This document shows, in pieces, positions 1 to 64,000 of a stretch of 64,000 nucleotides of DNA; within the stretch, counting starts at the first letter, position 1, and every line of letters begins with the position of its first letter. The notes beneath the pieces were generated by a model. It ran no database searches. It was not told the origin of the DNA and was given only the letters and a program-made list of their open reading frames with translations. The stretch is taken from NCBI GenBank assembly GCA_050486205.1, contig JBJHCW010000008.1, forward strand, positions 5,219 to 69,218, in the 5' to 3' direction. The stretch comes from Gammaproteobacteria bacterium (GTDB taxonomy: Bacteria > Pseudomonadota > Gammaproteobacteria > Pseudomonadales > Pseudohongiellaceae). The translations under genes were made by a program, and so were the position numbers.

Positions 1-537
1 GGCGACACCCAGGAGCCGGCGCTGGAAGCGCTGCTGCAGACTTATCGTGATATCGGTTACACGGTACTGCGCTGCTCCTGTGAATCGGGTCGCGGCCTGG
101 ACCCGCTGCAACAGCATCTTCGTGAGCGAACGGCCATATTTGTCGGGCAGTCTGGCGTTGGCAAGTCTTCACTCATCAACAGGCTGCGCAACACCCAGGG
201 AGCAACCGACCAGGATGCCGCCGTAGGTGCGTTATCCGTGGGTCGACAGAAAGGTACTCACACAACCACGGCCACGCGACTGTATCATTTGCCGGACAGT
301 GGTGACCTGATCGATTCACCCGGCATTCGGGAGTTCGGTCTGACACAACTTGATGCGGGGCAGGTGTTCGACGGTTTCATCGAATTCAGACCCCTGGCCG
401 GACGCTGCCGATTCCGCGACTGCCGTCATCTGCAGGAGCCGGGTTGTGCCCTGCTGGCAGCGGCCGAGGCGGGGCAGATCCATCCCCGCCGCCTGGACAG
501 CTATTTCCACATTGTCAGCACCCTGTCGGACGCCTGA
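1..537 (+). CDS. rsgA: ribosome small-subunit-dependent GTPase A, 5' end outside window
   Basis: Frame 1 is open from nt 1 to TGA 535-537. Translation shows P-loop GQSGVGKSSLIN, DSPGIREF and the C-terminal zinc knuckle CRFRDCRHLQEPGC typical of RsgA/YjeQ. Confidence 0.9.
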   Translation, partial: GDTQEPALEALLQTYRDIGYTVLRCSCESGRGLDPLQQHLRERTAIFVGQSGVGKSSLINRLRNTQGATDQDAAVGALSVGRQKGTHTTTATRLYHLPDSGDLIDSPGIREFGLTQLDAGQVFDGFIEFRPLAGRCRFRDCRHLQEPGCALLAAAEAGQIHPRRLDSYFHIVSTLSDA

Positions 538-1479
538 TCAGAAAATTTCCGGCGCGGGCAGGATTGCCTCGGGCGGCAGGAACGGAGAATCCTCTTCACC
601 ACTGAGTAAGCTGCGCCGCAAACGCTGCTCGGTCAGTTCGTTCATTACCAGGATGACAATGCGCCGATTGGCCGGATTGTTCGGATTATCGGCATCAAAG
701 GGGGCCGATGAACCCAGCCCGATGATCTGAGCAAACTGTTCATAGTCCATACCACCTTCGAGCAGCGCACGGCGCGCCGCATTGGCCCGGTCGGTGGACA
801 GCTCCCAGTTGGTGTATTCACCATTGTTGCGCGTGAAGGGCAGTGCGTCGGTGTGGCCATAAACCGTCATCTTGTTCGGCGCCGGGGCCAGTACCTCGGC
901 GATGGTCCAGAGAATCTGCCGGGCAAAGGGCTGCAGCCTGTCCTGACCAATATCAAACAGCGCCCGGTTGTTGCGATCAACAATCTGGATCAACAGGCCT
1001 TCGTCGGTCTGCTCCATCAGAATGTTCTCGTTAAACCATTCAAAGCTTTCATCACCACCAAGCGCATCTTCGAGCTCGGCTGCCAGACGTTCCATGGTTT
1101 CCTTTTCACGCAGCCGGGCAAGTTCCATGTATTCACGAATTTCAAGTTCCTCGGGAGACTCCACCACCTGCTCCTGATCCTCGCGCACCAGTGCGAGATT
1201 CAGTCCCTGGTTGGCCAGGTCCAGCGGACGACCGCCGAGATCAAGCACATAGGGCGTGCCGCCGTCACCGCGATCAGCCAGGCTGCGCGGGTCGGAGAAG
1301 TAGCCGGCAATGACCATTTTCTCCAACTCGGTGGTGCTCTCTATCAACCACAACACCAGAAAAAACGCCATCATTGCCAGTGCAAAATCGGCAAAGGCAA
1401 TTTTCCACGAACCGCCGTGCGCGCCACCGCCACCGCGCTTGGCGCGGCGGATGACTATGGTCTGTTCGGTCTTTTCCAC
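538..1479 (-). CDS. motB: flagellar motor stator protein MotB (OmpA-like peptidoglycan-binding)
   Basis: 313-aa ORF with a single N-terminal TM (WKIAFADFALAMMAFFLVLWLIE) and a C-terminal OmpA/MotB region (VYGHTDALPF, NWELSTDRANAARRAL, NRRIVILV). It lies 20 nt downstream of motA. Confidence 0.88.
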   Translation of the reverse strand: MEKTEQTIVIRRAKRGGGGAHGGSWKIAFADFALAMMAFFLVLWLIESTTELEKMVIAGYFSDPRSLADRGDGGTPYVLDLGGRPLDLANQGLNLALVREDQEQVVESPEELEIREYMELARLREKETMERLAAELEDALGGDESFEWFNENILMEQTDEGLLIQIVDRNNRALFDIGQDRLQPFARQILWTIAEVLAPAPNKMTVYGHTDALPFTRNNGEYTNWELSTDRANAARRALLEGGMDYEQFAQIIGLGSSAPFDADNPNNPANRRIVILVMNELTEQRLRRSLLSGEEDSPFLPPEAILPAPEIF

Positions 1480-1499
1480 AGCTGCTACCTGTCAGCCAC

Positions 1500-2360
1500 C
1501 TAACGGCTGCGTATGTGATTTTCCAGTTCAGTAAAACTCGGTCTGTCTGTCGAGAACAGGGTCTTGCGTGCAAACTCTACCGCCATCTGCGGCGGCAAGC
1601 CGTTGGAGGTGGCAACAATGGCGGCCTTCACGCACTCGAACATCTTGATTTCCTCTTCCGCCACCGCGGCAAGACGCGAGCTCATGGGACCGACAAAGCC
1701 ATAGGCGAGGAAGATACCCACAAATGTGCCAACCAGGGCCGCCGCAACACTCTGTCCCAGTGCATCCGGTGGACCACCGAGCTTCTGCATGGTGATGACA
1801 ATACCCAGTACGGCCGCCACGATGCCGAAACCGGGCAGGGCGTCAGCCACCCGATGCACGGCGTGTGAGGGTTCGTTGAGTTCGTGCATCTGCACTTCAA
1901 TTTCCGAATCGATCATTGCCTCGATTTCATGAGGCGCCAGATTGCTGGTGGTCAGGATGCGCAGATTGTCGGTGACAAACTCCACCAGGCGGCGATCCTT
2001 GAGCAGATTCGGATAGCGGGTAAAGATGCCACTTTCCTCCGGCACCTCGATATCAGCTTCCACCGCCATCATGCCTTCACGGCGCGCCTTGTTGAACAGA
2101 TCGAACAACAGGCTGAGCAGATCCAGATACATCTTCGGTGTCGTGCTGGCCCCAAAAACTGCCCTGGGCAACTGTTTGCCGGTCTCCCTGACCAGATGCA
2201 TGCTGTTGGCAATCAGAAAGGCACCGGTGGCAGCACCAAAGATCATCAGATACTCATAGGGTTGCCACAGAACGGCCAGTATGCCGCCATGCATGACATA
2301 TCCAATGCCTACACTGAGCAATACTGTCAGGAACCCGATAACAAAGACCATTTCAGTCAT
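1500..2360 (-). CDS. motA: flagellar motor stator protein MotA (MotA/TolQ/ExbB proton channel)
   Basis: 286-aa polytopic ORF. The C-terminal channel segment GIVAAVLGIVITMQKLGGPPDALGQSVAAALVGTFVGIFLAYGFVGP is characteristic of MotA/PomA, and the gene is paired with motB. Confidence 0.88.
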   Translation of the reverse strand: MTEMVFVIGFLTVLLSVGIGYVMHGGILAVLWQPYEYLMIFGAATGAFLIANSMHLVRETGKQLPRAVFGASTTPKMYLDLLSLLFDLFNKARREGMMAVEADIEVPEESGIFTRYPNLLKDRRLVEFVTDNLRILTTSNLAPHEIEAMIDSEIEVQMHELNEPSHAVHRVADALPGFGIVAAVLGIVITMQKLGGPPDALGQSVAAALVGTFVGIFLAYGFVGPMSSRLAAVAEEEIKMFECVKAAIVATSNGLPPQMAVEFARKTLFSTDRPSFTELENHIRSR

Positions 2361-2479
2361 CTCATGCTGTGAACTGTACCTGTTCTAAGTCGGCAGCTTG
2401 GCGGGAATGTTTAGGGAACCTCTGAATTACCAGGGAACCTCTGATATGATTCCAGCGCTGTTGGACTGAGGAACCCTGG

Positions 2480-3328
2480 ATGAAAGACCGACTTTTCATA
2501 CTCATGCAGTATCTGGTGCCACAACATCTGTTGTCCCGCCTGGTGGGAGCCATTGCGCGCAGTCGCCTGAGCGTCATCCGCAAACCCTTTATCGGCTGGT
2601 TCGTCCGGCGCTACAAAGTGGACATGAGTGAAGCCAGACAGACCGACGCCATGGCCTACGAGCACTTCATTGCATTCTTTACCCGTGAGCTCAAACCCGG
2701 TGCTCGCCCCCTGGAACCCGATGCCAGCCGCCCGGTCTGCCCGGCTGACGGACACATCAACCAGCTCGGCCCGGTCATGGATGGCCAGCTGCTTCAGGCC
2801 AAGGGTCGCCACTACAGCCTGCTGCAATTGCTGGGTGGGGACGAGGCGCGCGCCAGGCAATTTGCCGGTGGCAGCTTCATTACGGTGTACCTGTCACCGC
2901 GGGACTACCACCGTGTCCACATGCCGATGACCGGGACCCTGACCCAGATGGTCTACGTCCCGGGCAAGCTGTTTTCAGTGAACAACACTACAGCCGAAAA
3001 CGTGCCCGGCCTGTTTGCGCGCAACGAGCGGGTGGTCTGCCACTTTGACACGGAAAAAGGACCCATGGCCCTGGTGCTGGTTGGCGCGATGATTGTGGCC
3101 GGCGTGGAAACTGTATGGGCCGGCGAGGTCTGTCCCGGCAAGCGGCAGGCCTTTACCGTGAACTATCCGGCCGATGCCCCGGCAGTCACATTGCAGCGCG
3201 GCGACGAAATGGGCCGGTTCAAACTCGGCTCCACGGTAGTGGTGGTATTTGGCCCGCAGGCGGCTGCCCTGCGCAGCGATCTGTCAGCCGGCGGCGGCGT
3301 ACGCATGGGGCAGGCTCTCACGGCGTGA
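2480..3328 (+). CDS. psd: phosphatidylserine decarboxylase proenzyme
   Basis: 282-aa ORF starting at ATG 2480. It carries the LGST self-cleavage motif (GRFKLGSTVVVVF) near the C-terminus and a conserved N-terminal FILMQYLVP..LSRL region. Confidence 0.92.
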   Translation: MKDRLFILMQYLVPQHLLSRLVGAIARSRLSVIRKPFIGWFVRRYKVDMSEARQTDAMAYEHFIAFFTRELKPGARPLEPDASRPVCPADGHINQLGPVMDGQLLQAKGRHYSLLQLLGGDEARARQFAGGSFITVYLSPRDYHRVHMPMTGTLTQMVYVPGKLFSVNNTTAENVPGLFARNERVVCHFDTEKGPMALVLVGAMIVAGVETVWAGEVCPGKRQAFTVNYPADAPAVTLQRGDEMGRFKLGSTVVVVFGPQAAALRSDLSAGGGVRMGQALTA

Positions 3329-3399
3329 GTCAGCGCGTCGCGCCTTGCAGCTGCGATTCGGGTGGGCTCTGAAATGGTGTGAACTTACCAGACAGGACA

Positions 3400-4920
3400 C
3401 TAGCGGGCGGGCGCCAGAAAGGTGCGATAGGCAATATTATCGGTTTCGTCCCAGTAGCGGTAACCAAGCTGCCGCACACTCTCGCGAAACGCCGACTGCT
3501 CATCCGGCGGCACCTGAATGCCCATCAACAATCGCCCGTAGGCCGCGCCGTGATTGCGGTAGTGGAACATGGAGATGTTCCAGCGCTCACCCAGATCATC
3601 CAGAAAACGCATCAGCGCCCCTGGTCGCTCGGGGAATTCAAACCGGTAGACCTGCTCGTGCTGCACGGAAGCGGTACGACCACCCACCATGTGGCGGATA
3701 TGCAGTTTGGCCGCTTCGTTGTCGGACATGTCTGCAACGGCGAAGCCCTTGCTCCGCAGATCGCTCAGCAGTTGCTCGCGGCCCTGGTCTGCATCGCGAA
3801 TTTCCACACCCACATAGATCTGGGCGGCGCCGGCGTCGCCAAAGCGATAATTGAATTCGGTGATGTTGCGCTTGCCCAGCACCCGGGAGAAGCGGCGGAA
3901 ACTGCCCGGTTTTTCATCAATGGTCACCGCCAGCACCACTTCACGGCTCTCACCCAGCTCCGCGCGCTCGGACACGTGGCGAAGACGATCAAAATTCACG
4001 TTGGCACCCGTGACCATGGCCATCAGCGTCTGGCCAACAATGGCTTTTTCGCGCACATACTTTTTTAACCCGGCTATTGCCACAGCACCGGCGGGCTCGG
4101 TCACAGCACGCGTGTCATCAAAGATGTCCTTTATCGCGGCGCATATTTCGTCGGTGGTCACCGTCACCACATCATCCACGGTGCGGCGCAGAATGCTGAA
4201 GGTTTCCTTGCCAACCTGGTTCACAGCCACGCCGTCGGCAAACAGTCCCACCTGATCCAGCTTCACGCGACGGCCATGCTCCAGCGCCAGTTTCAGGCAG
4301 GCTGAATCCTCGGCCTCCACAGCAACAAGTCGGATCTCGGGGCGCAGGTATCGGATATAGGCGGACATGCCAGCCATCAGCCCACCGCCGCCCACGGGGA
4401 CAAAAATTGTGTCCAGCTGACCGCTGTGCTGACGCAGGATCTCAACCCCGATGGTCCCCTGGCCGGCAATCACATCCGGATCGTCGAAGGCGTGGACAAA
4501 GGTGTAGCCCTTTTCACGCACCAGCTCCATGGCACGGATGGCAGCTTCATTGTAGGTGTCACCGTGCAACAGCACCTTGCCACCCAGATTGCGTACGGCA
4601 TCAACCTTGATATCCGGCGTGGTCACCGGCATCACAATCACCGTGGCTATACCCAGGCGGGTGCCCGACAGGGCAACGCCCTGGGCATGATTGCCCGCCG
4701 ACGCTGCCACCACGCCGCGCGAGGCCGCCTCCGGAGACAGGGAACGCATCTTGTTGTAGGCGCCGCGCAACTTGAAACTGAAAACCGGTTGCAGGTCCTC
4801 ACGCTTGAGCAGTACCGTGTTATGCAGTCGGCGTGAAAGGCCACTGGCACGATGTACCGGCGTTTCGTCCGCCACGTCATAGACCCTGGCAGCCAGAACC
4901 TGTCTGACGTATTTTTCCAT
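3400..4920 (-). CDS. ilvA: biosynthetic threonine ammonia-lyase (threonine dehydratase)
   Basis: PLP-lysine motif [21 protein letters not shown], and two C-terminal ACT-like regulatory repeats. ATG 4918-4920 (MEKYVRQVL...) is preferred over the ORF-track start at 4971. Confidence 0.9.
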
Positions 4921-5004
4921 TGCTCTGCGCAACTCCGTATAATTCAGCTGTTTGCACAGCCAGGCGTTCAACCACGGGGCTTTTCAACCACGGGACCTTA
5001 TAGC

Positions 5005-5676
5005 ATGGATCAGAATGAATTGAAAAAAGCGGTGGCAAAGGCCGCGGCAGACCATGTTCAGCGCAAGCTGGACGAGCGAACGGTCATCGGGGTCGGTACC
5101 GGCTCCACGGCCAACTGTTTCATTGACTGCCTGGATGCATTTCGCCATGACATCCAGAGCACGGTTGCCAGTTCGGAGGAAACGGCCCGACGGCTGAAAG
5201 CGCTCGGTATTCCGGTGATGGATCTCAACGCCGTGGACGAGGTGACGGTTTATGTGGACGGCGCCGATGAGTCCAACGAACACCTGCAACTGATCAAGGG
5301 GGGCGGGGGCGCACTGACGCGGGAAAAAATCATTGCAGCGGTTGCCCGTGAGTTTGTCTGTATTGCTGACGAAAGCAAACTGGTGTCGGTACTGGGTGCA
5401 TTTCCGCTACCTGTGGAAGTGATACCCATGGCGCGAAGTCATGTGGGGCGGGAGATTGTGAAGCTGGGCGGGGACCCGGTCTATCGTGAAGGATTTGTGA
5501 CAGATAACGGCAATATCATACTGGATATCCACAATCTGGAAATCATGGACGCTGTGGCGCTCGAGCAGGCACTGAACCAGATCACCGGGGTTGTCACCAA
5601 TGGTCTGTTCGCAGTGCGCCCTGCTGACAAGCTGATTCTGGGCACAAAAGCAGGCATCAAGACCCTGGACCGTTAG
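5005..5676 (+). CDS. rpiA: ribose-5-phosphate isomerase A
   Basis: Motifs [23 protein letters not shown] and [14 protein letters not shown] at 5005 (MDQNELKK) gives a typical length of about 223 aa. The 51-codon upstream extension in the ORF track overlaps the ilvA promoter region. Confidence 0.92.
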
Positions 5677-5712
5677 ATCCGGGGCCTTGTTGTCATCCCG
5701 GTCATCATCCTG

Positions 5713-5750
5713 AAAAAAACGCCGGGTCTCTTTCGAAACCCGGCGTTCTT
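5713..5750 (-). terminator. rho-independent terminator of the csp gene (possibly bidirectional, also follows rpiA)
   Basis: 10-bp stem AACGCCGGGT (5718-5727) / ACCCGGCGTT (5738-5747). On the minus strand it is followed by a T7 run (A-run 5713-5719 on plus). Confidence 0.75.
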
Positions 5751-5754
5751 CAGA

Positions 5755-5964
5755 TTACAGGGGTGTGACGTTCTCCGCCTGGGGGCCTTTCTGGCCTTGA
5801 GTCACATCCATCGTGACTTTCTGGCCTTCATGCAATGTTCTTCTGCCACTACCGTTGATGGCACTGAAATGAACAAAGACGTCTTTTCCGCTTTCCTGTT
5901 CAATGAAGCCAAAACCTTTCTCATCATTGAACCACTTCACGGTACCTTGCACTTGATCTGACAT
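5755..5964 (-). CDS. cspA: CspA-family cold-shock protein
   Basis: 69-aa protein starting [21 protein letters not shown], with RNP1 (KGFGFI) and RNP2 (VFVHF) motifs. ATG 5962-5964 is preferred over the upstream start at 5991. The symbol is a family-level assignment. Confidence 0.9.
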
Positions 5965-6202
5965 ATTTCTCTCTTGCTGTTTCACGGGCATTGGGTGGGA
6001 CGGCCAGGCCGTGTCACCCTGTAACCCTTCAATTTATACTAAAGTTGACGATGCCAACCCCGGAGCCAACTGCGACCCCTTCTGGCAGTGTAACGCCTAA
6101 TTATGTCAGAGGAAACATAAATCCAAGGCTTTTCCGGGTAATTTCCCGGTAACGATAGATTTCGTCGCAGGAAATAAGCGATTCATCGACCTGGCACTCT
6201 GG

Positions 6203-7600
6203 TCAGTCAAAAATCTTCCCCGGATTCAGGATACCCGCCGGGTCGAACACTCGCTTTAAAGACCGCATCAGTTCAATCTCGGCCACATCCCGGCTGTAAC
6301 CCAGGTAGGGCTTTTTCAGCAGGCCGACGCCATGCTCGGCCGACACGCTGCCACCATAGGCCTGTACAATACCAAACACTTCCTTGCTGACCGCGTTGCA
6401 CTGGGCAAAAAACGTGGCCTTGTCCAGCGCATCGGGCTTGAGGATATTCAGGTGCACATTACCGTCACCGATATGTCCGAACCATATGATCTCGAAGTCC
6501 GGATAACGACTGTTTACAAGCGTCTCCACATCATCAAGGAAACCTGGCACCTGTGAGACCCGCACGGCTATATCGTTCTTGTAGGGCGTGAATCGAGAGA
6601 TGGTTTCCGAAATATCCTCACGCAGGCGCCAGAGCGTGCTCGCCTGGGTGCTGTTCTGGCTGATGGTGCCGTCCAGCGCCCAACCCTGTTCCACACAGTG
6701 TTCAAAAACTGACATGGCCGTGTCCAGTGTGTCGTCACCGCGGCTCTCGAACTCGATCAGTGCGTAGTAGTTTCCTGCCGTCTCGAACGGACGCTGCAGA
6801 CCCTTTTCCGCGATGACGTGCCGCATGGCCTTTTCCGAGAAGAACTCGAATGCGGTGAGCTCCATCCTGGACTGAAATTCCTTAAGCACTTCCATGATTT
6901 CGTTCATCGAATCCACAGCCAGCACCAGAACTGTCGGATCCTGCGGCGGACGTGTAAGCCCCATGGTCAACTCAACAACCAGACCGAGCGTTCCCTCCGA
7001 ACCGATAAACAGATGGCGCAGATCATAACCGGTATTGTTCTTGAGCAGGCCGCGGTTCAGATTCAGCAGCTCGCCGGTACCCGTCACCACTTTCATGCCC
7101 TGCACCCAGTCGCGGGTCATGCCGTAACGGATCACCTTGATGCCACCGGCATTGGTTGCCACATTACCGCCGATCTGGCTGGAGCCGGCAGAGGCAAAAT
7201 CCACCGGATAGTACAGGCCCCTGTCTTCGGCAAACTGCTGAAGCTGTCCGGTCACCACCCCTGGCTCACAGATCACCTGGCGGTCAACCGGATTAAAATC
7301 CAGAATCCGGTTCATCCGGTCAAAGGCAATCACCACTTCGCCATTGGCCGCCACCGAACCACCACTGAGTCCGGTGCGCCCACCGGCAGGCACCAGGGCA
7401 ATGCCTTTTTCTGCCGCCAGAGTCACCAGCGCCTGTACCTCGGAGACAGCGCCGGGAAACACAATGGCAGACGGCGCCGGCTCGGCAAAACGGGTCCAGT
7501 CCCTTCCCCATGTCTCCAGGGAATCCGGATCGGTCTTCACACGATCATCACCAACAATGGCGGCCAGCGCGATGACCAGTTGTTCGGCTGTCAGGCTCAT
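6203..7600 (-). CDS. FAD-linked oxidase, GlcD/D-2-hydroxyglutarate dehydrogenase-like
   Basis: 465-aa ORF with an FAD-binding PCMH-type N-terminal half (LVPAGGRTGLSGGS) and an FAD-oxidase C-terminal half (EHGVGLLKK ... FDPAGILNPGK). It is divergent from serA, as in Pseudomonas d2hgdh. Confidence 0.75.
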   Translation of the reverse strand: MSLTAEQLVIALAAIVGDDRVKTDPDSLETWGRDWTRFAEPAPSAIVFPGAVSEVQALVTLAAEKGIALVPAGGRTGLSGGSVAANGEVVIAFDRMNRILDFNPVDRQVICEPGVVTGQLQQFAEDRGLYYPVDFASAGSSQIGGNVATNAGGIKVIRYGMTRDWVQGMKVVTGTGELLNLNRGLLKNNTGYDLRHLFIGSEGTLGLVVELTMGLTRPPQDPTVLVLAVDSMNEIMEVLKEFQSRMELTAFEFFSEKAMRHVIAEKGLQRPFETAGNYYALIEFESRGDDTLDTAMSVFEHCVEQGWALDGTISQNSTQASTLWRLREDISETISRFTPYKNDIAVRVSQVPGFLDDVETLVNSRYPDFEIIWFGHIGDGNVHLNILKPDALDKATFFAQCNAVSKEVFGIVQAYGGSVSAEHGVGLLKKPYLGYSRDVAEIELMRSLKRVFDPAGILNPGKIFD

Positions 7601-7757
7601 TCAATCACTCTCGGGGGAAAAAGATGCGGGATTGCAAAAAACATCTATGGTACCATACCGCGCCCGAAAGGAGGGCAACGGCCCTTCTGTCCGTCCATCA
7701 TTATCTTCTGTCCATTGCCCGAAAGCGCAGTAATGACAGAGCGAGAAAACACCGATC

Positions 7758-8987
7758 ATGAAACCGACGTCGCTTGAAAAGAGCAAGATCCGTTTCCTGT
7801 TGCTGGAGGGCGTACACCAGAGCGCCGTCTCCACGTTGAACCAGGCCGGTTACACCAACATTGAGTACCTGAAGACCTCCCTGCCCGAAGCAGAGCTGCT
7901 GGAAAAGGTGCGCGATGCCCATTTCATCGGCATTCGCTCGCGCACCCAGCTGACCGCTGAGGTGTTTGCCGCGGCGAAGAAACTGCAGGCGGTCGGCTGT
8001 TTCTGCATCGGTACCAACCAGGTGGACCTGGATGCCGCGCTGATTCACGGCGTGCCGGTGTTCAACGCACCGTTTTCCAATACCCGCAGCGTTGCCGAGC
8101 TGGTCATCGGACAGATCATACTGCTGCTGCGCGGCGTGCCGGAGAAAAACGCGCTGGCCCATCGCGGCGTCTGGCTGAAGTCAGCGGCCCGCTCTTACGA
8201 AACCCGTGGCAAGAAACTTGGCATTGTGGGTTACGGCAACATCGGCTCACAACTCAGCGTGCTGGCCGAATCCATGGGCATGAAGGTGTATCTCTACGAT
8301 GTGATGACCAAACTGCCACTGGGCAACGCCGTGCAGGTACAAAGCCTGCGCGAACTGATGCAGGTCTGTGACATCGTCAGCCTGCATGTGCCCGAAACCG
8401 CGCAGACGGCCAACATGATTGATGCTGAAGCACTGTCCTGGATGAAGCAGGACAGCATCCTGATCAATGCCTCACGCGGCACGGTGGTGGATATTGACGC
8501 CCTGGCCGAAGTGCTGGCAGCGGGTAAACTCGCCGGCGCCGCCGTGGATGTTTTCCCGGTAGAGCCTCGCTCCAATGATGAGGAGTTCGTCTCCCCCCTG
8601 CGCCGCTTTGACAACGTCATTCTTACCCCGCATGTGGGCGGCAGCACCATCGAAGCGCAGGCGAATATTGGCGTGGAAGTGGCGGAAAAACTGGTGCTCT
8701 ACAGTGACAACGGCACTTCGGCCACGTCAGTGAACTTCCCGGAAGTGGCACTGCCTGCGCACCCCGGCCAGCATCGTCTGTTGCACATCCACAAAAACGT
8801 GCCGGGTGTACTCGTAGAGATCAACAGCATTTTCTCGGAAAGTGGCATCAATATCCGCGCCCAGTATCTGCAGACCAATGACCGGATCGGTTATGTGGTC
8901 ACCGACATTGATCAGGAGTACAGCCAGGTCGCGCGCAAGAAGCTGCAACAGGTGACCGGTACCATCAAGAGCCGGATTCTGTTCTGA
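7758..8987 (+). CDS. serA: D-3-phosphoglycerate dehydrogenase (long form with ACT domain)
   Basis: 409-aa ORF with NAD fold GIVGYGNIGSQLS, catalytic region LINASRGTVVDIDAL..TPHVGGST, and a C-terminal ACT domain (HRLLHIHKNVPGVL). Confidence 0.92.
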   Translation: MKPTSLEKSKIRFLLLEGVHQSAVSTLNQAGYTNIEYLKTSLPEAELLEKVRDAHFIGIRSRTQLTAEVFAAAKKLQAVGCFCIGTNQVDLDAALIHGVPVFNAPFSNTRSVAELVIGQIILLLRGVPEKNALAHRGVWLKSAARSYETRGKKLGIVGYGNIGSQLSVLAESMGMKVYLYDVMTKLPLGNAVQVQSLRELMQVCDIVSLHVPETAQTANMIDAEALSWMKQDSILINASRGTVVDIDALAEVLAAGKLAGAAVDVFPVEPRSNDEEFVSPLRRFDNVILTPHVGGSTIEAQANIGVEVAEKLVLYSDNGTSATSVNFPEVALPAHPGQHRLLHIHKNVPGVLVEINSIFSESGINIRAQYLQTNDRIGYVVTDIDQEYSQVARKKLQQVTGTIKSRILF

Positions 8988-9936
8988 GTTCCCGGTCGAT
9001 GGCCTGGAATATCCGGGAGCGCAGCGGCACCGCCTCATTGACCTTGTGGTGCCGCATGCCTTCCACCATGACAATGTTCAGGCGGCGGAACTTTTTCCGG
9101 ACCTGACGCAGGTTGTAGCGCCAATCCACGGTGCCGTCGATGTCACCCTGCACAACCAGTGTGGGTATGTCGCAGGGCGGATAGGCATGAAATTCCTGCT
9201 GCCAGTCGATCAGCGCTCCAATCCATTGCCCGGCGATGACTCGTGGCTGCAGCGGATCATCCTCGCGCAGAAACTGCAGAAATTCCGGGTCAGAACTGTT
9301 GTGGGAAAAACGTCGCGGTACCGTGGTGATGAATCGCCGCCGCACACTGTAGGCATACTTCACCCATAACCAGCGTCTGGGCCGCACCAGTGGTCCGAGC
9401 AGGAACAGTCTGTCCATATCCGGGTAGTCCGGATCCAGGGTGCTGGCCCGATGCAACACGTAGTCCATGGCGATGCCGGCACCCATGCTCTGCCCCAGCA
9501 GATACCAGGGGCGGGGCAAGCCAGCGTCCCGGGCCAGACGGGCCACACCGGCAAACACATCACGGTAACGCGAATAACGATCAATCGAGACCGGCTCGCC
9601 GCTGGACAGCCCATGACCGGGCAGGTCCGGCATGATCACCGCCAGCTTACGCTCCAGGCAAAAACGCATGACATGACGATACAGCCCACTGTGGTCAAAG
9701 TAGCCGTGCAGTATCAGTACCGTGCCTTCGGGATTTTCCGGCTTCAGACAGTGGCAGGCCAGACGGTAGCCACCGACATCAACATAACCAAAATGATGGG
9801 ATTTCTGCAGCTCGGGCAGATCCACACCGTAATGGCGGATGTAGACCTGCTCCGGTTCGGTGAAGCGGGTGTCGGTCGAAAAGTCGATGGGCCGCAACGC
9901 CGCCTTCAGCGCCGCGGCCTCCTGATCACCAAACAT
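8965..9936 (-). CDS. alpha/beta-fold hydrolase (lysophospholipase/monoglyceride-lipase-like)
   Basis: HG oxyanion motif LILHGYFDHSG and nucleophile elbow LLGQSMGAG. The start is ambiguous (ATG 9936 or TTG 9945) because the 5' end lies inside a 13-nt tandem array. The 3' end overlaps serA convergently by 23 nt. Confidence 0.75.
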   Translation of the reverse strand: MFGDQEAAALKAALRPIDFSTDTRFTEPEQVYIRHYGVDLPELQKSHHFGYVDVGGYRLACHCLKPENPEGTVLILHGYFDHSGLYRHVMRFCLERKLAVIMPDLPGHGLSSGEPVSIDRYSRYRDVFAGVARLARDAGLPRPWYLLGQSMGAGIAMDYVLHRASTLDPDYPDMDRLFLLGPLVRPRRWLWVKYAYSVRRRFITTVPRRFSHNSSDPEFLQFLREDDPLQPRVIAGQWIGALIDWQQEFHAYPPCDIPTLVVQGDIDGTVDWRYNLRQVRKKFRRLNIVMVEGMRHHKVNEAVPLRSRIFQAIDRELRTESGS

Positions 9937-9975
9937 AGTCACCAAGCATAGTCACCAAGCATGGCCACCAAACAT
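9924..9975. repeat. 4 x 13-nt tandem repeat (minus strand ATGYTTGGTGRYY) filling the fba-hydrolase junction
   Basis: On the minus strand ATG occurs at 9975, 9962, 9949 and 9936, exactly 13 nt apart. The units are ATGTTTGGTGGCC, ATGCTTGGTGACT (x2) and ATGTTTGGTGATC. Confidence 0.95.
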
Positions 9976-9976
9976 G

Positions 9977-11026
9977 TCAGCCTTCTTTGGCGTAACGTTC
10001 AGCCATCGCCTCCAGACTGTAGATCTTGCCGATACGATCTATCTGACCGGCCGTACCAAATGCTTCCAGTCTGTCCTTGACGATTCCTTTCATGGCTTTT
10101 ATGGTGGGGGTGAGGAATTTGCGCGGATCGAACTCAGCCGGGTTCTCGGCCAGGAACTTGCGAACTGCGCCGGTGGACGCCAGTCGCAGGTCGGTATCGA
10201 TATTGACCTTGCGTACCCCGTGGCGGATGCCTTCCTGAATTTCTTCCACCGGCACACCATAGGTCTCCGGGATTTCACCACCAAACTCATTGATTACCGC
10301 CAGCCATTCCTGCGGCACTGATGAGGAACCGTGCATGACCAGATGCGTATTGGGAATGCGCTGGTGAATTTCCTTGATACGCTTGATGGCCAGGATGTCA
10401 CCTGTGGGCGGACGACTGAATTTATAGGCCCCATGACTGGTACCCACTGCAATGGCCAGTGCGTCCACACCCGTGGCTTTGACAAAATCTGCCGCCTCTT
10501 CCGGGTCGGTCAGCATCTGCTCCATGGACAGCTTGCCCTCGGCGCCAATACCATCTTCCTCTCCGGCCATACCGGTTTCCAGCGAGCCCAGGCAACCGAT
10601 CTCACCTTCCACTGACACACCACAGGCATGGGCCATTTCCACGGTCAGGCGTGTGACCCGTACATTGTAGTCAAAATCGGTTGGTGTCTTGCCGTCCTCT
10701 CCCAGCGAGCCGTCCATCATCACCGAAGAGAAACCCAACTGAATCGACCGCTGACACACTGCCGGGGATACACCGTGATCCTGATGCATGACAATGGGAA
10801 TGTGCGGAAACTCCTCGATGGCCGCTTCAATCATGTGCTTGAGAAATCGCGACCCGGCGTATTTCCGGGCACCGGCAGATGCCTGGAGTATGACAGGACT
10901 GTGCGCTTCGTTGGCAGCTTCCATGATTGCGCGCGTCTGTTCCAGATTGTTCACATTGAATGCCGGCACACCGTAGCCGTGCTCGGCCGCGTGATCCAGC
11001 AACTGTCGTAGACTGATGAGCGCCAT
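9977..11026 (-). CDS. fba: class II fructose-1,6-bisphosphate aldolase
   Basis: 349-aa ORF with N-terminus [29 protein letters not shown] and zinc ligand regions VMHQDHG and [10 protein letters not shown]. It is the last gene of the tkt-epd-pgk-fba block. Confidence 0.93.
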
Positions 11027-11085
11027 GTCTTGTACCTCGAATACTGATTTTGTTTATAGAATGTATGGTATTTGTAATGATTTTT

Positions 11086-12255
11086 TCAGCGGTCCAGTAT
11101 CTGCACGGCCGGCAATACATCACCCTGGACAAATTCCAGGAAAGCACCGCCACCGGTAGAAATATAGGACACCTGATCCGTTATGCCAAAAGCATCAATG
11201 GCAGACACTGTCTCGCCACCGCCGGCTATGGAGAATCCGCTGTTGTCGGCAATGGCCCTGGCCACCGCTCGCGTGCCACCGGAGAACTGTTCAAATTCGA
11301 AAACACCCACCGGGCCGTTCCAGATGATGGTTTTCATGCCTGCAATCAGATCAGCAAAGCGTGCCGCCGTTTTGGGCCCTATGTCCAGAATCATGTCCTC
11401 ATCGGTCACATCGGTCACCAGCTTCACAGTGGCTTTGGCATCCGCGGAAAAGGCCGTGGCCACCACCACGTCCTCGGGCAGCGGTATGCTGGTTTTTTCC
11501 ATCAGCATTTTTGCCTTGTCCACCAGGTCTTTCTCCACCAGTGACTTGCCAATCGGGAAACCGGCGGCCAGCAGGAACGTGTTGGCAATGCCACCACCCA
11601 CAATCAGCTGGTCCACCTTGGTGGCCAGACTCTCAAGCACCTGCAGTTTGCTGGAAACCTTGGCGCCGCCCACAATGGCCAGCATCGGCCGTTCGGGCTT
11701 TTCCAGCGCACGGGCCAGGGCATCAAGCTCGGCGGCCAACAGTGGACCGGCGCAGGCTTCAGGTGCATATTTCGCCACCCCGTGCGTGGATGCCTGGGCC
11801 CGGTGTGCGGTGCCAAAGGCATCCATGACAAACACGTCACACAGAGCGGCATAGCGCCGCGCCAGGCTTTCGTCATTTTCTGTCTCGCCAGTATTCACCC
11901 GCACGTTTTCCAGCAGCACCAGCTCACCATCGGGCACCTTGAGATCTTTACCGGCGTCCAGATAATCGTGCACCAGATGCACACGCACGCCCAGCAGTTC
12001 CTGCAGGCGCCTTGCCACCGGCTCCAGCGAGGCCTCGGGCTGTTCGCTGATGGGCTTGCCGGCCTCCGGGCGTCCCAGATGCGACATCACCATGACCCGC
12101 CCCCCGGCGGCCAGCGCCTGCCGGATGGTTGGCAGGCTGGCCACAATGCGTGAATCATTGCCCACCTGTCCGTTTTTCACCGGCACATTCAGGTCCTGGC
12201 GAATCAGCACGCGCTTGTTGCGCAGTGCCATGTCCTGCATTTTGCTGATGCTCAT
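11086..12255 (-). CDS. pgk: phosphoglycerate kinase
   Basis: Motifs [21 protein letters not shown] and [13 protein letters not shown] 12253-12255 (MSISKMQDM...) is preferred; the ORF-track 31-codon extension overlaps the upstream gene. Confidence 0.93.
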
Positions 12256-12290
12256 GATGTTGGTCCGTACTCCCTGTCCTGCAAGTTGTG

Positions 12291-13310
12291 TCAATCCAGT
12301 TCGCTGATCAATTGTGCCACGTCCAGCATGCGGTTTGCATAGGCCCACTCGTTGTCAAACCAGGCCAGCACCTTGACCAGGCGCGGACCACTGACACGTG
12401 TCTGACTCAGATCGACAATAGCCGATCTGAGGTCATGATTGAAGTCGCAGGAGGCCAGTGGCTCATCGGTGCAGGCCAGCACATTGGGCACCGAGCGTGC
12501 GGCTGCCTCCCGAACCGCCCGGTTGACCGCCTTCATGTCGGTATCAACGGCCACAGTGACAGTCAGATCGATAGCCGAGACATTGACCGTCGGCACCCGC
12601 ATGGCCTGGGCGGTGAAACGCCCGTCAAGATGCGGCAAGATACGGCCAATGCCGCGAGCGATACCGGTATCCACCGGAATGATCGACCGTACGGCACTGC
12701 GGGTCTTGCGCAGATCCTGGTGATGGTAGGCATCAATGACGGGCTGGTCATTCATGGCCGAGTGAATGGTGGTGATCACCCCGTACTCCACACCAAAGGC
12801 CTGGTCCAGACACTGGATCACCGGCACGATGCAATTGGTGGTGCATGAGGCGTTTGAAATGATGTGATGACTACGTTCCAGCGTGTGGTGATTGACACCA
12901 TAAACAATGGTGGCATCCACATCGGCTTGTGCGGGCTGGGAGAACAGCACACGACGCGCGCCCTGCCGCAGGTGACCCTCGGCGCTTGCCCGGTCGTCAA
13001 ATGTGCCACTGCATTCCAGCACAAGATCAATCTCCAGCTCACGCCAGGGCAGATCCGCCACGCGCTCGTGGCTGAGCACACGGATCCGGCGGCCGTTGAT
13101 GACCAGGGTGTCACCGTTATCAACCGTTATCTGCCCCGGAAAACGCCCGTGTGTACTGTCGTAGCGGGTCAGGTGTGCCAGCGTGACAATGTCGGTGACA
13201 TCATTGATGGCAACAATTTCCATGTCCGGAAAAGCGCCGGACTCGAACAGTGCCCGCAGCACACAACGACCGATACGGCCGTACCCGTTGATTGCGACAC
13301 GGTACGTCAT
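12291..13310 (-). CDS. epd: erythrose-4-phosphate dehydrogenase / GAPDH-family dehydrogenase
   Basis: 339-aa ORF with INGYGRIGR, catalytic SNASCTTNC, and the Epd-like segment [19 protein letters not shown]. Position between tkt and pgk matches epd loci. A GAPDH assignment cannot be excluded without a tree. Confidence 0.8.
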
Positions 13311-13343
13311 GAGTGACCCATGGTTAGTATTATGCGTTACGGT

Positions 13344-15347
13344 TTATGCCGACAACAGGACCTTGGCGCGTGCCAGGATGTTGTCAGCGGTGAATCCGAA
13401 CTCCTTCATCAACACACCGCCGGGCGCCGATTCGCCGAAGGTACGCATACCAATGATGTCACCGTCCAGACCAACAAACTTGTACCAGTAATCTGCCGCA
13501 CCCGCTTCCACCGCCAGACGCTTGCGCACGGCGCCGGGCAATACCTGTTCGCGGTAACTCTCATCCTGCGCTTCGAACACGTCCACACTCGGCATGGACA
13601 CCAGGCGCGCCTTGCTGCCCTGTTCATTGAGTTGTTGCACGGCCTCGCGCGCTGGCGCCACTTCCGAGCCGGTGGCAATGACAATGAGCTCGGGTGTGCC
13701 GTCACAATCCTCCAGCACATAGGCGCCGCGTTCAATGCCAGCCAGCTGCTCATCCGTGCGCGCCTGGTGCGGCAGACCCTGACGCGAGAACACCAGTGCC
13801 GTGGGGCCATGCTTGCGCAGCAGAGCCTGTTTCCAGCTTACCGCCGTTTCCACGGCATCACAGGCACGCCACACCGACATGTTCGGGGTCACTCGCAGGT
13901 TGCTCAATTGTTCCACTGGCTGGTGCGTGGGACCGTCCTCGCCCTGACCGATGGAATCGTGGGTGTAGACCAGAATGCTGTGCTGCTTCATCAAGGCTGA
14001 CATACGCACCGCATTGCGCGCGTATTCCATGAAAATCAGGAAGGTGCCGCCGTAAGGAATAAATCCACCGTGCAGGGCGATGCCGTTCATGATCGCGGTC
14101 ATGCCGAACTCGCGCACACCATAGTAGATGTAGTTGCCGTCTTTTTGCTCGGACACCGGGATGCTGCCCTTCCACATGGTCAGGTTGGAGCCGGTCAGGT
14201 CGGCCGAACCACCAATGAGTTCGGGCAACAGCTGACCATAGGCATCCAGGCAGTTCTGTGACGCCTTTCGACTGGCCACATTCTCACCGGCCTGCTGGCA
14301 CTGGCTGATGTAGCGATCGGCTTCCTTTTCAAAGCTCGCCGGCAGCTCACCCTTGAGCCGACGCACCAGCTCCATTGCCAGCTCCGGATGCGCTTCCTCG
14401 TAGCGTGTCAGTTTTTCTTTCCATGCCGACTCTGCAGCAAACCCTTTTTCGCGCGCATCCCACGCCGCGCTGATATGTTCGGGCACCTCAAACGGCGGGT
14501 GCTCCCAGCCCAGCTCCTTGCGGGTCAGGGCCACTTCATCATCACCCAGCGGTGAACCGTGAATGCCTGCGGTCCCTTTTTTGTTGGGTGAACCGAATCC
14601 GATCACCGTGCGGCAGCGGATGATGCTGGGACGTTTTTTCTCCTGCTTTGCTGCGCGAATGGCCTCGGCCACCTGGTCCGGATCGTGTCCGTCCACGGAA
14701 ATCACATGCCAGTCATAGGACTCAAAACGTTGCGCCGTGTCATCGGTAAACCAGCCGTCCACATCCCCATCAATGGAAATGCCATTGTCGTCATAGAACA
14801 TGATCAGCTTGCCAAGCTGCAGGGTGCCGGCCAGCGAGCAGACCTCGTGTGAGACGCCCTCCATCAGGCAGCCGTCGCCGGCAAACACCCAGGTGTAATG
14901 ATCAATCACATCGTGATCCGGGCGGTTGAACTGCGCCGCCAGTGTTTTTTCGGCCAGCGCAAAGCCCACGGCGTTGGCCACGCCCTGACCCAGGGGGCCG
15001 GTGGTGGTTTCCACACCCGGTGTGTAACCGAACTCCGGGTGTCCAGGTGTCTTTGAGTGCAGCTGGCGAAAGTTTCGAAGCTCCTCGATCGGCAGATCGT
15101 AACCACTGAGGTGCAGCAGGGAATAGACCAGCATGGAACCGTGGCCGTTGGAGAGCACAAAGCGATCGCGATTGACCCAGCCCGGATTGACCGGATTGTG
15201 TTTCAGGAAATCATTCCACAAGACCTCGGCAATATCCGCCATGCCCATGGGCGCACCCGGATGCCCGGAGTTGGCTTTCTGTACAGCATCCATGCTCAGG
15301 GCGCGAATGGCGTTGGCGCGTTCACGGCGCGTGGCTCGATCAGTCAT
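13344..15347 (-). CDS. tkt: transketolase
   Basis: 667-aa ORF with N-terminal [14 protein letters not shown] and thiamine-diphosphate motif GDGCLMEG. Confidence 0.95.
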
Positions 15348-15449
15348 GGGTCGGGAGCTCCTGTCGGGGGGACGGCTTGTTCGGAAAGGGCGTATTTTCC
15401 CGCATTACGCCTCAGGATGCCAGTGCAGGGGAGCCTTGATGAGCTGCGA

Positions 15450-16775
15450 TCAGCGCATCTCCAGTCGCAGGTGCTGCTGCACATGATGGCGCCACACGTC
15501 CGGCACACCTGCCTTGCTGGCATAGTCCGGCCAGCGCCGCAGCACGGCAGCGACCTCTTCAAGGATCTGCCCGGCACGCCCCCGTTTCATGGATGCGGTG
15601 GCAGCACAGGCGCGCAGGTCATCCAGACTGAAATCTTCGCGCTTGCCATTGACCGACATCTGGTGACGGGCAGTCCATGCGCCCTGCGGGTTGTAGCTGA
15701 ATGTCAGATCAAAAGCCGGCGACAGGGACCACTGGCCCGACTGGTCCATCAGAAAAGCAATGTTCTTGGTGTGATCATCCTGGTTGCGGGCCACAATATT
15801 AAAAACCATGCGGCGAAACTGCTGTTCGATCTCCGACATTGACAGGCCCAGGCGTCGCATCACCAGCAGCGCCTGCTCATAACTCCATGCCCCGGCCGCG
15901 TTGTAGTCCATGTGTGCCATCGCGCAAAGAGACTGCATGTGCAACTTGCCACCATCGGCGGTGCGATCGAAGCGCCGGGTCATGAAATGTTGCCGCCCGC
16001 CTTCGGCCAGCAGCCGACAGGGCGTCATGACAATACCGGCATCACGGGCCATCAATGAGTAAGCGTATTCAATCAGGCCATAACCCTGGGGGTCGTTCAG
16101 TTCCCGATCGCGATTGCCGCTGACACCGTCGAACTTGAGCAGCCAGTGCTCGAATCCCTCGCCCGCATCCAGTTGGCCCGAACGCACTTCGCCGGTTTCG
16201 GGATGCCAGGCGATGACTGCCTTGGCCCGGGCGCCGCCGGCCGAGGTGCCCACGCGCAGAATGTCACGCATGCCACTCTGCGCCCGACGGTCATCCAGCG
16301 AGACCTGAAGCGCCTGACGCTGTGACAGGATGTCCGACGCCAGGGCTACCAACTGGTCAATCTGCAGGCTGCGCGCCTCGGTCGCCCGCGGGCCGGTGAC
16401 CGGCGCAAACTCAAGCGCGCCCATGCCCCGACGCCCGGTGTAACAAAGTCGTTCCACGGCATTGAAAGACGCCGGCGTGCGGCCCTGGCTGGCCAGCCAG
16501 GCATCAATCAGTGCATTGCCAAAACGATCCGGCAAGGCGTCAGCGAGCAGGCCGGGCAGGCCGTGAAAAGCGGCAGGGGGCAGATCCGGGAAACGGAAAA
16601 TTCGCTGTGCGGCCGGGGCCTGCGCCGCCGGCAAAGGCATGGTCAGCGGTGCGACCTGAATGCCACTGCGGGCAAAGGCCGGATCGTATTCGAATGTCGC
16701 CACCTGCTCGTCCGGCGCCAGAGCAATCGCCCCGATGGTACGCCCCCACAGACGCACTTCGGCAAGACTGGTCAT
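15450..16775 (-). CDS. hipA: HipA-family type II toxin (Ser/Thr kinase)
   Basis: 441-aa ORF with a HipA N-terminal coupling domain (EVRLWGRTIGAI) and kinase catalytic loop NQDDHTKNIAFL. Its ATG overlaps the hipB stop (ATGA at 16772-16775). Confidence 0.88.
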   Translation of the reverse strand: MTSLAEVRLWGRTIGAIALAPDEQVATFEYDPAFARSGIQVAPLTMPLPAAQAPAAQRIFRFPDLPPAAFHGLPGLLADALPDRFGNALIDAWLASQGRTPASFNAVERLCYTGRRGMGALEFAPVTGPRATEARSLQIDQLVALASDILSQRQALQVSLDDRRAQSGMRDILRVGTSAGGARAKAVIAWHPETGEVRSGQLDAGEGFEHWLLKFDGVSGNRDRELNDPQGYGLIEYAYSLMARDAGIVMTPCRLLAEGGRQHFMTRRFDRTADGGKLHMQSLCAMAHMDYNAAGAWSYEQALLVMRRLGLSMSEIEQQFRRMVFNIVARNQDDHTKNIAFLMDQSGQWSLSPAFDLTFSYNPQGAWTARHQMSVNGKREDFSLDDLRACAATASMKRGRAGQILEEVAAVLRRWPDYASKAGVPDVWRHHVQQHLRLEMR

Positions 16776-17164
16776 GATTCATCCTCAGCCCAGTGCCACT
16801 CCGATGCCGCCTCACCGGAGGCCGTCTCACCGGAGCCCGTCTCAGTTGAGGCCGGTCGGCGCCGGGCACGTTGACGGGGCTTGCCCTGGGAGCGGATCAG
16901 CTGCATCGGGCTTGGGCCAAGCGGCGGCACCAGTTGCGCCAGCCCCGGCAGCAGGCCAAGCACACGCAAGACCCGCACCAGGCTGGTGGTCTGACTGGTC
17001 TCACCAGCCTCCATCCGTTCAATGGTTCGCTTGGAAACACCTGCCTGTTCTGCCAGCATGGCCTGGGTCAGGTCATTGGCAATCCGGTGCCGGGCCAGTC
17101 CCTCACCCAGACGGGCAAGCACCTCATCGTCTGTATACAGCTTGTACTCATGCATTTTGTTCAT
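16772..17164 (-). CDS. hipB: HipB-like XRE-family HTH antitoxin
   Basis: 130-aa ORF with HTH LTQAMLAEQAGVSKRTIERMEAG and a long acidic C-terminal tail ending EWHWAEDES. It is translationally coupled to hipA. Confidence 0.82.
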   Translation of the reverse strand: MNKMHEYKLYTDDEVLARLGEGLARHRIANDLTQAMLAEQAGVSKRTIERMEAGETSQTTSLVRVLRVLGLLPGLAQLVPPLGPSPMQLIRSQGKPRQRARRRPASTETGSGETASGEAASEWHWAEDES

Positions 17165-17170
17165 GGCGTT

Positions 17171-17296
17171 CAGATGTCAGATGTCAGATGTCAGATGTCA
17201 GATGTCAGATGTCAGATGTCAGATGTCAGATGTCAGATGTCAGATGTCAGATGTCAGATGTCAGATGTCAGATGTCAGATGTCAGATGTCAGATGT
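17171..17296. repeat. perfect heptanucleotide microsatellite (CAGATGT)x18
   Basis: 126 nt of uninterrupted 7-nt periodicity counted directly. It starts 6 nt upstream of the hipB ATG (17164). Confidence 0.99.
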
Positions 17297-17495
17297 TGGC
17301 ATGATTTTCGTCTTAAATGTCGATTTAATCGATTATTATGCCTATATTCGTCATATATTGCGATATATAAAGATATATAAAGATATTATTTTGTCGTCAT
17401 ACTTTACGATATATGGCATATTATACTTATATTTCGCATTATATTACGACTAAATATGGTTTTTGATTCATTCAGGGCATCACCAGAAGCAAAGC
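17297..17495. other. AT-rich structured spacer between hipBA and sahR
   Basis: There are 29 G+C in the 120 nt 17341-17460 (24 percent). It contains palindrome TCGATTTAATCGA (17320-17332), tandem GATATATAAA x2 (17362-17381), and the direct repeat CGTCATA-N5-CGATATAT at 17349-17368 and 17395-17414. Confidence 0.9.
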
Positions 17496-17511
17496 ATCAA
17501 AATATTTTGAT
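17496..17511. promoter_or_regulatory. 16-bp perfect palindrome ATCAAAATATTTTGAT, candidate SahR/ArsR-type operator
   Basis: The sequence is self-complementary as read directly. It overlaps the predicted -35 of the sahR promoter, 54 nt upstream of the sahR ATG. Confidence 0.55.
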
Positions 17512-17534
17512 ATAGATAAAATAATTGGTATAGT
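17507..17534 (+). promoter_or_regulatory. sigma70-type promoter of sahR-metK operon
   Basis: -35 TTGATA (17507-17512), 16-nt spacer, and an extended -10 TGgTATAGT (17526-17534), about 30 nt upstream of ATG 17565. Confidence 0.55.
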
Positions 17535-17564
17535 GCGCGCCTCGACACACAATGATCCAGGGCC

Positions 17565-18575
17565 ATGAACACGATTGCCGCAGCCAGGGCTGACAGGAAC
17601 ACACACACCGGGACCCCGGTCAACGGCGCGCTCGCACAGTTGTGCAAGGCGCTTGCTGATCCGCTGCGCCTGGACATCCTGCGCCTGCTGCGAACCGAAT
17701 CCTTCGGCGTGCTGGAAATCAGCCGCATCACCGGTGTGCGCCAATCGGCACTGAGCCACCACCTGAAGGTACTGGCCACCGCGGGCCTGGTGTCCACCCG
17801 CCGGGAAGGCAACAGCATCTTCTATCGCCGCGCACTGCTGCTCGGCGAAGATCATTACCTGGCCATGAAACGCGCAGCATTCAACACCATCGACAACCTG
17901 GCATTGAACGAGGATCTGGCCGCGGGCATTCGGCAGGTGCAGCGCGAGCGCTCCGAACAGTCACTGGAGTACTTTGCCCGGAACGTCGAGCGTTTCCGGG
18001 AGAATCAGGAGCTGGTGAGTCCCTACGAACAGTACGAGGACACGCTGCACAAACTGCTGGATGACCTCAACCTGTCACGCAGCAGCCAGGTGCTGGAAGT
18101 CGGGCCCGGCGAAGGCGCTTTACTGGGACAACTGGCACAACGATTCGACGCGGTGACCGCGCTGGACAACTCGCTGGACATGCTGAACCGCGCTCGACGC
18201 GCCATCGAGGCACAGGGCCTGGACAATGTGGCGTTCGTACACGGCGACACCGAAGTGGCGGTGGCGCAGGCACTGCGCTGCGACCTGCTGGTCTGCAACA
18301 TGGTGCTTCACCATATCCCGTCTCCGGCCGATGCATTGCATGATTGCGCCCGGCTTCTGCAGCCCGGCGCCCGTATGTTACTGATCGATCTGAGCAGCCA
18401 CGACCAGGACTGGGTCCGCCAGGCCTGCGGTGATCTCTGGCTTGGCTTTGACACTGAAGACCTGGATGTATGGGCGGCCCGGGCCGGCCTCGCATCCGCA
18501 CAATCCATGTATCTGGGGCTGCGCAACGGCTTCCAGATACAGATACGTATTTTTATCAAACCTGAACAGGAATAA
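17565..18575 (+). CDS. sahR: ArsR-type wHTH fused to SAM-methyltransferase-like domain (SahR-like methyl-cycle regulator)
   Basis: 336-aa ORF with an N-terminal ArsR/SmtB HTH ([27 protein letters not shown]) and a C-terminal class I MTase motif I ([11 protein letters not shown]). It ends 5 nt upstream of metK. Confidence 0.7.
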
Positions 18576-18580
18576 CCCTC

Positions 18581-19741
18581 ATGACAACAACCCGTCTCTT
18601 CACCTCCGAATCCGTTTCCGAAGGCCATCCGGACAAGATTGCCGATCAGATCTCCGATGCGGTGCTGGACTCGTTGCTGAAACAGGACCCGAAAGCGCGT
18701 GTGGCCTGCGAAACCCTGATCAAGACCGGCATGGTGATTGTTGCCGGCGAGGTCACCACCAGCGGTTATGTGGATCTGGAAGAAATCGCGCGCAAGGTTG
18801 TTGTCGACATCGGCTATGACCATTCGGACAAGGGTTTTGACGGCCATTCCTGCGCGGTACTCAATGGCATTGGCAAACAGTCCTCGGACATTGCCCAGGG
18901 CGTGGACGAGTCGGCGGAAAAAGAGCAGGGCGCGGGCGACCAGGGCCTGATGTTCGGTTACGCCAGCAACGAGACCGACGTATTGATGCCGGCGCCGATC
19001 ACCTACTCACACCGGCTGGTCAAGCGCCAGGCCGAGGTGCGCAAGAACGGCATGCTGCCATGGCTGCGTCCGGATGCAAAGAGCCAGCTCACCTTCCGTT
19101 ACCAGGACGGTAAACCGGTCGGCGTTGAGGCCGTGGTGCTGTCCACACAACACGATCCGGAAATCGAACAGGCAACGCTGCACGAAGCCGTGATGGAAGA
19201 GATCATCAAGCCTGTGCTGCCGGCCGAGTGGCTGGACAAGAACACCAAGTACTTTATCAACCCCACCGGGCGCTTTGTTATCGGTGGCCCCTTTGGTGAT
19301 TGCGGACTCACCGGTCGTAAAATCATCGTGGACACCTACGGTGGCATGGCACGTCACGGTGGTGGCGCCTTCTCAGGCAAGGACCCCTCCAAGGTGGATC
19401 GCTCAGCCGCCTACGCTGCGCGTTACGTTGCCAAGAACCTGGTTGCCGCCGGCATTGCCGATCGCTGCGAAGTACAGCTCTCCTACGCCATCGGTGTGGC
19501 CGAGCCCACCTCAATCAGTGTGGAGACCTTCGGCACCGGACAGATCAGCGAAGAGCGTATTGTTGAGCTGGTTCGCAAGCACTTTGAACTGCGACCCAAG
19601 GGCCTGATCGCCATGCTGAATCTGATTCGGCCGATCTACCTGCCTACAGCTGCTTACGGGCATTTTGGCCGTAATCAAGAGAATTTCACCTGGGAGCGCA
19701 CCGACAAGGCCGACGCGCTGCGCGCCGATGCCGGGCTCTGA
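18581..19741 (+). CDS. metK: S-adenosylmethionine synthetase
   Basis: 386-aa ORF with [18 protein letters not shown] and [12 protein letters not shown]. Confidence 0.96.
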
Positions 19742-19744
19742 GTT

Positions 19745-19779
19745 CAGAGGGCAGAGGGCAGATGACAGATGACAGATAG
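19745..19779. repeat. 5 x 7-nt tandem array CAGAGGG CAGAGGG CAGATGA CAGATGA CAGATAG
   Basis: Read directly. It begins 3 nt after the metK stop codon and has the same CAGAKGN heptamer family as the x18 array at 17171. Confidence 0.9.
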
Positions 19780-19806
19780 CACATTTTGAATCATGAGGTT
19801 AGTGAT

Positions 19807-21192
19807 ATGTTGACGAAAACGGAAGATTACAAGGTAGCTGATATCAATCTGGCCGATTACGGCCGCAAGGAAGTTGAGCTTGCACAGAACGAAATGCCCG
19901 CACTCATGGCGCTGCGTGAAAAATACGCCGCTGAACAGCCGCTGGCCGGCGCAAAGATCCTGGGCTGCATCCACATGACCATACAGACCGCCGTGTTGAT
20001 CGAAACACTGGTTGAGCTGGGCGCGGAAGTGCGCTGGTCCTCGTGCAATATTTTCTCCACACAGGACCATGCTGCGGCCTATATTGCCGCCAGGGGCATT
20101 GCAGTTTATGCATGGAAAGGGCAGACCGAAGAGGAAGGCGAGTGGTGCATTGAGCAGACCATTCTCAAGGACGGCCAGCCCTGGGATGCCAACATGATTC
20201 TGGACGATGGCGGCGATCTCACCGGCATGGTGCATGACAAGTACCCGCAGCTGCTGGACCACATCCATGGCATCACCGAGGAAACCACCACCGGTGTGCA
20301 CCGCCTGCTGGACATGCTGGAAAAAGGCACACTCAAGGTGCCCGCGATCAACGTCAACGACTCGGTGACCAAGTCCAAGAACGACAACAAGTACGGTTGT
20401 CGTCACAGTCTCAACGACGGCATCAAGCGTGGCACCGACATGCTGCTGTCCGGCAAGCAGGCACTGGTGATCGGTTATGGTGATGTGGGCAAGGGTTCTG
20501 CGCAGAGTCTGCGACAGGAAGGCATGATTGTGCGCATTGCCGAGATCGATCCGATCTGCGCCATGCAGGCCTGCATGGACGGTTTTGAAGTGGTGTCTCC
20601 CTACAGGGGCGGCAACAATACCGGTAAGCTGCAAGACATCGACACCGATCTGCTTGGCAAGACCGACCTGATTGTCACCGCCACCGGCAACATCGATGTC
20701 TGTGACAGGAACATGCTGCAAGTGGTCAAACGTGGCGCCATCATCTGCAACATCGGTCACTTTGACAACGAAATCGATACCCGGTACATGCGTGATAACT
20801 GGCACTGGGAAGAAGTAAAACCCCAGGTGCACCGTATCTACCGCGGTGATCCGAAGACCGAGCGCGACAACTATCTGCTGCTGCTGTCCGAAGGTCGACT
20901 GATCAACCTCGGCAATGCAACCGGGCACCCATCGCGCATCATGGATGGCTCCTTTGCCAATCAGGTACTGGCACAGATCTATCTGTACGAGCGCCGTTTT
21001 GCCGACCAGCCCGAAACCACCAAACAGGAACTGCTCAGCGTTCGTGTGTTGCCCAAACATCTGGACGAGGAAGTGGCGGCCCTGATGGTAGGCGGCTTCG
21101 GTGGTGTACTGACAAAACTTCGCAAGGACCAGGCCGACTACATTCATGTGAAAGTGGACGGGCCGTTCAAACCGGACAGCTACAAATACTGA
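19807..21192 (+). CDS. ahcY: adenosylhomocysteinase
   Basis: Motifs [15 protein letters not shown] and NAD fold [15 protein letters not shown] 19807, preceded by GAGG at 19795-19798, is preferred over the TTG at 19786 in the ORF track. Confidence 0.95.
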
Positions 21193-21202
21193 GCAGGCAA
21201 TC

Positions 21203-22048
21203 ATGGACAGCAACAATTCAGCCTCACGTCACAGCTTTGAGTTCTTCCCGCCGCGCACTGCGGCGGGTGAGGACAAGCTGCGCGTGGTACACAGGGAACT
21301 GGCTACACTGAACCCGGGATTCTTCTCGGTCACCTATGGCGCTGGCGGCTCCACGCGTGACGGCACGCGGCAACTGGTCATGGACATTCACAAGGCGGGT
21401 TCGGCGGTAGCGCCGCACCTGTCCTTTGGTGGGTCCAGCACGGAGGCCATCGAAGCGCTGCTGAAACTGTACAAGGATGCGGGCATCAACCGGCTTGTCG
21501 CGCTGCGCGGGGACATCCCCTCTGGCACAGGGCCGGCAACCCAGCACTTCTATGCCAACGAGCTGGTGGAGTTCATCCGTCGTACGACCGGTGACCATTT
21601 CCACATTGAAGTGGCCTGTTATCCGGAGATCCACCCGCAGTCGGAAACCTACGAGCGCGACATCCACTTTTTCAAGAAGAAAGTTGACGCAGGGGCGAAC
21701 AGTGCCATCACCCAGTACTTCTACAACCCCGATGCCTATTTCTGGTTTGTTGAACATTGCCGCAAGGCGGGCATTGAGGTGCCGATAGTGCCAGGTATCA
21801 TGCCAATCACCAACTTCAGCAAACTGGTCCGCTTCAGTGACAGTTGTGGTGCAGAGATCCCGCGCTGGATTCGCCAGCGCCTGCAATCCTACGGGGATGA
21901 CAGCGAAAGCATCCGCAGCTTCGGACTGGAGGTGGTCTCACATCTTTGCGAAAAACTGCTGGCAGGAGGCGCGCCCGGTCTGCACTTCTATACCATGAAC
22001 CAGTCCGATGCCGTCATGAAACTGTGGAAGAATCTGTCACTGTCGTGA
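21203..22048 (+). CDS. metF: 5,10-methylenetetrahydrofolate reductase
   Basis: 281-aa ORF with N-terminal SFEFFPPRT and a conserved TIM-barrel MTHFR pattern. It starts 10 nt after ahcY. Confidence 0.93.
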   Translation: MDSNNSASRHSFEFFPPRTAAGEDKLRVVHRELATLNPGFFSVTYGAGGSTRDGTRQLVMDIHKAGSAVAPHLSFGGSSTEAIEALLKLYKDAGINRLVALRGDIPSGTGPATQHFYANELVEFIRRTTGDHFHIEVACYPEIHPQSETYERDIHFFKKKVDAGANSAITQYFYNPDAYFWFVEHCRKAGIEVPIVPGIMPITNFSKLVRFSDSCGAEIPRWIRQRLQSYGDDSESIRSFGLEVVSHLCEKLLAGGAPGLHFYTMNQSDAVMKLWKNLSLS

Positions 22049-22082
22049 GAGTCACGTCAAGAGTCACGTCAAGAGTCACGCC
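22049..22082. repeat. 12-nt tandem repeat GAGTCACGTCAA x2 plus GAGTCACGCC
   Basis: It occupies every nucleotide between the metF stop (22046-22048) and the rsmE ATG (22083). Confidence 0.95.
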
Positions 22083-22817
22083 ATGCGTATCACACGTGTT
22101 CACACACCTGACCAATCGCTGAGTGTTGGTGACTGTATCACGCTGGAGCGTGACGCGGCACATTACCTGGTGACTGTGCTGCGCCTGCGTCCCGGCGCCC
22201 GTGTTGCCCTGTTCAACGCGCAGGACGGTGAACTACTGGGTGAATTGCTCGCTGCGGACAAGAAACAGGTGTCCGTACGACTGCTGGAACAGCGCCAGGG
22301 TTCAGCCGACCCCGTTCTGCCCGTACACCTGGCAGTGGGTCTGTCGCGTGGCGAGAGAATGGACTATCTGATCCAGAAAGCCACCGAGCTTGGCGCCAGC
22401 AGTGTCACACCGCTGTTTACCGAGCACTGCGAGGTGAAACTGGATCAAAAGCGCACGGAGAAACGGCTTGCCCACTGGCAGAAGGTGGCAGTGTCGGCCA
22501 CCGAGCAGTGCGGCCGCTGCCGGGTGCCGGACGTTCATCCACCACTCGCACTGACAGACTGGCTGCAGGCTGATCACCAGGGACTGACGCTGGTGCTGGA
22601 TCATTGCGCCAGGCAGGGGCCACACAAAAGTGATCAGCAACCCTCCGGGATCACACTGCTCAGCGGCCCCGAAGGTGGCCTGAGCGCTGAAGAACTGTCT
22701 GCCGCTGCCGGGGCCGGATTCCAGCCCGCAGCACTGGGGCCACGTATACTTCGTACAGAAACCGCACCATTGGCGGCCCTGAGTGTGATTCAGTATCTGT
22801 GGGGGGATTTCACATAA
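22083..22817 (+). CDS. rsmE: 16S rRNA (uracil1498-N3)-methyltransferase
   Basis: 244-aa ORF with N-terminal MRITRVH and a SPOUT-knot C-terminus LLSGPEGGLSAEE..LGPRILRTETA. Confidence 0.88.
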   Translation: MRITRVHTPDQSLSVGDCITLERDAAHYLVTVLRLRPGARVALFNAQDGELLGELLAADKKQVSVRLLEQRQGSADPVLPVHLAVGLSRGERMDYLIQKATELGASSVTPLFTEHCEVKLDQKRTEKRLAHWQKVAVSATEQCGRCRVPDVHPPLALTDWLQADHQGLTLVLDHCARQGPHKSDQQPSGITLLSGPEGGLSAEELSAAAGAGFQPAALGPRILRTETAPLAALSVIQYLWGDFT

Positions 22818-22915
22818 GCCTGCAAGGCGCCTTTTGATATACTGCCTCCGCGCCAAATGATAGGGTGCCAAAGACGAAGCACTATAAAGAAGAAGCACAA
22901 TAAAAAGGAGGCCAC

Positions 22916-24277
22916 ATGGTTCCGATGACAAATGCAGCGGCGTTGAACAAGCAACTTAAAGGCGATGTGCTGTTACCCACATCCCCAGGCTTCGATGAGG
23001 CACGCAGGCTCTGGAATGGCATGATTGATCGCAGGCCGGCGTTGATCGCACGCTGCGACAGCGCCGAAGATGTCATGGCAGCGGTAAACTTTGCCAGGGA
23101 CAACGGATTGCGCCCGACAATGCGCGGCGGGGCCCACGGGGTTGCTGGTCACGCCGTTGTGGAAGACGGCCTGATGATCGACCTTTCCCGAATGAATGCG
23201 GTCACGGTGGACGCGGTCTCCCGTACGGCCCGGGTGGGTCCTGGCGCAACACTTGGCGATATGGATGCAGCCACCCAGAAAGTCGGGTTGGCCACCACCG
23301 GGGGTGTCGATTCGCGAACCGGTGTTGCCGGCCTGACGCTGGGCGGTGGCATGGGCTGGCTGGCACGCAGTTTTGGCCTGTCCATAGACAACCTCATTGC
23401 GGTTGATATTGTGACCGCAGACGGCAAGTTGCAACGCGCCAGCGCTGACAAAAATGCCGACCTGTTCTGGGCGGTACGCGGTGGTGGCGGGCGCTTTGGC
23501 GTGATTACCGGTTTCGAGTTCCGTCTCCATCCTGTGGGCCCGAAGGTCGCCACGGCGCAGGTTTTCCATCCCGGCAGTGACGCTGCTGGCGCACTGCGGT
23601 TTTTCCGCGACTTCATGGCCACGGCACCGGACAGCATCGGCTGCTCGGCCATGGTCCTGACCATACCACCGGTGGAACCTTTTCCCGAAGCCCATCACGG
23701 CAGAACAGCGGTAGCCCTGGTCGGCTGTTATTCCGGTCCCGTGGAAGAGGGCCTGGAGGCACTTGAAAAGCTCAAGGACTACGGCGAACCGATTCTGGGA
23801 TTTGTGGCGCCGGCTGACTACGCAGATTTTCAACGCAGCTTCAATGAAGCCACCCCGGACGGAGGTCGATACTACTGGAAATCACAGTACCTGCAGGCAC
23901 TTTCCAATGAGGCCATCGAAGCCTTTGTGCCACATATCGAGTCCCTGCCGGGCCCCTACACTGCCATTGCATTTGAAACCATGGGTGGCGCCATCGGCCG
24001 TGTTGACACCACGGCAACCGCCTTTCCTCATCGCAGCGCACCCTTCAATTTCGGGGCCTGGGCCGGCTGGGTGGATCCTGCTGAAGATGAGAAGTGCATA
24101 GCCTGGGTCAGGGCACTTCACGACGCCATGATCCCCTATTCCACCGGTGGGGTTTACGCCAACTATCTGGACCGGGACGACGGCGACCGACTGAAGAGCG
24201 CCTTCGGTGACAACCACGAGCGCCTGCAGCAGATAAAAGCAAAGTACGACCCGGATAATCTGTTTCAATCGGGCTAG
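22916..24277 (+). CDS. FAD-binding oxidoreductase with berberine-bridge-enzyme-like C-terminus
   Basis: 453-aa ORF with a strong RBS (AAGGAGG 6 nt before the ATG), FAD PCMH domain (TMRGGAHGVAGHAV) and BBE tail (YANYLDRDD ... IKAKYDPDNLF). Confidence 0.8.
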   Translation: MVPMTNAAALNKQLKGDVLLPTSPGFDEARRLWNGMIDRRPALIARCDSAEDVMAAVNFARDNGLRPTMRGGAHGVAGHAVVEDGLMIDLSRMNAVTVDAVSRTARVGPGATLGDMDAATQKVGLATTGGVDSRTGVAGLTLGGGMGWLARSFGLSIDNLIAVDIVTADGKLQRASADKNADLFWAVRGGGGRFGVITGFEFRLHPVGPKVATAQVFHPGSDAAGALRFFRDFMATAPDSIGCSAMVLTIPPVEPFPEAHHGRTAVALVGCYSGPVEEGLEALEKLKDYGEPILGFVAPADYADFQRSFNEATPDGGRYYWKSQYLQALSNEAIEAFVPHIESLPGPYTAIAFETMGGAIGRVDTTATAFPHRSAPFNFGAWAGWVDPAEDEKCIAWVRALHDAMIPYSTGGVYANYLDRDDGDRLKSAFGDNHERLQQIKAKYDPDNLFQSG

Positions 24278-24385
24278 CTGATTGCCTTCTTCACAGGTTA
24301 GTGAGCTATCGGGCGAACTGCTCACCGCTGGCAGAACGGACGATCTGATCCAGAAAGCCGCCGGGCCGGGCGCCCGCGGGGCGCG

Positions 24386-24851
24386 TCATACAGGACACCA
24401 GATGAAAACAAAGCGGTTGATGGCAATGAGTGTGTCACTGACCATGAAGATCAGGGCACCCATCGCCACCCACAGGAATTGATGATCATCACGAAAGGCG
24501 GCTGACCTGCCAACGGCACTGTGTCAGAAACAGCGCAGTGTAAGTGAGCTGCGCCAGCAGAAAAGCAATCAGTCCCTGCACAAACAGTCCATCCAGCGCC
24601 AGTTGCAACAGCAGGGCAATATACAGGAAACTGAAGCCGATGAAGGCTAACAGCCAGAGCAACGAAAGGGGCGCAAGGATACTTTTGGTGGTTGCGGGGA
24701 TTGCCAGCCATGTTCTGTTATCCACTTTTTTCTTTCCATCAACATACATCGGTTTGATATTGGCGTCACTCCACCGGTCTGCCCGACACATGCTTTGGCC
24801 ATCAGAAACGGCAACCACCCTGTAAATAAATCTGTCCCCTTTTTTGGGCAA
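24386..24851 (-). pseudogene. degraded YhhN-family (lysoplasmalogenase-like) membrane protein remnant
   Basis: The ORF-track frame contains a YhhN-like GLIAFLLAQLTYTALF. A +1 frame just downstream (24386-24500) encodes the family C-terminal motif GALIFMVSDTLIAINRF. About 100 residues expected between them are missing, and the nominal TTG start lies inside the amtB terminator. Confidence 0.4.
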
Positions 24852-24876
24852 AAAAAAGCCCCTCCGGGGAGGGGCT
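24850..24876 (-). terminator. rho-independent terminator of glnK-amtB
   Basis: Stem AGCCCCTCC / GGAGGGGCT (24857-24876), followed on the minus strand by T8 (A-run 24850-24857), about 35 nt after the amtB stop. Confidence 0.8.
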
Positions 24877-24910
24877 CAATAGGGGAGTTTCCTGCGATTG
24901 ACCTTGCGGG

Positions 24911-26173
24911 TTACCTGGTGAACTCCGGGTAGGCCTCCAGGCCACACTCGGAAATATCCACACCGGTGTCTTCCTCTTCTTCGCTGACACGAATACCCAT
25001 GATGGTTTTCAGCGCAATCCAGACAATGAAGCTGGTGGCAAATACCCAGACAAAGATGGTGAGAGCACCAACAATCTGGCCAACAAATGTGGCATCAGCG
25101 TTGGTGATCGGCACCAGCAACAGACCCAGCAGACCACAGGTACCGTGTACCGAGATGGCACCCACCGGATCGTCAATGCGGATCTTGTCGAAGGCCACGA
25201 TGCTGCCAACAACAATACAGCCACCGATGGCACCAAAGATCAGCGCCTGCAGGGCAGTGGGTGTGGCCGGCTCGGCGGTGATGGTCACCAGACCAGCCAA
25301 TGCGCCGTTGAGCGCCATGGTCAGGTCAGCCTTGCCGAACGCCAGGCGGGCGGCAACCAGCGCAGCAATCAGGCCACCAGCAGCGGCGGCGTTGGTGTTC
25401 AGGAACACCAGGGCGACTTCGTTGGCGCTGGTGATGTCACCAAGCTTCAGTACCGAACCACCGTTGAAACCGAACCAGCCCATCCACAGGATGAAGGTAC
25501 CCAGCGTGGCCAGCGGCAGGTTGGCACCAGGGATCGGCTTCACCGTGCCGTCGGCGGCGTACTTGCCTTTACGTGCACCCAGCAGGATGACACCGGCCAG
25601 CGCCGCAGCCGCACCGGCCATGTGCACAATGCCAGAGCCAGCAAAGTCAGAGAAGCCCAGGTCGCCCAGATTGAACAGACCGAATACGTCAGCCTCGCCC
25701 CATGTCCAGGAGCCTTCCATCGGGTAGATGAAGCCGGTCAGCACCACAGCAAAAGCCAGGAATGCCCAGAGCTTCATACGCTCGGCCACAGCACCGGACA
25801 CAATGGACATGGCCGTGGCCACGAATACCACCTGGAAGAAGAAGTCAGAAGCATCCGAGTATACCGAGTCGCCGCCGAAGCCTTCTTCGGCAGACGCTGC
25901 CAGGGCGTCAGCAACCAGCGTGTCACCACCGTCTATGCCACTCAGGAAGAAGCCGCCGCCGTACATGATGGCGTAGCCGCAGACCAGATACATGGTGCAC
26001 GAGACCGCATACAATGCGACGTTCTTGGTCAGAATCTCGGTTGTGTTCTTGGAGCGCACAAGGCCAGCCTCAAGCATCGAGAAGCCTGCCGCCATCCACA
26101 TGACAAGGGCACCACATACCAGAAAGTAGAAGGTGTCCATTGCGTACTGCAGTTCAAAAATTTGGTTTTCCAC
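24911..26173 (-). CDS. amtB: ammonium transporter
   Basis: 420-aa polytopic ORF with the Amt signature AGFSMLEAGLVRSKN. GTG start 26173 is preceded by GGAGG at 8-nt spacing. It lies downstream of glnK. Confidence 0.94.
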   Translation of the reverse strand: MENQIFELQYAMDTFYFLVCGALVMWMAAGFSMLEAGLVRSKNTTEILTKNVALYAVSCTMYLVCGYAIMYGGGFFLSGIDGGDTLVADALAASAEEGFGGDSVYSDASDFFFQVVFVATAMSIVSGAVAERMKLWAFLAFAVVLTGFIYPMEGSWTWGEADVFGLFNLGDLGFSDFAGSGIVHMAGAAAALAGVILLGARKGKYAADGTVKPIPGANLPLATLGTFILWMGWFGFNGGSVLKLGDITSANEVALVFLNTNAAAAGGLIAALVAARLAFGKADLTMALNGALAGLVTITAEPATPTALQALIFGAIGGCIVVGSIVAFDKIRIDDPVGAISVHGTCGLLGLLLVPITNADATFVGQIVGALTIFVWVFATSFIVWIALKTIMGIRVSEEEEDTGVDISECGLEAYPEFTR

Positions 26174-26257
26174 CGTTAGTTCCTCCGAAACAGGTCATAA
26201 CCCCTCGTTAATCCCTGCTTGCTGTCATTGTTGATCCTGTCGGGTGAGAGTCGACCC

Positions 26258-26635
<378 letters not shown>

Positions 26636-26664
26636 TCAGCACAGATACACCTGGCACAGCACTA

Positions 26665-26680
26665 TGCACGGGGTGTGCCA
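26665..26680 (-). promoter_or_regulatory. sigma54 (-24/-12) promoter of glnK-amtB
   Basis: The minus strand reads TGGCACaccccgTGCA, with GG and GC at canonical spacing, about 70 nt upstream of the glnK ATG. Confidence 0.7.
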
Positions 26681-26764
26681 GTTAAGGTTTATCTTTTTGA
26701 ATCAGTGATTTGGGGAAGGCATACGTCAAAATACGCAATTTCATGCGTAGACGGCCCCGTGAAA

Positions 26765-26781
26765 CGCACCAAACAGGTGCG
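26765..26781. promoter_or_regulatory. NtrC-type enhancer site
   Basis: cGCACC-aaaca-GGTGCg matches the GCACC-N5-GGTGC core about 100 nt upstream of the sigma54 promoter. A second half-site TGGTGCA lies at 26817-26823. Confidence 0.55.
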
Positions 26782-26930
26782 CTTCGGGTGATCTGGCACA
26801 CAATCGGCGCCCAATTTGGTGCACGCCCGTCCGTAACTGTGCACACAATCGTTCACTGACCCGGCAAAGCGGATTCTGGTATGCTGATGCCATGGGGTGT
26901 GTAAACCCGGCAACACAGGTGAAACAAGCG

Positions 26931-27215
26931 ATGGACAGAAAAATCCTGGACGACATCAGCGAGCAACTGGCGCGCTTGGCGCCGCAGGCCCGGGCAGCAG
27001 GGGAAGATGTGAGACAGACGCTGTCGGCCAGCCTGCAAAAGGGTTTTGCCCGGATGGACCTGCTGACCCGTGAAGAGTTCGAGCAGCAGGCGTTGGCGCT
27101 GGTGCGCGCCCAGCAGCGTATCGATGCGCTGGAACAGACAGTGAAGCAGCTCGAGCAGCGTGTGGCAGCACTGGAATCTGGCCAGACAGAATCGCCGGCC
27201 GCTGGCGCCGACTGA
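26931..27215 (+). CDS. ubiK: UbiK/YqiC-family coiled-coil accessory factor
   Basis: 94-aa coiled-coil protein (MDRKILDDISEQL ... LLTREEFEQQ ... LEQRVAALE). ATG 26931 is preferred over the ORF-track start at 26892. Confidence 0.72.
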   Translation: MDRKILDDISEQLARLAPQARAAGEDVRQTLSASLQKGFARMDLLTREEFEQQALALVRAQQRIDALEQTVKQLEQRVAALESGQTESPAAGAD

Positions 27216-27219
27216 GCAT

Positions 27220-28809
27220 TCAGCCTGACGCCGCCGGCGCTGCCAACTGTTGAAGCCAGGCATCGAGTTGCCGCAGCCCTATGGCTTCTGCCACATGCTC
27301 AGCAGCAAGGATATCCGCATCATCCAGATCGGCTATGGTGCGCGCCACGCGCAGCAGGCGATGGCCGGTCCGCAGGGACAACTGCCGGCGCCTGAGCAGA
27401 TCCTGGAACAGGCGCTGTCCTTCCGGCGCCATGGCACAATGCTTCAGCAGTGACTCACCGCCCAGCTCCGCATTCGCTGCACCACGCGCCTGCTGACGCG
27501 CCCGGCACCTGATGACCTGTTCGCGTGCCCACTGCGTTGTCATTGCCGCCGGGCGGGTATCAAGCGGTGTCCTTTTGCCTGCCGGTTCCGGCACCGGCAC
27601 CGGCACCGGCATGACGGGCCGCTCCATGGCAATGGTCATGTCAAGACGATCGAGCAGCGGCCCGGACAACCTGTCCAGATACCGGCGAATACGCGCTGCC
27701 GTGCAGCGGCAGGCCGTGGTTTCATCCGTGGCATATCCACAGGGGCAGGGGTTCATCGCCGCCAGCAACTGGAATCGGGCCGGATAGGACATCCTGCCGT
27801 GTACGCGGCTGATGGTGATCCGGCCGGATTCCAGCGGCTCTCGCAGCGTTTCCAGCACCGCGCGCGGGAACTCGGGCAACTCATCCAGAAACAGCACACC
27901 ACGATGGGCCAGGGACACCTCGCCCGGCGCGCTGTTTCTGCCCCCACCCACAATGGCCACCCCGGTGGTGCTGTGATGCGGGCTGCGGCAGGGCGGCTGG
28001 TACCAGTCGCCAGCGCTGCGGTGTTGTCCGTGGCCGGCTACCGAGCGGATGGCCGCCACATCCAGAGCCTCTTCCTCGGTCAACGGTGGCAGCAGTGCTT
28101 GCATGGCATTGACCAACAATGTCTTGCCAATTCCCGGCGGACCGCACAGCAGGACGTTGTGGCGGCCAGCCGCCGCAATCATCATGGCGCGTTTGGCCAG
28201 ATGATGACCGTGAATGTCCTGGAGTCGTGGCAGGTCCGACAAGGCAGCCTGCCTGGCCGGCGCCCGGTATCGGCACACCGTCAGATGGCCACCATCTGCC
28301 GGGTCCTGAAGACTGTGGCAGATGCCCAGCAGATCCGCCGCGCTGACCGCGTTCACCTGGCGCAGCAGTGAGGCTTCCCCGGCGTTGGCTGCCGGAATGA
28401 GCAGCGTGCGGTTGTTGTCACGACCGGCCAGCAGGGCAGGCAGCACGCCATCCACCGCCCGCAGCTGCCCGGTCAGTGCCAACTCGCCCAGCACCTCATA
28501 CCGGGCCAGCGCATCGGCAGGAATCTGTGCAGAGGCGGCGAGAATGCCGAGTGCTATGGCCAGATCAAAGCGACCGCCGGACTTTGGCAGTTCAGCAGGG
28601 GCCAGGTTGACGGTGATTCGCCGGGCCGGGAAGACCATGCCGCTGTTGATGATGGCGCTGCGCACCCGCTCACGACTCTCTCGCACCACAGTTTCAGGCA
28701 GGCCAACAATGGCCATGCCGGGCAGCCCATTGGAAAGATGGGTCTCCACCGTGACCAGCGGCGCTTCCAATCCACAATTGGCACGTGTGTACACCACAGC
28801 AAGCGACAT
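27220..28809 (-). CDS. comM: YifB/ComM-family Mg-chelatase-like AAA+ ATPase
   Basis: N-terminal Lon-like domain (VGLPETVVRESRERV), Walker A LLCGPPGIGKT and Walker B GVLFLDELPEF. ATG 28807-28809 (MSLAVVY) is preferred; the ORF-track extension reads through a tandem repeat. Confidence 0.9.
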   Translation of the reverse strand: MSLAVVYTRANCGLEAPLVTVETHLSNGLPGMAIVGLPETVVRESRERVRSAIINSGMVFPARRITVNLAPAELPKSGGRFDLAIALGILAASAQIPADALARYEVLGELALTGQLRAVDGVLPALLAGRDNNRTLLIPAANAGEASLLRQVNAVSAADLLGICHSLQDPADGGHLTVCRYRAPARQAALSDLPRLQDIHGHHLAKRAMMIAAAGRHNVLLCGPPGIGKTLLVNAMQALLPPLTEEEALDVAAIRSVAGHGQHRSAGDWYQPPCRSPHHSTTGVAIVGGGRNSAPGEVSLAHRGVLFLDELPEFPRAVLETLREPLESGRITISRVHGRMSYPARFQLLAAMNPCPCGYATDETTACRCTAARIRRYLDRLSGPLLDRLDMTIAMERPVMPVPVPVPEPAGKRTPLDTRPAAMTTQWAREQVIRCRARQQARGAANAELGGESLLKHCAMAPEGQRLFQDLLRRRQLSLRTGHRLLRVARTIADLDDADILAAEHVAEAIGLRQLDAWLQQLAAPAASG

Positions 28810-28839
28810 GTATTTCTCCAGTACCCTTGGGGTGTGGGG

Positions 28840-28917
28840 CAGGGTTACAGGACAGGGTTGCAGAACAGGGTTGCAGAACAGGGTTGCAGAAAAGAGTGCA
28901 GGCAAGAATGCAGAAAA
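28840..28917. repeat. 13-nt tandem repeat CAGGGTTGCAGAA (4 good plus 2 degenerate units)
   Basis: Units lie at 28840, 28853, 28866 and 28879 (three are identical). Decayed units lie at 28892 and 28905. The array sits between the GGDEF-EAL stop and the comM start. Confidence 0.93.
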
Positions 28918-29018
28918 GGGTGTAATCCAGGTTTTAGTACAGAGTCGGCATTTGTGCAAATGCCCGGTAGTGCCCTGTCTGGTAAGTTCTCATCATGTCA
29001 GAGCTCCCGCGGGGCGGG

Positions 29019-30752
29019 TCATACAAGGCTACTGACAGCGGCAACAGCAAGTTGCTGGACGTGGTGATCCACAAAATCATCACGCAGCAGCAGTTTCTGA
29101 AGTTCTGCAAAGGACACCGGGCGACTGAAATAATAACCCTGGATCTGGTCACAGCGATGACTGGAAAGAAAGGCCACCTGCTCAATGGTCTCGGCGCCCT
29201 CGGCAATCACCTGCATGTTCAGGCTGTGAGCCAGATTGATGATGGCTTTGACAATAGTGGCATCATCATCGTTCACCGTGGCGCTGCTGACAAAGGTACG
29301 GTCCACCTTCAGGGCAGAGATGGGCAGACGCTGGATATGCGCAAACGAGGAGTAGCCGGTGCCAAAATCGTCCAGCGAAATATCAATACCCAGGCGACTG
29401 AGCTGGCGCAGACTTTCATCCACGGACTGACCTTCCACCATCATGGTGGTTTCGGTCAGCTCAAACTCCAGGCGACCGGGTCCGATCCCGTGTTTTTCGA
29501 GGATATTGGCCACTGTGCGCACAAAATTGCGATCCTGGAACTGCTTGAACGCCACGTTCACGGCAATCTGGATATCGGGGAAACCTTTTGCTGCCAGTTC
29601 ATTGAGCTGCTTGCAGGCGCTGTGGATGATCCAGTAGCCCAGCGGCACAATCAGCCCGCTGTCCTCGGCCACAGCAATGAATTCACTCGGGGGCAGCAGG
29701 CCACGCCGTGGGTGTCGCCAGCGGATCAGGGCCTCGGCACCCACAATACGATTGCGCGAGATGTCCACGCGTGGCTGGAACTGCAATTCGAACTCGTCCT
29801 TGCGCAGGCCACGGCGGATCTCCGCCTCCAGCTTCAGTACCTGCTGGGCGGCATCGGTCATGTCGCGGGTATAGAACTGGCAGGTGTTACCTTTCTCGTG
29901 CTTGGCAATACGCATGGCCATATCGGCGTGGGACAGAATTTCGTCCACGGACATGCCCACCTCACTGTTGGTCACGGCACCCATGCTGATGTACATGCGC
30001 ACGGCGTGCTGTGCCACCGGAAACGGTTTGTTCATGGCCTGGATGATCTTGTCGGCTCGCTGGCGCAGCTCATCCTCCACCGAGGCCACAACGCTCTGGA
30101 ACACAACGGCAAACTCATTGCCACCAATGCGGGCCAGACGCTGGTTCGGTGACAGGCAGTCGCGGATGCGCTGGGCAATCAGCTGTATCAAGGCATCACC
30201 GGCGCCCTGGCCGTAGGAAGCGTTGACCTTCTTGAACTGATCCACGTCAATCAGCAGCAAACCGACTGCATTGGCCCGATCGGTGTGAGTCAACACTTCG
30301 GACATCTGATCGCGGAAAGCGTGCCGGTTGCTGAGACCCGTGAGCGGGTCAGGCGTCATGCTTTCTGACACGGCACTGCTTTGCGGCCGGCGTACAACGT
30401 CCCGGCGCCTGGCGCGAGACAACTGGTCAAGGCTCAGGGCATCGCGGTACAGGATATCGCTGGCCTCCGCGCCAATGTCGGCATCCTCGGCGGCACCAAC
30501 ATCATCTGAAATGACCACAATGGGTGGCACCGTCGTGTAACGATCCAGTACACCCAGCAGGCGCATGGCAATGCTCATATCCGACACATCACCCCAGAGA
30601 ATCAACTCATGCTCGGACACCGAGCAATGCCTCAATGCTGTAGGGTCGGCCTTGCACCATGACAGAGGCTCCTCCCTGTCACCATCGGCACCAAGCAAAT
30701 CGGCGACCAGACTGTAATCTGATTCTCGTTCGGATATCAACAATACGCGCAC
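29019..30752 (-). CDS. receiver-like domain / GGDEF (degenerate GGNEF) / EAL c-di-GMP protein
   Basis: 577-aa ORF with RIGGNEFAV in place of GG(D/E)EF. The EAL domain has GAEALIRW and DDFGTGYSS. The N-terminal 120 aa resemble a CheY fold with atypical acidic pocket residues. Confidence 0.85.
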   Translation of the reverse strand: MRVLLISERESDYSLVADLLGADGDREEPLSWCKADPTALRHCSVSEHELILWGDVSDMSIAMRLLGVLDRYTTVPPIVVISDDVGAAEDADIGAEASDILYRDALSLDQLSRARRRDVVRRPQSSAVSESMTPDPLTGLSNRHAFRDQMSEVLTHTDRANAVGLLLIDVDQFKKVNASYGQGAGDALIQLIAQRIRDCLSPNQRLARIGGNEFAVVFQSVVASVEDELRQRADKIIQAMNKPFPVAQHAVRMYISMGAVTNSEVGMSVDEILSHADMAMRIAKHEKGNTCQFYTRDMTDAAQQVLKLEAEIRRGLRKDEFELQFQPRVDISRNRIVGAEALIRWRHPRRGLLPPSEFIAVAEDSGLIVPLGYWIIHSACKQLNELAAKGFPDIQIAVNVAFKQFQDRNFVRTVANILEKHGIGPGRLEFELTETTMMVEGQSVDESLRQLSRLGIDISLDDFGTGYSSFAHIQRLPISALKVDRTFVSSATVNDDDATIVKAIINLAHSLNMQVIAEGAETIEQVAFLSSHRCDQIQGYYFSRPVSFAELQKLLLRDDFVDHHVQQLAVAAVSSLV

Positions 30753-30972
30753 GGCGCGGCTCCAGTTAACGCTGGCAATTATGCTATTATCGGCAGGCTT
30801 CAGTTTTTCATGATATGAAGTGCATCACGAAAACAGACTTCCCTGTCACTAAGGTACTGAATATGCTGGCCAATAACCGGCGTATGATAACGAGTGCCCA
30901 GCGGCAAGACCAGTAATACCCGAAAGAACTGCGTCATTTGACGAAGAAACCAGCAACCTATTTGGCCGTTCA

Positions 30973-32997
30973 GTGAACAGACTCAACAACAGACAGCGTG
31001 AAGCTGTCCAGTACATCAGTTCACCGCTGCTGGTACTGGCCGGCGCCGGCAGCGGTAAAACCAGTGTCATCACACAGAAAATCAGTTACCTGATCAACGA
31101 TTGTGGTATCGCCGCCAATCGCATTGCTGCGGTCACATTCACCAACAAGGCCGCTCGGGAGATGAAAGAGCGCGTCAGCAAACTGGTACGCAATCGCAGT
31201 AAAAGTGCCAGGGGACTCACGGTCTGCACTTTTCATCAACTCGGTCTGACCATCATCCGGCGTGATACGCGCCGCTTCGGGCTGAAGAACGGATTTTCCA
31301 TCTACGACAACCAGGACAGCCTTGCGCTGCTGAAAAACCTCACACTCAAAGACGACGATCTTGGCGACGATCAGCTGCGCAACCTGCAGAACCGCATTTC
31401 CGCCTGGAAGAACCAGCTACTGCTGCCGGACCAGGCCATCAGCTTCGCCGCCGACGCCGAGGAAGCGCTGGCTGCGCGCATCTATGAGTCCTACCAGCAT
31501 CACCTGCGCACCTTCAATGCCGTGGACTTTGACGACCTGATTCTGCTGCCCGCTGCACAGTTCCAGCAACAGCCGGAGTTTCTGGCCCAGTGGCAGCAGC
31601 GCATTCATTATCTGTTGGTGGACGAGTACCAGGACACCAATACCAGCCAGTACCTGCTGGTGCGACAACTCACCGGATCACGCGGCGCCCTCACCGTGGT
31701 CGGAGACGATGATCAGTCAATCTATTCCTGGCGCGGCGCACGGCCCGAGAACATGGCGGAACTGCAGTCCGACTACCCGGACCTGAAGATCATCAAACTT
31801 GAACAGAATTATCGTTCCACCAATAATATCCTGTCGGCAGCCAACACACTGATCGCCAACAATCCGCATGTGTTCGAGAAAAAGCTGTGGAGCGAGCTCG
31901 GGTTCGGTGACCGTATCCGTGTGCTGGCCCTGCCGGATCAGGAAGCGGAAACCGAGCGCATCGCCACTGAAATCCTCAGCCTGTGTGTACATCGCAAAAT
32001 GCGCTTTGGTGACATAGCCGTGCTGTACCGGGGCAATCATCAGGCACGCCTGCTTGAAATCAAACTGCAGGCCCATCAGATTCCCTATCAGATCACCGGG
32101 GGCACGTCGTTTTTTGCCCGCAACGAAATCAAGGACATCATGGCCTACCTGCGCCTGTTGGTGAATCCGGATGATGACAATGCCTTTCTGCGCATCATCA
32201 ACACGCCAAGGCGCAAGATCGGACCTGCGGTGATTGAAACGCTGGCCAACTATGCCAGCGAGCGGGAAATCAGTCTGCTGTCAGCCTGCGGTGAAATCGG
32301 ACTGGAACAGCACATGAGCGCACCACAGGTGGATCGACTGCGTCGTTTCTGCCACTGGCTGGGCAATATTGCCGAGCAGTGCCAACGCGGCAACCCCATC
32401 GGCATGATCCGCGAGATGATCAGTGATATTGACTACGAGAACTGGCTGCATAACACCTGCAATACCCCAAGCGCCGCCGAGCGCGCCCTGGCCAATGTGG
32501 AGCTGCTGGTCAGCTCGCTGCAGAAAACACTGCAGAAGGGCGCCGAGGACAACGACGGGGAGGAGGACATTGAAGCGGCCATCAACAGACTCATTCTGCG
32601 CGACCTGATGGAGCGTCAGGAAGACGAGGACGAGGCCAGCAACCAGGTGCAACTGATGACCCTGCACGCCGCCAAGGGCCTGGAGTTTCCGCAGGTGTTC
32701 ATCATGGGTATGGAAGAGGAGTTGTTGCCACACCGCAACAGCATCGAGAGCGGTGACATCGAGGAAGAACGACGACTGGCCTACGTTGGCATCACCCGTG
32801 CGCAACAGTCACTGGTCTTTACCCTGGCCAGGAAACGCAAACAGTATGGTGAAGTGTTTGTCACCACACCCAGCCGCTTTCTGGAGGAAATTCCCCAGGA
32901 TCAGCTGGTATGGGAGGGACGCGAGCCGGTGACAGAAGAGGAAAGAAAGGAAAAAGGCCAGGCTGCGCTGGCCGGGCTGCGTAACCTTTTCGCCTGA
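30973..32997 (+). CDS. rep: ATP-dependent DNA helicase Rep (UvrD/Rep SF1)
   Basis: 674-aa ORF with a GTG start and helicase motifs LAGAGSGKTSV, VDEYQDTN, EQNYRSTNNI and YVGITRAQ. Confidence 0.9.
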   Translation: MNRLNNRQREAVQYISSPLLVLAGAGSGKTSVITQKISYLINDCGIAANRIAAVTFTNKAAREMKERVSKLVRNRSKSARGLTVCTFHQLGLTIIRRDTRRFGLKNGFSIYDNQDSLALLKNLTLKDDDLGDDQLRNLQNRISAWKNQLLLPDQAISFAADAEEALAARIYESYQHHLRTFNAVDFDDLILLPAAQFQQQPEFLAQWQQRIHYLLVDEYQDTNTSQYLLVRQLTGSRGALTVVGDDDQSIYSWRGARPENMAELQSDYPDLKIIKLEQNYRSTNNILSAANTLIANNPHVFEKKLWSELGFGDRIRVLALPDQEAETERIATEILSLCVHRKMRFGDIAVLYRGNHQARLLEIKLQAHQIPYQITGGTSFFARNEIKDIMAYLRLLVNPDDDNAFLRIINTPRRKIGPAVIETLANYASEREISLLSACGEIGLEQHMSAPQVDRLRRFCHWLGNIAEQCQRGNPIGMIREMISDIDYENWLHNTCNTPSAAERALANVELLVSSLQKTLQKGAEDNDGEEDIEAAINRLILRDLMERQEDEDEASNQVQLMTLHAAKGLEFPQVFIMGMEEELLPHRNSIESGDIEEERRLAYVGITRAQQSLVFTLARKRKQYGEVFVTTPSRFLEEIPQDQLVWEGREPVTEEERKEKGQAALAGLRNLFA

Positions 32998-33131
32998 AAA
33001 GTTACGTCGTTGAAAACGGGCTCAAAATGCTCATCTACTCATTGTAAACTGCGCTTTTTCGCCCGTTTTCGCCTCGTCCCGGCTGCCTCGCCTACGTTTT
33101 CCCGAGGCTGTGGCGGGAATGATCGGGGTGA

Positions 33132-33506
33132 TCAGAGGCTTTCGTCCAGGATGTACTGCAACACCAGCTCCAGCTCTTCGTCCGAGCAGGAGAAACACAT
33201 GCCCTTGGGCGGCATGATGTTGTTGAAACCATTGATGGTGCCGTCCAGCAGTCCTTCATAGCCACGCTCGTCCAAGCGCGCCTGCCAGTCACCGGCATTG
33301 CCAAGACGTGGTGCACCCGCGGCGCCACTGTTATGGCATGCAGCACAGCTCTGGGCGTAGGTACGGGCGGGGTCAAAACCATCTGACACCTGGGCAAGCT
33401 GCAGGGGCGCCTGACTACCTGCAGACACGGATCCGGCGGTCAACACCGCAGCCAACACAACACCGGACACTGCCGCGCCGGCCTTGAAAATACTTGCCAT
33501 TTTCAC
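33132..33506 (-). CDS. cytochrome c5-family monohaem cytochrome
   Basis: Signal peptide followed by CAACHNSGAAGAPR and a C-terminal MPPKG..CSDEE pattern. GTG 33506 is preceded by GAGGAG at 8 nt. Confidence 0.85.
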   Translation of the reverse strand: MKMASIFKAGAAVSGVVLAAVLTAGSVSAGSQAPLQLAQVSDGFDPARTYAQSCAACHNSGAAGAPRLGNAGDWQARLDERGYEGLLDGTINGFNNIMPPKGMCFSCSDEELELVLQYILDESL

Positions 33507-33520
33507 TGGTGAAACTCCTC

Positions 33521-33584
33521 AAAAAAGACCCTGTCAGGGTCGGATAGTCCCGCCATTATCTCCGGTTCAGGCTGAACCGGAGAT
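33521..33584 (-). terminator. intergenic hairpins between the two cytochrome c5 genes (possible partial terminator)
   Basis: A 13-nt inverted repeat ATCTCCGGTTCAG / CTGAACCGGAGAT lies at 33558-33584. A short GACCC..GGGTC stem is followed on the minus strand by T6 (33521-33541). Confidence 0.35.
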
Positions 33585-33624
33585 GAATGCCAGGGGAAAC
33601 TTTAACGTGAAGGGGACGTGCGCT

Positions 33625-34062
33625 TCAGATGACGTCGCCCATCAGATACTCAACCAGTTCGGCGAGCTGCTCATCGGTGCAATCCATGCACATGCCACGC
33701 GGCGGCATGGCGTTGATACCGGTAATGGAGTTCTGCAGGATTTCGTCAAATCCGACTTCTTCCAGACGCGGGCCCCAGTGGGCTTCGTCGTGCAGCAGCG
33801 GGGCGCCAGCCATACCGGAGGTGTGGCACATTGCACAGTACTGCTCATAGGCACCCTGAACGGAGAAGCCGGTGTCCGCCTGCGCCAGCACCGCAGAGGC
33901 ACCGGTCACACACTCACTGCCAGCCACACAGACAGTGTCCACTGACTGAAGACGCTCGGCAATCTGCTGGTCGCGGGTCTGTTGCGCCCAAAGTGAACCA
34001 GCCATGGCAACACCCAGCACCAACAGTGCCAGCTTGGAGAAGCGGGATTTCAGCATGTTCAT
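33625..34062 (-). CDS. cytochrome c5-family monohaem cytochrome
   Basis: Signal peptide and CAMCHTSGMAGAP haem site with a C-terminal MPPRG..CTDEQ pattern. It is a paralogue of the adjacent gene. Confidence 0.85.
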   Translation of the reverse strand: MNMLKSRFSKLALLVLGVAMAGSLWAQQTRDQQIAERLQSVDTVCVAGSECVTGASAVLAQADTGFSVQGAYEQYCAMCHTSGMAGAPLLHDEAHWGPRLEEVGFDEILQNSITGINAMPPRGMCMDCTDEQLAELVEYLMGDVI

Positions 34063-34179
34063 AACTCAAGAAACTCCTGATACAGCGTGAATGGTCTGCG
34101 GCCACCCGAACAAGGGATGGATTAAGCAGCGACATATTATAGCCGGTATTGTGCTCACCGGAAACTCACCTGATGCCAC

Positions 34180-34623
34180 TCAACAGCAATCCGACAACTG
34201 TAATACGTTTACCGGGGGGCAATCAGACCAGCGCTGGTCATTGGTGACAACGGCACTGGCCTGCTGCCGAAGCGCTGTTGCCAGGATTATGGCATCCGGA
34301 GTCCGCAACCCGCGAAGCGCCCGAATCCGGGCCGCGTCCAACAGAATTTCACGGCAGATCGGCATCAATGCCAGGTTGGGAAAATGTGTCAGCAACAACT
34401 CGTATTCGTCAGCAATGTCCTGCCTGTCCTGTTGCAGTGGGCCGACAAGCAGCTCCATGAGTGTCAGCTCTGAAATGATGGCACGGCAATATCCACTTTC
34501 CACTGCAGACAACAACTGTCGCGCAGCGTTTCCAAAATCCGGGTGTGCCTCCAGGTGGTATATCCAGATGCAGGTATCAATGACAATCAGGGATTGTGGT
34601 TCAATGTGTTTCAGGACTTCCAT
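34180..34623 (-). CDS. vapC: PIN-domain VapC-type toxin
   Basis: 147-aa ORF with acidic PIN residues in LIVIDTCIWIY, SELTLMEL, TPDAIILATA and VVTNDQRW. It overlaps vapB by 13 nt. Confidence 0.82.
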   Translation of the reverse strand: MEVLKHIEPQSLIVIDTCIWIYHLEAHPDFGNAARQLLSAVESGYCRAIISELTLMELLVGPLQQDRQDIADEYELLLTHFPNLALMPICREILLDAARIRALRGLRTPDAIILATALRQQASAVVTNDQRWSDCPPVNVLQLSDCC

Positions 34624-34853
34624 GCATCGCGCTCATCCTTGAGATAATGGTCTGCACCTTTTTTTGATGCCCAGACGGACTTGTGCAGTCCTGCCAGGCG
34701 CTCGACATAATTCGCCGGCTTGGGTATCAACACCACCCTGTCTTCCTTGACCAGCACCAGCAACTGTCCGCCCGGCCCGATATCCAGCTTTTCCCGTGCT
34801 TCCCTGGGTACAACAATCTGATTCTTGCTGCTCAAAGTCACTGTAGTAGTCAT
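34611..34853 (-). CDS. vapB: AbrB/MazE/SpoVT-family antitoxin
   Basis: 80-aa ORF with the swapped-hairpin motif SSKNQIVVPREAREKL, immediately upstream of the PIN toxin. Confidence 0.8.
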   Translation of the reverse strand: MTTTVTLSSKNQIVVPREAREKLDIGPGGQLLVLVKEDRVVLIPKPANYVERLAGLHKSVWASKKGADHYLKDERDAWKS

Positions 34854-34900
34854 TGTCGAATGCCGCCAGGGTTCCAGGGTTGTAGTAGCTTATGATGGCA

Positions 34901-34921
34901 GAACTGCTGGTAAAGCAGTTC
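34901..34921. promoter_or_regulatory. inverted repeat GAACTGCT-N5-AGCAGTTC upstream of vapB (operator or upstream-gene hairpin)
   Basis: Perfect 8-bp arms read directly, 48-68 nt upstream of the vapB ATG and 35 nt after the YidC-like stop. No T-run follows. Confidence 0.3.
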
Positions 34922-34955
34922 CTGGATATCACTTTACCAACAGGCAGTGCGGCAT

Positions 34956-36464
34956 TCAAGCTGCATGCGACCTGTGCCGGCGCCAACGCTCCACCGCCAG
35001 TTGCTGCAACAGATGCAACACATTGGCCATGGTCCAGTACAGGACCATGCCGGCGGGGAATGGGTAAAACAGCAGCAGGAAGCCCAGGGCCATGAGCACC
35101 TGAAAAAAGGTCTGCCGGCGACTGGCGGCGGCATCTGCGGCCGGGGCCGGTGACAGCTTGATGGTCGCCAGTGTGGTCAGCGCCATCAGCACCGGCATCA
35201 GATTGAACCAGGCGCCCAGCAAAGGCACATCAAAACCAAACGCAAACAGCCTGTCCGGTTCTGCCAGCGTGTCCATCCACAGAAAGTTGGCATCACGCAG
35301 CTCCCAGGCCGAGCCCAGCACGTGAAACAGAGCCACAAACACGGGAATCTGGATCATCACGATCAGCAGCGGTTTCAGGCCTGCCAGCGGGCTGACCCTG
35401 TGTGTCTTGTACAGATCCAGAATCATTTCACTCTGCTCACCGCCCTTGTACTCACGCTTGATACGCTGCAGCTCGGGCTGGATCTTCTTCTGCACTTCGG
35501 CGAATGCGGCCTGGCTCTGCAGGGCCCGCCTGGCAACCGGATACATCAGCATTCGCACCAGCACGGCCAGCAGGATAATGGCCAGGCCCCAGCTGGGCAC
35601 CAGCGCATGAATAGCGCCCAACAACCACAACAAGCCGAAACTCAGCTGCCGCATCCACTGCCAGAGGGACGGGAACAACAGGGCCTGATAATTGCTGGCC
35701 CGGGCAGTGGCGGCAAGATTGTCACGGGTCTTGGGTCCGGCAAATATCGAAAACTGCCACTCTCGCTGTTCATCGGGCGCCAGTTCAGAGGCATCCAGCA
35801 GAACACCCAACGCTGGCAGGTAACGTCCCGGCAGGCCAGGCAGCTCAGCGCTACTGCTGCGGTATCGCATGCCGATCACAGCGCCGGACAAAGGCTCCAT
35901 GGTCAGCGCGTTATAACGGCTGTGCAGGCCCGCCCACGCCGCGTCAACGTCCAATGGCTGCCATTCAGCATTGTTGTCCCCGGCCGGAAAACGGTGCAGG
36001 TCACCGTCTTGCCAGGCAAAAGGCTCAACAAAGGAATACAACCGCTCGGCTATACCCAGACCTTCTACCGGGTACTCCCCCAGGCCCGGACCGATCTGCA
36101 ACATCAGCTCGTCGCCGGGGTCCAGCGACTGTCCGCTGGTGTTGCTCAATACAAGACGGTAGAGAAAATGATGGTCGCTGACGTCGTCCGGGATCAGTTG
36201 CCAGTCAAGTGCAAGATCGCCGGAGGCGAGCAGAGCATCAAGCGCCGGACCACCCAGGCGCAGGTGATTGCTGACCGGCGTTCCATCGGGCAACTGCGTG
36301 GCGAGTAACTGCAGTGATGCGGGCAACTCATTAATGTCGGGGCCGGCCGGGGTTTGAGATGGGTTTGGAGATGGGGTTTCAGCCGGAAGCTGGGCGGTCG
36401 CAGTTGCTGCCACCAGCATCGCCAGACACAGCAGCAAGGCAGGAGATGCAAGGCGACGCTTCAA
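34956..36464 (-). CDS. YidC/Oxa1-family membrane insertase paralogue with divergent periplasmic domain
   Basis: 502-aa ORF with a signal/anchor and a roughly 250-aa periplasmic region. The 60-kDa-IMP core follows (GLAIILLAVLVRMLMYP ... IQIPVFVALFHVL ... PFPAGMVLYWTMANVLHLLQQ). Confidence 0.8.
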   Translation of the reverse strand: MKRRLASPALLLCLAMLVAATATAQLPAETPSPNPSQTPAGPDINELPASLQLLATQLPDGTPVSNHLRLGGPALDALLASGDLALDWQLIPDDVSDHHFLYRLVLSNTSGQSLDPGDELMLQIGPGLGEYPVEGLGIAERLYSFVEPFAWQDGDLHRFPAGDNNAEWQPLDVDAAWAGLHSRYNALTMEPLSGAVIGMRYRSSSAELPGLPGRYLPALGVLLDASELAPDEQREWQFSIFAGPKTRDNLAATARASNYQALLFPSLWQWMRQLSFGLLWLLGAIHALVPSWGLAIILLAVLVRMLMYPVARRALQSQAAFAEVQKKIQPELQRIKREYKGGEQSEMILDLYKTHRVSPLAGLKPLLIVMIQIPVFVALFHVLGSAWELRDANFLWMDTLAEPDRLFAFGFDVPLLGAWFNLMPVLMALTTLATIKLSPAPAADAAASRRQTFFQVLMALGFLLLFYPFPAGMVLYWTMANVLHLLQQLAVERWRRHRSHAA

Positions 36465-36524
36465 GATGCACTCCCAGGCGCTATTCCAGTCGCGTTTCCA
36501 AATGCTTTCCCGGAGTGCAAGAAC

Positions 36525-36782
36525 TCATTGCTTGCTGTCAGCGGATTCTTTTGACTCGGAGTTGCCGTTTCCGTCACTGGACTTTTTCTCCGGTTTGCGC
36601 AGACCAAGCAACTTCAGCAGTCGATGCCAGTACAGTTTTGCGGTCACTGCCAGCGCCGCAAATGCGGCCAGCACACCCTGGATGATTGCACTGCCGGTAC
36701 CCGGATCCAGGTAGGCATGTGCGTGACTGCTCAACAGCAGCGTTGCCGCCACGGCCAGCAGGGCTGTTCGGTAATGGGTCAT
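36525..36782 (-). CDS. small secreted/membrane protein, unknown function
   Basis: 85-aa ORF with a signal peptide (..SSHAHA), YLDPGTGSAIIQG, one TM and a lysine/serine-rich tail. Its location between coupled envelope genes supports coding. Confidence 0.5.
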   Translation of the reverse strand: MTHYRTALLAVAATLLLSSHAHAYLDPGTGSAIIQGVLAAFAALAVTAKLYWHRLLKLLGLRKPEKKSSDGNGNSESKESADSKQ

Positions 36783-36881
36783 TCTGTGCTCCCGTCCATT
36801 GAGCGCACAACTTTAACAGATGTATGACAGGGGTTCGACTCTCTGACATCACAAGGCCTCTTCAGAGCCGTTACAGACGCC

Positions 36882-38027
36882 TCACAGACACGACACCAGA
36901 TACGCGGCAGCAACGTTTCCACTTTTACCGCAGTGATAAATGTTCTGTTCACGCACTTGCCGGATTCTTTCAGGCCACGCCCTGTTATCCGACATCATCT
37001 GTGATGCCACCGCGCCAAGCGTGTCCAGCGCGGTCTCCGGCACAAGCTCGCCGATCTGCGTGCGAATGCTCGCTTCAAGCGGCTCAATGCCCAGCGCCTC
37101 GTACTCCGGATTCAGCACCTTGCGCGGCACGTCCACAAACAGCACCGGCCGCTCCAGGCCCAGCGCAAACTCCAGCGCAGCGCCGGACCAGTCGCTGACC
37201 ATCAGCGCTGAATCCATCAGCGTCTGTTTGCCATCGGTATTTTCATCGAGCTGGAAGCGCTCATGGCCGGAGAACTCCGCGGTGATGGCCTCCAGCACGG
37301 TCGGGTTGAGCTTGCGTGTGCGCGGATGCGGTCGCAAGACCACATTGAACCCGGCGTTGAGCAATGGACCAATCACGGCAGCGCCATGACGTTCCAGCAG
37401 GGCATGTTCGCCCCAGCTCGGTGCCACAATTATCTGATCGGGGTCGGCATCTGTTATACCTGTTGAGTCCGAACATCTGTCGGCCAGAATGCTGTCCAGA
37501 CGCCCATAACCCGCCTCCACCAACGTTTTGGCAGGCAGACCTTTGGCTTTTTCACGCGCGCGGATTTCCTGCACATGATGAGGCCCCACGCACAGCACGG
37601 CATCAAAGTGGTCAAAGGCGGCCGCGCGGTAGATCATATGAGTGCTGACCATGGAGTGATGCAGGTAGACATAGTGCACATCATGCGGGGAACGCTTGAT
37701 GTGGTAGCTGTGCAGATCCGGCATGGTCATCAGCAGTACACGCGCCTGCAGCCCGGCAAAGAACAGCGTGCGGATGCTGCCCTCACCGATGCAGAAAGGC
37801 ACCAACCCTCGTGGTGGATCGATGCGCAGTGGATCATCCGGGTCTGATGTCACATAAAGAACTGTCTCGCCATGCGTGTCGCGAAGCGCACGAAACACCG
37901 GCTCGAAGTGGGTCCAGTAGCCTCGCCCTTCCGAATAGATGACGATGCGCCGCTGTTGCACCGGCACCGCAAGAAAGCGCCGGTATTCGGCACGCTCCTG
38001 CCGCAGTCGTTTCAACCAGGCAAACAT
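36882..38027 (-). CDS. CDP-glycerol glycerophosphotransferase (TagB/TagF)-family transferase
   Basis: Family motifs IIVAPSWGE, VVLRPHPRT and LMVSDWSGAALEFALGLERPVLFVD. ATG 38025-38027 overlaps the upstream stop by 1 nt (TGATG). The ORF-track extension to 38120 is rejected. Confidence 0.75.
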   Translation of the reverse strand: MFAWLKRLRQERAEYRRFLAVPVQQRRIVIYSEGRGYWTHFEPVFRALRDTHGETVLYVTSDPDDPLRIDPPRGLVPFCIGEGSIRTLFFAGLQARVLLMTMPDLHSYHIKRSPHDVHYVYLHHSMVSTHMIYRAAAFDHFDAVLCVGPHHVQEIRAREKAKGLPAKTLVEAGYGRLDSILADRCSDSTGITDADPDQIIVAPSWGEHALLERHGAAVIGPLLNAGFNVVLRPHPRTRKLNPTVLEAITAEFSGHERFQLDENTDGKQTLMDSALMVSDWSGAALEFALGLERPVLFVDVPRKVLNPEYEALGIEPLEASIRTQIGELVPETALDTLGAVASQMMSDNRAWPERIRQVREQNIYHCGKSGNVAAAYLVSCL

Positions 38028-38809
38028 CAGTCTTCCAGCCGCATGAAACGCTGAAGACTGCCTTCGGCCTGCAGGCGATGAAAGTGCTCCAGGTCCTGCG
38101 CTGTATCCACCTCCAGCCAACCATTGTCGGTGAAGGCGGCGCGCGCCTCCCAGCCAGCGTCGATCAGATACTGCAGAAAGCTGGTCATGTACATATTGTC
38201 GAAATCCTTGCCGTCATACTGCGCCTGCCTGTCCATTGCGTGGTATACCTGGCGCAGTGCCGCCACCTTGTCAGCACGCACTTTCAGCAGCCCCATATAC
38301 TGGCCCTGGATGTCCTCGTAGCCACGGGGCTTCTGGCCCAGCTCCACAATACGCGAGCCGTCCTGAAGCCTGAGTGTTTCCGCATCACTCAATGGGTCGT
38401 CCATGCGCGCCTGCCAGAAACTGCGCCACTGTCGGTCAACAGCAATACACAGCGGGGCCTGGCATTGCAGCACAGCCTGCAGCACGCGCGGTTCATAGAT
38501 GATGTCGGCGTAGCTGATCAGCAGGTCCTGCTCATCATCCATCCACGACTCGGCGCAGAACAGTGTGCTGACCATATTGGTCTCGGCGTATCGCGGGTTC
38601 AGTACCAGCTGCGCATCCTGAAGCTCGAGCCTGTCGCTACGGTAACCACCGACCACCACAGTATCTGTGATACCTGCTGCTTTTATGGTATCCAGCTGTC
38701 GATGAAGCAATGGCACGCCGTGCAGCGCCACCATGCACTTTGGCCTGTCGTTGGTATAGGGACGCAGTCGACTGCCCTGTCCGGCCGCAAGTATGATTAC
38801 GCGCATCAT
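38027..38809 (-). CDS. LicC/Cj1416-type nucleotidyl(cytidylyl)transferase
   Basis: 260-aa ORF with the G-loop ILAAGQGSRLRPYTNDRPKCMV, LLISYADIIY and NMYMTSFLQ. Its ATG overlaps the upstream stop (ATGA 38806-38809). Confidence 0.8.
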   Translation of the reverse strand: MMRVIILAAGQGSRLRPYTNDRPKCMVALHGVPLLHRQLDTIKAAGITDTVVVGGYRSDRLELQDAQLVLNPRYAETNMVSTLFCAESWMDDEQDLLISYADIIYEPRVLQAVLQCQAPLCIAVDRQWRSFWQARMDDPLSDAETLRLQDGSRIVELGQKPRGYEDIQGQYMGLLKVRADKVAALRQVYHAMDRQAQYDGKDFDNMYMTSFLQYLIDAGWEARAAFTDNGWLEVDTAQDLEHFHRLQAEGSLQRFMRLED

Positions 38810-39441
38810 GCGCTCCTGAACAAGGTATCCATCAAGGTGATATCATTTTTATGAAATGGCAGTTCGCGCTCCGGATGCCACATGATGCCAACCCAGGGCA
38901 GATCACTGTGGCTGACGGCTTCCACACTGCTATCGTGGGAGGCTTGTGCACAAATCGTCAACTCCCCGGCAATATCCTGCGCCAACATGCCAAGATTGTG
39001 GTAGCTGTTGACTTCGCGGTGGTTCATGAACAGTGTGTCGCCGGCACGCACCTGCAAGACATGGCGCGTCGCCACATGCCCGCCCAGCTCACGCAGCGAG
39101 CCACCCAGCACACAATTCATCAGCTGCATGCCCCGGCAGACACCCAGCACCGGCAGGCTGCGGCTACGCGCCCATTGCAACAGCAACTGTTCAGTGGCAT
39201 CACGCTCAGGCGCAGGATTCTTCGGGTCCGGCAGATCCGCCAGATCGTTGCCACCACTGAGAATCAGACCTGACACCTGCTGCCGCTCAATCCATGGCAA
39301 CACCCGTTTCAGGTCATTGGGCACCGGCACAACATCAAAACCTGCGGTCTCCAGCAGTACCGACCACTGCTGATCCAGGCAATCACGGCGTTCGCCGTAG
39401 TCGGGCACAAGTTCCACGCGTTGGGTGATGGCTATTTTCAT
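38806..39441 (-). CDS. class I glutamine amidotransferase-like / peptidase C26 gamma-glutamyl hydrolase
   Basis: About 211-aa ORF with nucleophile elbow VLGVCRGMQLMN and GIMWHPE histidine. The start (ATG 39441 or GTG 39444) overlaps the upstream stop. Confidence 0.8.
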   Translation of the reverse strand: MKIAITQRVELVPDYGERRDCLDQQWSVLLETAGFDVVPVPNDLKRVLPWIERQQVSGLILSGGNDLADLPDPKNPAPERDATEQLLLQWARSRSLPVLGVCRGMQLMNCVLGGSLRELGGHVATRHVLQVRAGDTLFMNHREVNSYHNLGMLAQDIAGELTICAQASHDSSVEAVSHSDLPWVGIMWHPERELPFHKNDITLMDTLFRSA

Positions 39442-42400
39442 CACAGGCTCCCCAGTATTCGCCGGTTGACCGGATCCAGCACCAGCGTTGAGGCGCCGCT
39501 GAGCTGCGCGTAACGCGCCTCGCCCACCCCAATGGCCGCTGGCAGGCCAAACTCGGCCGCACGAATTGCCATATGTGAATTGGCGCCGCCGTACATCGTG
39601 ACCAGCCCCGCAATGCCCTGGCCGAACAACCAGTCGTAACCGGGGTCAGCCTGGGGCACCAGCACAATACAGCCGCGGGTCTGCTGATGTGTTGCTGCCG
39701 GATCCAGCTCGATGCACGGCGCGGTAACCGGTGTTGCGCCTACAAAATTCGGTTGGGCCGCCGGATAACGGAATACCGCAAAGTCCGACGCCGCGCTGAT
39801 CAACGGCGGCAATTCAATGGCTCGTGCCTGATGACGCCAGTGTGCACCTTCGCGCGCCCGCACGGCAAGCCAGGCCGCCGTGTCACCGGTGGCAGCACTG
39901 CCGCTGGCAACGGCAAAAATGTCTTCAATGGCAATATTGGACAGCGCTTCCCTGTCCAGTCCCTGCTGCTGACCCCACTGGGCCAGCAACTCAAGCGCCA
40001 TGGAAAGGTTACGGGTAAACAGGAACTTGGCGTATTCGCGACCCTCAATGGCCGTGCGCATGAACTGCTCCACCGCCGCGCCTGCCTGTTTCTCACACAA
40101 ACCGGCCGCTTGCATGGCCTGCGTGAAATCGTTTCGTGCAGCGGCCCATACCTTGCCGGCTGTGCCGCCCTGCCCGGTCGGTTCGGTGGATGCAGCGGCA
40201 ACCACCGGCGCCAGATAACGCTGCGGATCGCTGGCATAACAGTCCGCCGTGATGTCATAGGTACCGGGGCGCAGATGCCCATAACGTTGCACAAATGCCT
40301 GCCATGACAACTCACCGCTGGCGCACAGGCGTGCATCGTCGGAGAGGCGATGGCTCACGGTGCGGATGCCGGCCATGAAATCGTCCATGGCAGCGCTGCT
40401 GATCACGTTCTGCGCCACGGCCGAACGCAGCAGGGCAGCGGCGATGAAGCCGCTGCGCGCCAGGTGGGCAAAAGGCAATACCCCGTGCTCACGCGCGTCA
40501 GCCAGCAACAGCCTCACCCGTTCCAGCGCCGGTGTATCGGCATTGAGGCATTCATCGAAGCGCCGCGTCAGTGTATGGGTGCGGTCAAGATCCTGTTGCG
40601 GGCGCTTCAGGGCGTTTCGGGTAATGTTGAGCAATGAGTGGTGCAGGGTGTCGATCTCTGACGGTGAAAACCCACCCTGGGTCAGGCGCTGGCGCCAGCG
40701 ATCAAAGTCCAGCGCCACGCAGGTGGGCACCACGTCAAATTCCACCTTGTCGTGCAAGGTCGGATTGGCCAGCAACCAGTCAAGACAGAAATCCACCAGC
40801 CTGCCAGCAAGCCCGGCATCAATGTCTGCCGGTACAAAAGAGTTAAAGCTGGCACGCACATCCACATAGGGGTGACCGGCGAAGCTGCGCAGCAGAGGCG
40901 TGGGGCGCAGATCGCGATAGCCGTATTCTGCCCGCTGCCTGGCCCAGCTGTCGTCGGTGACCAGGTAACGATACAGACTGAGGGCCAGGCGTCCTGGTCG
41001 GGTACCGATGATTTCTGCCGGATTCCAGTCCGGCATCAGACCAAACACCGCACGCTGGCCCAGCACCGGAAAGAGTGGCCGCTGAAGGTCATGAAACTGC
41101 TGTTCGGCCTGGTGCAACCATGAGTGGGTATCCGGTTCACTGACGCTCAGTGCGGCGTGATCCACTGCAATCGGGCGCACCTGCAGGATGTGAACCTGCG
41201 ACCGGGCAGCAATGGCAAACTCCACGTCCAGTGAATCGTAGTCAAGCAGGGTCTCGATTTCCTGCAGTGCCGGCACCAGCGGTGCAATCGCCGCAGGTAA
41301 CTGCGCGGCGATCTGCCCGATCCGGTCTCGCCGAATGTACACGGTCTCTTGTTCACCACGCTGACCACTGGTCACCGAACTGGTGCTGCCACTCACGGCG
41401 TCATAATTGATCACGTACCAGGGCGCGCCGTAATCCAGCGTGCGGGTGAACGCCACACCACTGACCTGCACATCGGCCACCATGGGCTGCACCAGCACCT
41501 GGTTGTCTGCATGGCCATCGGGATAGGAGGCAATGACACGATCCACGGCATCGGACACGGCGGCCCGATCCGCAGCAGGCACATCCAGCACAGATGTGTA
41601 GGCGCCGGCATTGGTGCTGGAAAATCCATCCTCGCTGAGCGCGCTGCTGCGCACCACAAGCCGGTGACTGTTGAAGGTCGCCTGCACGGCGTCCAGGGTG
41701 TCTGCCCTGGACGTTTGCCAGTCTGCCACCGTAAAGGCAATCTGATCTTCAATACGGCTCTGGCTCACCAGACCCTGCAGTCGCTGAAGTGTCTGCGCTT
41801 TGGTGCCGAGAATGAAATGGGCAAGGTCCTGGGGTTCATTCAACTCTGCCCAGTCACCTGCAAGGTCCACAGCGCCAACACTGAAACCCTGCATGCGCAA
41901 CCACTCAATCAGCGGCGACAGCTTTGCGCTGCCAAAGCGTTCGGCAACAGTGGCACGGTGTTCGCGCAGATATTTCACAACCGGTGTGGAGAAATGTACC
42001 AGGCCAACAAACTCCGCATTGGCCAGTGTCGGGTCGAGTTCGGCGCCCAGGCGGGTCACAGTGCCATGCGTCACATGTACCTTCTCACAGCGTCGGATGT
42101 CCTGCTCACTTCGCCCGGCGTATCGGCTGCGCCATTGACCGTCCACGGCAATGCTGATGTCAGCACGCGGCGCCAACAGTCGCGTCACCGCCTCACGATG
42201 GAACACAATATCGGCGTAGCACACGATGGCCGGCTGCGCGAGTGCGCGTGTGCTGGCGCCAGTGTCCGCACCATCATCAGCAAAAAGCGGAGCCATCAGC
42301 AGTGATGCGGCCGCGCCGGTATCGAGCCAGTGCTCGTTATCGGTGTAACGCAGTTGCGGGTATTGCGCCTTCACCGCTTCGCCGGCGTAACCGCAGACAA

Positions 42401-42614
42401 AATCCACCTGCCGCGCAAAGTCACTGACCGCAGCCAGCAACCAGTCCAGCACACGCTCTTTTCCATGGGCACTGGCAGCCTCGTCAATGGCGCTGCCGGG
42501 CGAATCGTCCTGGGGCGCATCCTGCAGCACACTGGGCGCCTCCCCGCGAAACGGGGGTCCGGCGCCCAGAATAATGACGGTCCGTTCTGTCAAGGCAATC
42601 CGATCAGTCAACAT
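39441..42614 (-). CDS. PEP-utilising-enzyme-family kinase (ATP-grasp PPDK_N plus C-terminal swivel-His domain) with N-terminal degenerate nucleotidyltransferase domain
   Basis: 1057 aa from ATG 42614. It has LVVRSSALSEDG (ATP-grasp) and the extreme C-terminal GGANSHMAIRAAEFGLPAAIGV (phosphohistidine swivel), with no TIM-barrel PEP domain. The N-terminal 290 aa are paralogous to the neighbouring cytidylyltransferase. Confidence 0.8.
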   Translation of the reverse strand: MLTDRIALTERTVIILGAGPPFRGEAPSVLQDAPQDDSPGSAIDEAASAHGKERVLDWLLAAVSDFARQVDFVCGYAGEAVKAQYPQLRYTDNEHWLDTGAAASLLMAPLFADDGADTGASTRALAQPAIVCYADIVFHREAVTRLLAPRADISIAVDGQWRSRYAGRSEQDIRRCEKVHVTHGTVTRLGAELDPTLANAEFVGLVHFSTPVVKYLREHRATVAERFGSAKLSPLIEWLRMQGFSVGAVDLAGDWAELNEPQDLAHFILGTKAQTLQRLQGLVSQSRIEDQIAFTVADWQTSRADTLDAVQATFNSHRLVVRSSALSEDGFSSTNAGAYTSVLDVPAADRAAVSDAVDRVIASYPDGHADNQVLVQPMVADVQVSGVAFTRTLDYGAPWYVINYDAVSGSTSSVTSGQRGEQETVYIRRDRIGQIAAQLPAAIAPLVPALQEIETLLDYDSLDVEFAIAARSQVHILQVRPIAVDHAALSVSEPDTHSWLHQAEQQFHDLQRPLFPVLGQRAVFGLMPDWNPAEIIGTRPGRLALSLYRYLVTDDSWARQRAEYGYRDLRPTPLLRSFAGHPYVDVRASFNSFVPADIDAGLAGRLVDFCLDWLLANPTLHDKVEFDVVPTCVALDFDRWRQRLTQGGFSPSEIDTLHHSLLNITRNALKRPQQDLDRTHTLTRRFDECLNADTPALERVRLLLADAREHGVLPFAHLARSGFIAAALLRSAVAQNVISSAAMDDFMAGIRTVSHRLSDDARLCASGELSWQAFVQRYGHLRPGTYDITADCYASDPQRYLAPVVAAASTEPTGQGGTAGKVWAAARNDFTQAMQAAGLCEKQAGAAVEQFMRTAIEGREYAKFLFTRNLSMALELLAQWGQQQGLDREALSNIAIEDIFAVASGSAATGDTAAWLAVRAREGAHWRHQARAIELPPLISAASDFAVFRYPAAQPNFVGATPVTAPCIELDPAATHQQTRGCIVLVPQADPGYDWLFGQGIAGLVTMYGGANSHMAIRAAEFGLPAAIGVGEARYAQLSGASTLVLDPVNRRILGSL

Positions 42615-45348
42615 AGTCGATGACCATCTCGTCGGCGCGCAGGCCGAGGCTGCGTGTGTCAGGCGACATACCCAGGTCAGCCGGGGCCAGCGGATCACTG
42701 ATGTTCAGTTGCACGCGCAGCACGTCCTGTCCTTCAATGACCCGGGCCGGCAACAACGCCTGATACCAGTCGGATTCACTGAGCTGCCATTGATCGATTT
42801 CATTGTCATTGACATAAAGTGTGACCTGCTGCTGTGCGAGTACGTCATCCCCCAGAAAAGGCCGGGCAAGCAGGCGCAGTGCCATATCACGCCCCGCGGC
42901 AACAGGTTCGTCCAGTGCAATCTCCAGTACAGCAATTTCGCCGTCGGTCCAGCGATGTGTCGGTTCGGCCAGCGCCCAACCCTCACGTACAAACCGGTCA
43001 GCCTGTGCGCCTTCGGCGAACAGCAGGCTGTCACCGGGTGTATAGAGCGGCAGCGGCTCCAGACGTAGCTGATGCAGGAAGATGCCAAGACGCCTGTCAT
43101 CGGTGCCAGCAAGGTGTTCCACCTGAGACACGGCATCGGGCAACTCCAGCACCACATTCAGACTGCTGGCATTGCCACGAATTGCCTCACTGATCTCCAG
43201 TTCATACCAGCGCGACTCACTGACCACCCAGTCTGCAACGTGCTCACCGTCAATGCGGACATGCACGCGTTGCGCATCCACAATATCATCAATCAGAAAA
43301 GGCGCCAGTTGCATTGATATTGTGAACCGCCCCTCCACTGACTCGGCCAGCGGCAGGTTGATGATGGCGCGGCGGCCATCACTCCAGAAACCGTCACGCT
43401 CCTGCCCACTCCAGCCTGACCCCAACACCTCATGGCCGGGGCTGCCGTCATGGAATCGCAACAGCTGCCCTTCTGCCAACGGCTGGAGCCGGGCGGCCTG
43501 TGTCGGCTCTGCCACAGCCTCGCCCACCAACTGCTCCCCACTTGCCTGCCAGGACTGTGGCAGCCAGCTGTGACCCAGCACCCGGTACTCGGTCATTGCC
43601 GGCAGGTAGTCATCGGTCCAGCCGTCGAACCGGTATTGCAGGTAACGACGTTCGCGCGCCTCACTGTTGCTATAGGGCCAGTTGTCACTGAAAAGGTCAT
43701 GACCATCAAGTGCTGCCGAAGAATCCACCGTGGCCATCAGGGTGGCGGCCAGATCCGCCACCGACGCCGGCCGCTCACTGATCTGCAGCTCACCCGTGGC
43801 CCCGGGCGGCTTGAGCAGCATCAGCGCCAGTCCGGACTCATGATGACTGGATGGCAGCCGGAGCTGTTGTGGCTCGCCCAGATCCGGTGGCAGCGTTGTG
43901 GCGTTTACACCCACACCGTACTCACCACCGCCGTGCTCTGACACGATGGCAATAAAACTGTTGTTGTACACATTCAAGGCGCGTAGTTGGTCCAGAAACC
44001 GGCGCATGAGATTCAGGCTCGCCACCGAGTGCCGATAGAATCCCTCGCGGTCTATTGACATGTTTTCCATTTCCAGCGCCTCATTGAGCAGGAACGGCGC
44101 GTGGGGCACAAACAGGTGATAGAAACGAAAAGTGGGCGCACTGGCACCAACCGAGGACAAGGCCTCCATATCTTCCAGCCAACGCATACTGTCATGGGGA
44201 TGGTCGCTACGCGGGAGGTTACGCGGGAGATTGTTGCCGGCAGCAGGCCCGGCACTGTCATCACCCAGCGGCAGTTGTGTCACCCAACGGCGGGCGCGCC
44301 ATTCATGATCATTGAGCCAACGTGGTTTCAGGAAATGAGGAATGACCCTGAACAACCCCACATCCACAAATTCACCGAACGCCGCCATGCGATCGGACTC
44401 GCTGCGATCACGGACAAAATTGCTGGCCACACGCTCGTCAAAGTGGAAAGTGCGCGGAAACAACGGATGCAGGCCCACATCCCAGCCCTGGGCGAGCAGG
44501 CGCTGCGGCACCGAGCCGTCCAGATACGCGCGGCGCATGAACGACAACATGGGTTCGGTGTTCTCGTACCACTGACCGGACAACATCAGGGGAATGGAAG
44601 GGTAGGTCTTGGCATAACCGGCCAGTGTATCGCGGAACCAGGTGAAACCCTGGAAATCCTGACGGTACGCCGGCTCATTGCTGATGATTTCACCCAGCAC
44701 ATCAGACTGAAAGGCATCCAGCACCACCACGATGATGTTGCTGTCCTCCGAGTAAGTGAACTGCTCATCATCCAGCGCTGTGTAAAAGTGATGGCTTGGT
44801 GGCTGGGGCGCCTGCCGAACGGTGAAGGTCAGTCCGGCGGCCTGCACGGCCAGTAGTGCCACACACAGGGTCACGGCGTTGGCAGCAATGGCGGCGGAGA
44901 AACGCCAGGCTACAAGCATGGCGGAAAACCACACCACCAATTCGAACACGCCGTGCCAGGTGTAGTCCCGCCAGTTGATGGCACCGCCATCCAGCACACC
45001 ATAATCCTGCACCAGCAGGTTGGCCTGCAACCAGGCCGCCAGTGCAAGCATGACCAGTGTGCTGAGGGCCAGCGTACGCCATCGGGCAGCAAGTGTGTGG
45101 TTCACCAGCATGCTGGCAGCCAGGGCCAGCAAGAACAGCAGGGCGCTGAGCAGCACAACAAGCACTGCCGCAGGTGCGATCAGATCAGCCCAGGCCACAC
45201 TGAAGTCATGCACATTGCCGAAATACACGGTCAATGCCGGAAACAGCACGGCGGTGAGGACAACAGTGACCGAAGCCAGCAACATTGGCCCCGGCAACAG
45301 GGCTGCCATCCGGGTTCTGCCCGGGGATCTGTGTAATTGCTTCGGCAT
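42604..45348 (-). CDS. LtaS/sulfatase-family (alkaline-phosphatase superfamily) membrane phosphotransferase with duplicated C-terminal beta-rich domain
   Basis: It has about 5 N-terminal TM segments and a sulfatase core beginning NIIVVVLDAFQSD. Two homologous C-terminal modules of about 125 aa follow. ATG 45348 is preceded by GGGAG (the ORF-track GTG is at 45363). Confidence 0.75.
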   Translation of the reverse strand: MPKQLHRSPGRTRMAALLPGPMLLASVTVVLTAVLFPALTVYFGNVHDFSVAWADLIAPAAVLVVLLSALLFLLALAASMLVNHTLAARWRTLALSTLVMLALAAWLQANLLVQDYGVLDGGAINWRDYTWHGVFELVVWFSAMLVAWRFSAAIAANAVTLCVALLAVQAAGLTFTVRQAPQPPSHHFYTALDDEQFTYSEDSNIIVVVLDAFQSDVLGEIISNEPAYRQDFQGFTWFRDTLAGYAKTYPSIPLMLSGQWYENTEPMLSFMRRAYLDGSVPQRLLAQGWDVGLHPLFPRTFHFDERVASNFVRDRSESDRMAAFGEFVDVGLFRVIPHFLKPRWLNDHEWRARRWVTQLPLGDDSAGPAAGNNLPRNLPRSDHPHDSMRWLEDMEALSSVGASAPTFRFYHLFVPHAPFLLNEALEMENMSIDREGFYRHSVASLNLMRRFLDQLRALNVYNNSFIAIVSEHGGGEYGVGVNATTLPPDLGEPQQLRLPSSHHESGLALMLLKPPGATGELQISERPASVADLAATLMATVDSSAALDGHDLFSDNWPYSNSEARERRYLQYRFDGWTDDYLPAMTEYRVLGHSWLPQSWQASGEQLVGEAVAEPTQAARLQPLAEGQLLRFHDGSPGHEVLGSGWSGQERDGFWSDGRRAIINLPLAESVEGRFTISMQLAPFLIDDIVDAQRVHVRIDGEHVADWVVSESRWYELEISEAIRGNASSLNVVLELPDAVSQVEHLAGTDDRRLGIFLHQLRLEPLPLYTPGDSLLFAEGAQADRFVREGWALAEPTHRWTDGEIAVLEIALDEPVAAGRDMALRLLARPFLGDDVLAQQQVTLYVNDNEIDQWQLSESDWYQALLPARVIEGQDVLRVQLNISDPLAPADLGMSPDTRSLGLRADEMVIDYVD

Positions 45349-45428
45349 GGAGCTCCCTTTCACCGATCATGTCGTCCGAGATGACGGCCCAATGATACAG
45401 GAATTGGATCGGTGCCACATTGGCGGGT

Positions 45429-46958
45429 TCAATCGGGCTTCACAATCAGATTCACAGCTGTGGCGTGAAAATACAGCTCGTCCGGATTGCTGTACACACC
45501 ATAACCGAAGTAGAAATCCACTTCTATCTGCTCGATGCCTATGTCCCGGGCAACCATCTGGGTGAGCACGTCAATGTGCTCCACGGCGCCCAGCACGCGT
45601 TGCTCGTTCACCGGCACAAGCTGCACCTCGGGCTGGTACTCAACAAACTCGCCTGCGGCGTTCTTGATCAGGGTTTCACCCGCATCGGTAATGCCGGCAA
45701 TCACAATGTAGCCCGACTGGCCCTGATGGGCCGGGTCTATTTCTATACGCCCCCGCACATCAAAGGCCTGATCGGCACGCACCCGGTTGTGATAGGTCTG
45801 CCCGCCATCGGTGGTCACACCACCAAAAAAGCGCGCCTGCGACTCACCACCCTGGAAACTTTCCCGGCCGGGCAGCGTCAGCAGCTCCGGGCTCTGGTAG
45901 GTCATTGCCAGGCGATAATCACCCGTTCCCGTGCTGGAGCGGCGGCACGGCGGGTTGCTGCTGTAGGTATTGGCCAGCAACAGGTATTCACCCGCCTGAA
46001 GGTTCATGGTGATACGGGGATTACAGTTGCCCGCACTGTTTTCATCCAGGGCAATGATGTTGAGCCCGGGTTCGGTCAGCAGCAGCACACCGTCAAGTGA
46101 CATTGCCGCGTCCATCTCAACAGTCACCTGCAGATCATCGGCCAGATTCAGGCGGTAGACATCAACCAGGCTGGTGTCGGTGCCGCCGACCATGATCTGC
46201 TGCACCCGACAGGCACCCGGTTGCAGGGCGCCATCCGTCAGACCAAAACCAAGGGGCCGGTTCTCACAGTTGAATTCACCGGTATACAGTGTATCTGCCC
46301 CGGCAATATCATCATCCTGCAGGCGGAAAATGTTCCCGACACGCGAGGCCATGATGGCCGGTATGCCCGGGCCGTCCTCATGCCCCAGGCCAATGACGTG
46401 GCCGAGTTCGTGCAATGCAACCCGGCGGAAATCATATTCACGCGTAGCGTTCGGACCCGGGCGCAGCGGCCCATCGTAGACATCAAAGTTCACATTGGCG
46501 TTAAAAATCACATCCGATTCAACGATATCGACCGAACCCAGTATGTTGGCTTCACTGGAGGTGATGGTGACCGCCAGCGTGCTGCTGTTGAAGGCGTCAC
46601 CACAGACAGTGCTGGCGAAGTCAAACCCGTTTGCCCCGTCACCACCACCGCCGACAAAATTGTTGTTGCCGGTGGGGAAGTAACCAATACAGGGATTGCG
46701 GTAAGCCGGCGAGATGATGAATTCAAACGCCGTGCTGTCGGTCCACTCCTGCGCGGCATCGGCCAGCGCCGTGGACCAGGCAATGCCGCTGGGTGAAACC
46801 CCCGGCATGCCCACGTGAATGGTGGCCCTGGCGCCTGGCCATTTGGTGCCCAGGGCACTGATGTCAAAGGCCAGTGCCTTGAAGGCCAACGGCGCGCCGA
46901 GCGTGGCAAGCAATGCGGCTGCGCCCAGGCGGCGGCCTATGGTTGATACCCCGCTCAT
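45429..46958 (-). CDS. secreted metzincin-type zinc metalloprotease with pre-peptidase C-terminal-like domain
   Basis: 509-aa ORF with a signal peptide, zinc motif HELGHVIGLGHE followed by a Met-turn (PAIMAS), and a PPC-like segment (VDVYRLNL...LQAGEYLLLANTYS). Its ATG overlaps the upstream stop (ATGA). Confidence 0.78.
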   Translation of the reverse strand: MSGVSTIGRRLGAAALLATLGAPLAFKALAFDISALGTKWPGARATIHVGMPGVSPSGIAWSTALADAAQEWTDSTAFEFIISPAYRNPCIGYFPTGNNNFVGGGGDGANGFDFASTVCGDAFNSSTLAVTITSSEANILGSVDIVESDVIFNANVNFDVYDGPLRPGPNATREYDFRRVALHELGHVIGLGHEDGPGIPAIMASRVGNIFRLQDDDIAGADTLYTGEFNCENRPLGFGLTDGALQPGACRVQQIMVGGTDTSLVDVYRLNLADDLQVTVEMDAAMSLDGVLLLTEPGLNIIALDENSAGNCNPRITMNLQAGEYLLLANTYSSNPPCRRSSTGTGDYRLAMTYQSPELLTLPGRESFQGGESQARFFGGVTTDGGQTYHNRVRADQAFDVRGRIEIDPAHQGQSGYIVIAGITDAGETLIKNAAGEFVEYQPEVQLVPVNEQRVLGAVEHIDVLTQMVARDIGIEQIEVDFYFGYGVYSNPDELYFHATAVNLIVKPD

Positions 46959-47605
46959 GGCTGATCCCCGGCCCGCACCAGCTCTCGCACGGATTCCCGG
47001 AAGCTGGCAGCGCTCAGCGCGGTGCCGGCGCTGCCCAGCGACTGCACCTGCACCCCGGCGGCAGTGCCGTGACTGATACCCAGCGGCTGCGCCTGGCGCG
47101 GTGTGTTCGGGGACGGCACACTGTAAACCGGCTGGTCGTCTGCCGTGTGCACACGCTGCTCGCCGTCAGCCCACTGCTGCAGGCGGTAGTGGCCCTGTGC
47201 CCAGCCAACCAGCGGATGCACCAGATTGTCAGACAGCGATTCCACAAAATAGAAACCGGTTTCCCCGACCTCGGGCAACTGCATCTCACCCACCTGCATC
47301 ATACGGTTACCCACCTGGCCGCCAAGATACCGCAAGGTGATGGCAGACGCTGCGTAATCACCCTTGATCACATGAAGGATATCGAATTCCACAAAGCTGT
47401 GAATGGTACCCGGTCCGGTCTGGCGCGCCTCTACCGACAACACCCGTCCCTCGAAGATGAATTCGGCAGTGCCCACCACCTCCTCAAAACTCAGCTGTGC
47501 CACCGTGCTGGCCTGCGGCGCTGGCACAAAAAGGAGCAGGAGGGTGAACAGACTGGCAACAAGCAAACCTGGTGCGGTGCGGATCCATCGAAGCATGACA
47601 GTCAT
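46955..47605 (-). CDS. secreted hypothetical protein co-translated with the metalloprotease
   Basis: 216-aa ORF with a signal peptide (LLLLFVPAPQAS), 4-nt overlap with the protease gene, and no recognisable motif. Confidence 0.55.
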   Translation of the reverse strand: MTVMLRWIRTAPGLLVASLFTLLLLFVPAPQASTVAQLSFEEVVGTAEFIFEGRVLSVEARQTGPGTIHSFVEFDILHVIKGDYAASAITLRYLGGQVGNRMMQVGEMQLPEVGETGFYFVESLSDNLVHPLVGWAQGHYRLQQWADGEQRVHTADDQPVYSVPSPNTPRQAQPLGISHGTAAGVQVQSLGSAGTALSAASFRESVRELVRAGDQP

Positions 47606-47636
47606 ACCACTATGCCTTTTTCTGGTGGGCTATTAT

Positions 47637-48518
47637 TCAAAGAACAGGCGAGGGCAGCATTTCGCTCAGCACCCGCCGCAATTCCCGACGCCAGTGTTCG
47701 GGGTGACAGCCCAGCGCCTCAATCGTCGGCGTTTTGTCCAGTACCACACAAGGTGGTCGCTTGGCCGGCGTCGGATAGGCCGTGGTCGGAATGGCCCGGA
47801 TTGGCACCGCACGGTCCAGCAAACCCAGCGCCTGGGCCTCGTCCTGTATGGCCACGGCAAAATCATACCAGCTTGCCACACCCGCATCTGTCCAGTGCAT
47901 CACACCTGTGGGCTGCCGCGCCACGGCGGCGCCAATACAAGGCAAAAGGCCAAAGGTGGACGTGGGCGTGCCCCACTGGTCATCCACCACACTGAGTTCG
48001 TCGCGCTCGCGCATCAGGCGCAGCATGGTGCTGACAAAATTGTGGCCATACGGTGAATGCACCCAGGCAGTGCGCAGCACCAGGCTGTTGGCTGGTGCCA
48101 GGTAACGCACATGCAGCTCGCCCTCAAGCTTGGTACGCCCGTAGATATTGACCGGATCGGGTTGGTCATCGGGGAGGTAGGGGCGGTGGTTGCGCCCGCA
48201 GAAAACGAAGTCGGTGGAGATCTGCAGCAGCCAGGCCTGATTGGCCGCCACCCAACGCGCCAGATACTTGGGTCCGAAGGCATTGACCTCACGCGCCACC
48301 AGGTCATCGGATTCGGCCGCGTCCACCGCCGTGTAGGCTGCGGCGTTGATGATGATATCCGGTTTCAGTGCGTCCAGCGTCTGGCTTACGGCCTGCTCAT
48401 CACGGATATCCAGCGCCGCCCTGTTCAGGGAAGTGAGTGCATACTTTTCCTGCAGATCACTTTCAGCAATGGTTTTGCCCAACTGCCCGTTGGCGCCCAG
48501 CAGAACAAGTTTTTTCAT
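47637..48518 (-). CDS. rfbD: dTDP-4-dehydrorhamnose reductase
   Basis: 293-aa ORF with a Rossmann N-terminus MKKLVLLGANGQLG and the RmlD pattern YGRTKLEGE. It overlaps the rfbC stop by 1 nt. Confidence 0.88.
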   Translation of the reverse strand: MKKLVLLGANGQLGKTIAESDLQEKYALTSLNRAALDIRDEQAVSQTLDALKPDIIINAAAYTAVDAAESDDLVAREVNAFGPKYLARWVAANQAWLLQISTDFVFCGRNHRPYLPDDQPDPVNIYGRTKLEGELHVRYLAPANSLVLRTAWVHSPYGHNFVSTMLRLMRERDELSVVDDQWGTPTSTFGLLPCIGAAVARQPTGVMHWTDAGVASWYDFAVAIQDEAQALGLLDRAVPIRAIPTTAYPTPAKRPPCVVLDKTPTIEALGCHPEHWRRELRRVLSEMLPSPVL

Positions 48519-49090
48519 CAGCGCGTCACCTGACAGGCCGGTGCATCCTGCAGCAACAGGCCATCACGATCCTTGTCCGACAGCACCGGCTCACCGGCGC
48601 CAGGCACCAGTGGCCAGGCAATGGCCAGCGCCGGATCATCCCAGCGAAGTGAATACTCATCGCCCGGGGCGTAATAGTCAGTGCATTTGTACACCATCTC
48701 GGCGCTTTCACTGATCACGTAGAAACCATGGGCAAATCCGGGCGGCACCCAGAGCTGGCGCCGATTCTCTGCCGACAGATGCACCCCGACACTCTGTCCG
48801 CGGGTGGGCGAGTCGGCCCGCATGTCCACCGCCACGTCATAGATCTCGCCGGCCACCACGCGCACCAGTTTGCCCTGCGGCTGTTGTAGCTGATAGTGCA
48901 GCCCGCGAAGAATACCCTGGCTGGAGCGGCTGTGGTTGTCCTGCACAAACTGCACGCCCGGTGCGTGGTCATCGAACCAGCTCTGGCGAAAGGTTTCCAT
49001 AAAAAAACCACGGTGGTCGCCGTGAACAGTGGGTTCCAGGAGGAGGATATCGGGCAGGGAGGTCGGGGTGATTTTCATTGAAGGAAGCAT
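48518..49090 (-). CDS. rfbC: dTDP-4-dehydrorhamnose 3,5-epimerase
   Basis: About 186-190-aa ORF with cupin motifs GDHRGFFMETF, LRGLHYQ and FAHGF. The start is ATG 49090 or 49078. Confidence 0.9.
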   Translation of the reverse strand: MLPSMKITPTSLPDILLLEPTVHGDHRGFFMETFRQSWFDDHAPGVQFVQDNHSRSSQGILRGLHYQLQQPQGKLVRVVAGEIYDVAVDMRADSPTRGQSVGVHLSAENRRQLWVPPGFAHGFYVISESAEMVYKCTDYYAPGDEYSLRWDDPALAIAWPLVPGAGEPVLSDKDRDGLLLQDAPACQVTR

Positions 49091-49141
49091 TCCAGATCTG
49101 CTGCTAAACTTTCTGTGTGCGCCATATTATAAGGACATAGT

Positions 49142-49402
49142 ATGCAAAAGCACGGGAAGATCCTCGAGAAAATCCTGCGTGGAGAATCTGATGCCAATAT
49201 CAGGTTCCCGGACATGCGAATGGTGTTACATCACCTGGGGTTCAGTGAGCGAATGCGCGGTAGCCACCACAGTTTCAGAAGGTCCGGCATAGCAGAGAAA
49301 ATAAACATCCAACACAGTGGCAAACTCGTCAAACCCTATCAGGTAAAGCAGGTACGTGCCATAATTCGCAAGTACCGACTGCAGGTAAATTGCCATGTTT
49401 AA
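49142..49402 (+). CDS. hicA: HicA-family mRNA interferase toxin
   Basis: 86-aa ORF with the YcfA/HicA pattern (LHHLGFSERMRGSHHSF ... VKPYQVKQVRAII). It overlaps hicB by 8 nt. Confidence 0.78.
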   Translation: MQKHGKILEKILRGESDANIRFPDMRMVLHHLGFSERMRGSHHSFRRSGIAEKINIQHSGKLVKPYQVKQVRAIIRKYRLQVNCHV

Positions 49403-49607
49403 GTACGAATTGCTCATCTATTGGAGCGAAGAGGATAGTGCCTTCATTGCGGATGTGCCAGAGCTACCAGGCTGTATGGCACATGGGGAATCCCCTGTCG
49501 AGGCTGTCAGGAATGCTGAACAGGCAATTCAGTTATGGATAGATACCGCGAGAGAGTTCGGTGATCCCGTGCCCGAACCCGGCCAGCCGCCTCTAAGGCA
49601 GGTGTGA
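49395..49607 (+). CDS. hicB: HicB-family antitoxin (UPF0150 fold)
   Basis: 70-aa ORF with YWSEEDSAFIADVPELPGCMAHGESPVEAV, typical of the HicB N-terminal domain. Confidence 0.78.
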   Translation: MFKYELLIYWSEEDSAFIADVPELPGCMAHGESPVEAVRNAEQAIQLWIDTAREFGDPVPEPGQPPLRQV

Positions 49608-49617
49608 CCTGAATTGC

Positions 49618-50484
49618 TCACCTGAGCAATTTCAGCAGATACTGGCCGTAACCACTTTTGGCCAGCGGTTTTGCCAGGCGGCGCAGCTGTTCAGCGCTGA
49701 TATAACCCTGATGGAAGGCAATCTCCTCCGGGCAGGCAATCTTCAGGCCCTGCCGCTCCTCCAGTACACGAATGAAATTGGCCGCATCCAGCAGTGACTG
49801 CACCGTGCCGGTATCCAGCCAGGCCGTGCCGCGGCTGAACAGTTCCACCTGCAGCGTGCCGCGCGCCAGATAGGCTTTGTTCACATCGGTTATTTCCAGC
49901 TCACCGCGCGCCGAGGGGCGTATGCCACGGGCAATCTCCACCACGTCATTGTCATACAGGTACAGGCCGGTGACCGCGTAGTTGGACTTGGGCTTTTGCG
50001 GCTTCTCCTCCAGATCAATGGCGGTGTTGTTGTCATCCAGGGCCACAACACCATAACGCTCGGGATCATTGACGTAGTAAGCAAACACTGTGGCGCCACT
50101 CTCCTGTTTCAGCGCCTGCTGCAGCTTTTCCTCCAGCGAGTTGCCATAGAAGATGTTGTCCCCCAGGATCAGACAGACGCTGTCGCCGCCAATGAACGAC
50201 TCACCAATCAGAAAGGCCTGCGCCAGACCTTCGGGTCGGGGTTGTTCGGCATACTGCAGATTCAGACCCCACTGGCTGCCATTACCCAGCAGGTGCTGGT
50301 AAAGCGTCAGGTCACCGGGTGTGGTGATAATGAGTATGTCCCGAATACCCGCCTGCATCAGCGTGCACAGTGGGTAGTAGATCATGGGTTTGTCGTACAC
50401 CGGCATCAACTGCTTGCTCACCGAGACGGTCATGGGGTGCAGGCGGCTGCCGGTGCCTCCGGCAAGGATGATTCCCTTGGTCAT
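49618..50484 (-). CDS. rfbA: glucose-1-phosphate thymidylyltransferase
   Basis: 288-aa ORF with [16 protein letters not shown] and a conserved RmlA core ([22 protein letters not shown]). Confidence 0.94.
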
Positions 50485-50501
50485 GCTTCAGTGACGCCTT
50501 G

Positions 50502-51506
50502 TCATGGGTTGTTGCGGGTATTGTTGCCGTCACGCATGTGATCGGCCTTGTGGGCAACACCCAGCGCATCCAGTATATCCGGCAGTGCGCTGTAGAATGT
50601 TGCGCCCGGATTATAACGCAGATACTCACGGCTTGTAGTGTCGTCCACAAAGCTGCCCTGGGTGAGCGCTCGATAACTTCGCAGCCCCGGTGCATTCTTC
50701 AGGCGGAAGATCCGGCCCAGCAGTTCCATACCCAGCGCGGCCAGATACAGGCCGGGCGCCGGCATGGACCAGTCCGGCTGACCCATGTCAAAGGCCTCGC
50801 GTATGGCGCCTTCAACGGACTTGACCGTGTAGCGGGTGCCATCGGTCACCGGATAGATCGGTGTGAACACTTGCTCACTGGCATCTTCCTGTAATCTTTG
50901 AGCGGCACACACAACCGCCTGACACAGGTCGTGCACACCAATCAGCGACAGTGGCTGATCGGTTCTGGGCAGCGGCGGGAAAAACCCGCGGCGTATCATA
51001 CGAATCATGCTCAGCAGATTGCCTTTCATCTGCGGGCCATAGACATTGACCGGGCGCAGTATGCAGACACGAATGTCGCCGGCCCGATGCGCAGCCAGCA
51101 ACAGCTGCTCGGCGTCGTATTTTGACTGACCGTAAGCGGTGCGCGGCTGATCATGTGCCGGATCGGCCTTGATGCTGCTCATGAAGATAAAGTGTTTCGC
51201 GCCCTGGCTGCAGGCCGCGCGCAGCAGGTTTGCCGTGCCGTCCACATTCACTGCTCGCAGCCTGTTGTCATCGGCATGGTTGATGTGGGCATAAGCTGCC
51301 AGGTGGAACACCGTGTCTACCCCCTCGCAGAGCGGCAGCAGTGAATCGGGCTCCAGCAGATCGGCACCTTTTGCTGCGCTGCTGCGGTTCAGTGTACGCA
51401 CCTGGTAGCCCTGTTCGTGCAAGCTGGCCAGCAGGTGGTGACCAATAAAACCGGTGCTGCCAGTGAGCAGGGCTGTACGGTCTGGTGTGGCGGTTGTGTC
51501 ATTCAT
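50502..51506 (-). CDS. NAD-dependent epimerase/dehydratase-family SDR
   Basis: 334-aa ORF with LLTGSTGFIGHHL and the catalytic YGQSKYDAE (YxxxK). It does not look like a canonical RmlB. Confidence 0.8.
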   Translation of the reverse strand: MNDTTATPDRTALLTGSTGFIGHHLLASLHEQGYQVRTLNRSSAAKGADLLEPDSLLPLCEGVDTVFHLAAYAHINHADDNRLRAVNVDGTANLLRAACSQGAKHFIFMSSIKADPAHDQPRTAYGQSKYDAEQLLLAAHRAGDIRVCILRPVNVYGPQMKGNLLSMIRMIRRGFFPPLPRTDQPLSLIGVHDLCQAVVCAAQRLQEDASEQVFTPIYPVTDGTRYTVKSVEGAIREAFDMGQPDWSMPAPGLYLAALGMELLGRIFRLKNAPGLRSYRALTQGSFVDDTTSREYLRYNPGATFYSALPDILDALGVAHKADHMRDGNNTRNNP

Positions 51507-51772
51507 TGCTTGAGCACCTTGTAAACATGCTTGCGGTGCGCCACTTTGACCACAATAACAATCAGTTCAGCATCGCGTATTTCATAAAGGATACGATACA
51601 CGCCCTGGCGAATACGGTATTTCTCCTGCGCAGACAATTTCTCCACTCCCGCGGGTCGTGGATTGTCTGTCAATTGCTGGATGCGCTTGAGAATACGCGT
51701 AAGGTCCTGACGAGGCAGCCGGCGCAGGTCCCGGGCTACCGAGCGCCGGAAGCCGACCTCATAGACTGCCAT
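51503..51772 (-). CDS. RelE/ParE-family toxin
   Basis: 89-aa ORF with a typical RelE/ParE pattern (LRRLPRQDLTRILKRIQQLTDNPRP ... YRIRQGVYRILYEI..ELIVIVVKVAHR). Its stop overlaps the SDR start (ATGA 51503-51506). Confidence 0.78.
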   Translation of the reverse strand: MAVYEVGFRRSVARDLRRLPRQDLTRILKRIQQLTDNPRPAGVEKLSAQEKYRIRQGVYRILYEIRDAELIVIVVKVAHRKHVYKVLKQ

Positions 51773-51992
51773 GCTTCTTCAGATCATCCAGCAAGGCTTC
51801 ATAACTCATTACCGGCTCTGCAATCCGTTGATCAAATGCTGCCAGGTCTTCCTGATCCTCGGCCAGCACACGCCGCACGGCATCATTCACAATATCAGAC
51901 ACCGATCGCTCGGACTGCGCCGCTTTCAAACGCAATGCAGCATGCAAACCTGGTTCAAAATAGACCGTTGCGCGCTTTGACTTTCCGCTCAT
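51759..51992 (-). CDS. ribbon-helix-helix (CopG-like) antitoxin
   Basis: 77-aa ORF with an N-terminal RHH segment (KRATVYFEPGLHAALRLKAAQSERSVSDIVNDAV). It overlaps the toxin by 14 nt. Confidence 0.7.
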   Translation of the reverse strand: MSGKSKRATVYFEPGLHAALRLKAAQSERSVSDIVNDAVRRVLAEDQEDLAAFDQRIAEPVMSYEALLDDLKKHGSL

Positions 51993-52025
51993 GTGTTGCT
52001 CTCATGTAAGGGTTTTCGAAAAAGA

Positions 52026-52060
52026 CATGACGTCAAGTCACTATAGCGCCATGACGTCAA
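52026..52060. promoter_or_regulatory. duplicated CATGACGTCAA boxes (each with palindrome TGACGTCA), candidate TA operator
   Basis: Identical 11-mers at 52026-52036 and 52050-52060, 24 nt apart, 34-68 nt upstream of the RHH antitoxin ATG. Confidence 0.5.
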
Positions 52061-52070
52061 TCTGTCCATT

Positions 52071-52901
52071 TCAGAACCAGCGCCAGCCATGGCTGCTGAA
52101 AAACCGTATGGCCGAGCGGCCGAACATCAGGATATGCCGCAGTCCCTTGCGCGCGGTGTTGCCGCCAAGGTGGGTGATACGCATGGCTGGCACAAAGGTC
52201 AGGCTGCCGTGTTGGTGGGCGCGCAGCGACAGGTCAAAGTCCTCAAAGTACAGGAAGTAGCGCGGATCAAATCCGTCCAGGGCGCGCAGTGCACTGCTGC
52301 GCCACAACATACAACAGCCACTGATGATGGGAATGTTGTCGGTGGGTTCGCTGTGGCTGAGCGCCTGCATGCTGTAACGGGCCAGGCGGCGCTGGAACAG
52401 CCTGCGCACAAAGCCTGGCGCAAAGCCGCGCAGCAACAGGTCCAGTACCGATGGGTATTGCTTGCAGGCTGATTCGGGTTCACCATCGCCGTTGCTGATG
52501 GCAGGCGCCACCGCCACGGTTTCCGGCCGGCTCTGCAGCCAGGCCAGTCCCTGCACCAGGGCATCAGGCTGCAGATAAACGTCGGGGTTGAGTACCAGAT
52601 GGTACTCGCAGGTGGTTTCGGTGATGGCAAGATTGTGTCCGCGCCCATAACCGATGTTGCCGTGGCCGGTTCTGGTCAGCAGTTCCAGGCTGGAAAGATC
52701 AACGGACTCAGGCAGACTGTCCAACAGGGCATGGTTGTCACTGTTGTTGATCAGGTACAGCGAAGCCTTGTTCAGGACGCCTGCCATACGCGCCTCGTTC
52801 GCGGCTTTCTCGAGACAGGCAAGCACTCGCTCAAGCACGGGCTGGTTCAGTTCGTGGACAACAATGGAGATGCTGAGATCGGTGGGTGGGGTAGGTGACA
52901 T
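52071..52901 (-). CDS. family 2 glycosyltransferase
   Basis: 276-aa ORF with the GT-A N-terminus ISIVVHE and the GT2 segment DPRYFLYFEDFDLSLR. Confidence 0.8.
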   Translation of the reverse strand: MSPTPPTDLSISIVVHELNQPVLERVLACLEKAANEARMAGVLNKASLYLINNSDNHALLDSLPESVDLSSLELLTRTGHGNIGYGRGHNLAITETTCEYHLVLNPDVYLQPDALVQGLAWLQSRPETVAVAPAISNGDGEPESACKQYPSVLDLLLRGFAPGFVRRLFQRRLARYSMQALSHSEPTDNIPIISGCCMLWRSSALRALDGFDPRYFLYFEDFDLSLRAHQHGSLTFVPAMRITHLGGNTARKGLRHILMFGRSAIRFFSSHGWRWF

Positions 52902-52910
52902 CCGGTTATT

Positions 52911-53036
52911 CTACAGCAGGTGATCCTGGATCGACGACAGCGACACAAACAGGCGCCGGCTGTCATCCGGAAACGGCTCAGAGAAATCAAACTGGGTATA
53001 GAACCGGGCGGCTGCCTCGCGGCGCAGGACGCAGAA
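52911..53036 (-). pseudogene. 41-codon C-terminal stump of a GNAT (TacT-like) toxin
   Basis: The frame starting 1 nt after the antitoxin stop reads FCVLRREAAARFYTQFDFSEPFPDDSRRLFVSLSSIQDHLL*. This matches the ..A..FY...GF......LFL...I tail of DUF1778-associated acetyltransferases. There is no room for the roughly 120 N-terminal residues. Confidence 0.5.
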
Positions 53037-53037
53037 C

Positions 53038-53337
53038 TCAGCGTTTGTCAGCATCCAGTGCAAATCCCTTTGCGTCGAGTGTCCGAGCAGCCTTGCTCAG
53101 CTTTTCGTTGGGTGCAACACTGCGTTCGCACAGCGCCGCGAACCTGTCGTATTGTTCACAGGTGAGAGTTATCTGTGCCTGTTCGGTCAGCACACGGGCA
53201 GCGTCCTTGCGCACGAGCTGGCTCAAGTATGCTTTGATACTGCCAAATCCGGCGGCAGTCGCCGCGCGCTCGGCCAGCTCATGGGTTTCAGTGCCCCACT
53301 GAACCTCATAACGTTGAACTTTGGGTTGTGTTGCCAT
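53038..53337 (-). CDS. DUF1778 (TacA-type) antitoxin
   Basis: About 99-aa ORF with an RHH-like N-terminal part (ELAERAATAAGFGSIKAYLSQLV) and ITLTCEQYDRFAALCERSVAPNEKLSKAA, typical of DUF1778. ATG 53337 is preferred. Confidence 0.65.
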   Translation of the reverse strand: MATQPKVQRYEVQWGTETHELAERAATAAGFGSIKAYLSQLVRKDAARVLTEQAQITLTCEQYDRFAALCERSVAPNEKLSKAARTLDAKGFALDADKR

Positions 53338-53408
53338 GGTTTGCTCGCCCGACTCCACGTCTTACGGAATATTTCCGTATTGTTTCCGAATCTTGGGCCT
53401 TTTGCAAT

Positions 53409-54161
53409 CTACTGCTGCTGAATCTCGATCACCCGATCACCAAAGGGCGTGCGCACCACGCGGTAACCTTCCGGTACCTGGGAGGGATCGATACGGCGGC
53501 GCTCGAAACGCTCGGCCTGGGCGCGCATCACAGCTTCGTCCTCCGGGTTGCGTTCGCGCGCAGCACGAAGCGCGGCGGCAAAGGGGTTCTGAGGCGCTTC
53601 GGCGTTGTCGTTCCCATCACCATTTCCGGCACCATTGCCCCCACCACGACGATCACGGCGGCGCTGGGGTTGCTCGGCTTGCGGCGGCACAATGGGTGCG
53701 GCCGTCGCCACGGTCAGGCGGGCAGTATTACCGCTGCAGTTCACGCCCTTGTCCGGCGCGTCCACACAGGGCGCATTGTCGGGATGTGCAATGGACACAT
53801 TACGACTGCCGGTTTCGATGAGCCGGTATCCGGGGTGCCCGGGAACAGGCATTTCGGTACCCGGCGCACCGTTCACGGTGATGACCTGCCCGTCACGAGC
53901 CCGGATGCGTATCCGATAGTCATCACCAAACCGGCTGGTGCCAACCAGCTCAAACGCCGGGCCATTGGCCTGGGGCTGAACAGGCCGGACAGCCTGCACC
54001 TGGTTATCGGGCCGGACAGCCTGTTCCACAGGCTCAAAAAGCTGCAACTCCTGGGCGCCGGACGGCGATGACACCAGTGCCAGCAACACCAGCGCAACCA
54101 TGGCAGCGGCGGGCAGATACCAGGATCGATCAGTCCCAGGCAAGGCAGATGATCGGTTCAT
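53409..54161 (-). CDS. secreted hypothetical protein with RG/GN low-complexity linker
   Basis: 250 aa from ATG 54161 (GGGAG RBS 7 nt upstream), with a signal anchor and a central RRRDRRGGGNGAGNGDGNDN tract. No recognisable family. Confidence 0.55.
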   Translation of the reverse strand: MNRSSALPGTDRSWYLPAAAMVALVLLALVSSPSGAQELQLFEPVEQAVRPDNQVQAVRPVQPQANGPAFELVGTSRFGDDYRIRIRARDGQVITVNGAPGTEMPVPGHPGYRLIETGSRNVSIAHPDNAPCVDAPDKGVNCSGNTARLTVATAAPIVPPQAEQPQRRRDRRGGGNGAGNGDGNDNAEAPQNPFAAALRAARERNPEDEAVMRAQAERFERRRIDPSQVPEGYRVVRTPFGDRVIEIQQQ

Positions 54162-54719
54162 GACAATACTCCCGGGCAAGGTTTGCCCTATATGGCCATC
54201 AGAATAGCATACTGTTGTGTGTTGGACGCAGTGTCCGGCGCTTTGGTTCTACATCCTCATATCACGCCCGTTATCGCCGCTATCACTACCAAAGGATACC
54301 CGCACATCCTGAACATACCCTTCGATGACACCTGCCACATAGGGCCAGAAGGCTTCCTGTTCCAGGGTGCGCATGGCAAGCTCAGGCGCAACAAACCGGC
54401 TCATCTCCTGATAGAAGTCATCTTTTGTTTCACCATTGTGCCGGATTTTCGGGGGGATTACACCTGGACCAGGCCGCTGCCAAACGCCACAACAAGGCCA
54501 AATGCCCAAAGCAGACTGCTACGCTGCAGCCGTTCAGAATATCGCTCTCTCATCGTATTGCCCTCAATACTTGCCGCCAGACACTGAATTGACCCGATTC
54601 TACTGACAATCATTCAATTGGTCGCAAGTATTCCGACTTTGGTTTTTGCGCAAACATCAGATTGACACAATCGACAAGCCGGCACCTCAAATTTACACCA
54701 ACAATCAGGTGCGGAATGC

Positions 54720-55514
54720 TCAGTTCAGCTTGCCAAAATCGATGTTGCCACCATCATCATTGAGAAAGTCGAGATCCAGCGCAAGGCCTGCCGCCTTGTT
54801 CTGGGCGTCACGCCTGGCAACAAACTGCGGAATACGACCAAGAAGCTGAATATTCTGCATGGATATCAATTGGCAATAGGCCAGCTGTAAAGTGTTGGAG
54901 TGACGCAGCCGCAGAAACTGCTTGTCATCCAGGGCAATCAGTTTGTCCTCGTCAATCTTGTAAAGACCCTTGATTTCTTGCTCGCCGCTGTCCAGACGCA
55001 CCTTCAGTTTCCAGGGCACCAGCAGGCCCAGCTCATTCAGCAGATTTGCCATTTTGGCCGTTTCTATCCGCGACTTCTCTACTTTACCAAGAATTTCCAT
55101 GAGGCCTTGAACAACTTCAGTGGGTGTGCCGTCCTCATCAAAAAATGCCTGGTCTTGTTCATCACTGCTCATCAACCCGCTGGTCTCATCAAAACACAAT
55201 GCCAGCTGTCCTTCTTTCTCAGTGGGCAACATCCTGAATGGGTAGGTGCGGATGATTGCAGGTTTGTACGCACCAAGCCATTTGCCGTCATGGTCAATAA
55301 AAACGTTCTTGTCCGAACCCAGGGATGTCAGTGCCACAAGATTGAACTGATCGTCATCGGGCACAAAACACAGAGGCAGATTGATAGTAGCAGCATGCAG
55401 TTCATCGGCCACGATGGGGAGCACCTGCTCCTTGCCAAAGAGTGTATAGGAGGTATTCGGCTTCCAGAACCGGCCTTTGTGCGTTTCCTGGCTGATCACG
55501 GTGTAACGGGTCAT
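54720..55514 (-). CDS. SapC-family protein
   Basis: 264-aa ORF. The N-terminal half (HKGRFWKP...LPIVADELHAATINLPLCF...FNLVALTSL) matches my recollection of the SapC family pattern. It lies downstream of the S-layer-like gene. Confidence 0.65.
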   Translation of the reverse strand: MTRYTVISQETHKGRFWKPNTSYTLFGKEQVLPIVADELHAATINLPLCFVPDDDQFNLVALTSLGSDKNVFIDHDGKWLGAYKPAIIRTYPFRMLPTEKEGQLALCFDETSGLMSSDEQDQAFFDEDGTPTEVVQGLMEILGKVEKSRIETAKMANLLNELGLLVPWKLKVRLDSGEQEIKGLYKIDEDKLIALDDKQFLRLRHSNTLQLAYCQLISMQNIQLLGRIPQFVARRDAQNKAAGLALDLDFLNDDGGNIDFGKLN

Positions 55515-55545
55515 GCTTGTACTCCCGGTGCAAATTCTCTGTCCG

Positions 55546-55585
55546 TTAAAAACGAAAACCCCGCCCCTGGATCAGGAGCGGGGTT
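55546..55585 (-). terminator. rho-independent terminator of the S-layer-like gene
   Basis: 13-bp stem AACCCCGCCCCTG / CAGGAGCGGGGTT with one mismatch (55557-55585), followed on the minus strand by TTCGTTTTT. Confidence 0.8.
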
Positions 55586-55627
55586 GTCGTCGAGTACCGC
55601 AGATCAGACTGCGGTGTATGTCATCGA

Positions 55628-58315
55628 TCAGGCGAAGACGTAGAGCTCGCCGGCGGCAATGGCGTCCAGACCGCCAACGTCTGTCATACCGGCCAGCTTG
55701 ATCAACACACCATCGTTGACACCATCTTCTCCGTAGATGTAGCTGTTACCTACATACTCGAAGACCACGGCTTCGTTGGCACCAGCCGCAGCGGCGGCGA
55801 TGTCCACTGCCTGCTCCAGTGTGGACGGACCTGCACCCAGGAAGGTCAACAAGCCGTCTTCGATTTGCCAAGTAGCACCATCCGTGCCGTCTCCGGCCAC
55901 ATCAACACCCGTGGCTTCGATGACATCGAACCCGGCCTGGGCAGTTTTGCCTTTGGCATCTGCCTGGCCAAGACCTTCAATCACTCGGTGTGCAGCAATG
56001 ACAGCAGCAGAACCGGTTGCCACAGACTGTGCACCTATAACGTCATCGCCAGAGCCCACTTTCAGTGTGCCAGTGGCAGCGATGTCATCCAGCTCAATGG
56101 TCAGTGCGCCCGTCATGGCGGATGCGTCAACAGATGCGAAGGCGTTGCCGCTTGAAGTAAGCGTCAGCGCCTGGGAACCGTCAACAGTCACTACCTTCGC
56201 ACCAGTACCACCTGTGTTGATGTCGGCCACGTTGCTGGCTTTGGCACCACCGGAAGTGATGTTGTACGTATTCGCCGCGTTAGCTGCTGTCAGATTGATG
56301 GTCTGAACATTGTCGGCAGCCACTGAGTTCGCATGCGTGTTATTGCTGTCAAACACCAGGTTCAAGGTTGTCGCGTTGGTGGCGTTCAGCGTTGCAGTGT
56401 TCGCATTGGCAGCTGCTGTAGCGCTGTCGGTATCCATGGTGATCGTAAGAGCACCGGCAGTCTTCTGTGTCAGGCTAAGCGTAGGACCTGCCATGTCACC
56501 TGTAATGCGGAAGCCTACACCGGCACCAACATTCTGCAACGTAGAGGCGCCAACCAATGCGGCAGAACCGATCAGTTCACCCACGGTATTGTTCTGGGCC
56601 AGGATGTCCATGTCCAGATTACCGTTCATGCCAGCGACATCAAAGCGCTGGAAGTTGCTGAACACACCCGCATTGGCTGAACCCACACCAGACAGACCCA
56701 GTGTGTTGGTACCACTGCCGCCGCTGATGGAGTCGCCTGCACGTACAACACCGCCGCCGAAGGCGAATGTGTCATTGCCAGCACCCAGATCAACATTCAA
56801 TGTACCAGTAGCACCACGAGCCACCAGGGTTACAGTGTCGTTGCCGGCACCTGTGTTGATGGTGGTCGCACCAGTGCTTGTTCCATTGACCGTTACAGTG
56901 TCATTACCGCCGCCGGACGTTACGTTGGTAGCACCCGCACCAGCGGTGTTGACAGTAATGGTGTTGTTGCCGGCACCCGCGTTCAGGTTGGCAGCAACAG
57001 TTGCTGTTGTGCCAGTGGAGATGGTCACCGTGTCATTGCCGGAACCCGTATTGATAGTGCGCAGGTTTGCAGCAGCAGTGGTCTGACCACCAAAGGTGAT
57101 CGCACCGGTGCTGTCACCCGCGTTCAGGGTATGCAGTGCAGCGCCTGTCAGCGTCAGCGTTGTTGCAACCGCTGTGTTGACGTTGGCAGCAGTCTGGGCT
57201 CCGCCTGTTTCTAGGTGGGCAGCCAGCGTAGCACCCGTTGCCATGCTACCGGAGATGTTGAGCGCATTGGTTGCAGCAACACCCTCGGCATTCAGGGTAT
57301 TCGCACCTGATACACCGCTCAGGGCTACATTGACTGTAGCGCCGGTACCGGTGACCGTGTTGTTCATTGCGGTTATGCCGTTAAAGCCGGCAGTCACAGA
57401 CGCACCGAGGCCAGAGACGTCACTCGCCCAGCCGAACTGCCAAACCTGCTGGGCACCCTCAAAACGGCTGGCTACAACAGTTGCGCCATCTGTGGTGAAA
57501 GGTGTGGTGCCATCCAGATTACGGATGTTGATGGTTTCTATGTTTTTGATGGTGGCGGAATTCGGCAGCGTTTCGTTGCGCTCGGTAGTACCATCAAACT
57601 CGCTATAGATGTTGAGAGTATCATTTCCAGCACCACCATCCAGCTGATCAAAAGCGGTCAGTGTCGATGCAGGGTCACCAGCAGCATTGATGGTCAACGC
57701 GTTGAACGTATCGTTACCGTCACCGCCCACAAACTCGTCCGGACCTGTTGTCAGGCGGAAAGTCTGTCCGGGAACGGATGTTGTACCGTCAGCCTTGGCC
57801 TTTCCGGCTGTAACACTGGCTTCAGTTTCGTCAACGTCGGCAATCACGTCCTGCAGGTCGGCCAGGCTGGCACCGTCTTTCTGCAGTGTGACGGAGAAGT
57901 ACTCGGCAACCTCTACACGATTGGCGAACGCCTGGGAAGCATCGCCCCAGTTCTCGTCGTCTGCCGGTACGTCGCGCAGCGCCTGGATAGCGGCAATGAT
58001 GACCTGGGCTTTTGTGGCACCGGCATTCATTTCAGCTGTCAGCGTGTCGATGGCCCACTGACGATCCTCTGCAGCGACCTTGCCGCCAACAACGTTATCA
58101 ACGAAGCGGGTAACAAACTCTTGATTGGTCAGGAAAGCAGGGTACTTGTTGGTAAAGATCGGGTTTTGTGTAAGGTTTTCGGTCAGCGACTCGAATGTAC
58201 CACCCGCCTGGAAGTACGCAGCCAGTTCAGCAAGATTTGTCTTGCCGGGCGCTGCGCCCCATACGGCAACCGACAGCGCGATGATATCGGTTCTATCTTG
58301 GACAGTGAAAGACAT
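55628..58315 (-). CDS. RTX-like, RsaA-type surface-layer / type I secretion substrate protein
   Basis: 895-aa Gly/Thr/Ala/Asn-rich ORF with no Cys and no signal peptide. It has seven GGxGNDT-type repeats (GGDGNDTFN, GGAGNDTLN, GSGNDTVT, GGGNDTVT, GAGNDTVT, GAGNDTFA) and a hydrophobic acidic C-terminus (..IKLAGMTDVGGLDAIAAGELYVFA). There is a strong RBS (GGAG, 6 nt) and a dedicated terminator. Confidence 0.7.
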   Translation of the reverse strand: MSFTVQDRTDIIALSVAVWGAAPGKTNLAELAAYFQAGGTFESLTENLTQNPIFTNKYPAFLTNQEFVTRFVDNVVGGKVAAEDRQWAIDTLTAEMNAGATKAQVIIAAIQALRDVPADDENWGDASQAFANRVEVAEYFSVTLQKDGASLADLQDVIADVDETEASVTAGKAKADGTTSVPGQTFRLTTGPDEFVGGDGNDTFNALTINAAGDPASTLTAFDQLDGGAGNDTLNIYSEFDGTTERNETLPNSATIKNIETINIRNLDGTTPFTTDGATVVASRFEGAQQVWQFGWASDVSGLGASVTAGFNGITAMNNTVTGTGATVNVALSGVSGANTLNAEGVAATNALNISGSMATGATLAAHLETGGAQTAANVNTAVATTLTLTGAALHTLNAGDSTGAITFGGQTTAAANLRTINTGSGNDTVTISTGTTATVAANLNAGAGNNTITVNTAGAGATNVTSGGGNDTVTVNGTSTGATTINTGAGNDTVTLVARGATGTLNVDLGAGNDTFAFGGGVVRAGDSISGGSGTNTLGLSGVGSANAGVFSNFQRFDVAGMNGNLDMDILAQNNTVGELIGSAALVGASTLQNVGAGVGFRITGDMAGPTLSLTQKTAGALTITMDTDSATAAANANTATLNATNATTLNLVFDSNNTHANSVAADNVQTINLTAANAANTYNITSGGAKASNVADINTGGTGAKVVTVDGSQALTLTSSGNAFASVDASAMTGALTIELDDIAATGTLKVGSGDDVIGAQSVATGSAAVIAAHRVIEGLGQADAKGKTAQAGFDVIEATGVDVAGDGTDGATWQIEDGLLTFLGAGPSTLEQAVDIAAAAAGANEAVVFEYVGNSYIYGEDGVNDGVLIKLAGMTDVGGLDAIAAGELYVFA

Positions 58316-58433
58316 GTAAAACTCCTTTAATTTTTAAGGTTTTGCTCTTTTCATTTCAGACAAGCAATTGCTGACTGATGAATACTATTTGCCACGATCG
58401 CCGGTAATACTACACCCGGCCTGATCCGGACGG

Positions 58434-58449
58434 TGTGATCACAGTCACA
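58434..58449. promoter_or_regulatory. perfect CRP-type box TGTGA-TCACAG-TCACA upstream of the S-layer-like gene
   Basis: Read directly. Both half-sites match the TGTGA-N6-TCACA consensus, 119-134 nt upstream of ATG 58315. Confidence 0.5.
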
Positions 58450-58624
58450 GGCACCCTGAAAGCAAAGGCTTTCGTGGATTTCCTTTCTACACGCCCTCAC
58501 CATCAGTGACTTCAGTTGCGGGCATAATTGCGCAGCAGATTGTACCTTCTGGCCTGCACTGATACAACCACATATTGAACGAGTTTAAGTATTATTCGCA
58601 AATCTTTGTTTATTAACAAATATT

Positions 58625-60013
58625 TTAAAAACTGTAGCGCATTCCCAGCTCGACGGCGGTATCATTGCTGCTGAAAAGAACAATATTGCTGCGCTGGCGT
58701 TGTCGGTAGAGGTTTATCAGCAGGATACCGCCCAGAACCGTGGGTTGACGGTACTGGAGCTGGACAAAACTGCGGCTCAGGGCACGACGCTGGCCGTTGG
58801 CCAGCAATTCGCTGTATATGTCCCGATCCTCGAGTCGGGTATGTCCGGCCTGGGCCGCCAGCACACCGGCCAGAACGGGTCGCTGCCAGTCCATGCGAGC
58901 CTGCCAGCCCACCCTGTCACCACCGGGGCGGCCACCTCGAACGGCAAAACTGTTCAGCAGGCCCAGCTCGGCTGTATAGACGGCCCCGGAACCCTCATTC
59001 CGGCAGTGCAAGCCGCCTGCATTGCGGGCCTCCACCGTATTCAGATTGCCGTTCCCCTGGTGGTAGTGCTGGTACTGCGCGGCGACCGTATAATACGGCG
59101 CGCAACTGTGCTCGTTCTCCACCTGGTACCGGGCGTTTGTTTCAAAAGCGCTGAACAGCGGGTTTCCACCCACGGCCAGGTGGGCCAGGGCGCCTCCCAG
59201 TTCCCAACTGTGATCACGCGCCGGGCGCAGCCAGGCGTATCTTGTATTGATCTGCGTAATGTCCGAACGCGTGTCCTCACTGATCCTGCCACTGATTTCG
59301 GCCAGAAAGTTATGACTGTGACCGGGGGCAAACTGCGTGAAATGACCAGCGAGCCTGACGTTGCCATAAGCGCCGCTGATCGGCAGGAACTCCGGGCTCA
59401 GTTCCAGATCCACAGGTTCCCCGGATAAGGTGAGGGTTATTCGATTGCTTAATGGTCCGCGGTTAAGATTGTTGTCAAAACCAGCCAGAAGGTCCAATTC
59501 GCCACCCAGTCGCCGGGTCATGCTCTGCCATTCCGCCTGACGGCGCCCCAGCATGATCTGCAATGCTTCAGGCAAATCCGGACGGGCCAGTACCTGGCGA
59601 TTCATGTCCAGTGCAGGGAACAGTTGCCCCTGCAGAAACAGCGCCTGTGCATAGTCAATCTGGGCAGCACCGTAATCCGGGTCAGTCAGCAGCGCACGCT
59701 CCAGTGACTCAATGGCTGCAGATACCTGCCCGCTGTTCAGCTGTGCCGCACCGTAAAGCGAAAAATACTCGGCACTGTCCAGACACAGGGGCATCAGCCG
59801 GGAAAGCTCGCGCTCCAGCACAAACCAGTTGGTCTGCTCATCGGGGTAATAGGCGCCAAGATCCGGGCAGGAAAGACGCTCATCAGCATGTCCGGCCAGG
59901 CTGCCCATCAGCAGGCTGGCACACAACACCCAGCCAGACCAAAGCAACAGTCCCGACCTGACAGGCCGGGACTGGCCGGAATCGGAGGTCGGCACGGGAT
60001 GCGATTTCAACAT
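58625..60013 (-). CDS. outer-membrane beta-barrel protein with N-terminal TPR region (Slam/DUF560-like)
   Basis: Signal peptide (..SLAGHA), two or more TPR-like repeats (AIESLERALLTDPDYGAAQIDYAQALF), a C-terminal half with alternating beta pattern, and terminal VELGMRYSF. ATG 60013 is preferred. Confidence 0.6.
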   Translation of the reverse strand: MLKSHPVPTSDSGQSRPVRSGLLLWSGWVLCASLLMGSLAGHADERLSCPDLGAYYPDEQTNWFVLERELSRLMPLCLDSAEYFSLYGAAQLNSGQVSAAIESLERALLTDPDYGAAQIDYAQALFLQGQLFPALDMNRQVLARPDLPEALQIMLGRRQAEWQSMTRRLGGELDLLAGFDNNLNRGPLSNRITLTLSGEPVDLELSPEFLPISGAYGNVRLAGHFTQFAPGHSHNFLAEISGRISEDTRSDITQINTRYAWLRPARDHSWELGGALAHLAVGGNPLFSAFETNARYQVENEHSCAPYYTVAAQYQHYHQGNGNLNTVEARNAGGLHCRNEGSGAVYTAELGLLNSFAVRGGRPGGDRVGWQARMDWQRPVLAGVLAAQAGHTRLEDRDIYSELLANGQRRALSRSFVQLQYRQPTVLGGILLINLYRQRQRSNIVLFSSNDTAVELGMRYSF

Positions 60014-60109
60014 GCGGGGATTATCAAGAATTGGCCTGCTCCGTGCAACTACGATTCCCTGAAACGTGACACCGTGCAAGCACACCTGTCTATCAGGCGC
60101 TCAGCCGTG

Positions 60110-62134
60110 TCAGGCTGCCGGCCCCTGAGAACGCCCGCCCACCAAAACCTTAAGGGCAGGGCTGCCGGTTCTGGTTTGATCGGGGCTGGTCGCATTGTCG
60201 GCAATGGCCAGCGAATACAGAGTCTGAGGCACTCTCAGACCGGGTAGCAGATAACGCCCCTGGGACTGCAGGCTCTGATCACCGGCAAGTCGGGCCGCGC
60301 CTTCACCCACCAATACTGGCAGGGCAAGCTCAGCGGTCATTTCCTGCACACGCAGGGCAATAGTCACAGTATCACCCAACAGGGCATGGCTGCGCCGCTG
60401 GGCCGGGCCTATGGAGCCCATCAGCACAGGCCCCTGTTCCACACCGATGCCAAGACCCAGTGGCTCCAGTCCTTCAGGCGCGCGGGCTGGCAGCAGATCA
60501 CGCTGCATGACAATCTGCATTTCCCGGGCAGCGTCCAGCGCCTGATGGACACCTGCGGAGTCGCCACTCCATACTGCCAGCAGACCATCACCCTTGAATT
60601 CATGGACGCGACCGTCATGACGCTCGATGATAGCTGTGGCCAACAGCAGAAAGCTGTGCAGCAACGTAGCAGATTCCTCTGGCGGTCGCGCCTCGGTGTA
60701 GGCAGAAAAATTACGCAGGTCAGCGCTCAAGAGTGTCACTTCCAGCCGACGGGCATTGATATCCGAGCTGGGCACACTGTAGGCGATCTCACGGGCGACG
60801 TCCGATGGCAGATAACTGTTCAGGTTGCTGTAAACACGATCATGCTCCATTCGAACGCGGCTGTGCTCCAGCAATAACAGCAGGGTACCGGCCAGCACAC
60901 TGAACAGGCTCGGCACCAGCCAACCCAGCCAGATATTTGCCGAACCAAGCAGCACAGCATGCAGCACCAGCATGGAAACCGGCAGCAGCACGGCTGCCAC
61001 GGGCAGGCCATACATGGCCAGACGCTGGCGGAAACTGGCCAGCACCAGCAGAACCACACCTGCTATACCGGCAAGCATCCACATCAACAGGGGTGCGCCG
61101 CGCGGGGTCCACGGCATGTCAGCATCCAGCAGGCTGCTGATAATACGTGCCTGCAGCTCGACACCAGGTGTGATGCCGCTGTGAGGTGTAGGCACGAAGT
61201 CACGCAGCCCGAAGGCCGTCGCGCCGATCAGCGTCCAGGTATTGTCCAGCATGGCCGGATCGAAATTGCCATCCAGCACGTCAGCCGCGGATATTGCCTG
61301 ATAGGCGTCTGGCAGGTTCCTGTAGGAGACTCTGATATTGCCGTTGGCATCCAGCGGAATTGAAAGACCCGGATAGGCGTCCAGCTCAAGCGTTGAGGCC
61401 GGTGCCAGCAGGGACACACCGGGCTGCACGCGTGCGTGCCACTCATTGCCATCCGGCTGCGCACGCACAGCCGTAAGCAAGGCGCTGATGGCAAGTGCCG
61501 GGTACGCCTCACCCTCCACGCAAATATAGGCGGGCACATGACGGACACCGCCATCGCTGGCAACAATGGGGGTGATATGACCCTTGGGCAGACCGGCAAA
61601 TCCGCTGTTATTGGCAAGATAATTGTGAGTCGCGGGCACACCGGCACAACTGACACCTGTCAACGCATGTGTCATGGTGCCAGCCTGTATGCTCTGGCGC
61701 GCACCGATCACCGGCACCTGAGCCAACACACCGTTACCGGCCGTCAGGGCCGCCATGAATTGCTGGTCCCCTTCACGTTGCTCAGGGAATACGACATCGT
61801 AAATCTGCAGCTGCGCGCCAGCATCGGTCAGGGCCGTGGAGAGTGCTGCCATGGTTTCTCGCGACCAGGGCCAGGGGCCAATGCGGGCCAGACTTCGCTC
61901 GTCAATGGCAATCAGGGTCAATCGCTGCTCGGGAATCGATTCTGCGCCCAGTTTCCAGGCTTCACTACCTACACGCTCCTCAAGCAAACGTAGCTGGCTT
62001 CCAAAAACCAGCAGCAGAACAACAGTCAGCAAAGCGGCCACCAGCAGCGTCACTAGCCGTGCCAACGCCGGTGAAAGACGCAAGGTCAACACCAGCGGGC
62101 CGGACAGACCGCGAGAGGCGGACGGCAGTTTCAT
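60110..62134 (-). CDS. CHASE2-domain sensor fused to class III adenylate/guanylate cyclase
   Basis: 674-aa ORF with an N-terminal TM, a roughly 300-aa periplasmic domain, three TM segments, and a cyclase core (VTLLSADLRNFSAY ... EFKGDGLLAVW ... LLGDTVTIALRVQ). Its ATG overlaps the FecR-like stop (ATGA 62131-62134). Confidence 0.82.
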   Translation of the reverse strand: MKLPSASRGLSGPLVLTLRLSPALARLVTLLVAALLTVVLLLVFGSQLRLLEERVGSEAWKLGAESIPEQRLTLIAIDERSLARIGPWPWSRETMAALSTALTDAGAQLQIYDVVFPEQREGDQQFMAALTAGNGVLAQVPVIGARQSIQAGTMTHALTGVSCAGVPATHNYLANNSGFAGLPKGHITPIVASDGGVRHVPAYICVEGEAYPALAISALLTAVRAQPDGNEWHARVQPGVSLLAPASTLELDAYPGLSIPLDANGNIRVSYRNLPDAYQAISAADVLDGNFDPAMLDNTWTLIGATAFGLRDFVPTPHSGITPGVELQARIISSLLDADMPWTPRGAPLLMWMLAGIAGVVLLVLASFRQRLAMYGLPVAAVLLPVSMLVLHAVLLGSANIWLGWLVPSLFSVLAGTLLLLLEHSRVRMEHDRVYSNLNSYLPSDVAREIAYSVPSSDINARRLEVTLLSADLRNFSAYTEARPPEESATLLHSFLLLATAIIERHDGRVHEFKGDGLLAVWSGDSAGVHQALDAAREMQIVMQRDLLPARAPEGLEPLGLGIGVEQGPVLMGSIGPAQRRSHALLGDTVTIALRVQEMTAELALPVLVGEGAARLAGDQSLQSQGRYLLPGLRVPQTLYSLAIADNATSPDQTRTGSPALKVLVGGRSQGPAA

Positions 62135-63570
62135 TGAGAAGCGCCCCAGAGAGTAATGCCCTGAATCAGGCCACTGCCGAGTTGTTGATCAAAGAAATAA
62201 CCGGCTTCCTTGCCATCCGTGCTGACCGCGCCAGCGATATTCTTGCCCGCACTTCGATTATGGAAGTACCCTCCTGAGAATATCCGCCCCGTAGACGTGA
62301 AATCGAAACGCCCGGTGGCTCTGGAGTCCAGGTTCAGGGTGGTGGCGAAGGTGTTCTGGTCAAAATTGATGCGCAGGTCGCCACCCCTGACGGTCATGGC
62401 CTCTACGGTGCTCGCTCCATGATGGAAGGCCTGGGCGGCATCCAGCGTAAAGCCCACTTCGCCGAGACCCGCATCTACCCTTGCACCATCAGGCTCCTGG
62501 CGGAAGAGTCCGAAATTGGAATTGCCTACAGTGACCTCGCGGCCAGCTCGTGCATCCGAGTAAGCCACTGATATTCCAGGCACCGCCGGTTGGTCACCCG
62601 ATGCCCAGCGGCCCCAGATCAGCTGCCGCTCCCGCAGCGCCTCGGGCGCCAGGGCTGACGCCGGGAGTTTTGGCTGACGGCGAGCCTTGTCAGAGGCAAG
62701 CGCACGTATGGAAACTTCACGCATGGTGACTGATTCCTGATAAAGGTCAGACACTGCATCCTTGGCAATGGCGGCCTCATCCCCTTCACGCAACTCGTCC
62801 AGCTCACTGTCAATCAGCTCATGGAGCTCCTGCTCGGGTCGGGGGCGAAAAACCGGCTCGAGCTGGCCGTGCGCCACCTCGACAATCTGCATCGAACTGC
62901 CCGCCAGTTCGACTCCGCCGCTCAGGCAGGGACCCAGCGCACCCGCGACACAGCCGTCCGAATAAGGCGCGACCACAATCGAGCCTTCATTGACAAGAGC
63001 CCGGACATTGCGCGGGCTGGCGCTGACCACAAAATCTGTGCCACGCACACCAATGGCGGCAATGGGAGTGTCCAGGCGGAATCTGTCACGGGCAGCGCGA
63101 CCGGCGTCACCTGAAATTGACCGGGCTACACCTTCCACCAGTCGAAACTTGACTACCGACTGTTCGGGGCGATCGGCATTGTAGGCGTAGTCGGTTATTT
63201 CCAGGCGGCTGTTGGGCCGAACGCTGACCAGTGCCTGGTCCACAAACCGGATATGGACATGACCGTTGGCCTCAGTGATGATCTGGTCGCTGGCATGGAC
63301 CTGAGATCCAACCTTTACGGGCTTGCGGGAGCTGTCAGCGGCCTGCAGCCAGGCCTTGCCCAACAGCAGGCTGACTTCACCGACGCTGCCATGACCTGAA
63401 ACACCATGACTTTCCTCGGCCACCACCGGATTGCCTGCCAGGAGCAGAACGGTCAGGACAGCAAGAAGTTGTGAAGCGATGCCTGCACGCTTGGCGACAG
63501 GCTTGCTGGAGCTACCGTAACTGTGCATGTTGATGCCCCGGGCAGAAGTGAAATTTTGACTGGACAGCAT
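62131..63570 (-). CDS. FecR-domain periplasmic protein
   Basis: Signal peptide and a FecR-type beta-rich segment (GKAWLQAADSSRKPVKVGSQVHASDQIITEANGHVHIRFVDQALVSVRPNSRLEI). The alternative start ATG 63528 is equally plausible. Confidence 0.72.
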   Translation of the reverse strand: MLSSQNFTSARGINMHSYGSSSKPVAKRAGIASQLLAVLTVLLLAGNPVVAEESHGVSGHGSVGEVSLLLGKAWLQAADSSRKPVKVGSQVHASDQIITEANGHVHIRFVDQALVSVRPNSRLEITDYAYNADRPEQSVVKFRLVEGVARSISGDAGRAARDRFRLDTPIAAIGVRGTDFVVSASPRNVRALVNEGSIVVAPYSDGCVAGALGPCLSGGVELAGSSMQIVEVAHGQLEPVFRPRPEQELHELIDSELDELREGDEAAIAKDAVSDLYQESVTMREVSIRALASDKARRQPKLPASALAPEALRERQLIWGRWASGDQPAVPGISVAYSDARAGREVTVGNSNFGLFRQEPDGARVDAGLGEVGFTLDAAQAFHHGASTVEAMTVRGGDLRINFDQNTFATTLNLDSRATGRFDFTSTGRIFSGGYFHNRSAGKNIAGAVSTDGKEAGYFFDQQLGSGLIQGITLWGASQ

Positions 63571-63592
63571 AACCAGACCGGCGTCATCAGCC

Positions 63593-63608
63593 AGTGATTG
63601 CGGTCACA
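63593..63608. promoter_or_regulatory. CRP-like box AGTGA-TTGCGG-TCACA in the cyclase-operon / crp-like divergent spacer
   Basis: 9 of 10 half-site positions match TGTGA-N6-TCACA. It is 23 nt (or 65 nt) upstream of the FecR-like start. Confidence 0.4.
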
Positions 63609-63651
63609 CGAAAATCAGATATGCTCAAGAAGCCCTTGAGCAGCTCCTTGA

Positions 63652-63679
63652 TTGATATTCTACTTCAAGACTCTATAAT
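63652..63679 (+). promoter_or_regulatory. sigma70 promoter of the Crp-family gene
   Basis: -35 TTGATA (63652-63657), 16-nt spacer, and perfect -10 TATAAT (63674-63679), about 57 nt before ATG 63736. Confidence 0.55.
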
Positions 63680-63735
63680 CAGTCAGCATCCATGGATCCA
63701 GCTCTCCGCATGCCACTCCCGGGAATATTAAGCAC

Positions 63736-64000
63736 ATGCAGGTCACACCGGAGCTACTGAGCGCCTTTCCTTGCCTGAAACCACTACCTCATGCGACCTT
63801 GCTCCAGCTGGCACGCCATTGCAGCGTACAGCGCTTCGCGCGCAGAGCGGTGGTTCTTAATGCGGGTGTAAGAGAAGGCCACATCTGCTTTCTTTTTGAA
63901 GGCCATCTGCAGGGCGTGGATTTCACCATCGACGGCCGGGAAGTGGGGCTGTACTTTGTTGAGCCGGGCGATTTCTGTGGCGAGCTGGGGATTTTTGACA
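63736..64000 (+). CDS. Crp/Fnr-family cyclic-nucleotide-binding regulator, 3' end outside window
   Basis: My own translation from ATG 63736 is MQVTPELLSAFPCLKPLPHATLLQLARHCSVQRFARRAVVLNAGVREGHICFLFEGHLQGVDFTIDGREVGLYFVEPGDFCGELGIFD. The GDFxGELGxF beta-roll motif is typical of cNMP-binding domains. The frame stays open to the window edge. Confidence 0.75.
   Translation, partial: MQVTPELLSAFPCLKPLPHATLLQLARHCSVQRFARRAVVLNAGVREGHICFLFEGHLQGVDFTIDGREVGLYFVEPGDFCGELGIFD

Follow-up and report, generated by a model that had tools for sequence, protein, structure and literature searches.

A perfect heptanucleotide array, with the unit ACATCTG in the sense of the gene that follows it, stands directly before the start codon of hipB, the antitoxin gene of a hipBA-like toxin–antitoxin module, in the place of a Shine-Dalgarno (SD) sequence, and is almost certainly part of the transcribed leader of this gene. 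It lies in a window (the whole stretch of DNA that was analysed) of 64,000 nucleotides, whose MetK protein shows 90% identity to that of Pseudohongiella spirulinae, placing the host in the Pseudohongiellaceae. The array belongs to known kinds of repeats, namely tandem repeats of 5′ leaders and heptamer repeats adjoining start codons. Nevertheless, no description of a hipBA leader containing a simple sequence repeat was found in the literature, which agrees with the sequence-only reading made earlier from the letters of this DNA, where no such description was known for hipBA. In the interpretation that we prefer, to which we assign about an even chance, the array is a leader repeat made by slippage that has replaced the SD sequence and would serve as an unstructured landing platform for ribosomes, independent of such a sequence. 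If the array does only this, it offers a clean and tractable case of the long-noted puzzle of heptamers at start codons.

The heptamer array and the hipBA genes

The array and the features surrounding it are listed in Table 1. An exact regular-expression search over the window returned (CAGATGT)x18 on the plus strand with no mismatch, and Tandem Repeats Finder called the tract with a period of 7, 18.1 copies, 100% matches, and 0 indels; both searches bear out the perfect 18-unit array described in the sequence-only reading. The array is flanked by ...AAATCATGCCA on one side and ACGCCATGAAC... on the other. It is the one long array of the window, which contains in addition short CAGAGGG/CAGATGA heptamers before ahcY. 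A chance origin of the array is excluded, because its unit is found only eight times elsewhere in the 64 kb, both strands summed.

The length of the periodic tract is exactly 127 nt, and 127 is the maximum k-mer of many short-read assemblers. Since an array longer than k = 127 would collapse to 127 nt, the number of 18 units may be a lower bound and the true number may be higher; the existence of the array is unlikely to be an artefact of assembly, but its exact length is likely to be one. The sole other assembly of the strain, Logan SRR31311414, is 100% identical to the window across 2662 nt, and its contigs end within the array, with k−1 = 30 nt of the repeat on each end. Because the contigs break there, this assembly is not independent evidence and gives no copy number.

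In the direction of hipB the array has TGA in all three frames and is devoid of ATG, GTG, and TTG, while its plus strand is open in every frame, and therefore three ORFs encoding MSDVRCQ repeats appear on the plus strand, antisense to hipB. A real plus-strand protein was rejected, as these ORFs exist only since the unit is open in all frames; the list of ORFs and a frame check thus confirmed both the absence of plus-strand stops and the artefactual nature of the ORFs, as had been proposed.

The genes located downstream of the array have the organization of a hipBA module, with a gene for an HTH (Xre-type) antitoxin immediately upstream of a Couple_hipA/HipA_C kinase gene and overlapping it by 4 nt. 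The DDHTKN motif (DDHxKN) of the catalytic loop of HipA aligns with DMHLKN of the HipA_C/HipT structures, and close homologues of the protein are named HipA-family toxin by NCBI. Among solved structures HipA matched only distant HipT/HipA_C chains (ca. 1e-7); these matches were discarded as a clue to the leader, of which they say nothing. Orthologous proteins begin with MNKMHEY, MNKTHEY, and MANKEHQ, which supports the hipB ATG. Read in the direction of hipB, the junction is ...ACATCTG-AACGCC-ATG and has no purine-rich SD sequence, so that the claim of a 6-nt gap without such a sequence was correct, whereas SD sequences are seen for many other genes of the window, hipA included.

Table 1. Features of the hipBA locus, in positions of the window
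Feature	Position	Strand	Remarks
HipA-family kinase toxin gene (hipA)	15450..16775	-	441 aa; Pfam Couple_hipA (6e-18), HipA_C (9e-52)
hipB-like HTH antitoxin gene (hipB)	16772..17164	-	130 aa; Pfam HTH_31 + HTH_3; NCBIfam couple_hipB below its cut-off
SD sequence of hipA, GAGGA	16782..16786	-	6 nt before hipA ATG, inside the hipB 3′ end; sequence GCTGAGGATGAATCATG
15-nt (5-aa) tandem repeat in the HipB C-terminal tail	16806..16844	-	2.6 copies (Tandem Repeats Finder)
Junction of array and ATG, AACGCC	17165..17170	-	6 nt; no SD sequence
Heptanucleotide repeat	17171..17296	-	(ACATCTG)x18 in hipB sense, (CAGATGT)x18 on plus; periodic tract 17170-17296, 127 nt
Four 16-bp operator-like palindromes, TCG-N10-CGA	17308-17323, 17348-17363, 17394-17409, 17434-17449		repeat family D2
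−10 candidate nearest the array, CATAAT	17335..17340	-	for hipBA
Two further −10 candidates, both TATAAT	17420-17425 and 17438-17443	-	upstream of the array
Divergent sigma-70-like promoter, TTGATA-16-TATAGT	17507..17534	+	predicted to drive the arsR-family/SAM-methyltransferase gene, then metK, ahcY

A second repeat of the module is found within the coding sequence, in the part encoding the C-terminal tail of HipB. This 15-nt repeat (T/A-S-G-E-like) has 2.6 copies in the window and 3.7 in the orthologous locus L123, and the HipB of another one, L124, is shorter there by ca. 10 aa. The tail of E. coli HipB is a degradation signal for Lon, and by analogy the variation in tail length could affect the stability of the antitoxin.

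Promoter region and leader of hipBA

Upstream of the array with respect to hipB lies a spacer of 268 nt with a G+C content of 31%, within a region of 58%. It contains four palindromes, spaced by 40, 46, and 40 nt from start to start, and matches to their strict pattern, TCG-N10-CGA, are confined to this spacer in the 64 kb, with 0.08 expected. Four equivalent palindromes, read by eye, are present in L124, which aligns to the spacer of the window, and L122 has similar sites. Probably they serve as operators for HipB, their consensus differing from the E. coli one. The hipBA genes of E. coli form an autoregulated operon with four HipB operators of the consensus TATCC-N8-GGATA, and a layout like the present one is to be expected of a hipBA promoter that is autoregulated through several such sites. 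In both systems the gene for a HipA-family kinase follows, and overlaps, that of an HTH antitoxin, and four spaced palindromes lie in the promoter region; the systems differ in the palindrome motif and in HipB itself, which in the window has 130 aa and a repetitive tail. We know of no leader repeat in E. coli hipBA.

Because the four palindromes and all the −10 candidates lie upstream of the array, the latter is almost certainly a part of the transcribed 5′ leader, which would have at least ca. 160 nt. A standard promoter scan found no minus-strand promoter inside the array or 3′ of it, and a promoter in this position was rejected, the only sign of one being a −35-like hexamer, CTGACA, with no acceptable −10 sequence at 16–18 nt. 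The positions of the −10 candidates and the palindromes bear out the claim that the array separates the hipB ATG from the only plausible promoter and operator region. On the other side of the spacer, the divergent promoter region is conserved in L127 and L122.

The hipB leader is unusually unstructured. For this leader and the first part of hipB the minimum free energy amounts to −34.9 kcal/mol, vs. −49.7 ± 4.1 in dinucleotide shuffles (z = +3.6), and for the array alone as RNA z = +3.56; in either case none of the 200 shuffles was less stably folded. A complementary arm with which the repeat might form a hairpin was not found in the hipB leader, and a search of the 64 kb at gathering thresholds detected no Rfam family. 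A match of the repeat to mir-999 (E = 0.068) is weak and was regarded as spurious.

The lack of structure bears on an analogy drawn in the sequence-only reading, which had likened the array to the (ATCTTTC)n repeats of the hmw1A and hmw2A genes of Haemophilus influenzae. Both arrays consist of perfect heptanucleotide repeats and separate the start codon from the promoter, which is a putative one in hipBA, and that of hmw is transcribed within the leader, with expression following the number of units (PMC12721329). In hmw1A and hmw2A, ten repeats pair with a G-rich arm, and the hairpin is cut by RNase III (PMC12721329). The hmw repeats are thus one arm of a long hairpin, whereas the hipB array adjoins the ATG and replaces the SD sequence. 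A hairpin of the hmw type was rejected for hipB, and because the leader is so unstructured the hmw mechanism, which needs a long 5′-UTR hairpin cut by RNase III, is ruled out; this part of the analogy was not borne out. The systems differ also in what they control, an adhesin of a pathogen in one case and a toxin–antitoxin module of a free-living bacterium in the other.

In the contingency-locus interpretation, put forward in the sequence-only reading by analogy with hmw1A/hmw2A, the array might have been selected as a hypermutable rheostat of the dosage or ratio of HipB and HipA, giving rise to heritable and reversible heterogeneity in dormancy or persistence. Perfect arrays of 18 units are expected to slip at high frequency, the hypermutability assumed in that reading being a sound expectation, and a heptanucleotide example comes from Pseudomonas. 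The position of the array in the putative leader is in keeping with such a role, and since hipA has its own SD sequence and hipB has none, changes in the leader could shift the ratio of toxin to antitoxin; the repeat of variable copy number in the HipB tail also speaks for it. On the other hand, the hmw mechanism depends on a stable 5′-UTR hairpin and RNase III (PMC12721329), which the unstructured hipB leader does not match; the host is a free-living, marine-type gammaproteobacterium and not a host-adapted pathogen of the sort in which contingency loci are typical; and the negative autoregulation of hipBA should buffer the dosage. Selection for a rheostat appears unlikely to us. Quite improbable, in our estimation, is the specific course of events in which the number of units could set the ratio of HipB to HipA synthesis, and slippage would produce heritable, reversible subpopulations differing in HipA-mediated dormancy. 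If the number of units did tune this ratio, the locus would represent contingency-type control of a toxin–antitoxin module in a free-living marine bacterium, and a form of slippage-based bet-hedging tied to toxin–antitoxin dormancy, of which no description was found in the literature.

Orthologous loci and other leader repeats

Three close hipBA orthologues, all from related Pseudohongiellaceae, were compared with the window. In L122 the locus is syntenic, comprising ahcY, metK, and the arsR/methyltransferase gene, then the divergent hipB–hipA pair, and tkt; its HipA is 75% identical, and its spacer of 229 nt contains similar palindromes and lacks the repeat. The contigs L124 and L127 overlap and come from one metagenome; their hipB shows 90.9% nucleotide identity to that of the window, and the same four operator-like sites are followed by ...CATGCCTCCTGTGGGGATCC-ATG, an ordinary leader with the SD-like GGGGA, the position of the junction being occupied in L124 by the SD-like TGGGGATCC. 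In L123, whose hipB is 91.3% identical, the junction is GAGAGGCATGCC-ATG, again SD-like, and between the last operator-like site and this junction lies an unrelated 13-nt tandem repeat, (GGTTTTTATGAAA)x4.2. Each unit of the latter (L123 positions 38–91) carries a small upstream ORF of the form AAAGG-N5-ATG, and the stop codon of the last of these ORFs overlaps the hipB ATG (CCATGA).

Judging by these alignments, the leader is evolutionarily labile: independent remodelling of the 30 nt before the hipB start codon has taken place in three lineages, in which the operators can still be aligned, and in the window the heptamers have evidently replaced the segment bearing the SD sequence. Such repeated remodelling in lineages ca. 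91% identical in hipB counts in favour of a rheostat. If it is read in this way, the changes at the hipB start (the 7-mer, the 13-mer with its small upstream ORFs, and the plain SD sequence) would, together with the tail repeat, reflect selection on the dosage or stability of the antitoxin. It should be noted, however, that the differences distinguish lineages of ca. 91% nucleotide identity in hipB and are not copy-number variants of one array. No such variants were found, which counts against a rheostat: exact-protein look-ups with HipB, HipA, and the ArsR-family methyltransferase gave only the same strain, broken at the array, the relatives have other leaders, and a metagenome scan with HipB gave one distant match (54% identity). 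The cluster member P0122 was rejected as a comparator of copy number, as it belongs to an unrelated contig. Irrespective of the reading adopted, the sister lineages provide natural comparators, with an SD leader, a 13-mer leader, and a repeat-free leader.

In a further set of relatives, L128–L134 (91–92% MetK identity), hipBA is absent from this site. Between tkt and the cluster of the arsR-family/SAM-methyltransferase gene, metK, ahcY, and metF, an interval corresponding to positions 15348–17564 of the window, these relatives have an ORF of 119 aa or of 67 aa. The absence of hipBA from the same site indicates that the module is accessory and dispensable.

The hipB array is not the only repeat of its surroundings, at least three other tandem repeats being located in leaders within the 64-kb window. 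Degenerate CAGAGGG/CAGATGA/CAGATGT heptamers lie directly before the ahcY start (19745–19777), with a unit that is the reverse complement of the hipB-leader unit or differs from it by one base; they are also found in the metK–ahcY spacers of L122, L128, and L134 (relatives at 91–92% MetK identity) and are absent from the two closest relatives, L126 and L127. Two 13-nt tandem repeats of ca. four copies each occupy minus-strand intergenic leaders at 9926–9979 and 28840–28891, each just 5′ of an SD sequence and a start codon. With several such repeats in one window, the lineage is generally prone to repeats in leaders.

The array could accordingly be a neutral product of slippage, a chance expansion in a repeat-prone lineage with no role of its own, tolerated since in this orientation it brings in no start codon and since hipBA is an accessory module under its own control. 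The other leader repeats of the window (the ahcY heptamers and the two 13-mer arrays) and the dispensability of hipBA, absent from the site in L128–L134, speak for this reading, as does the excess of heptameric repeats in many bacterial genomes, which may have causes related to the polymerase (PMC4692102). It accounts less well for the loss, through the array, of the SD sequence of an antitoxin whose under-expression should be toxic, with both genes still intact, or for the persistence of the degenerate heptamers of the ahcY leader in relatives at 91–92% MetK identity. On the whole we consider a neutral origin rather unlikely, but a serious rival. Should neither tuning by unit number nor replacement of the SD sequence hold, the array would be an ordinary intergenic repeat in a repeat-rich lineage.

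Heptamer arrays before other genes and the proposed mode of initiation

Arrays of the same unit are widespread. In species-representative genomes scanned for (CAGATGT)x4, at least 119 loci were found, in other species; the matches listed include Acidobacteriota, Bacteroidota, Planctomycetota, cyanobacteria, Thiotrichaceae, Shewanella, and others, often with several ACATCTG arrays per genome mixed with related heptamers, and only ca. three of the loci among them have 15 copies or more. For 98 arrays of (ACATCTG)≥4 with enough flanking sequence, taken from the matches listed, the position of the array end was compared with the starts of ORFs of 100 aa or more: it fell between −6 and +12 nt of such a start in 24 of the 98 in the ACATCTG sense and in only 7 in the opposite one. 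This strong bias of orientation and position, which includes essential genes, speaks against a purely neutral product. A simple explanation that calls for no function is that arrays in the reverse orientation, which would give a leader one ATG per 7 nt, could have been selected against.

At these other sites the junction is CATCTGA-TT-ATG or CATCTGA-AA-ATG, with no room for an SD sequence, and the genes that follow code for EPSP synthase, FolD, malate dehydrogenase, NadC, DnaJ, Nuo subunits, and UDG. As housekeeping genes sit behind such leaders, translation must work from them. A preference of ACATCTG arrays for toxin–antitoxin or HTH genes was rejected, the downstream genes being diverse housekeeping ones, and no enrichment of toxin–antitoxin, HTH, or surface genes was seen 3′ of the arrays among the matches listed, which also counts against a contingency locus. 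Given these housekeeping genes and the at least three other leader repeats of the window, there is no need to regard the array as an adaptation peculiar to hipBA or one that serves persistence.

The sequence of the unit itself does not appear to be special. In viral contigs ACATCTGx4 gave 4 matches and three composition-matched heptamers gave 24, 0, and 16; as ACATCTG is no commoner than these controls, nothing points to a sequence-specific function, and the idea of a special sequence-specific ACATCTG family was rejected, the more so since the at least 119 loci are scattered over many phyla. The finding that other heptamers are as common in viral contigs, or commoner, fits a neutral origin. 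It also weakens the proposal that the array is a set of binding sites, in which an RNA-binding protein, a small RNA, or a DNA-binding protein would read CATCTGA and hipBA would belong to a global post-transcriptional network, as MacGregor hypothesized for TAACTGA repeats (PMC4679880). Many identical tandem sites placed right at the translation initiation region would suit a regulator, and the unit shares CTGA, and five of seven positions, with TAACTGA, related CTGA heptamers co-occurring in the same genomes. Nevertheless, no candidate binder was identified, the unit lacks the GGA motif recognized by CsrA, there is only one long array in the 64 kb, and the apparent CTGA family may be no more than mutated forms of the anchor unit with which the loci were retrieved. 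A regulator of this kind is highly improbable.

The closest parallel to the hipB array is offered by the TAACTGA repeats, intergenic direct repeats of marine Beggiatoaceae, cyanobacteria, and Bacteroidetes, which form long arrays in some taxa (MacGregor 2015, PMC4679880). They have stops in all forward frames, are open in the reverse direction, and lie a few nucleotides before start codons; SD sequences are rare there, predictions gave no RNA structure, and no functional theme unites the genes behind them (PMC4679880). They were proposed to act in translation via S1, Csp, or CsrA-like proteins (PMC4679880). The hipB array likewise ends near a start codon over the expected ribosome-binding site, lacks an SD sequence, contains stops in all forward frames and none in the reverse orientation, and has no predicted RNA structure. 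Its unit is different, CATCTGA (a rotation of ACATCTG) being identical to TAACTGA in 5/7 positions when aligned on CTGA, and so is its abundance, with one 18-copy array in 64 kb vs. 169 TAACTGA sets of 2–6 copies in the Maribeggiatoa genome (PMC4679880).

More distant parallels concern other heptamers. In Nostoc PCC 7120 heptamers occur in 3–8 copies near start codons or promoters (bioRxiv 10.1101/2022.06.06.494920), their units differing from ACATCTG. Like the hipB array, the heptamers of Nostoc and Xanthomonas are contiguous and located within tens of nucleotides of start codons, sometimes overlapping them; their length differs among close relatives, and a regulatory role is suspected. The G-rich heptamers of Xanthomonas and Nostoc form quadruplexes (PMC4692102), which ACATCTG cannot do. 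Tandem heptamers are found also 5′ of ctxAB of Vibrio cholerae, where the copy number of the TTTTGAT heptads was studied in relation to expression (bioRxiv 10.1101/2021.05.14.444153); in the part of that report available to us they are promoter elements recruiting transcriptional regulators and are not described as a transcribed leader beside the ATG.

Returning to the reading of the array as a substitute for the SD sequence, we infer transcription through the array, the mode of translation, the variability of copy number, and the effect on expression, and propose the following course of events. Replication slippage would have generated the array in the leader of the putatively autoregulated hipBA operon, at the site taken up by an ordinary SD leader in the closest relative. 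The resulting (ACAUCUG)18 RNA would be rich in pyrimidines and A, free of start codons, and furnished with UGA in every frame, and would end 5–6 nt before the AUG. Being unstructured, it may act as a landing platform for ribosomes that do not use an SD sequence, as proposed for repeats of the TAACTGA type, with ribosomal protein S1 or a cold-shock-type RNA-binding protein as possible helpers of initiation. HipB would thus still be made without an SD sequence, hipA retaining its own. Slipped-strand mispairing would alter the number of units, and thereby the length of the leader, with a graded rather than on/off change in HipB output, which would be a by-product and not necessarily the selected purpose. 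Against this proposal, less HipB might be made once the SD sequence is lost, a deficit for which autoregulation would compensate, and the other leader repeats of the window fit a mutational tendency of the whole lineage. Since the antitoxin located downstream must be translated for the cell to survive, the locus is well suited to a test of such repeats as SD-independent landing pads for ribosomes.

It is worth mentioning that in two pairs of loci from different species, L008/L091 and L043/L105, (ACATCTG)n stands at the starts of apparently orthologous genes in different copy numbers, which suggests that ACATCTG arrays can persist at one site over long periods.

Follow-up and report, generated by a model that had tools for sequence, protein, structure and literature searches.

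Homologs of the Campylobacter cytidine diphosphoramidate enzymes are joined to putative membrane transferases in a candidate envelope-modification operon of a gammaproteobacterium

An operon was identified in a 64 kb stretch of gammaproteobacterial DNA (the window) whose predicted chemistry, in the reading that we favor by a little over even chances, would put a phosphoramidate (P-N) group onto a molecule of the cell envelope. Its core is an enzyme trio of a type known from Campylobacter; it differs in the N-terminal fusion of the kinase and the attachment of putative membrane transferases. In the MeOPN pathway of C. jejuni, Cj1418 is an L-glutamine kinase (EC 2.7.3.13), Cj1416 a CTP:phosphoglutamine cytidylyltransferase and Cj1417 a gamma-glutamyl-CDP-amidate hydrolase, and together they make cytidine diphosphoramidate, a rare donor with a P-N bond. 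In the literature, no account of the system was found for organisms other than Campylobacter.

Results

Five minus-strand genes lie as an earlier note on this DNA had placed them, overlapping stop to start at all four junctions (Table 1). The sulfatase-like and kinase genes overlap by 11 nt (ATGTTGACTGA), the kinase ATG being at 42614 and the stop of the preceding gene ending at 42604; the other junctions are GTGATG (kinase/C26), ATGA (C26/nucleotidyltransferase) and TGATG (nucleotidyltransferase/TagF-like). The first gene, which encodes the LtaS/EptA-like protein, probably starts at ATG 45348, preceded by GGGAG. The five genes were confirmed as a unit, and two more, for a small membrane protein of 85 aa and a YidC paralog, had been overlooked. 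These two, downstream of the five, very probably belong to the same transcription unit, which would make seven genes; elsewhere, too, both are kept beside the cluster. The rmlACD genes adjoin the cluster in the window. All of the predicted Pfam families were found (Sulfatase, PPDK_N, PEP-utilizers, Peptidase_C26/GATase, NTP_transf_3 and Glyphos_transf), and the previously quoted motifs GVCRGMQLMN, WHPE and ILAAGQGSRLRP..PKCMV are present in the translations.

Table 1. Features of the operon, with positions in the window
Feature	Position	Strand	Length or basis
LtaS/EptA-type phosphotransferase	42604..45348	-	914 aa from ATG 45348
Kinase N-terminal nucleotidyltransferase-fold domain	41775..42614	-	~280 aa
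Cj1418-type kinase body	39441..41774	-	NF004508, Pfam PPDK_N + PEP-utilizers
Peptidase C26 / class I glutamine amidotransferase-fold hydrolase	38806..39444	-	Pfam, NCBIfam NF045546
LicC/PntC-family cytidylyltransferase	38027..38809	-	Cj1416 comparison, Pfam NTP_transf_3
TagF-like GT-B phosphotransferase, 381 aa	36882..38027	-	Pfam Glyphos_transf, AF2 model + Foldseek
Small membrane protein, 85 aa	36525..36782	-	Sequence features
YidC/Oxa1 paralog, 502 aa	34956..36464	-	Pfam 60KD_IMP, TIGR03592

The proposed homology of the central trio to Cj1418, Cj1417 and Cj1416 holds by direct comparison for Cj1416, by best-family HMMs for the other two and by near-universal synteny. When compared with Cj1416 (sequence from Suppl. 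Fig. 15 of PMC6697681), the stand-alone cytidylyltransferase, a member of Pfam NTP_transf_3, shows full-length identity of 41% (E 1e-66). Its best PDB sequence match is LicC (1jyk, E 2e-12), over the N-terminal 86 residues only, and the motifs TNMV.T.FCA and NMYMTSFLQ, common to this enzyme and Cj1416, are missing in LicC. Judged by sequence, it is an ortholog-level relative of Cj1416. The C26 protein (Pfam Peptidase_C26, 87.7 bits) has its Cys in GVCRGMQ and its His in WHPE, and its gene adjoins the kinase gene in 77 of 82 loci. Among NCBIfam families, gamma-glutamyl-CDP-amidate hydrolase (NF045546) matches it best, at full length and with E 2.6e-32; the runner-up (3.6e-13) is about 19 orders of magnitude behind, and the score of 112.5 bits in NF045546 is under the equivalog cut-off of 250. 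The protein is a candidate gamma-glutamyl-CDP-amidate hydrolase, and its equation with Cj1417 stands at the level of best family, not at that of the equivalog.

The kinase gene product (P0001) has 1057 aa from the start at 42614; NF004508 (cut-off 501) matches its body with 857 bits, from aa 290 to 1081 in ORF numbering. Pfam and fold matches divide the body into an ATP-grasp domain (PPDK_N), a helical substrate domain and a C-terminal swivel phospho-His domain, the swivel His lying in GGANSH1014MAIRAAE, 43 residues before the C-terminus; a PEP/pyruvate TIM barrel is absent from the body. From model length, architecture and the name "glutamine kinase" given to some homologs by JGI, we infer that NF004508 includes Cj1418. 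Grouping with PEP synthases or Rph, which would speak against a Cj1418-type kinase, was not seen at the family level (24-49 bits against cut-offs of 850-1700). Among solved folds, that of rifampin phosphotransferase (RPH-Lm, PDB 5hv1/5fbs; Foldseek E 5e-15) comes nearest, as expected from a PDB search that gave no closer relative of the kinase. The two have in common the ATP-grasp, the substrate-binding helical domain and the swivel His, but the window kinase scores 24 bits in the Rph HMM (cut-off 999) and has a different gene context.

The ATP-grasp, swivel His and lack of a TIM barrel had been described correctly, while an N-terminal nucleotidyltransferase-like domain of ~280 aa had escaped notice. 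This domain is 24% identical to the stand-alone NTP transferase (BLASTP, E 8e-14) and 20% identical to Cj1416 (E 5e-14), and its Foldseek matches are CTP:inositol-1-P cytidylyltransferase (TMt 0.72), GlmU, RmlA and PntC; by these comparisons it is a diverged paralog of the Cj1416-like enzyme. A loop LGAG(K/R)P..G...RVLDW replaces the canonical GxG(T/S)Rx8PK. Many residues are invariant (13 sequences; 82 loci), and the domain is conserved and probably functional.

The TagF-like transferase reported beside the trio is borne out by Pfam, by its top Foldseek match and by motif alignment. Its AF2 model (pLDDT 92.3) has a GT-B fold, with TagF (3l7l, E 3e-11, TMq 0.62) as the top PDB match in Foldseek, followed by the TagF-like capsule polymerase 8qoy and then by generic GT-B enzymes scoring almost equally. 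The sequence-level assignment is marginal: Glyphos_transf scores 23.4 bits, barely over the cut-off of 22.1, and the profile search against the PDB gave E 0.25. APSWG, RPHP and SDWSG align with APTFR, KMHP and SDYSS of TarL, in an alignment whose E value is not significant. The protein shares with TagF/TarF/TarL (Pfam Glyphos_transf) the GT-B fold and the motifs (A)P(S/T)(W/F), (R/K)xHP and SD(W/Y)S(G/S), but is very distant in sequence and is one 381-aa domain pair without polymerase extensions; a basic amphipathic helix lies at its N-terminus. Because TagF is the top structural match and the TagF-family motifs are kept, the protein is a candidate CDP-X:acceptor phosphotransferase. The expected chemistry common to it, TagF/TarF/TarL and FtaD is CMP release with phospho-X transfer from a CDP donor. 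FtaD of C. difficile, a CDP-amino-acid-using phosphotransferase (bioRxiv 10.64898/2026.02.12.704994), demonstrates that phospho-X transfer to sugar exists for CDP donors beyond CDP-glycerol and CDP-ribitol.

A homolog profile and transmembrane segments agree with the LtaS/sulfatase-type polytopic enzyme recognized earlier ahead of the trio. The protein (Pfam Sulfatase, 26.7 bits, plus DUF7024) has five hydrophobic segments at aa 23-168, forming N-terminal TM helices, then a catalytic domain in the periplasm and, C-terminally, two DUF7024-like repeats. A profile of 11 homologs matches phosphonate monoester hydrolase, LtaS and sulfatases; no significant match to solved LtaS/EptA/OpgB-type members was obtained in single-sequence comparison. 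D216, T253, H416, H421, H477 and K518 are invariant; in alignment, T253 falls on the position of the nucleophile Cys in the CxPxR motif of 4upk. Like LtaS, EptA (MCR-1) and OpgB, the enzyme has five N-terminal TM helices and a periplasmic domain, a Thr nucleophile at the sulfatase Cys position and conserved Asp/His metal ligands (SDHG), whereas the two DUF7024-type repeats are extra. The small membrane protein has a signal peptide ending in AHA, followed by YLDPGTGS, a single TM helix and a basic tail, and an NCBIfam search assigned it no family; homologs with AY(L/I)DPG(T/S)GS, a TM helix and YW(H/Y)(R/K) occur in ~18-20 loci of Gamma- and Alphaproteobacteria, Acidobacteria and SAR86. The YidC paralog (60KD_IMP, 131 bits; TIGR03592, 147.6 bits, cut-off 84.3) is far under the cut-off in every YidC equivalog model. 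In its profile TM1 is a signal anchor, followed by a periplasmic domain of ~260 aa and a core of five TM helices; in 14-18 loci its gene is kept behind that for the TagF-like enzyme.

The system is spread over many phyla, which the earlier note did not know, and is not a gammaproteobacterial oddity. The fused kinase is found in the genomes of at least 566 species. In ~75 of 82 loci the genes for the kinase, C26 protein and NTP transferase are adjacent, and one locus (L048) has all three nucleotidyltransferase/kinase modules in one fusion. The neighborhood survey suggested earlier thus found the trio syntenic in nearly all loci and the attached transferase module variable. In 39 of the 82 loci, from at least six phyla and in several gene orders, a TagF-like gene lies no more than 10 kb from the trio, and about half of the loci have the trio without it. 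Every locus with a sulfatase-like gene has a TagF-like gene as well (17 of 17 complete loci). Pseudomonas chlororaphis shares the layout of the window. Two alphaproteobacterial loci (L051, L056) keep the same gene set in altered order, and in Marinobacter the trio lies within the LPS core (waa) locus.

Discussion

As in C. jejuni, the three homologous enzymes are adjacent in the order kinase, hydrolase, cytidylyltransferase, and the kinase has an ATP-grasp and swivel His without a TIM barrel. The window system differs in the extra conserved N-terminal domain, in the lack of the Cj1415 3'-kinase and Cj1419/1420 methyltransferases from its neighborhood, in the attachment of the TagF-like, LtaS/EptA-like, YidC-like and small membrane proteins, in lying outside a kps capsule locus and in its occurrence in many phyla beyond Campylobacter.

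By homology, the kinase body would use ATP and its swivel His to phosphorylate L-glutamine at its amide nitrogen, the Cj1416-like enzyme would form CDP-L-glutamine with CTP, and the C26 hydrolase would strip off glutamate to leave cytidine diphosphoramidate. Family searches support the earlier remark that a Cj1415-type kinase and methyltransferases are absent from the window, where no APS-kinase-type P-loop occurs in any frame, and for this reason the TagF-like enzyme is proposed to take CDP-amidate directly. Acting at the cytoplasmic face, it would release CMP and pass the phosphoramidate on to a membrane-bound acceptor that offers a hydroxyl, perhaps a lipid-linked glycan or glycerolipid; direct transfer to a glycan may occur. 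Since the presumed donor has no hydroxyl, a single transfer rather than polymerization would be expected. The LtaS/EptA-type enzyme, YidC paralog and small membrane protein would form the periplasmic half, most likely re-transferring the group from a lipid donor to LPS, periplasmic glucan or polysaccharide. Nothing points to the S-layer anchor previously suggested as acceptor.

This P-N envelope reading is supported by the homology and architecture that the trio shares with the Campylobacter enzymes, and by the four stop/start overlaps and the adjacency of the trio across phyla, which couple the genes. The role of the membrane half is supported by the co-occurrence of sulfatase-like and TagF-like genes and by the gene set kept in Alphaproteobacteria. 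The waa location in Marinobacter, the adjoining rmlACD and the phosphoramide substituents that the LPS core is known to carry in X. campestris and Shewanella MR-4 support the link to the envelope. Weighing against the scheme are the kinase N-domain, because no second nucleotidyltransferase is needed, the loci without a TagF-like gene, the C26 score and the marginal TagF sequence match.

The conserved, unexplained N-domain and the C26 score would also fit a kinase acting on an amide or amine other than free L-glutamine, with a different CDP-phospho-X for the TagF-like enzyme and a second substrate activated by the N-domain; epsilonproteobacterial members are just ~35% identical. We regard this as rather unlikely: all three Campylobacter steps have counterparts whose genes travel together, the Cj1416 relative has family-specific motifs that LicC lacks, and in the absence of a glutamyl intermediate a gamma-glutamyl hydrolase would serve no purpose. 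An ordinary MeOPN-type route, with Cj1415-like 3'-kinase, methyltransferases and Cj1421/22-type transferases elsewhere and an unrelated glycerophosphate-type job for the TagF-like and LtaS-like enzymes, seems quite unlikely. The visible 64 kb would allow the kinase and methyltransferases to be encoded elsewhere, and the half of loci without a TagF-like gene indicate that the trio is not strictly dependent on that enzyme; yet the TagF-like gene is translationally coupled to the cytidylyltransferase by TGATG and recurs near the trio across phyla, and reciprocal neighbor-ORF clustering gave no kinase family among the recurrent clusters examined, annotation having covered a part of all recurrent clusters.

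LicC as the best solved relative, glycerol phosphate as the usual substrate of TagF and LtaS families, and "choline kinase" in automated annotations of the big protein recall a decoration of conventional type, teichoic-acid-like or with glycerophosphate or phosphocholine (LicC + TagF + LtaS), with the PEP-utilizing enzyme and C26 in unrelated metabolism. This is very improbable, as the cytidylyltransferase is much nearer Cj1416 than LicC, CDP-glycerol (TagD/GpsA) and choline-uptake genes are absent from the operon, and translational coupling ties the genes for the kinase and the C26 protein into it. Phosphoramidates are classical metalloprotease inhibitors, and a secreted metalloprotease gene lies directly upstream in the lineage, which would suit a trio whose product is soluble, a phosphoramidate metabolite or antibiotic; natural products with a P-N bond are known (PMC6429109). 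However, beyond the two closest relatives the metalloprotease gene is not conserved, the conserved partners are TagF-like, LtaS-like, YidC-like, waa and O-antigen sugar genes, and peptide ligases, NRPS and exporters are not recurrent among the neighbors, making such a product highly unlikely. The enzyme trio is present in hundreds of other bacterial species for which phosphoramidate chemistry has not been reported.

Organization and setting of the operon

Seven consecutive genes, all on the minus strand, occupy positions 34956-45348. The earlier note had described five of them as one unit overlapping stop to start, and all four junctions were borne out in the minus-strand sequence. The unit itself was very probably drawn too short, since after a gap of about 100 nt 3' of the TagF-like gene two further same-strand ORFs follow, encoding a small membrane protein and a YidC paralogue; both had been overlooked, as had an N-terminal domain of the large kinase protein. 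A scan for consensus promoters and terminators over 33-48 kb returned the same counts as shuffled sequence and was thus uninformative. The GC level stays even across the region (0.57-0.61), and the remaining window content is of housekeeping and signalling type (tkt, gap, pgk, fba, ahcY, metF, amtB, rep and GGDEF-EAL genes). The operon site is a chromosomal locus and not an obvious island.

Coordinates of features in the window and in related loci
Feature	Position	Strand	Remark
YidC paralogue	34956-36464	-	502 aa
Small membrane protein	36525-36782	-	85 aa
TagF-like enzyme	36882-38027	-	381 aa
Cytidylyltransferase (Cj1416-like)	38027-38809	-	260 aa
C26 protein (Cj1417-like)	38806-39444	-	212 aa
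Sulfatase-like enzyme	42604-45348	-	
Junction sulfatase-like/kinase	kinase ATG 42614	-	...GACTATGTTGACTGA, 11-nt overlap
Junction kinase/C26		-	stop/start overlap CTGTGATGAAA
Junction C26/cytidylyltransferase		-	stop/start overlap GCATGATGCGC
Junction cytidylyltransferase/TagF-like		-	stop/start overlap GACTGATGTTT
Matrixin-type zinc metalloprotease	45429-46958	-	secreted, 509 aa, motif HELGHVIGLGHE; directly upstream of operon
216-aa protein	46955-47605	-	secreted, no family; directly upstream of operon
Set upstream of rmlACD	55628-58315, 53409-54179, 54720-55514	-	includes SapC-family and GT2 genes
TPR, CHASE2-cyclase and FecR-domain row	58625-63570	-	
HipA-family toxin kinase	15450-16775	-	HipA_C + Couple_hipA
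Triple fusion, locus L048 (Maricaulaceae MAG)	9857-13795	+	1312 aa
Formyltransferase-fold protein, locus L001	17561-18931		
Formyltransferase-fold protein, locus L079	4935-5765		

The metalloprotease and the 216-aa protein are kept on the upstream side of the operon only in loci L003 and L004, which belong to a Pseudomonadota and a Pseudohongiellaceae MAG and are the closest relatives (54-57% kinase identity). Both match the window throughout the stretch that runs from rmlACD via the secreted metalloprotease and the 216-aa secreted protein to rep, so that the window most likely derives from a gammaproteobacterium near these two. Phosphoramidates are classical metalloprotease inhibitors; the position of the metalloprotease beside the operon is probably just synteny. 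In the set upstream of rmlACD, an 895-aa and a 256-aa ORF are without a match in Pfam or NCBIfam, and neither these nor the SapC-family and GT2 genes are conserved among 82 related loci. The TPR protein, CHASE2-adenylate/guanylate cyclase and FecR-domain protein found in a row look like a signalling module, and the HipA-family gene lies amid central-metabolism genes.

The three core enzymes

The large protein (1057 aa, 100% identical to the public record P0001) matches over residues ~262-1053 the model NF004508 (PRK05849; 789 positions, named 'hypothetical protein'), with 857 bits against a cut-off of 501. We infer that NF004508 represents the Cj1418 family from the model length, the architecture and the name 'glutamine kinase', a JGI label from KO-based automated annotation that several homologues carry. 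Pfam recognizes PPDK_N and PEP-utilizers only, with no PEP/pyruvate-binding TIM barrel, and the kinase body has the Cj1418-type architecture of an ATP-grasp domain (PPDK_N) and a C-terminal swivel His domain. The swivel His is H1014 in GGANSH(1014)MAIR, part of a block invariant among 13 homologues (GGANSHMAIRAAEFGLPAA) and 43 residues from the C-terminus; His737 of Cj1418 (779 aa) lies 42 residues from the end of that protein. A Cj1418-type kinase stands alone at ~780 aa, whereas the window kinase is longer, at 1057 aa, because a nucleotidyltransferase-fold domain precedes the kinase body.

In the AF2 model of the large protein (pLDDT 73.6) the swivel domain is poorly placed; the solved fold nearest to this model is that of rifampin phosphotransferase (E = 5e-15), and the two have in common the succession of ATP-grasp, substrate and swivel His domains that Cj1418 is said to have as well. 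A PEP synthase or rifampin phosphotransferase identity, which the earlier note had named as counting against its reading, was rejected by family models, as those for PEP synthase, PPDK, prodigiosin-ligase and Rph reach 15-49 bits against cut-offs of 450-1700.

The cytidylyltransferase, with the canonical loop AAGQGSRLRPYTNDRPK, is similar to Cj1416 over its full length (BLASTP, 41% identity over 249 aligned columns, E = 1e-66), the Cj1416 sequence being OCR text of Supplementary Fig. 15 in Rice et al. (2019; PMC6697681) with some letter errors. Blocks such as TNMV.T.FCA, DAETL and NMYMTSFLQ are common to both proteins and absent from LicC, whose match to the cytidylyltransferase is limited to the first 86 residues (E = 2e-12).

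The C26 protein (Pfam Peptidase_C26, 87.7 bits) has a class I GATase fold with GVCRGMQ (Cys) and WHPE (His) as its catalytic motifs. Among NCBIfam models, NF045546 ('gamma-glutamyl-CDP-amidate hydrolase') matches it best (E = 2.6e-32, residues 3-202 on 2-190 of 198) and leads the next family, anthranilate synthase (3.6e-13), by 19 orders of magnitude, with PuuD at 5.6e-9; the score of 112.5 bits stays below the equivalog cut-off of 250. The likeness of the trio to Cj1418, Cj1417 and Cj1416, as first proposed, held in the Cj1416 identity and in the family rank of the C26 protein, but not in the equivalog score of the latter. Homology and synteny show that the operon encodes predicted counterparts of the three activities by which C. 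jejuni arrives at N-phospho-Gln, CDP-Gln and cytidine diphosphoramidate.

The fused N-terminal domain

The large protein opens with a domain of nucleotidyltransferase fold, ~280 residues long, which is related to the stand-alone cytidylyltransferase of the same operon (24% identity, E = 8e-14) and to Cj1416 (20% identity, E = 5e-14); structural neighbours of the predicted model are CTP:inositol-1-phosphate cytidylyltransferase, GlmU, RmlA and PntC. The phosphate loop (I/V)(I/L)LGAG(K/R)P..G....RVLDW replaces GxG(T/S)Rx8PK. The replacement loop recurs from phylum to phylum, as do YADI, D..W..R, CEK, AEF.G and GDWAELN, and this conservation argues for function of the domain rather than decay. 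A Helicobacter-type member has a loop closer to the canonical form, AAGKG...PKCL. In locus L048, a Cj1416-like cytidylyltransferase, a diverged N-domain and the kinase are joined in one protein, and this triple fusion provides a Rosetta-stone link between all three modules.

Candidate transfer and membrane proteins

The TagF-like protein passes Pfam Glyphos_transf (PF04464) by a narrow margin (23.4 bits against a gathering score of 22.1). Its AF2 model, built with 52 homologues (pLDDT 92), has a GT-B fold, and in a Foldseek search of the PDB it is TagF (3l7l) that ranks first (E = 3e-11, TMq 0.62), also narrowly, with a TagF-like capsule polymerase at rank 3 and UDP-GlcNAc 2-epimerases and WaaG close behind. 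H124, H130, H234 (RPHP) and SDWSG are invariant among homologues; APSWG, RPHP and SDWSG..E align with APTFR, KMHP and SDYSS..E of TarL at a profile E of 0.25, not significant alone. Single-sequence PDB searches with the TagF-like and sulfatase-like proteins gave nothing useful. The idea that the C. jejuni MeOPN transferases are themselves TagF-like found no support, the relevant paper treating 'CGPTase' and MeOPN transferase as different genes. Five TagF-like homologues (P0258, P0260, P0270, P0272, P0282) carry the JGI label 'YidC/Oxa1 family membrane protein insertase', a label that suggests a KO model trained on TagF-like/YidC-like fusions or a label carried over from the neighbouring gene.

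The sulfatase-like protein begins with five hydrophobic TM segments, and its profile (11 sequences) matches phosphonate monoester hydrolase, LtaS and sulfatases. D216, T253, H416, H421, H477 (SDHG) and K518 are invariant, and in the alignment to 4upk it is T253 that takes the place of the nucleophile Cys in CxPxR. A true sulfatase was rejected because the nucleophile position is Thr and not Cys/Ser-x-P-x-R; T253 at the Cys position points instead to a Thr-nucleophile phosphotransferase of the LtaS/EptA/OpgB kind. The LtaS-like polytopic phosphotransferase proposed earlier is thus upheld as a prediction, with the polytopic N-terminus, periplasmic AP-superfamily domain, Thr and metal ligands of the LtaS/EptA type, and with D216 and H477 conserved. 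Enzymes of this kind draw their phospho-head group from a membrane lipid and work at the periplasmic face.

The small membrane protein consists of a signal peptide ending in AHA, the motif YLDPGTGS and a single TM helix with a basic tail behind it, and homologues with AY(L/I)DPG(T/S)GS were found in about 18-20 of the 82 surveyed loci. The 502-aa protein, organized like YidC with a periplasmic domain between TM1 and a core of five TM helices, is considered a YidC paralogue because the core passes TIGR03592 (147.6 vs 84.3 bits) but every housekeeping-YidC equivalog model is failed by far (e.g., 157 vs 365).

Distribution and gene neighbourhoods

Fused-kinase homologues of 50-59% identity occur in Pseudomonas (chlororaphis, fluorescens group, japonica), Marinobacter, Halomonas, Legionella, Marinomonas, Natronospira and others. 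In a scan of one genome per species, a kinase relative was present in at least 566 genomes, the best 80 of which include Alpha-, Beta- and Gammaproteobacteria, Flavobacteriales, Acidobacteriota, Planctomycetota, Spirochaetales, Cyanobacteria, Anaerolineales, Opitutales, Bdellovibrionales, a Helicobacter and the haloarchaeon Natrarchaeobius. The module is present in Proteobacteria, Bacteroidota, Acidobacteriota, Planctomycetota, Spirochaetota, Cyanobacteria, Verrucomicrobiota and Chloroflexota, and in one haloarchaeon. An exhaustive HMMER search with the kinase gave 1596 clusters at 50% identity (E <= 1e-30); among the best 150, ~85% are of ~1000-1050 aa (fused) and ~15% of ~780-800 aa (Cj1418-sized). 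A search seeded with the Helicobacter-type kinase returned environmental relatives only and no Campylobacter sequence. PF27448 appears as a precomputed annotation on some homologues.

The gene neighbourhood, whose survey the earlier note had suggested, was examined in 82 loci by tblastn and ORF clustering. The trio is together in most, and the transferase module varies.

Gene families at the 82 surveyed loci
Family	Loci	Remark
Kinase	82/82	
C26 hydrolase	77/82	misses are contig ends
Cj1416-like transferase	~75/82	adjoins kinase
TagF-like	39/82	
Formyltransferase-fold protein	30/82	absent from window
Sulfatase-like	18/82	each complete one accompanied by TagF-like gene
YidC-like	14-18/82	
Sulfotransfer_3 protein	11/82	Marinobacter

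The gene order of P. chlororaphis (CP027744, 35.5-46.6 kb) is that of the window, small protein and YidC paralogue included, and Marinicaulis and Glycocaulis keep the gene set in a different order. In Marinobacter nauticus the trio lies inside an LPS core locus, with heptosyltransferase, Kdo/WaaP kinases, O-antigen ligase and lipid A acyltransferase; in Betaproteobacteria, Motiliproteus and Anaerolineales, dTDP-aminosugar genes surround it, along with DegT and an AsnB-like gene. The three-enzyme module, mostly with the fused extra domain, is wired to several alternative transferase modules, and its distribution is far wider than recognized.

Other neighbours recur. The formyltransferase-fold protein (Formyl_trans_N, 25-26 bits) and its ~140-aa partner (7 loci) both co-occur with the TagF-like gene, but neither is encoded in the window or in L003 and L004. 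At L002, L013 and 9 other Marinobacter-type loci, the Sulfotransfer_3 gene lies immediately downstream of the trio but on the other strand, replacing the TagF-like gene beside the trio inside LPS core loci. This PAPS-type fold adjoining a CDP-amidate pathway brings to mind the 3'-phospho-CDP-amidate that Campylobacter uses as donor, and the protein may be the transferase in these loci. In Natrarchaeobius oligotrophus (L037), the fused kinase (45% identity), C26 hydrolase and Cj1416-like gene stand in the bacterial order, suggesting inter-domain transfer.

A proposed pathway and its implications

The Campylobacter MeOPN pathway has a Cj1415-type 3'-kinase and SAM methyltransferases, whereas the window locus is without either, as had been noticed from the sequence at the outset: no APS-kinase P-loop was present in six frames of the window, no Pfam family of a Cj1415-type kinase or SAM methyltransferase was found among the scanned ORFs of at least 180 aa, and no 3'-kinase was recognized among the recurrent neighbour families examined in the 82-locus survey. 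Given that no 3'-kinase was seen in either setting, the CDP-amidate donor would be used directly by the translationally coupled TagF-like enzyme. Such chemistry has a precedent in FtaD of C. difficile, which moves phospho-N-methylthreonine from a CDP donor to GlcNAc (bioRxiv 10.64898/2026.02.12.704994).

Speculatively, the TagF-like enzyme could load a lipid carrier with the CDP-amidate-derived group in the cytoplasm, the carrier would cross the membrane aided by the YidC paralogue and the procoat-like small protein, and the EptA/LtaS-type enzyme would re-transfer the group in the periplasm. This relay fits the gene content, because every complete locus with a sulfatase-like gene also has a TagF-like one, and because lipids serve as donors for LtaS/EptA-type enzymes. 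Another possibility is that the YidC paralogue does no more than insert the small membrane protein. Our best guess for the acceptor is the LPS core, based on the Marinobacter context and on reports that the X. campestris and Shewanella MR-4 cores carry phosphoramide groups. Taken as a whole, a widespread bacterial trait of phosphoramidate envelope decoration, with TagF-like lipid loading, crossing aided by the YidC paralogue and small protein, and periplasmic installation by the EptA/LtaS-type enzyme, is in our judgement rather unlikely.

The glutamine kinase was termed "C. jejuni-specific" in a 2022 review (PMC9561416), and a 2014 survey had its scope within Campylobacter only. In the full-text literature searched, the pathway is discussed for Campylobacter, and the one exception concerns an archaeal Borg element with a structure-based annotation; subscription papers may contain earlier remarks on homologues. 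As predicted from sequence, the core chemistry is that of Campylobacter and already known. The kinase architecture is new, the transferase modules differ from those of Campylobacter, and the window has neither a 3'-kinase step nor methylation.

Glycans with P-N bonds are regarded as rare. Should the predicted chemistry prove right, it would be a common unrecognized envelope modification with possible effects on charge, on phage receptors and on immune or plant recognition, the 3'-phosphorylation and methylation of Campylobacter would be optional add-ons, and the operon would offer candidate genes for the orphan phosphoramide groups on LPS cores. Genetically tractable test hosts would be available, for example, in the Pseudomonas chlororaphis/fluorescens group and in Marinobacter. 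If true, the lipid relay would supply the missing genes for the 'phosphoramide' groups of Xanthomonas and Shewanella LPS cores, and would bring in a lipid-linked P-N donor and a YidC-family function that are both new.

What the first reader, a model, noticed from the sequence alone, without database searches (positions are those of the whole stretch)
41745..42614. The kinase carries an N-terminal, apparently degenerate copy of the neighbouring cytidylyltransferase
Residues 1-290 of the 1057-aa protein align by eye with the stand-alone transferase. IVCYADIVFHREAV..ISIAVDGQWRSRY matches LLISYADIIYEPRV..LCIAVDRQWRSFW, EFVGLVHFS matches QYMGLLKVR, and GDWAELNEPQDLAHF matches NGWLEVDTAQDLEHF. The nucleotide-binding G-loop, however, is ILGAGPPFRGE instead of LAAGQGSRLRP..PK, and it is followed by a roughly 30-residue acidic insertion. 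As far as I recall, Cj1418 has no such domain. It may be a substrate-channelling or scaffold pseudo-enzyme that docks the true cytidylyltransferase or binds CTP or the product.
Basis: seen in the sequence. Interest (0 to 1): 0.6.

Follow-up and report, generated by a model that had tools for sequence, protein, structure and literature searches.

The report
Dead cytidylyltransferase domain on glutamine kinase
The first ~267 residues of this 1057-residue glutamine-kinase-like enzyme are a well-conserved cytidylyltransferase-fold domain that has lost its catalytic motif. The fusion is widespread and apparently undescribed, and it always sits beside a separate, intact cytidylyltransferase gene.

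Summary
Residues 1-267 of the 1057-aa protein (window 39441-42614, minus strand) are homologous over their full length to the neighbouring 260-aa transferase (BLASTP E 6e-14; hhalign 99.1%, E 7e-19). They fold as a GT-A-type cytidylyltransferase (pLDDT 87; Foldseek E 1e-12).

The catalytic signature is gone:
- The G-x-G-x-R Arg is replaced by an invariant Pro.
- Five loop residues are deleted.
- The P-K Lys is lost.
- An Asp invariant in the two canonical groups I compared is Asn.

The rest of the pocket is conserved. dN/dS (0.11-0.15) equals that of the kinase part, so the domain is maintained, not decaying.

It is not a recent copy of the neighbour. It is an old paralogous clade, present in 131 of the 150 best cluster representatives and in many phyla. 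In 49 of 52 fused loci a separate canonical transferase and a glutaminase-type hydrolase follow; the other three loci are cut short.

Kinases without this domain almost always come with a Cj1415-like APS-kinase domain and never with the TagF-like transferase.

Best reading: a ligand-binding pseudo-enzyme that regulates the kinase or hands over its product. The function is inferred, not shown. It is a new variant of a known pathway.

The parts
41814..42614 (-). N-terminal cytidylyltransferase-fold pseudo-enzyme domain (residues 1-267)
   Evidence: BLASTP E 6e-14; hhalign 99.1%; AF2 pLDDT 87.3; Foldseek hits to IPCT, GlmU and PntC; Pfam NTP_transf_3 only 17 bits against a cut-off of 27
42525..42572 (-). 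Remnant of the nucleotide-binding G-loop (residues 15-30, ILGAGPPFRGEAPSVL)
   Evidence: Family consensus is LGAG[RK]P..G..[HP][ST].L. The canonical Arg is replaced by Pro21, five residues are deleted and the P-K Lys is lost
42459..42524 (-). Lineage-specific acidic, disordered insertion (residues 31-52)
   Evidence: Absent from most homologues and shorter in L089/L090; pLDDT below 50 at residues 32-53
42234..42284 (-). Second lineage-specific insertion (residues 111-127, FADDGADTGASTRALAQ)
   Evidence: Alignments; pLDDT 62-71
39441..41813 (-). Cj1418-type L-glutamine kinase part (residues 268-1057 plus stop): ATP-grasp, central domain and swivelling His domain
   Evidence: NCBIfam NF004508 857 bits against a cut-off of 501, residues 262-1053; Pfam PPDK_N and PEP-utilizers; Foldseek to rifampin phosphotransferase E 7e-19; GGANSH motif with H1014 invariant
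38806..39444 (-). Cj1417-like class-I glutamine amidotransferase/hydrolase; its start overlaps the kinase stop
   Evidence: Pfam Peptidase_C26 and GATase; NCBIfam gamma-glutamyl-CDP-amidate hydrolase 112 bits, below the cut-off of 250; overlap seen
38027..38809 (-). Stand-alone canonical cytidylyltransferase (Cj1416-like, 260 aa) with an intact AAGQGSRLRP...PK loop
   Evidence: Pfam NTP_transf_3 63.9 bits; best PDB match by sequence is LicC 1JYK, E 1.8e-12
36882..38120 (-). TagF-like (CDP-glycerol glycerophosphotransferase family) protein. The true start is probably near 38027, as the relatives' genes are 381 aa
   Evidence: Pfam Glyphos_transf 23.4 bits; gene calls in L089/L090
42604..45363 (-). 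Upstream 919-aa membrane protein of the sulfatase/LtaS type, overlapping the kinase start
   Evidence: Pfam Sulfatase 26.7 bits; overlap seen

Best explanation
Residues 1-267 are a catalytically inactivated cytidylyltransferase-fold domain that selection still maintains. It joins the ATP-grasp domain of a Cj1418-type L-glutamine kinase with only a three-residue turn between helices.

The pathway's real CTP:phosphoglutamine cytidylyltransferase is the separate 260-aa protein two genes downstream.

The domain has lost the triphosphate-activating loop. It keeps the residues that line the rest of the pocket: the GAG end of strand 1, GY, N93, Y133-x-D135, D158-xx-W161, R168, E177, W255-x-E257 and D263.

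I therefore infer that it still binds a cytidine nucleotide or a phosphoglutamine-type ligand, such as CDP-L-glutamine, cytidine diphosphoramidate or glutamine phosphate. I further infer that it uses this binding to tune the ATP-consuming first step. The model is the inactive paralogue GMPPA, which senses GDP-mannose for GMPPB.

Shown here: homology, fold, loss of the catalytic residues, purifying selection, and constant co-occurrence with an intact transferase.

Inferred: ligand binding and the regulatory effect.
For: Homology and fold.

Loss of catalytic residues: four positions that are at least 80% conserved in both canonical groups (partner genes and stand-alone relatives) are deleted or replaced in the fused domains. 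In P0002 numbering these are G12, R14, K24 and D235. In the HMMER alignment to GlmU, the canonical Arg aligns with invariant Pro21 and the P-K Lys with Ser. Pfam no longer recognises the domain.

Retained pocket: 16 positions are conserved across all three groups, including Y-x-D and W-x-E.

Selection: dN/dS is 0.11-0.15 for the domain and 0.12-0.14 for the kinase part. 37 columns are invariant among 25 diverse fusions.

Context: 49 of 52 fused loci carry a separate canonical-loop transferase and the hydrolase. The other three are cut off by contig ends or lack upstream sequence. No locus shows the fused domain replacing the partner.

Rigid junction: helix 261-268 runs into kinase helix 272-279, and the full-length model has pTM 0.78.

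Precedent: GMPPA/GMPPB structures are among the fold matches.
Against: - No binding or activity data exist.
- The tools give no coordinates, so pocket conservation is read from alignments, not from a model with a ligand.
- The basic residue after GAG, present in most family members, is Pro in this window. If that residue matters for ligand binding, this lineage differs.
- A conserved pocket would also fit a residual, non-canonical catalytic activity.
- dS is about 1.2, near saturation, so the dN/dS values are approximate.
Confidence: 0.45

Rival explanations
1. Docking or channelling scaffold. The dead domain pairs with its active paralogue (the 260-aa transferase) or with the hydrolase. The labile N-phospho-glutamine made by the kinase then passes directly to the next enzyme. 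Ligand binding by the domain itself is not needed.
For: The domain always co-occurs and is co-transcribed with the partner transferase and the hydrolase. Other pathway enzymes are fused at the same N-terminal position in other lineages: an APS-kinase-like domain in 12 loci and an HxGH cytidylyltransferase-like domain in one. This suggests that physical coupling to the kinase is favoured. From general knowledge, inactive paralogues of this fold commonly form hetero-oligomers (GMPPA/GMPPB, ADP-glucose pyrophosphorylase subunits).
Against: Conservation is concentrated on pocket residues shared with active enzymes, which a pure docking surface would not require. On the tree the fused domain is not close to the partner clade.
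Confidence: 0.25
2. The domain is an active, non-canonical nucleotidyltransferase, so the protein is bifunctional. The separate transferase would then do a different job.
For: Y133-x-D135, W255-x-E257 and the GAG turn are kept. Most family members have Lys or Arg right after GAG. A minority of distant fusions keep a long loop with P-K (P0321, P0320, P0302, P0291). Purifying selection is strong.
Against: The Arg, the Lys and the second Asp, each conserved in at least 90% of both canonical groups compared, are all missing. The position after GAG varies across representatives (A, P, L, H, Q, S, T and others) and is Pro in this window. Every locus with context keeps a canonical partner, including the long-loop fusions L051 and L061.
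Confidence: 0.12
3. A decaying relic of a former bifunctional enzyme, with no present function.
For: The catalytic motif is lost. This lineage has variable, disordered insertions. Two genomes show frameshifts in the domain (L043, L048).
Against: dN/dS is as low as in the kinase part. 37 columns are invariant across 25 diverse fusions. The domain is retained across many phyla. The fold is predicted with confidence.
Confidence: 0.03

Closest known systems
Cj1418 L-glutamine kinase of Campylobacter jejuni (O-methyl phosphoramidate pathway; NCBIfam NF004508)
   Same: Residues 262-1053 match the model at 857 bits against a cut-off of 501. They have the same three-domain ATP-grasp / central / swivelling-His layout and are followed by Cj1417-like and Cj1416-like genes.
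   Different: This protein carries an extra 267-residue N-terminal domain that the 789-position model does not cover. No Cj1415-like kinase gene lies in the window, and the only APS-kinase domains in the genome lie on other contigs in open frames of 669, 683 and 391 aa. A TagF-like transferase is present instead.
Cj1416 / LicC-type cytidylyltransferases (CTP:phosphoglutamine and CTP:phosphocholine cytidylyltransferases; PDB 1JYK)
   Same: Same fold and same family-specific motifs (YxD, VDxxWRxxxxxR, W.E..xxDL). Profile homology E 7e-19.
   Different: The G-x-G-x-R...P-K signature is destroyed, the conserved Asp is Asn, the Pfam score is below threshold, and the domain is fused to a kinase rather than free-standing.
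GMPPA, the inactive paralogue of GDP-mannose pyrophosphorylase (PDB 7D72-7D74)
   Same: A nucleotidyltransferase-fold protein with a damaged signature loop that coexists with an active paralogue. It is among the fold matches. From the literature, it binds the pathway product and regulates the active enzyme.
   Different: GMPPA is a separate eukaryotic subunit that acts on its own paralogue. Here the dead domain is fused to the upstream kinase. Ligand binding and regulation are not shown here.
PntC-AEPT and Fom1-type fusions (cytidylyltransferase fused to another pathway enzyme)
   Same: A cytidylyltransferase-fold domain is fused to another enzyme of a phosphorus-group pathway. PntC-AEPT (6PD1) is a top fold match.
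   Different: From the literature, the transferase domain in those fusions is active and no separate copy is needed. Here it lacks the catalytic motif and a separate copy is always present.

Membership tests
GT-A-like sugar/phospho-alcohol nucleotidyltransferases (Pfam NTP_transferase / NTP_transf_3; LicC-Cj1416 group) | Alpha/beta nucleotidyltransferase fold | tested here: met
   AF2 pLDDT 87.3; Foldseek to IPCT 4jd0 E 2.7e-12, also GlmU, PntC and RmlA
GT-A-like sugar/phospho-alcohol nucleotidyltransferases (Pfam NTP_transferase / NTP_transf_3; LicC-Cj1416 group) | Signature loop G-x-G-x-R-x(n)-P-K with the catalytic Arg and Lys | tested here: not met
   The loop is GAGPPFRGEAPS. Arg is replaced by invariant Pro21, five residues are deleted and Lys is lost. 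The same holds in 93% of fused domains
GT-A-like sugar/phospho-alcohol nucleotidyltransferases (Pfam NTP_transferase / NTP_transf_3; LicC-Cj1416 group) | Acidic residues of the Y-x-D and E-x-D motifs (metal and phosphate site) | tested here: inconclusive
   Y133-x-D135 and E257 are kept. The Asp that is 100% conserved in both canonical groups (P0002 D235) is N259 here and Asn in 67% of fusions. Assigning these as metal ligands rests on general knowledge of the family
GT-A-like sugar/phospho-alcohol nucleotidyltransferases (Pfam NTP_transferase / NTP_transf_3; LicC-Cj1416 group) | Score above the curated family threshold | tested here: not met
   NTP_transf_3 17 bits against 27; NTP_transferase 11 bits against 21
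L-glutamine kinase (Cj1418 type, NF004508) | Equivalog model score above the cut-off over the full model | tested here: met
   857 bits against 501; model positions 4-785 of 789
L-glutamine kinase (Cj1418 type, NF004508) | Swivelling phospho-histidine domain with a conserved His, plus an ATP-grasp domain | tested here: met
   PEP-utilizers 50 bits, PPDK_N 39.5 bits; GGANSH with H1014 invariant in 47 sequences; fold match to rifampin phosphotransferase
L-glutamine kinase (Cj1418 type, NF004508) | Phosphorylates the amide N of L-glutamine | not testable with these tools
   Needs an enzyme assay
L-glutamine kinase (Cj1418 type, NF004508) | Genomic association with Cj1417-like hydrolase and Cj1416-like transferase genes | tested here: met
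   Both follow directly in the window. The partner transferase is present in 76 and the hydrolase in 73 of the 81 loci examined
Regulatory pseudo-nucleotidyltransferases (GMPPA type) | Catalytic motif damaged while the fold and the paralogous active enzyme are retained | tested here: met
Regulatory pseudo-nucleotidyltransferases (GMPPA type) | Binds the pathway nucleotide product and changes the activity of a partner enzyme | not testable with these tools
   Needs binding and kinetic experiments

The most novel reading that the evidence does not exclude
The dead cytidylyltransferase domain marks a second, phylogenetically broad type of phosphoramidate pathway. This type lacks the Cj1415 3'-kinase, and a TagF-like enzyme uses cytidine diphosphoramidate directly. 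In it the pseudo-enzyme senses the CDP-linked product and throttles the glutamine kinase. This would be a bacterial, fused counterpart of GMPPA-type allosteric pseudo-enzymes.
Probability: 0.25. Interest if true: 0.7.

Novelty: new variant of a known kind. Interest (0 to 1): 0.5.

Why it matters
[quoted passage not shown]' (PMC6429109). All 23 held papers that mention glutamine kinase either deal with Campylobacter or mention it only in passing.

This analysis found relatives of the kinase in at least 579 species genomes across many bacterial phyla and some archaea. Most close relatives carry this extra domain.

Recognising the domain as an inactive but maintained paralogue has three uses:
- It explains confusing public names such as 'choline kinase' and 'PEP-utilizing enzyme'.
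- It prevents annotating the protein as a bifunctional kinase/transferase.
- It gives a concrete, testable case of a pseudo-enzyme fused to the first enzyme of a pathway that handles labile P-N intermediates.

The co-distribution with a TagF-like transferase, and the near-absence of a Cj1415-type kinase, points to a pathway variant that has not been characterised.

Tried and rejected
- **Recent tandem copy of the neighbour: rejected.** The fused domains and the partner genes form separate old clades.
- **Closest canonical relatives as a pre-fusion state: rejected.** P0154 and P0165 lie in phosphonate and CDP-alcohol clusters with no glutamine kinase nearby.
- **Fusions with a near-canonical long loop lack a separate transferase: not supported.** L051 and L061 still have one. 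The clearest long-loop representatives (P0321, P0320, P0302, P0291) could not be placed in genomic context.
- **Stand-alone versions of the degenerate domain: none found.** Every short hit with a degenerate loop that reaches its C-terminal end runs on into the kinase motif LGTKA, so it is a fragment of a fusion. P0132 breaks off before that point.
- **Statistical test of domain presence against Cj1415-like or TagF-like genes: no power.** The domain state changes only 2-4 times on the kinase tree, so the co-distribution is descriptive only.
- **Raushel-group papers** (PMC5629633, PMC5938751, PMC6643271) are not held. Cj1418's own length could not be read and rests on the NCBIfam model length and on memory.
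- **PF27448**, precomputed for some homologues, is not in the local Pfam copy.
- **A profile of the domain against PDB sequences** gave only a weak GlmU hit, E 4.6e-4.
Full report
**What is there.** On the minus strand, five genes overlap stop-to-start or nearly so:
- a 919-aa sulfatase/LtaS-type membrane protein (42604..45363);
- the 1057-aa protein in question (39441..42614);
- a 212-aa class-I amidotransferase-type hydrolase (38806..39444);
- a 260-aa nucleotidyltransferase (38027..38809);
- a TagF-like protein (36882..38120).

The ATG at 42614 is the likely start. It overlaps the upstream stop, and the two nearest relatives begin at the aligned position.

**The kinase part.** Residues 262-1053 match NCBIfam NF004508 at 857 bits against a cut-off of 501. 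I recall this 789-position equivalog model as the one containing Cj1418; its own description reads 'hypothetical protein'. Pfam finds PPDK_N and the PEP-utilizers swivelling domain. The full-length AlphaFold2 model (pLDDT 84.2, pTM 0.78) matches rifampin phosphotransferase at E 7e-19. The His of the GGANSH motif is invariant in 47 homologues.

**Check of the observation.** Residues 1-291 align with the 260-aa protein at BLASTP E 6e-14, 24% identity over 219 residues. A profile of 25 N-domains aligns with it at hhalign probability 99.1%, E 6.8e-19, over 222 columns from residue 12 to 267. The domain alone folds with pLDDT 87.3 and pTM 0.86. It matches inositol-1-phosphate cytidylyltransferase, GlmU, PntC and RmlA at E 1e-12 to 1e-9. 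The homology is therefore real and covers the whole domain.

The domain ends at about residue 267. Helix 261-268 is followed after three residues by helix 272-279, which already belongs to the kinase (LGTKAQTL).

The acidic stretch is residues 31-53, with pLDDT below 50 at 32-53. It is about 16 residues longer than in typical family members and about 11 longer than in the closest relatives, so 'roughly 30' is too high. It is a lineage-specific disordered loop. A second insertion at 111-127 behaves the same way.

**Is the catalytic site dead?** I aligned three groups: 46 fused domains (one long-branch outlier left out), 75 operon-partner transferases and 20 stand-alone relatives. Positions at least 80% conserved in both canonical groups but deleted or replaced in the fused domains include these (P0002 numbering):
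- G12 and R14, a gap in 93% of fusions;
- K24 of the P-K motif, Ser in 61% and P27/S28 here;
- D235, Asn in 67% and N259 here.

HMMER's alignment of the domain profile to GlmU puts the canonical Arg opposite the invariant Pro21 and the P-K Lys opposite Ser. Either alignment removes both basic residues. From general knowledge of GlmU, RmlA and LicC, these residues hold the triphosphate.

The family consensus is LGAG[RK]P..G..[HP][ST].L. The residue after GAG varies across representatives and is Pro in this window. Pfam scores the domain at 17 bits against a cut-off of 27, and only from profile position 19 onward. This explains why public annotation shows only the two kinase domains.

Sixteen positions are conserved in all three groups: A18, G19, G75, Y76, N93, L105, Y133, D135, D158, W161, R168, E177, G204, W255, E257 and D263. 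The part of the pocket away from the triphosphate loop is therefore kept.

**Is it decaying?** No. Against the two nearest relatives (L089, L090, about 75% identity), dN/dS is 0.11-0.15 for the domain and 0.12-0.14 for the kinase part. dS is about 1.2, so the values are approximate. Thirty-seven columns are invariant among 25 diverse fusions.

**Distribution.**
- All 120 best hits in the 90%-clustered protein collection are 983-1057 aa and cover at least 94% of the query. Named sources include Pseudomonas, Marinobacter, Halomonas, Legionella, Spiribacter and Natronospira. Public names range from 'PEP-utilizing enzyme' to 'choline kinase' and 'glutamine kinase'.
- Among 50%-identity representatives, 4526 match at E up to 1e-3 and 1596 at E up to 1e-30. 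Of the best 150, 131 carry the domain and 19 do not; 17 of those 19 are full-length kinases of 763-824 aa.
- A scan of one genome per species found at least 579 loci. The best 80 span Pseudomonadota, Bacteroidota, Spirochaetota, Planctomycetota, Cyanobacteria, Chloroflexota, Actinomycetota, Verrucomicrobiota, Bacillota, Acidobacteriota, Bdellovibrionota, Haloferax and a Woesearchaeote.
- Within the window's own lineage the gene is present in all five genomes of the genus and in none of 36 other genomes of the family and order. This fits a patchy surface-modification cluster.

**Context.** I annotated the 80 loci plus the window with my own HMMs.

| Kinase architecture | Loci | Separate canonical transferase | Hydrolase | TagF-like gene | Separate APS-kinase-like gene |
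|---|---|---|---|---|---|
| Fused to the cytidylyltransferase-fold domain | 52 | 49 | 49 | 31 | 3 |
| Unfused | 15 | 14 | 13 | 0 | 12 |
| Fused to an APS-kinase-like domain | 12 | 11 | 9 | 0 | 0 (domain is in the fusion) |
| Fused to an HxGH cytidylyltransferase-like domain | 1 | 1 | 1 | 0 | 1 |
| 5'-truncated, architecture unknown (L012) | 1 | 1 | 1 | 1 | 0 |

- The separate transferase has the loop AAGxGxRLxPxTxxxPKC.
- The three fused loci without a partner or hydrolase (L029, L035, L060) end at a contig edge or lack upstream sequence.
- One locus counted as unfused (L048) is really a fusion with a frameshift.
- The APS-kinase-like fusion has an intact P-loop (GLSGAGKTT) and occurs mainly in Acidobacteriota. 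It looks like a Cj1415 counterpart.

The fused domain therefore never replaces the partner transferase. It is close to mutually exclusive with a Cj1415-like kinase. The TagF-like gene is seen only with the fused form, and once at a locus whose kinase start is cut off. This association is clade-structured: the domain state changes only 2-4 times on the kinase tree, so no valid significance test is possible. The 80 loci are also biased toward relatives of the window's kinase.

**Origin.** On a tree of the transferase-fold sequences, 46 of 47 fused domains form one clade (SH-aLRT 98). That clade groups with LicC-like stand-alone enzymes (100) and is separate from the operon-partner clade. The stand-alones were chosen by similarity to the domain, which biases that grouping. 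The separation from the partner clade is not affected by this bias.

The nearest canonical stand-alones (about 33% identity, GAGRGIRLMPETESIPKC loop) sit in phosphonate or CDP-alcohol clusters without a glutamine kinase. A minority of distant fusions keep a long loop, some with P-K. This suggests the domain was active when first fused. The two long-loop fusions seen in context still have a partner.

**Mechanism.** The evidence shows a folded, conserved domain that lacks the triphosphate loop, keeps the rest of the pocket, is joined almost directly to the ATP-grasp domain, and is always accompanied by the active paralogue.

My preferred reading (0.45) is a ligand-binding pseudo-enzyme that couples the level of a CDP-linked intermediate, or of glutamine phosphate, to the activity of the first, ATP-consuming step. 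GMPPA is the model. A docking or channelling role (0.25) is the main rival, and the two are not exclusive. Residual non-canonical catalysis (0.12) is unlikely, and a functionless relic (0.03) is contradicted by selection. That the domain is catalytically dead yet functional I hold at about 0.75.

**Literature.** All 23 held papers that mention glutamine kinase either deal with Campylobacter or mention it only in passing. None describes this architecture. One review states that the modification is known only from Campylobacter. The original Raushel papers are not held. Subscription literature was not searched, so prior description cannot be excluded.

An unmethylated phosphoramide group is reported on the Xanthomonas campestris LOS core. 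This is a lead for the cluster's product class and was not tested here.

Noticed in passing
L062, L067-L069, L071, L073-L077, L079, L082 (kinase ORFs, first ~210 residues): In Acidobacteriota-type and some other genomes the glutamine-kinase homologue carries a different N-terminal fusion. It is an APS-kinase-like P-loop domain (VFWITGLSGAGKTT...), probably the counterpart of Cj1415 cytidine diphosphoramidate kinase.
   Followed up: partly
L070:9464-12376: A Woesearchaeote kinase homologue has an N-terminal HxGH (TagD-like) cytidylyltransferase-type segment (...GDIFHYGHLKLL...). This is a third kind of N-terminal fusion.
   Followed up: no
window 36882-38120 and loci L005, L011, L012, L021-L028, L030, L032-L034, L036-L038, L041, L043, L046, L059: A TagF-like (Glyphos_transf) gene accompanies 31 of 52 kinases with the cytidylyltransferase-fold domain and none of the 28 scored kinases without it. 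It may be the enzyme that transfers the phosphoramidate from CDP-amidate.
   Followed up: partly
window 36882-38120: The 412-aa ORF is probably too long at its 5' end. The orthologues in L089 and L090 are called at 381 aa and start at the stop of the transferase gene.
   Followed up: partly
L061 (Haloferax elongans): An archaeal genome carries a fused kinase whose N-domain keeps a long loop (AAGRGIRRLDTEESKPTP). It also has a separate canonical transferase and an APS-kinase-like gene.
   Followed up: no
L043:8758-10467 and L048:4530-4985: In two metagenome-assembled genomes the N-domain lies in a different frame from the kinase. This is either a frameshift or an assembly error.
   Followed up: no
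G000-G040: The fused kinase is present in all five genomes of the window's genus. It is absent from 36 other genomes of the same family and order, so its distribution is patchy.
   Followed up: partly
P0008, P0011, P0013, P0015 and others: A precomputed Pfam family, PF27448, is listed for about a sixth of the fused homologues. It is absent from the local Pfam copy, so its position and meaning are unknown.
   Followed up: partly
G000:C7:46409-46855, G000:C6:146396-146845 and G000:C4:174316-174462: The only APS-kinase domains in the window's genome lie on other contigs, in open frames of 669, 683 and 391 aa (the third only at the family's cut-off, 21.1 bits). No dedicated Cj1415-like gene is near the cluster.
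   Followed up: no
L084:10984-12609: Near the closest canonical stand-alone relative (P0154) lies a PEP-mutase/NTP_transf_3 fusion in a phosphonate-type glycan cluster.
   Followed up: no

What the first reader, a model, noticed from the sequence alone, without database searches (positions are those of the whole stretch)
58434..58449. Perfect CRP consensus box in the leader/promoter of the S-layer-like gene
TGTGA-TCACAG-TCACA matches both half-sites of the TGTGA-N6-TCACA consensus perfectly, and it also contains the 10-bp palindrome TGTGATCACA. It lies 119-134 nt upstream of the start codon. A weak-35 promoter with -10 TAGTAT (minus strand, 58387-58382) would put the box near -66, a class-I-like position. 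An alternative promoter TTGTAT-17-TACAAT (58567-58539) would put the box inside the leader. The box sits between the S-layer gene and an operon encoding a nucleotidyl cyclase, and a Crp-family gene lies 5 kb away. This suggests cNMP control of surface-layer production.
Basis: partly seen in the sequence, partly recalled or inferred. Interest (0 to 1): 0.6.

Follow-up and report, generated by a model that had tools for sequence, protein, structure and literature searches.

The report
Conserved activator site switching on S-layer gene
The perfect CRP-type palindrome is a real, deeply conserved binding site placed at the textbook activating distance from the promoter of a secreted surface-layer-like protein gene. 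It is most likely read by the Crp-like regulator encoded 5 kb away, not by the cell's general cAMP regulator.

Summary
The box TGTGATCACAGTCACA is at 58434-58449 as described. It is not a chance match.

- **Conservation:** a perfect TGTGA-N6-TCACA lies upstream of the orthologous S-layer-like (SLP) gene in 47 promoter regions of Pseudohongiellaceae. These include copies unlinked to the sensor operon. In several genomes it is the only perfect box.
- **Promoter geometry:** a -10 hexamer (TAnnnT; here TAGTAT, 58412-58407) follows 21-23 nt after the box in 47 of 47 cases, and there is no usable -35. This puts the box at about -41.5, a class II activator promoter.
- **Second promoter:** the same box-21 nt-TATGCT unit (63608-63566) drives the FecR/CHASE2-cyclase/OMP operon in 37 of 37 loci.
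- **Regulator:** five closed genomes have lost the global CRP/Vfr but keep the box and the local Crp-like gene. The local regulator keeps the CRP DNA-reading residues (R-E-x-x-x-R), so it is the probable binder.
- **Signal:** cyclic-nucleotide control is unproven. The regulator lacks CRP's phosphate-binding Arg-Ser, and the cyclase lacks a catalytic Asn.

The mechanism is ordinary. I found no paper describing this regulon.

The parts
58434..58449 (-). CRP-type operator. On the gene's strand it reads TGTGACTGTGATCACA. Its centre is at about -41.5 of the predicted promoter P2 of the S-layer-like gene.
   Evidence: A perfect box is present in 47 orthologous SLP promoters, with 2.0 bits at all 10 half-site positions.
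58407..58412 (-). Predicted -10 hexamer TAGTAT of the box-dependent promoter, starting 21 nt after the box. There is no usable -35.
   Evidence: TAnnnT sits at offset 21 (38 cases), 22 (6) or 23 (3), which is 47 of 47, and almost never at other offsets. The best -35 match averages 1.85 of 6.
58399..58402 (-). Predicted transcription start, inferred from the -10 and not mapped. It gives a 5' UTR of about 85 nt.
   Evidence: Inference and the standard 6-8 nt distance from the -10 to +1.
58322..58327 (-). Shine-Dalgarno sequence AAGGAG, 6 nt before the ATG at 58315.
   Evidence: AGGAG is conserved in the alignment.
55628..58315 (-). 895-aa S-layer-like, RTX-type surface protein (SLP). It has no Cys and seven GxGNDT repeats. 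Its N-terminal domain of about 190 aa is conserved.
   Evidence: No Pfam, NCBIfam or PDB match. The N-domain is found in 85 of 151 family genomes.
54720..55514 (-). SapC-family gene downstream of SLP.
   Evidence: Pfam PF07277, E = 2.9e-61.
58539..58567 (-). Upstream sigma70-like element P1 (TTGTAT-17-TACAAT). Its -10 ends 89 nt before the box. It is possibly a tandem basal promoter.
   Evidence: TTGnnn-17/18-TAnnAT (mostly TTGTnn) lies 79-104 nt upstream of the box in 24 of 24 loci examined, including unlinked SLP copies.
63593..63608 (-). Second box (TGTGACCGCAATCACT, 9 of 10 positions) in the divergent spacer, facing the FecR-cyclase-OMP operon.
   Evidence: Present in 37 of 37 loci, including loci without SLP.
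63566..63571 (-). -10 hexamer TATGCT, 21 nt after the second box. It contains the ATG (63570) that the ORF finder calls as the FecR start. The real start is probably the ATG at 63528.
58625..63528 (-). FecR-domain protein, CHASE2 / class III cyclase-like protein and TPR/outer-membrane protein operon.
   Evidence: Pfam. Synteny is conserved in family genomes.
63736..64000 (+). 5' part of the local Crp-family regulator gene (CrpL, 233 aa). It runs off the window; the full gene is genome contig C8:68954-69655.
   Evidence: The helix-turn-helix S-R-E-x-V-x-R is invariant in 36 orthologues. The closest solved structures are Vfr and CRP.

Best explanation
The box is the operator of a class II (site centred at about -41.5), activator-dependent sigma70 promoter for the S-layer-like gene. 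A dimer of the local Crp-family regulator (CrpL) binds TGTGAY-N4-RTCACA. The gene for CrpL is transcribed divergently from the FecR/CHASE2-cyclase/OMP operon. Bound CrpL substitutes for the missing -35 and recruits RNA polymerase to the -10 TAGTAT (58412-58407). Transcription would start near 58400, giving an 85-nt leader. The same box-21 nt-(-10) unit drives the sensor operon itself (63608-63566). An envelope signal sensed by the OMP-FecR-CHASE2 proteins would therefore both reinforce the sensor (positive feedback) and switch on the surface protein.

Shown here:
- The site, its invariance and its fixed spacing to a -10.
- The lack of a -35.
- The twin promoter in front of the sensor operon.
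- Co-occurrence with CrpL.
- Persistence in genomes that lack the global CRP.
- CRP-type DNA-reading residues in CrpL.

Inferred:
- Actual binding, activation and the transcription start.
- That a cyclic nucleotide is the link between sensor and regulator.
For: - A perfect box precedes the SLP gene in 11 of 11 syntenic loci, in 30 of 30 further loci, and in copies unlinked to the module, including one 700 kb away.
- The box-to-ATG distance varies from 84 to 247 nt, but TAnnnT lies 21-23 nt after the box in 47 of 47 cases.
- The -35 is poor: 1.85 of 6 on average.
- 37 of 37 divergent spacers carry the same unit facing the FecR operon, including loci with no SLP.
- The window has exactly two GTGAY-N4-RTCAC sites, and they are these two. 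Of 31 such cores in the genome, only these two have the -10 at 21-23 nt.
- 84 of 85 SLP+ genomes have CrpL.
- The closed genomes G125, G129, G133, G145 and G160 have no global CRP; G044 has only a crp pseudogene. All keep CrpL and the box promoter.
- In G125, G133, G160 and G044 the SLP box is the only perfect box in the genome.
- CrpL keeps the equivalents of CRP R180/E181/R185 in all 36 orthologues.
- Natural 'box deletions': silent SLP paralogues in G125 and G129 are identical from the base after the box onward but lack the box.
Against: - No transcription start, binding or expression data exist.
- This genome also has a true CRP/Vfr orthologue with the same recognition residues. It could bind the same box.
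- A conserved sigma70-like promoter lies 79-104 nt upstream. The box could therefore also sit in a transcribed leader.
- CrpL lacks CRP Arg82/Ser83, and the cyclase lacks the catalytic Asn. The proposed cNMP link is weak.
- The co-occurrence statistics are confounded by phylogeny. The genomes without CrpL that are listed belong mainly to two genera, which also lack SLP.
Confidence: 0.75

Rival explanations
1. The box is a target of the global cAMP-CRP/Vfr protein (genome contig C1:513006-513641). The S-layer gene would then belong to the general Vfr regulon, and the local Crp-like protein would have other targets or none.
For: - The genome encodes a bona fide CRP orthologue: NCBIfam CRP equivalog at 347 bits, above the 266-bit cut-off, with R-E-M-A-G-R in the recognition helix.
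- The 7 other perfect boxes in this genome lie mostly between genes, near GGDEF-EAL, EAL, Tad-pilus and type IV pilin-like genes. That is a Vfr-like theme.
Against: - Closed genomes without any CRP/Vfr orthologue keep a perfect box at the same distance from the -10.
- The box also sits in the module's own promoter in 37 of 37 loci.
- An invariant 10 of 10 consensus is atypical for sites of a global regulator (established knowledge).
- Cross-talk in this particular genome is not excluded.
Confidence: 0.12
2. The real promoter is the upstream TTGTAT-17-TACAAT (58567-58539). The box would then lie at about +84 to +99 of a 220-nt leader. A bound Crp-family protein would repress or roadblock transcription rather than activate it.
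For: The upstream promoter-like element is conserved in 24 of 24 loci examined at 79-104 nt from the box, also in unlinked SLP copies. No terminator lies between it and the gene.
Against: - This reading does not explain the invariant 21-23 nt spacing to a -10 hexamer.
- It does not explain the same unit in front of the FecR operon.
- Promoters in G145 and G160 show no such upstream element yet keep the box and the -10.
- The two readings are not exclusive: tandem promoters are possible.
Confidence: 0.08
3. The palindrome is a recombination site used for exchanging S-layer gene cassettes, not a transcription-factor site.
For: In genomes with several SLP paralogues, the homology between the box-bearing copy and the copies without a box begins exactly at the 3' edge of the box (G125, G129).
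Against: - The same palindrome, with the same -10 spacing, stands in front of the FecR operon in genomes that have no SLP at all.
- This genome has a single SLP copy.
- The sequence is the exact CRP consensus, and a regulator with matching residues is linked to it.
Confidence: 0.02
4. Chance occurrence of the consensus in an intergenic region.
For: 9 of 100 shuffles of the window give at least one perfect match.
Against: All ten positions are invariant across 46 unique orthologous promoters from nine genera, while the flanks diverge.
Confidence: 0.01

Closest known systems
Class II CRP(CAP)-dependent promoters of Escherichia coli (for example galP1), and FNR class II promoters. This comparison rests on established knowledge.
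   Same: A 16-bp TGTGA-N6-TCACA inverted repeat is centred about 41.5 bp upstream of the start. It overlaps and replaces the -35. A -10 hexamer follows 21 nt after the box. The regulator has Arg-Glu...Arg in the recognition helix.
   Different: The probable regulator is a dedicated paralogue. It shares about 22-26% identity with this genome's own CRP/Vfr orthologue. Its regulon appears to be two promoters. Its sites are invariant perfect or near-perfect consensus. Its effector pocket lacks Arg82/Ser83.
Sinorhizobium meliloti Clr regulon with the CHASE2 cyclases CyaD1/CyaD2/CyaK and the outer-membrane protein NsrA (PMC5498481, PMC7529298)
   Same: A Crp-family activator is linked to a CHASE2 cyclase. 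Its targets include a FecR-domain protein gene (smc02177) and secreted or periplasmic proteins. An outer-membrane component lies upstream of the cyclase.
   Different: The Clr-box is TGTT-N8-AACA / HGTYHCNNNNGRWACA, not TGTGA-N6-TCACA. Clr binds cAMP and cGMP (PMC10127613), whereas CrpL lacks the canonical phosphate-binding residues. The output here is an RTX-type S-layer-like protein.
Pseudomonas aeruginosa Vfr
   Same: It is the closest solved structure to CrpL (E about 1e-16). It recognises a CRP-like half-site and controls surface structures rather than catabolism (established knowledge).
   Different: Vfr is a global regulator. Its orthologue here is a separate gene (contig C1:513006-513641), and it is dispensable for conservation of the box.
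Campylobacter fetus sapA S-layer locus: one promoter, several promoterless sapA homologues, SapC-F nearby. This comparison rests on established knowledge.
   Same: An S-layer protein secreted by type I secretion lies next to a SapC-family gene. The N-terminus is conserved. In some Pseudohongiellaceae genomes there are several paralogues with identical 5' ends, of which only one or a few carry the promoter.
   Different: No Crp-type control is known to me for sapA. This genome has a single copy. No invertible segment was looked for.

Membership tests
Class II Crp/Fnr-type activator-dependent promoter | Inverted repeat matching the regulator's consensus (TGTGA-N6-TCACA) | tested here: met
   10 of 10 positions at 58434-58449, and invariant in 47 orthologous promoters.
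Class II Crp/Fnr-type activator-dependent promoter | Site centred near -41.5, so that the -10 hexamer begins about 21-22 nt after the 16-mer | tested here: met
   TAnnnT lies 21-23 nt after the box in 47 of 47 cases. Here it is TAGTAT at 58412-58407. The start site itself is not mapped.
Class II Crp/Fnr-type activator-dependent promoter | Weak or absent -35 hexamer | tested here: met
   The best match to TTGACA at 16-18 nt spacing averages 1.85 of 6 and never exceeds 3.
Class II Crp/Fnr-type activator-dependent promoter | Transcription depends on the bound regulator | not testable with these tools
   This needs reporter, EMSA or transcript data. Indirect support: silent paralogues lack only the box.
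Crp-family regulator with CRP-type DNA specificity (CrpL) | Equivalents of CRP Arg180, Glu181 and Arg185 in the recognition helix | tested here: met
   S-R-E-x-V-x-R is invariant in 36 orthologues and aligns to the CRP/Vfr R-E-x-x-G-R.
cAMP/cGMP receptor protein (CRP, Vfr and Clr type) | Phosphate-binding cassette Arg82-Ser/Thr83 after the GELG motif | tested here: not met
   Two independent alignments (HMMER, MAFFT) place an invariant Q-P-E there. Glu72 (GELG) and Arg123 are kept.
Global cAMP-CRP/Vfr regulon member | The site's conservation tracks presence of the global CRP | tested here: not met
   The box promoter is kept in closed genomes without a CRP orthologue.
S. meliloti Clr-type circuit | Crp-like gene next to a CHASE2 cyclase, with an activator box in front of a FecR-domain gene | tested here: met
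   The S. meliloti comparison comes from PMC5498481.
S. meliloti Clr-type circuit | Clr-box TGTT-N8-AACA | tested here: not met
   The boxes here are TGTGAY-N4-RTCAC(A/T/G). The Clr consensus is taken from PMC5498481.
Active class III nucleotidyl cyclase | Two metal Asp, a substrate Lys, and the transition-state Asn and Arg | tested here: inconclusive
   The Asp of ADLRNFS and the Lys-x-Asp of FKGDG are present. The Asn of GDTVN is Thr or Ser in the representative orthologues printed from the 32-row alignment. The Arg is kept. The residue assignment is from memory of the family motifs.

The most novel reading that the evidence does not exclude
CrpL may be a Crp-family activator that is not gated by a canonical cyclic nucleotide. 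The envelope-spanning OMP-FecR-CHASE2 'cyclase' has an altered active site. It could control CrpL through an unusual ligand or by direct contact. The CrpL box promoter would be the single expression site of an S-layer cassette system. In some Pseudohongiellaceae, 2 to more than 20 SLP paralogues share the 5' end, and only one or a few carry the box. Free-living marine bacteria would then combine sensor-controlled S-layer production with recombinational S-layer variation, for example against phages or grazers.
Probability: 0.2. Interest if true: 0.75.

Novelty: new member of a known kind. Interest (0 to 1): 0.5.

Why it matters
How Gram-negative bacteria regulate S-layer production is poorly understood. 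Here a surface-layer-like gene has a clearly defined, experimentally tractable switch: one 16-bp operator, one dedicated regulator and one envelope sensor operon with positive feedback. The switch is conserved across the SLP-bearing genera of a widespread family of marine oligotrophs, Pseudohongiellaceae.

The result gives a precise prediction for the start site, the operator mutations and the regulator to test. It separates a dedicated CRP paralogue from the global CRP/Vfr even though both read the same DNA word. It also corrects the FecR start codon.

The mechanism itself, class II activation, is textbook. I found no paper on this circuit in the searches run. Unchecked notes from this scan describe the same circuit in other genomes.

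Tried and rejected
It is not conserved and is on the wrong helical face. It is replaced by the TAGTAT at 58412-58407.
- **Sigma54 promoter.** 'TGGCAC' follows the -10 in many orthologues, but the GG-to-GC spacing is 11-12 nt and variable, and the motif is absent in this genome. Rejected.
- **Sigma28 promoter.** A conserved GCCGATA-like motif lies about 8 nt after the -10. It has no TAAA/-35 partner at the right spacing and is absent from the FecR promoter. Rejected as a promoter; the motif stays unexplained.
- **Known RNA families in the spacer.** There were only two sub-threshold hits, at 15-16 bits against gathering scores of 35-40.
- **Intrinsic terminator between the OMP gene and SLP.** None found.
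- **Consensus RNA structure of the stretch between the upstream promoter and the box.** RNAalifold found no pairs. Single-sequence folds show hairpins, but z-scores range from about +0.4 to -2.5 and are mostly weak. Not established.
- **Genome-wide counts of perfect boxes as a test between CrpL and Vfr.** Counts are small (0-16 per genome in all but G145, which has 37). They are only suggestive.
- **Family or structure match for SLP.** None in Pfam, NCBIfam or PDB sequence searches.
- **Literature.** Searches on Pseudohongiella S-layer, and on CHASE2 with FecR, found nothing on this circuit.

Full report
**Observation.** The 16-mer TGTGATCACAGTCACA is at 58434-58449.
- It is the only perfect TGTGA-N6-TCACA in the window. 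The expected number is 0.09, and 9 of 100 shuffles give at least one.
- The 3.51-Mb, 57.5% G+C genome has 8 such sites, against 3 for the reversed control.
- The box lies in the 309-nt spacer between the stop (58625) of a TPR/outer-membrane protein gene and the ATG (58315) of an 895-aa ORF. Both are on the minus strand.
- Upstream on the same strand are a CHASE2 / class III cyclase-like gene and a FecR-domain gene. A SapC-family gene lies downstream.
- A Crp-family gene, here called CrpL, starts at 63736 on the plus strand and runs off the window.
- The 895-aa product has no Cys, is rich in Ala, Thr, Gly and Asn, and has seven GxGNDT repeats. It has no family or structure match. 'S-layer-like, RTX-type' is therefore an inference from composition and the SapC neighbour.

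**Conservation.** Record titles place the relatives in Pseudohongiellaceae, order Pseudomonadales.
- The order CrpL <-> FecR-cyclase-OMP -> SLP recurs in family genomes, although the proteins are only 33-76% identical.
- A perfect TGTGA-N6-TCACA lies before the SLP gene in 11 of 11 syntenic loci and in 30 of 30 further SLP loci, at -123 to -137 from the ATG.
- It is also present before SLP copies unlinked to the module: G053 at 700 kb, G133 at 66 kb, G022 at 22 kb, and G041 on another contig.
- Across 46 unique promoters (30 share less than 85% identity), all ten half-site positions carry 2.0 bits. The other positions stay at or below 1.5 bits, and most are below 0.6.
- In G014, G044, G088, G094, G125, G127, G133, G138 and G160, the only perfect box in the whole genome is the one before SLP.

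**Promoter geometry.** The distance from box to ATG ranges from 84 to 247 nt. The distance to a -10-like hexamer is fixed.
- TAnnnT begins 21 nt (38 cases), 22 nt (6) or 23 nt (3) after the box. That is 47 of 47, and the hexamer almost never appears at other offsets.
- Here the hexamer is TAGTAT at 58412-58407. With a start 7 nt further on, near 58400, the box centre (58441.5) is at -41.5.
- The -35 region is poor. The best match to TTGACA averages 1.85 of 6 and never exceeds 3.
- This is the class II architecture of CRP and FNR promoters (established knowledge).
It would place the box at -66.5 and is not conserved.

**A twin promoter.** The window has exactly two GTGAY-N4-RTCAC sites: this one and 63594-63607.
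- On the minus strand the second site reads TGTGACCGCAATCACT. After 21 nt comes TATGCT at 63571-63566.
- The same unit faces the FecR operon in 37 of 37 loci, including those with no SLP gene.
- The ATG that the ORF finder calls as the FecR start (63570) lies inside this -10. The next ATG, at 63528, is the more likely start.
- Of 31 GTGAY-N4-RTCAC cores in the genome, only these two have TAnnnT at the class II distance. The count itself is about what chance would give. What matters is that both sites lie in this locus, oriented toward genes.

**Which regulator?** The genome has a true CRP/Vfr orthologue on contig C1:513006-513641. It scores 347 bits on the NCBIfam CRP equivalog and has the helix R-E-M-A-G-R. 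It also has CrpL, with the helix R-E-A-V-S-R. Four lines of evidence favour CrpL.
1. SLP and CrpL co-occur. Of 151 family genomes, 85 have the SLP N-domain, 107 have CrpL, and 84 have both. The one exception is a gene fragment in an 85%-complete assembly.
2. The box sits in the module's own divergent promoter everywhere. This is the usual signature of a local regulator.
3. The global CRP is present in 128 of 151 genomes. It is absent from the closed single-contig genomes G125, G129, G133, G145 and G160, and from the three-contig G065. G044 has only a crp remnant with stop codons. In the genomes without it, the only hit to a CRP query is CrpL itself. All of them keep the box-(-10) promoter.
4. 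The equivalents of CRP R180, E181 and R185 are invariant in 36 CrpL orthologues. The closest solved structures are Vfr and CRP.

Cross-talk with Vfr in this genome remains possible. The other seven perfect boxes lie mostly between genes, near GGDEF-EAL, EAL, Tad-pilus and pilin-like genes. None has the class II -10.

**The signal.** 'cNMP control' is not established.
- Two independent alignments show that CrpL has an invariant Q-P-E where CRP has Arg82-Ser83, the residues that hold the cyclic phosphate.
- The cyclase domain keeps both metal Asp and the substrate Lys. It has Thr or Ser in place of the transition-state Asn in every orthologue printed from the 32-row alignment. This residue assignment is from my knowledge of class III cyclases.
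- The closest described circuit is S. meliloti Clr with CHASE2 cyclases and NsrA. It uses a different box, TGTT-N8-AACA, and a regulator that binds cAMP and cGMP (PMC5498481, PMC10127613).

**Other anatomy.** A sigma70-like element, TTGTAT-17-TACAAT (58567-58539), lies upstream of the box.
- It is conserved 79-104 nt from the box in 24 of 24 loci examined, including unlinked copies.
- It may be a tandem basal promoter. If so, the box would also lie in that transcript's leader.
- Hairpins between this element and the box are not statistically supported.
- Rfam and terminator scans found nothing.

**Natural controls.** In genomes with several SLP paralogues, only one or a few copies carry the box.
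- In G125 and G129, the copies without a box are identical to the box-bearing copy from the base after the box onward. The shared part includes the -10 and the leader.
- In G160, identity begins just after the -10.
- This resembles the single-promoter, many-cassette arrangement of Campylobacter fetus sapA (established knowledge). It marks the box as the distinguishing feature of the expression site.

The operator is real and is linked to the local Crp-like gene and the cyclase module. However, the geometry is class II, the binder is the local paralogue, and the cyclic-nucleotide link is open.
- The mechanism is of a known kind. I found no paper on this regulon.
- Unchecked notes from this scan report the same circuit in other genomes. 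I treated these as leads and re-tested their claims here.

Noticed in passing
window 63566-63608: A second CRP-type box (TGTGACCGCAATCACT on the minus strand) with TATGCT 21 nt downstream drives the FecR-cyclase-OMP operon. The ATG at 63570 that the ORF finder calls lies inside the -10, so the FecR-domain protein probably starts at 63528.
   Followed up: yes
window 58539-58567 and 58450-58532: A conserved sigma70-like element (TTGTAT-17-TACAAT) lies 89 nt upstream of the box, followed by a stretch that folds into hairpins of differing sequence in different genera. It could be a tandem promoter, a long structured leader or a small RNA. The structure is not statistically supported.
   Followed up: partly
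window 58390-58406; orthologous loci L087-L114: A conserved CCGAT(A)-containing motif lies about 8 nt after the -10, at predicted +3 to +12 (for example TATCCTTGGCACAGCCGATATGCGG; here TACCGGCGATCGTGGCA). It resembles a sigma28 -10 but has no -35 partner. It is absent from the FecR promoter. Its function is unknown.
   Followed up: partly
G125 (L121-L125), G129 (L141-L142), G160 (L135-L140), G145 (L126-L134): Some Pseudohongiellaceae genomes carry 2 to more than 20 SLP paralogues with identical 5' ends. Only one or a few have the box. In G125 and G129, identity to the box-bearing copy starts at the base after the box. G145 has 37 perfect boxes and at least 20 SLP copies. This looks like an S-layer cassette or antigenic-variation system.
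   Followed up: partly
G044:C1:3041953-3042443; G125, G129, G133, G145, G160: One subclade of a genus has lost the global crp/vfr gene. G044 retains a remnant with stop codons. In the other closed genomes, the module's Crp-like gene is the only hit to a CRP query.
   Followed up: partly
L049, L055, L057-L062 (about position 10698 where CrpL is at 10001-10699): In one genus, a further perfect TGTGA-N6-TCACA overlaps the stop codon of the Crp-like gene. It presumably serves the next gene downstream. This genome does not have it.
   Followed up: no
genome contig C8:68954-69655 (CrpL) and window 60110-62134 (cyclase): CrpL has an invariant Q-P-E where CRP has the phosphate-binding Arg82-Ser83. The cyclase domain has Thr or Ser in place of the transition-state Asn of the GDTVN motif. 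Ordinary cAMP/cGMP signalling is therefore doubtful.
   Followed up: partly
genome C2:433166, C3:30017, C6:280697, C7:180001, C15:9716, C17:274, C22:312: The seven other perfect boxes of this genome lie mostly between genes, next to GGDEF-EAL, EAL, cyclase-like, Tad-pilus (CpaB/TadE) and type IV pilin-like genes. None has a -10 at the class II distance. They are possibly the regulon of the Vfr orthologue.
   Followed up: partly
L034 (G003), L036, L041, L045: In some relatives, 0.7-7 kb of extra DNA separates the cyclase gene from the OMP gene. In others the SLP gene has moved away from the module. The box travels with the SLP gene.
   Followed up: partly
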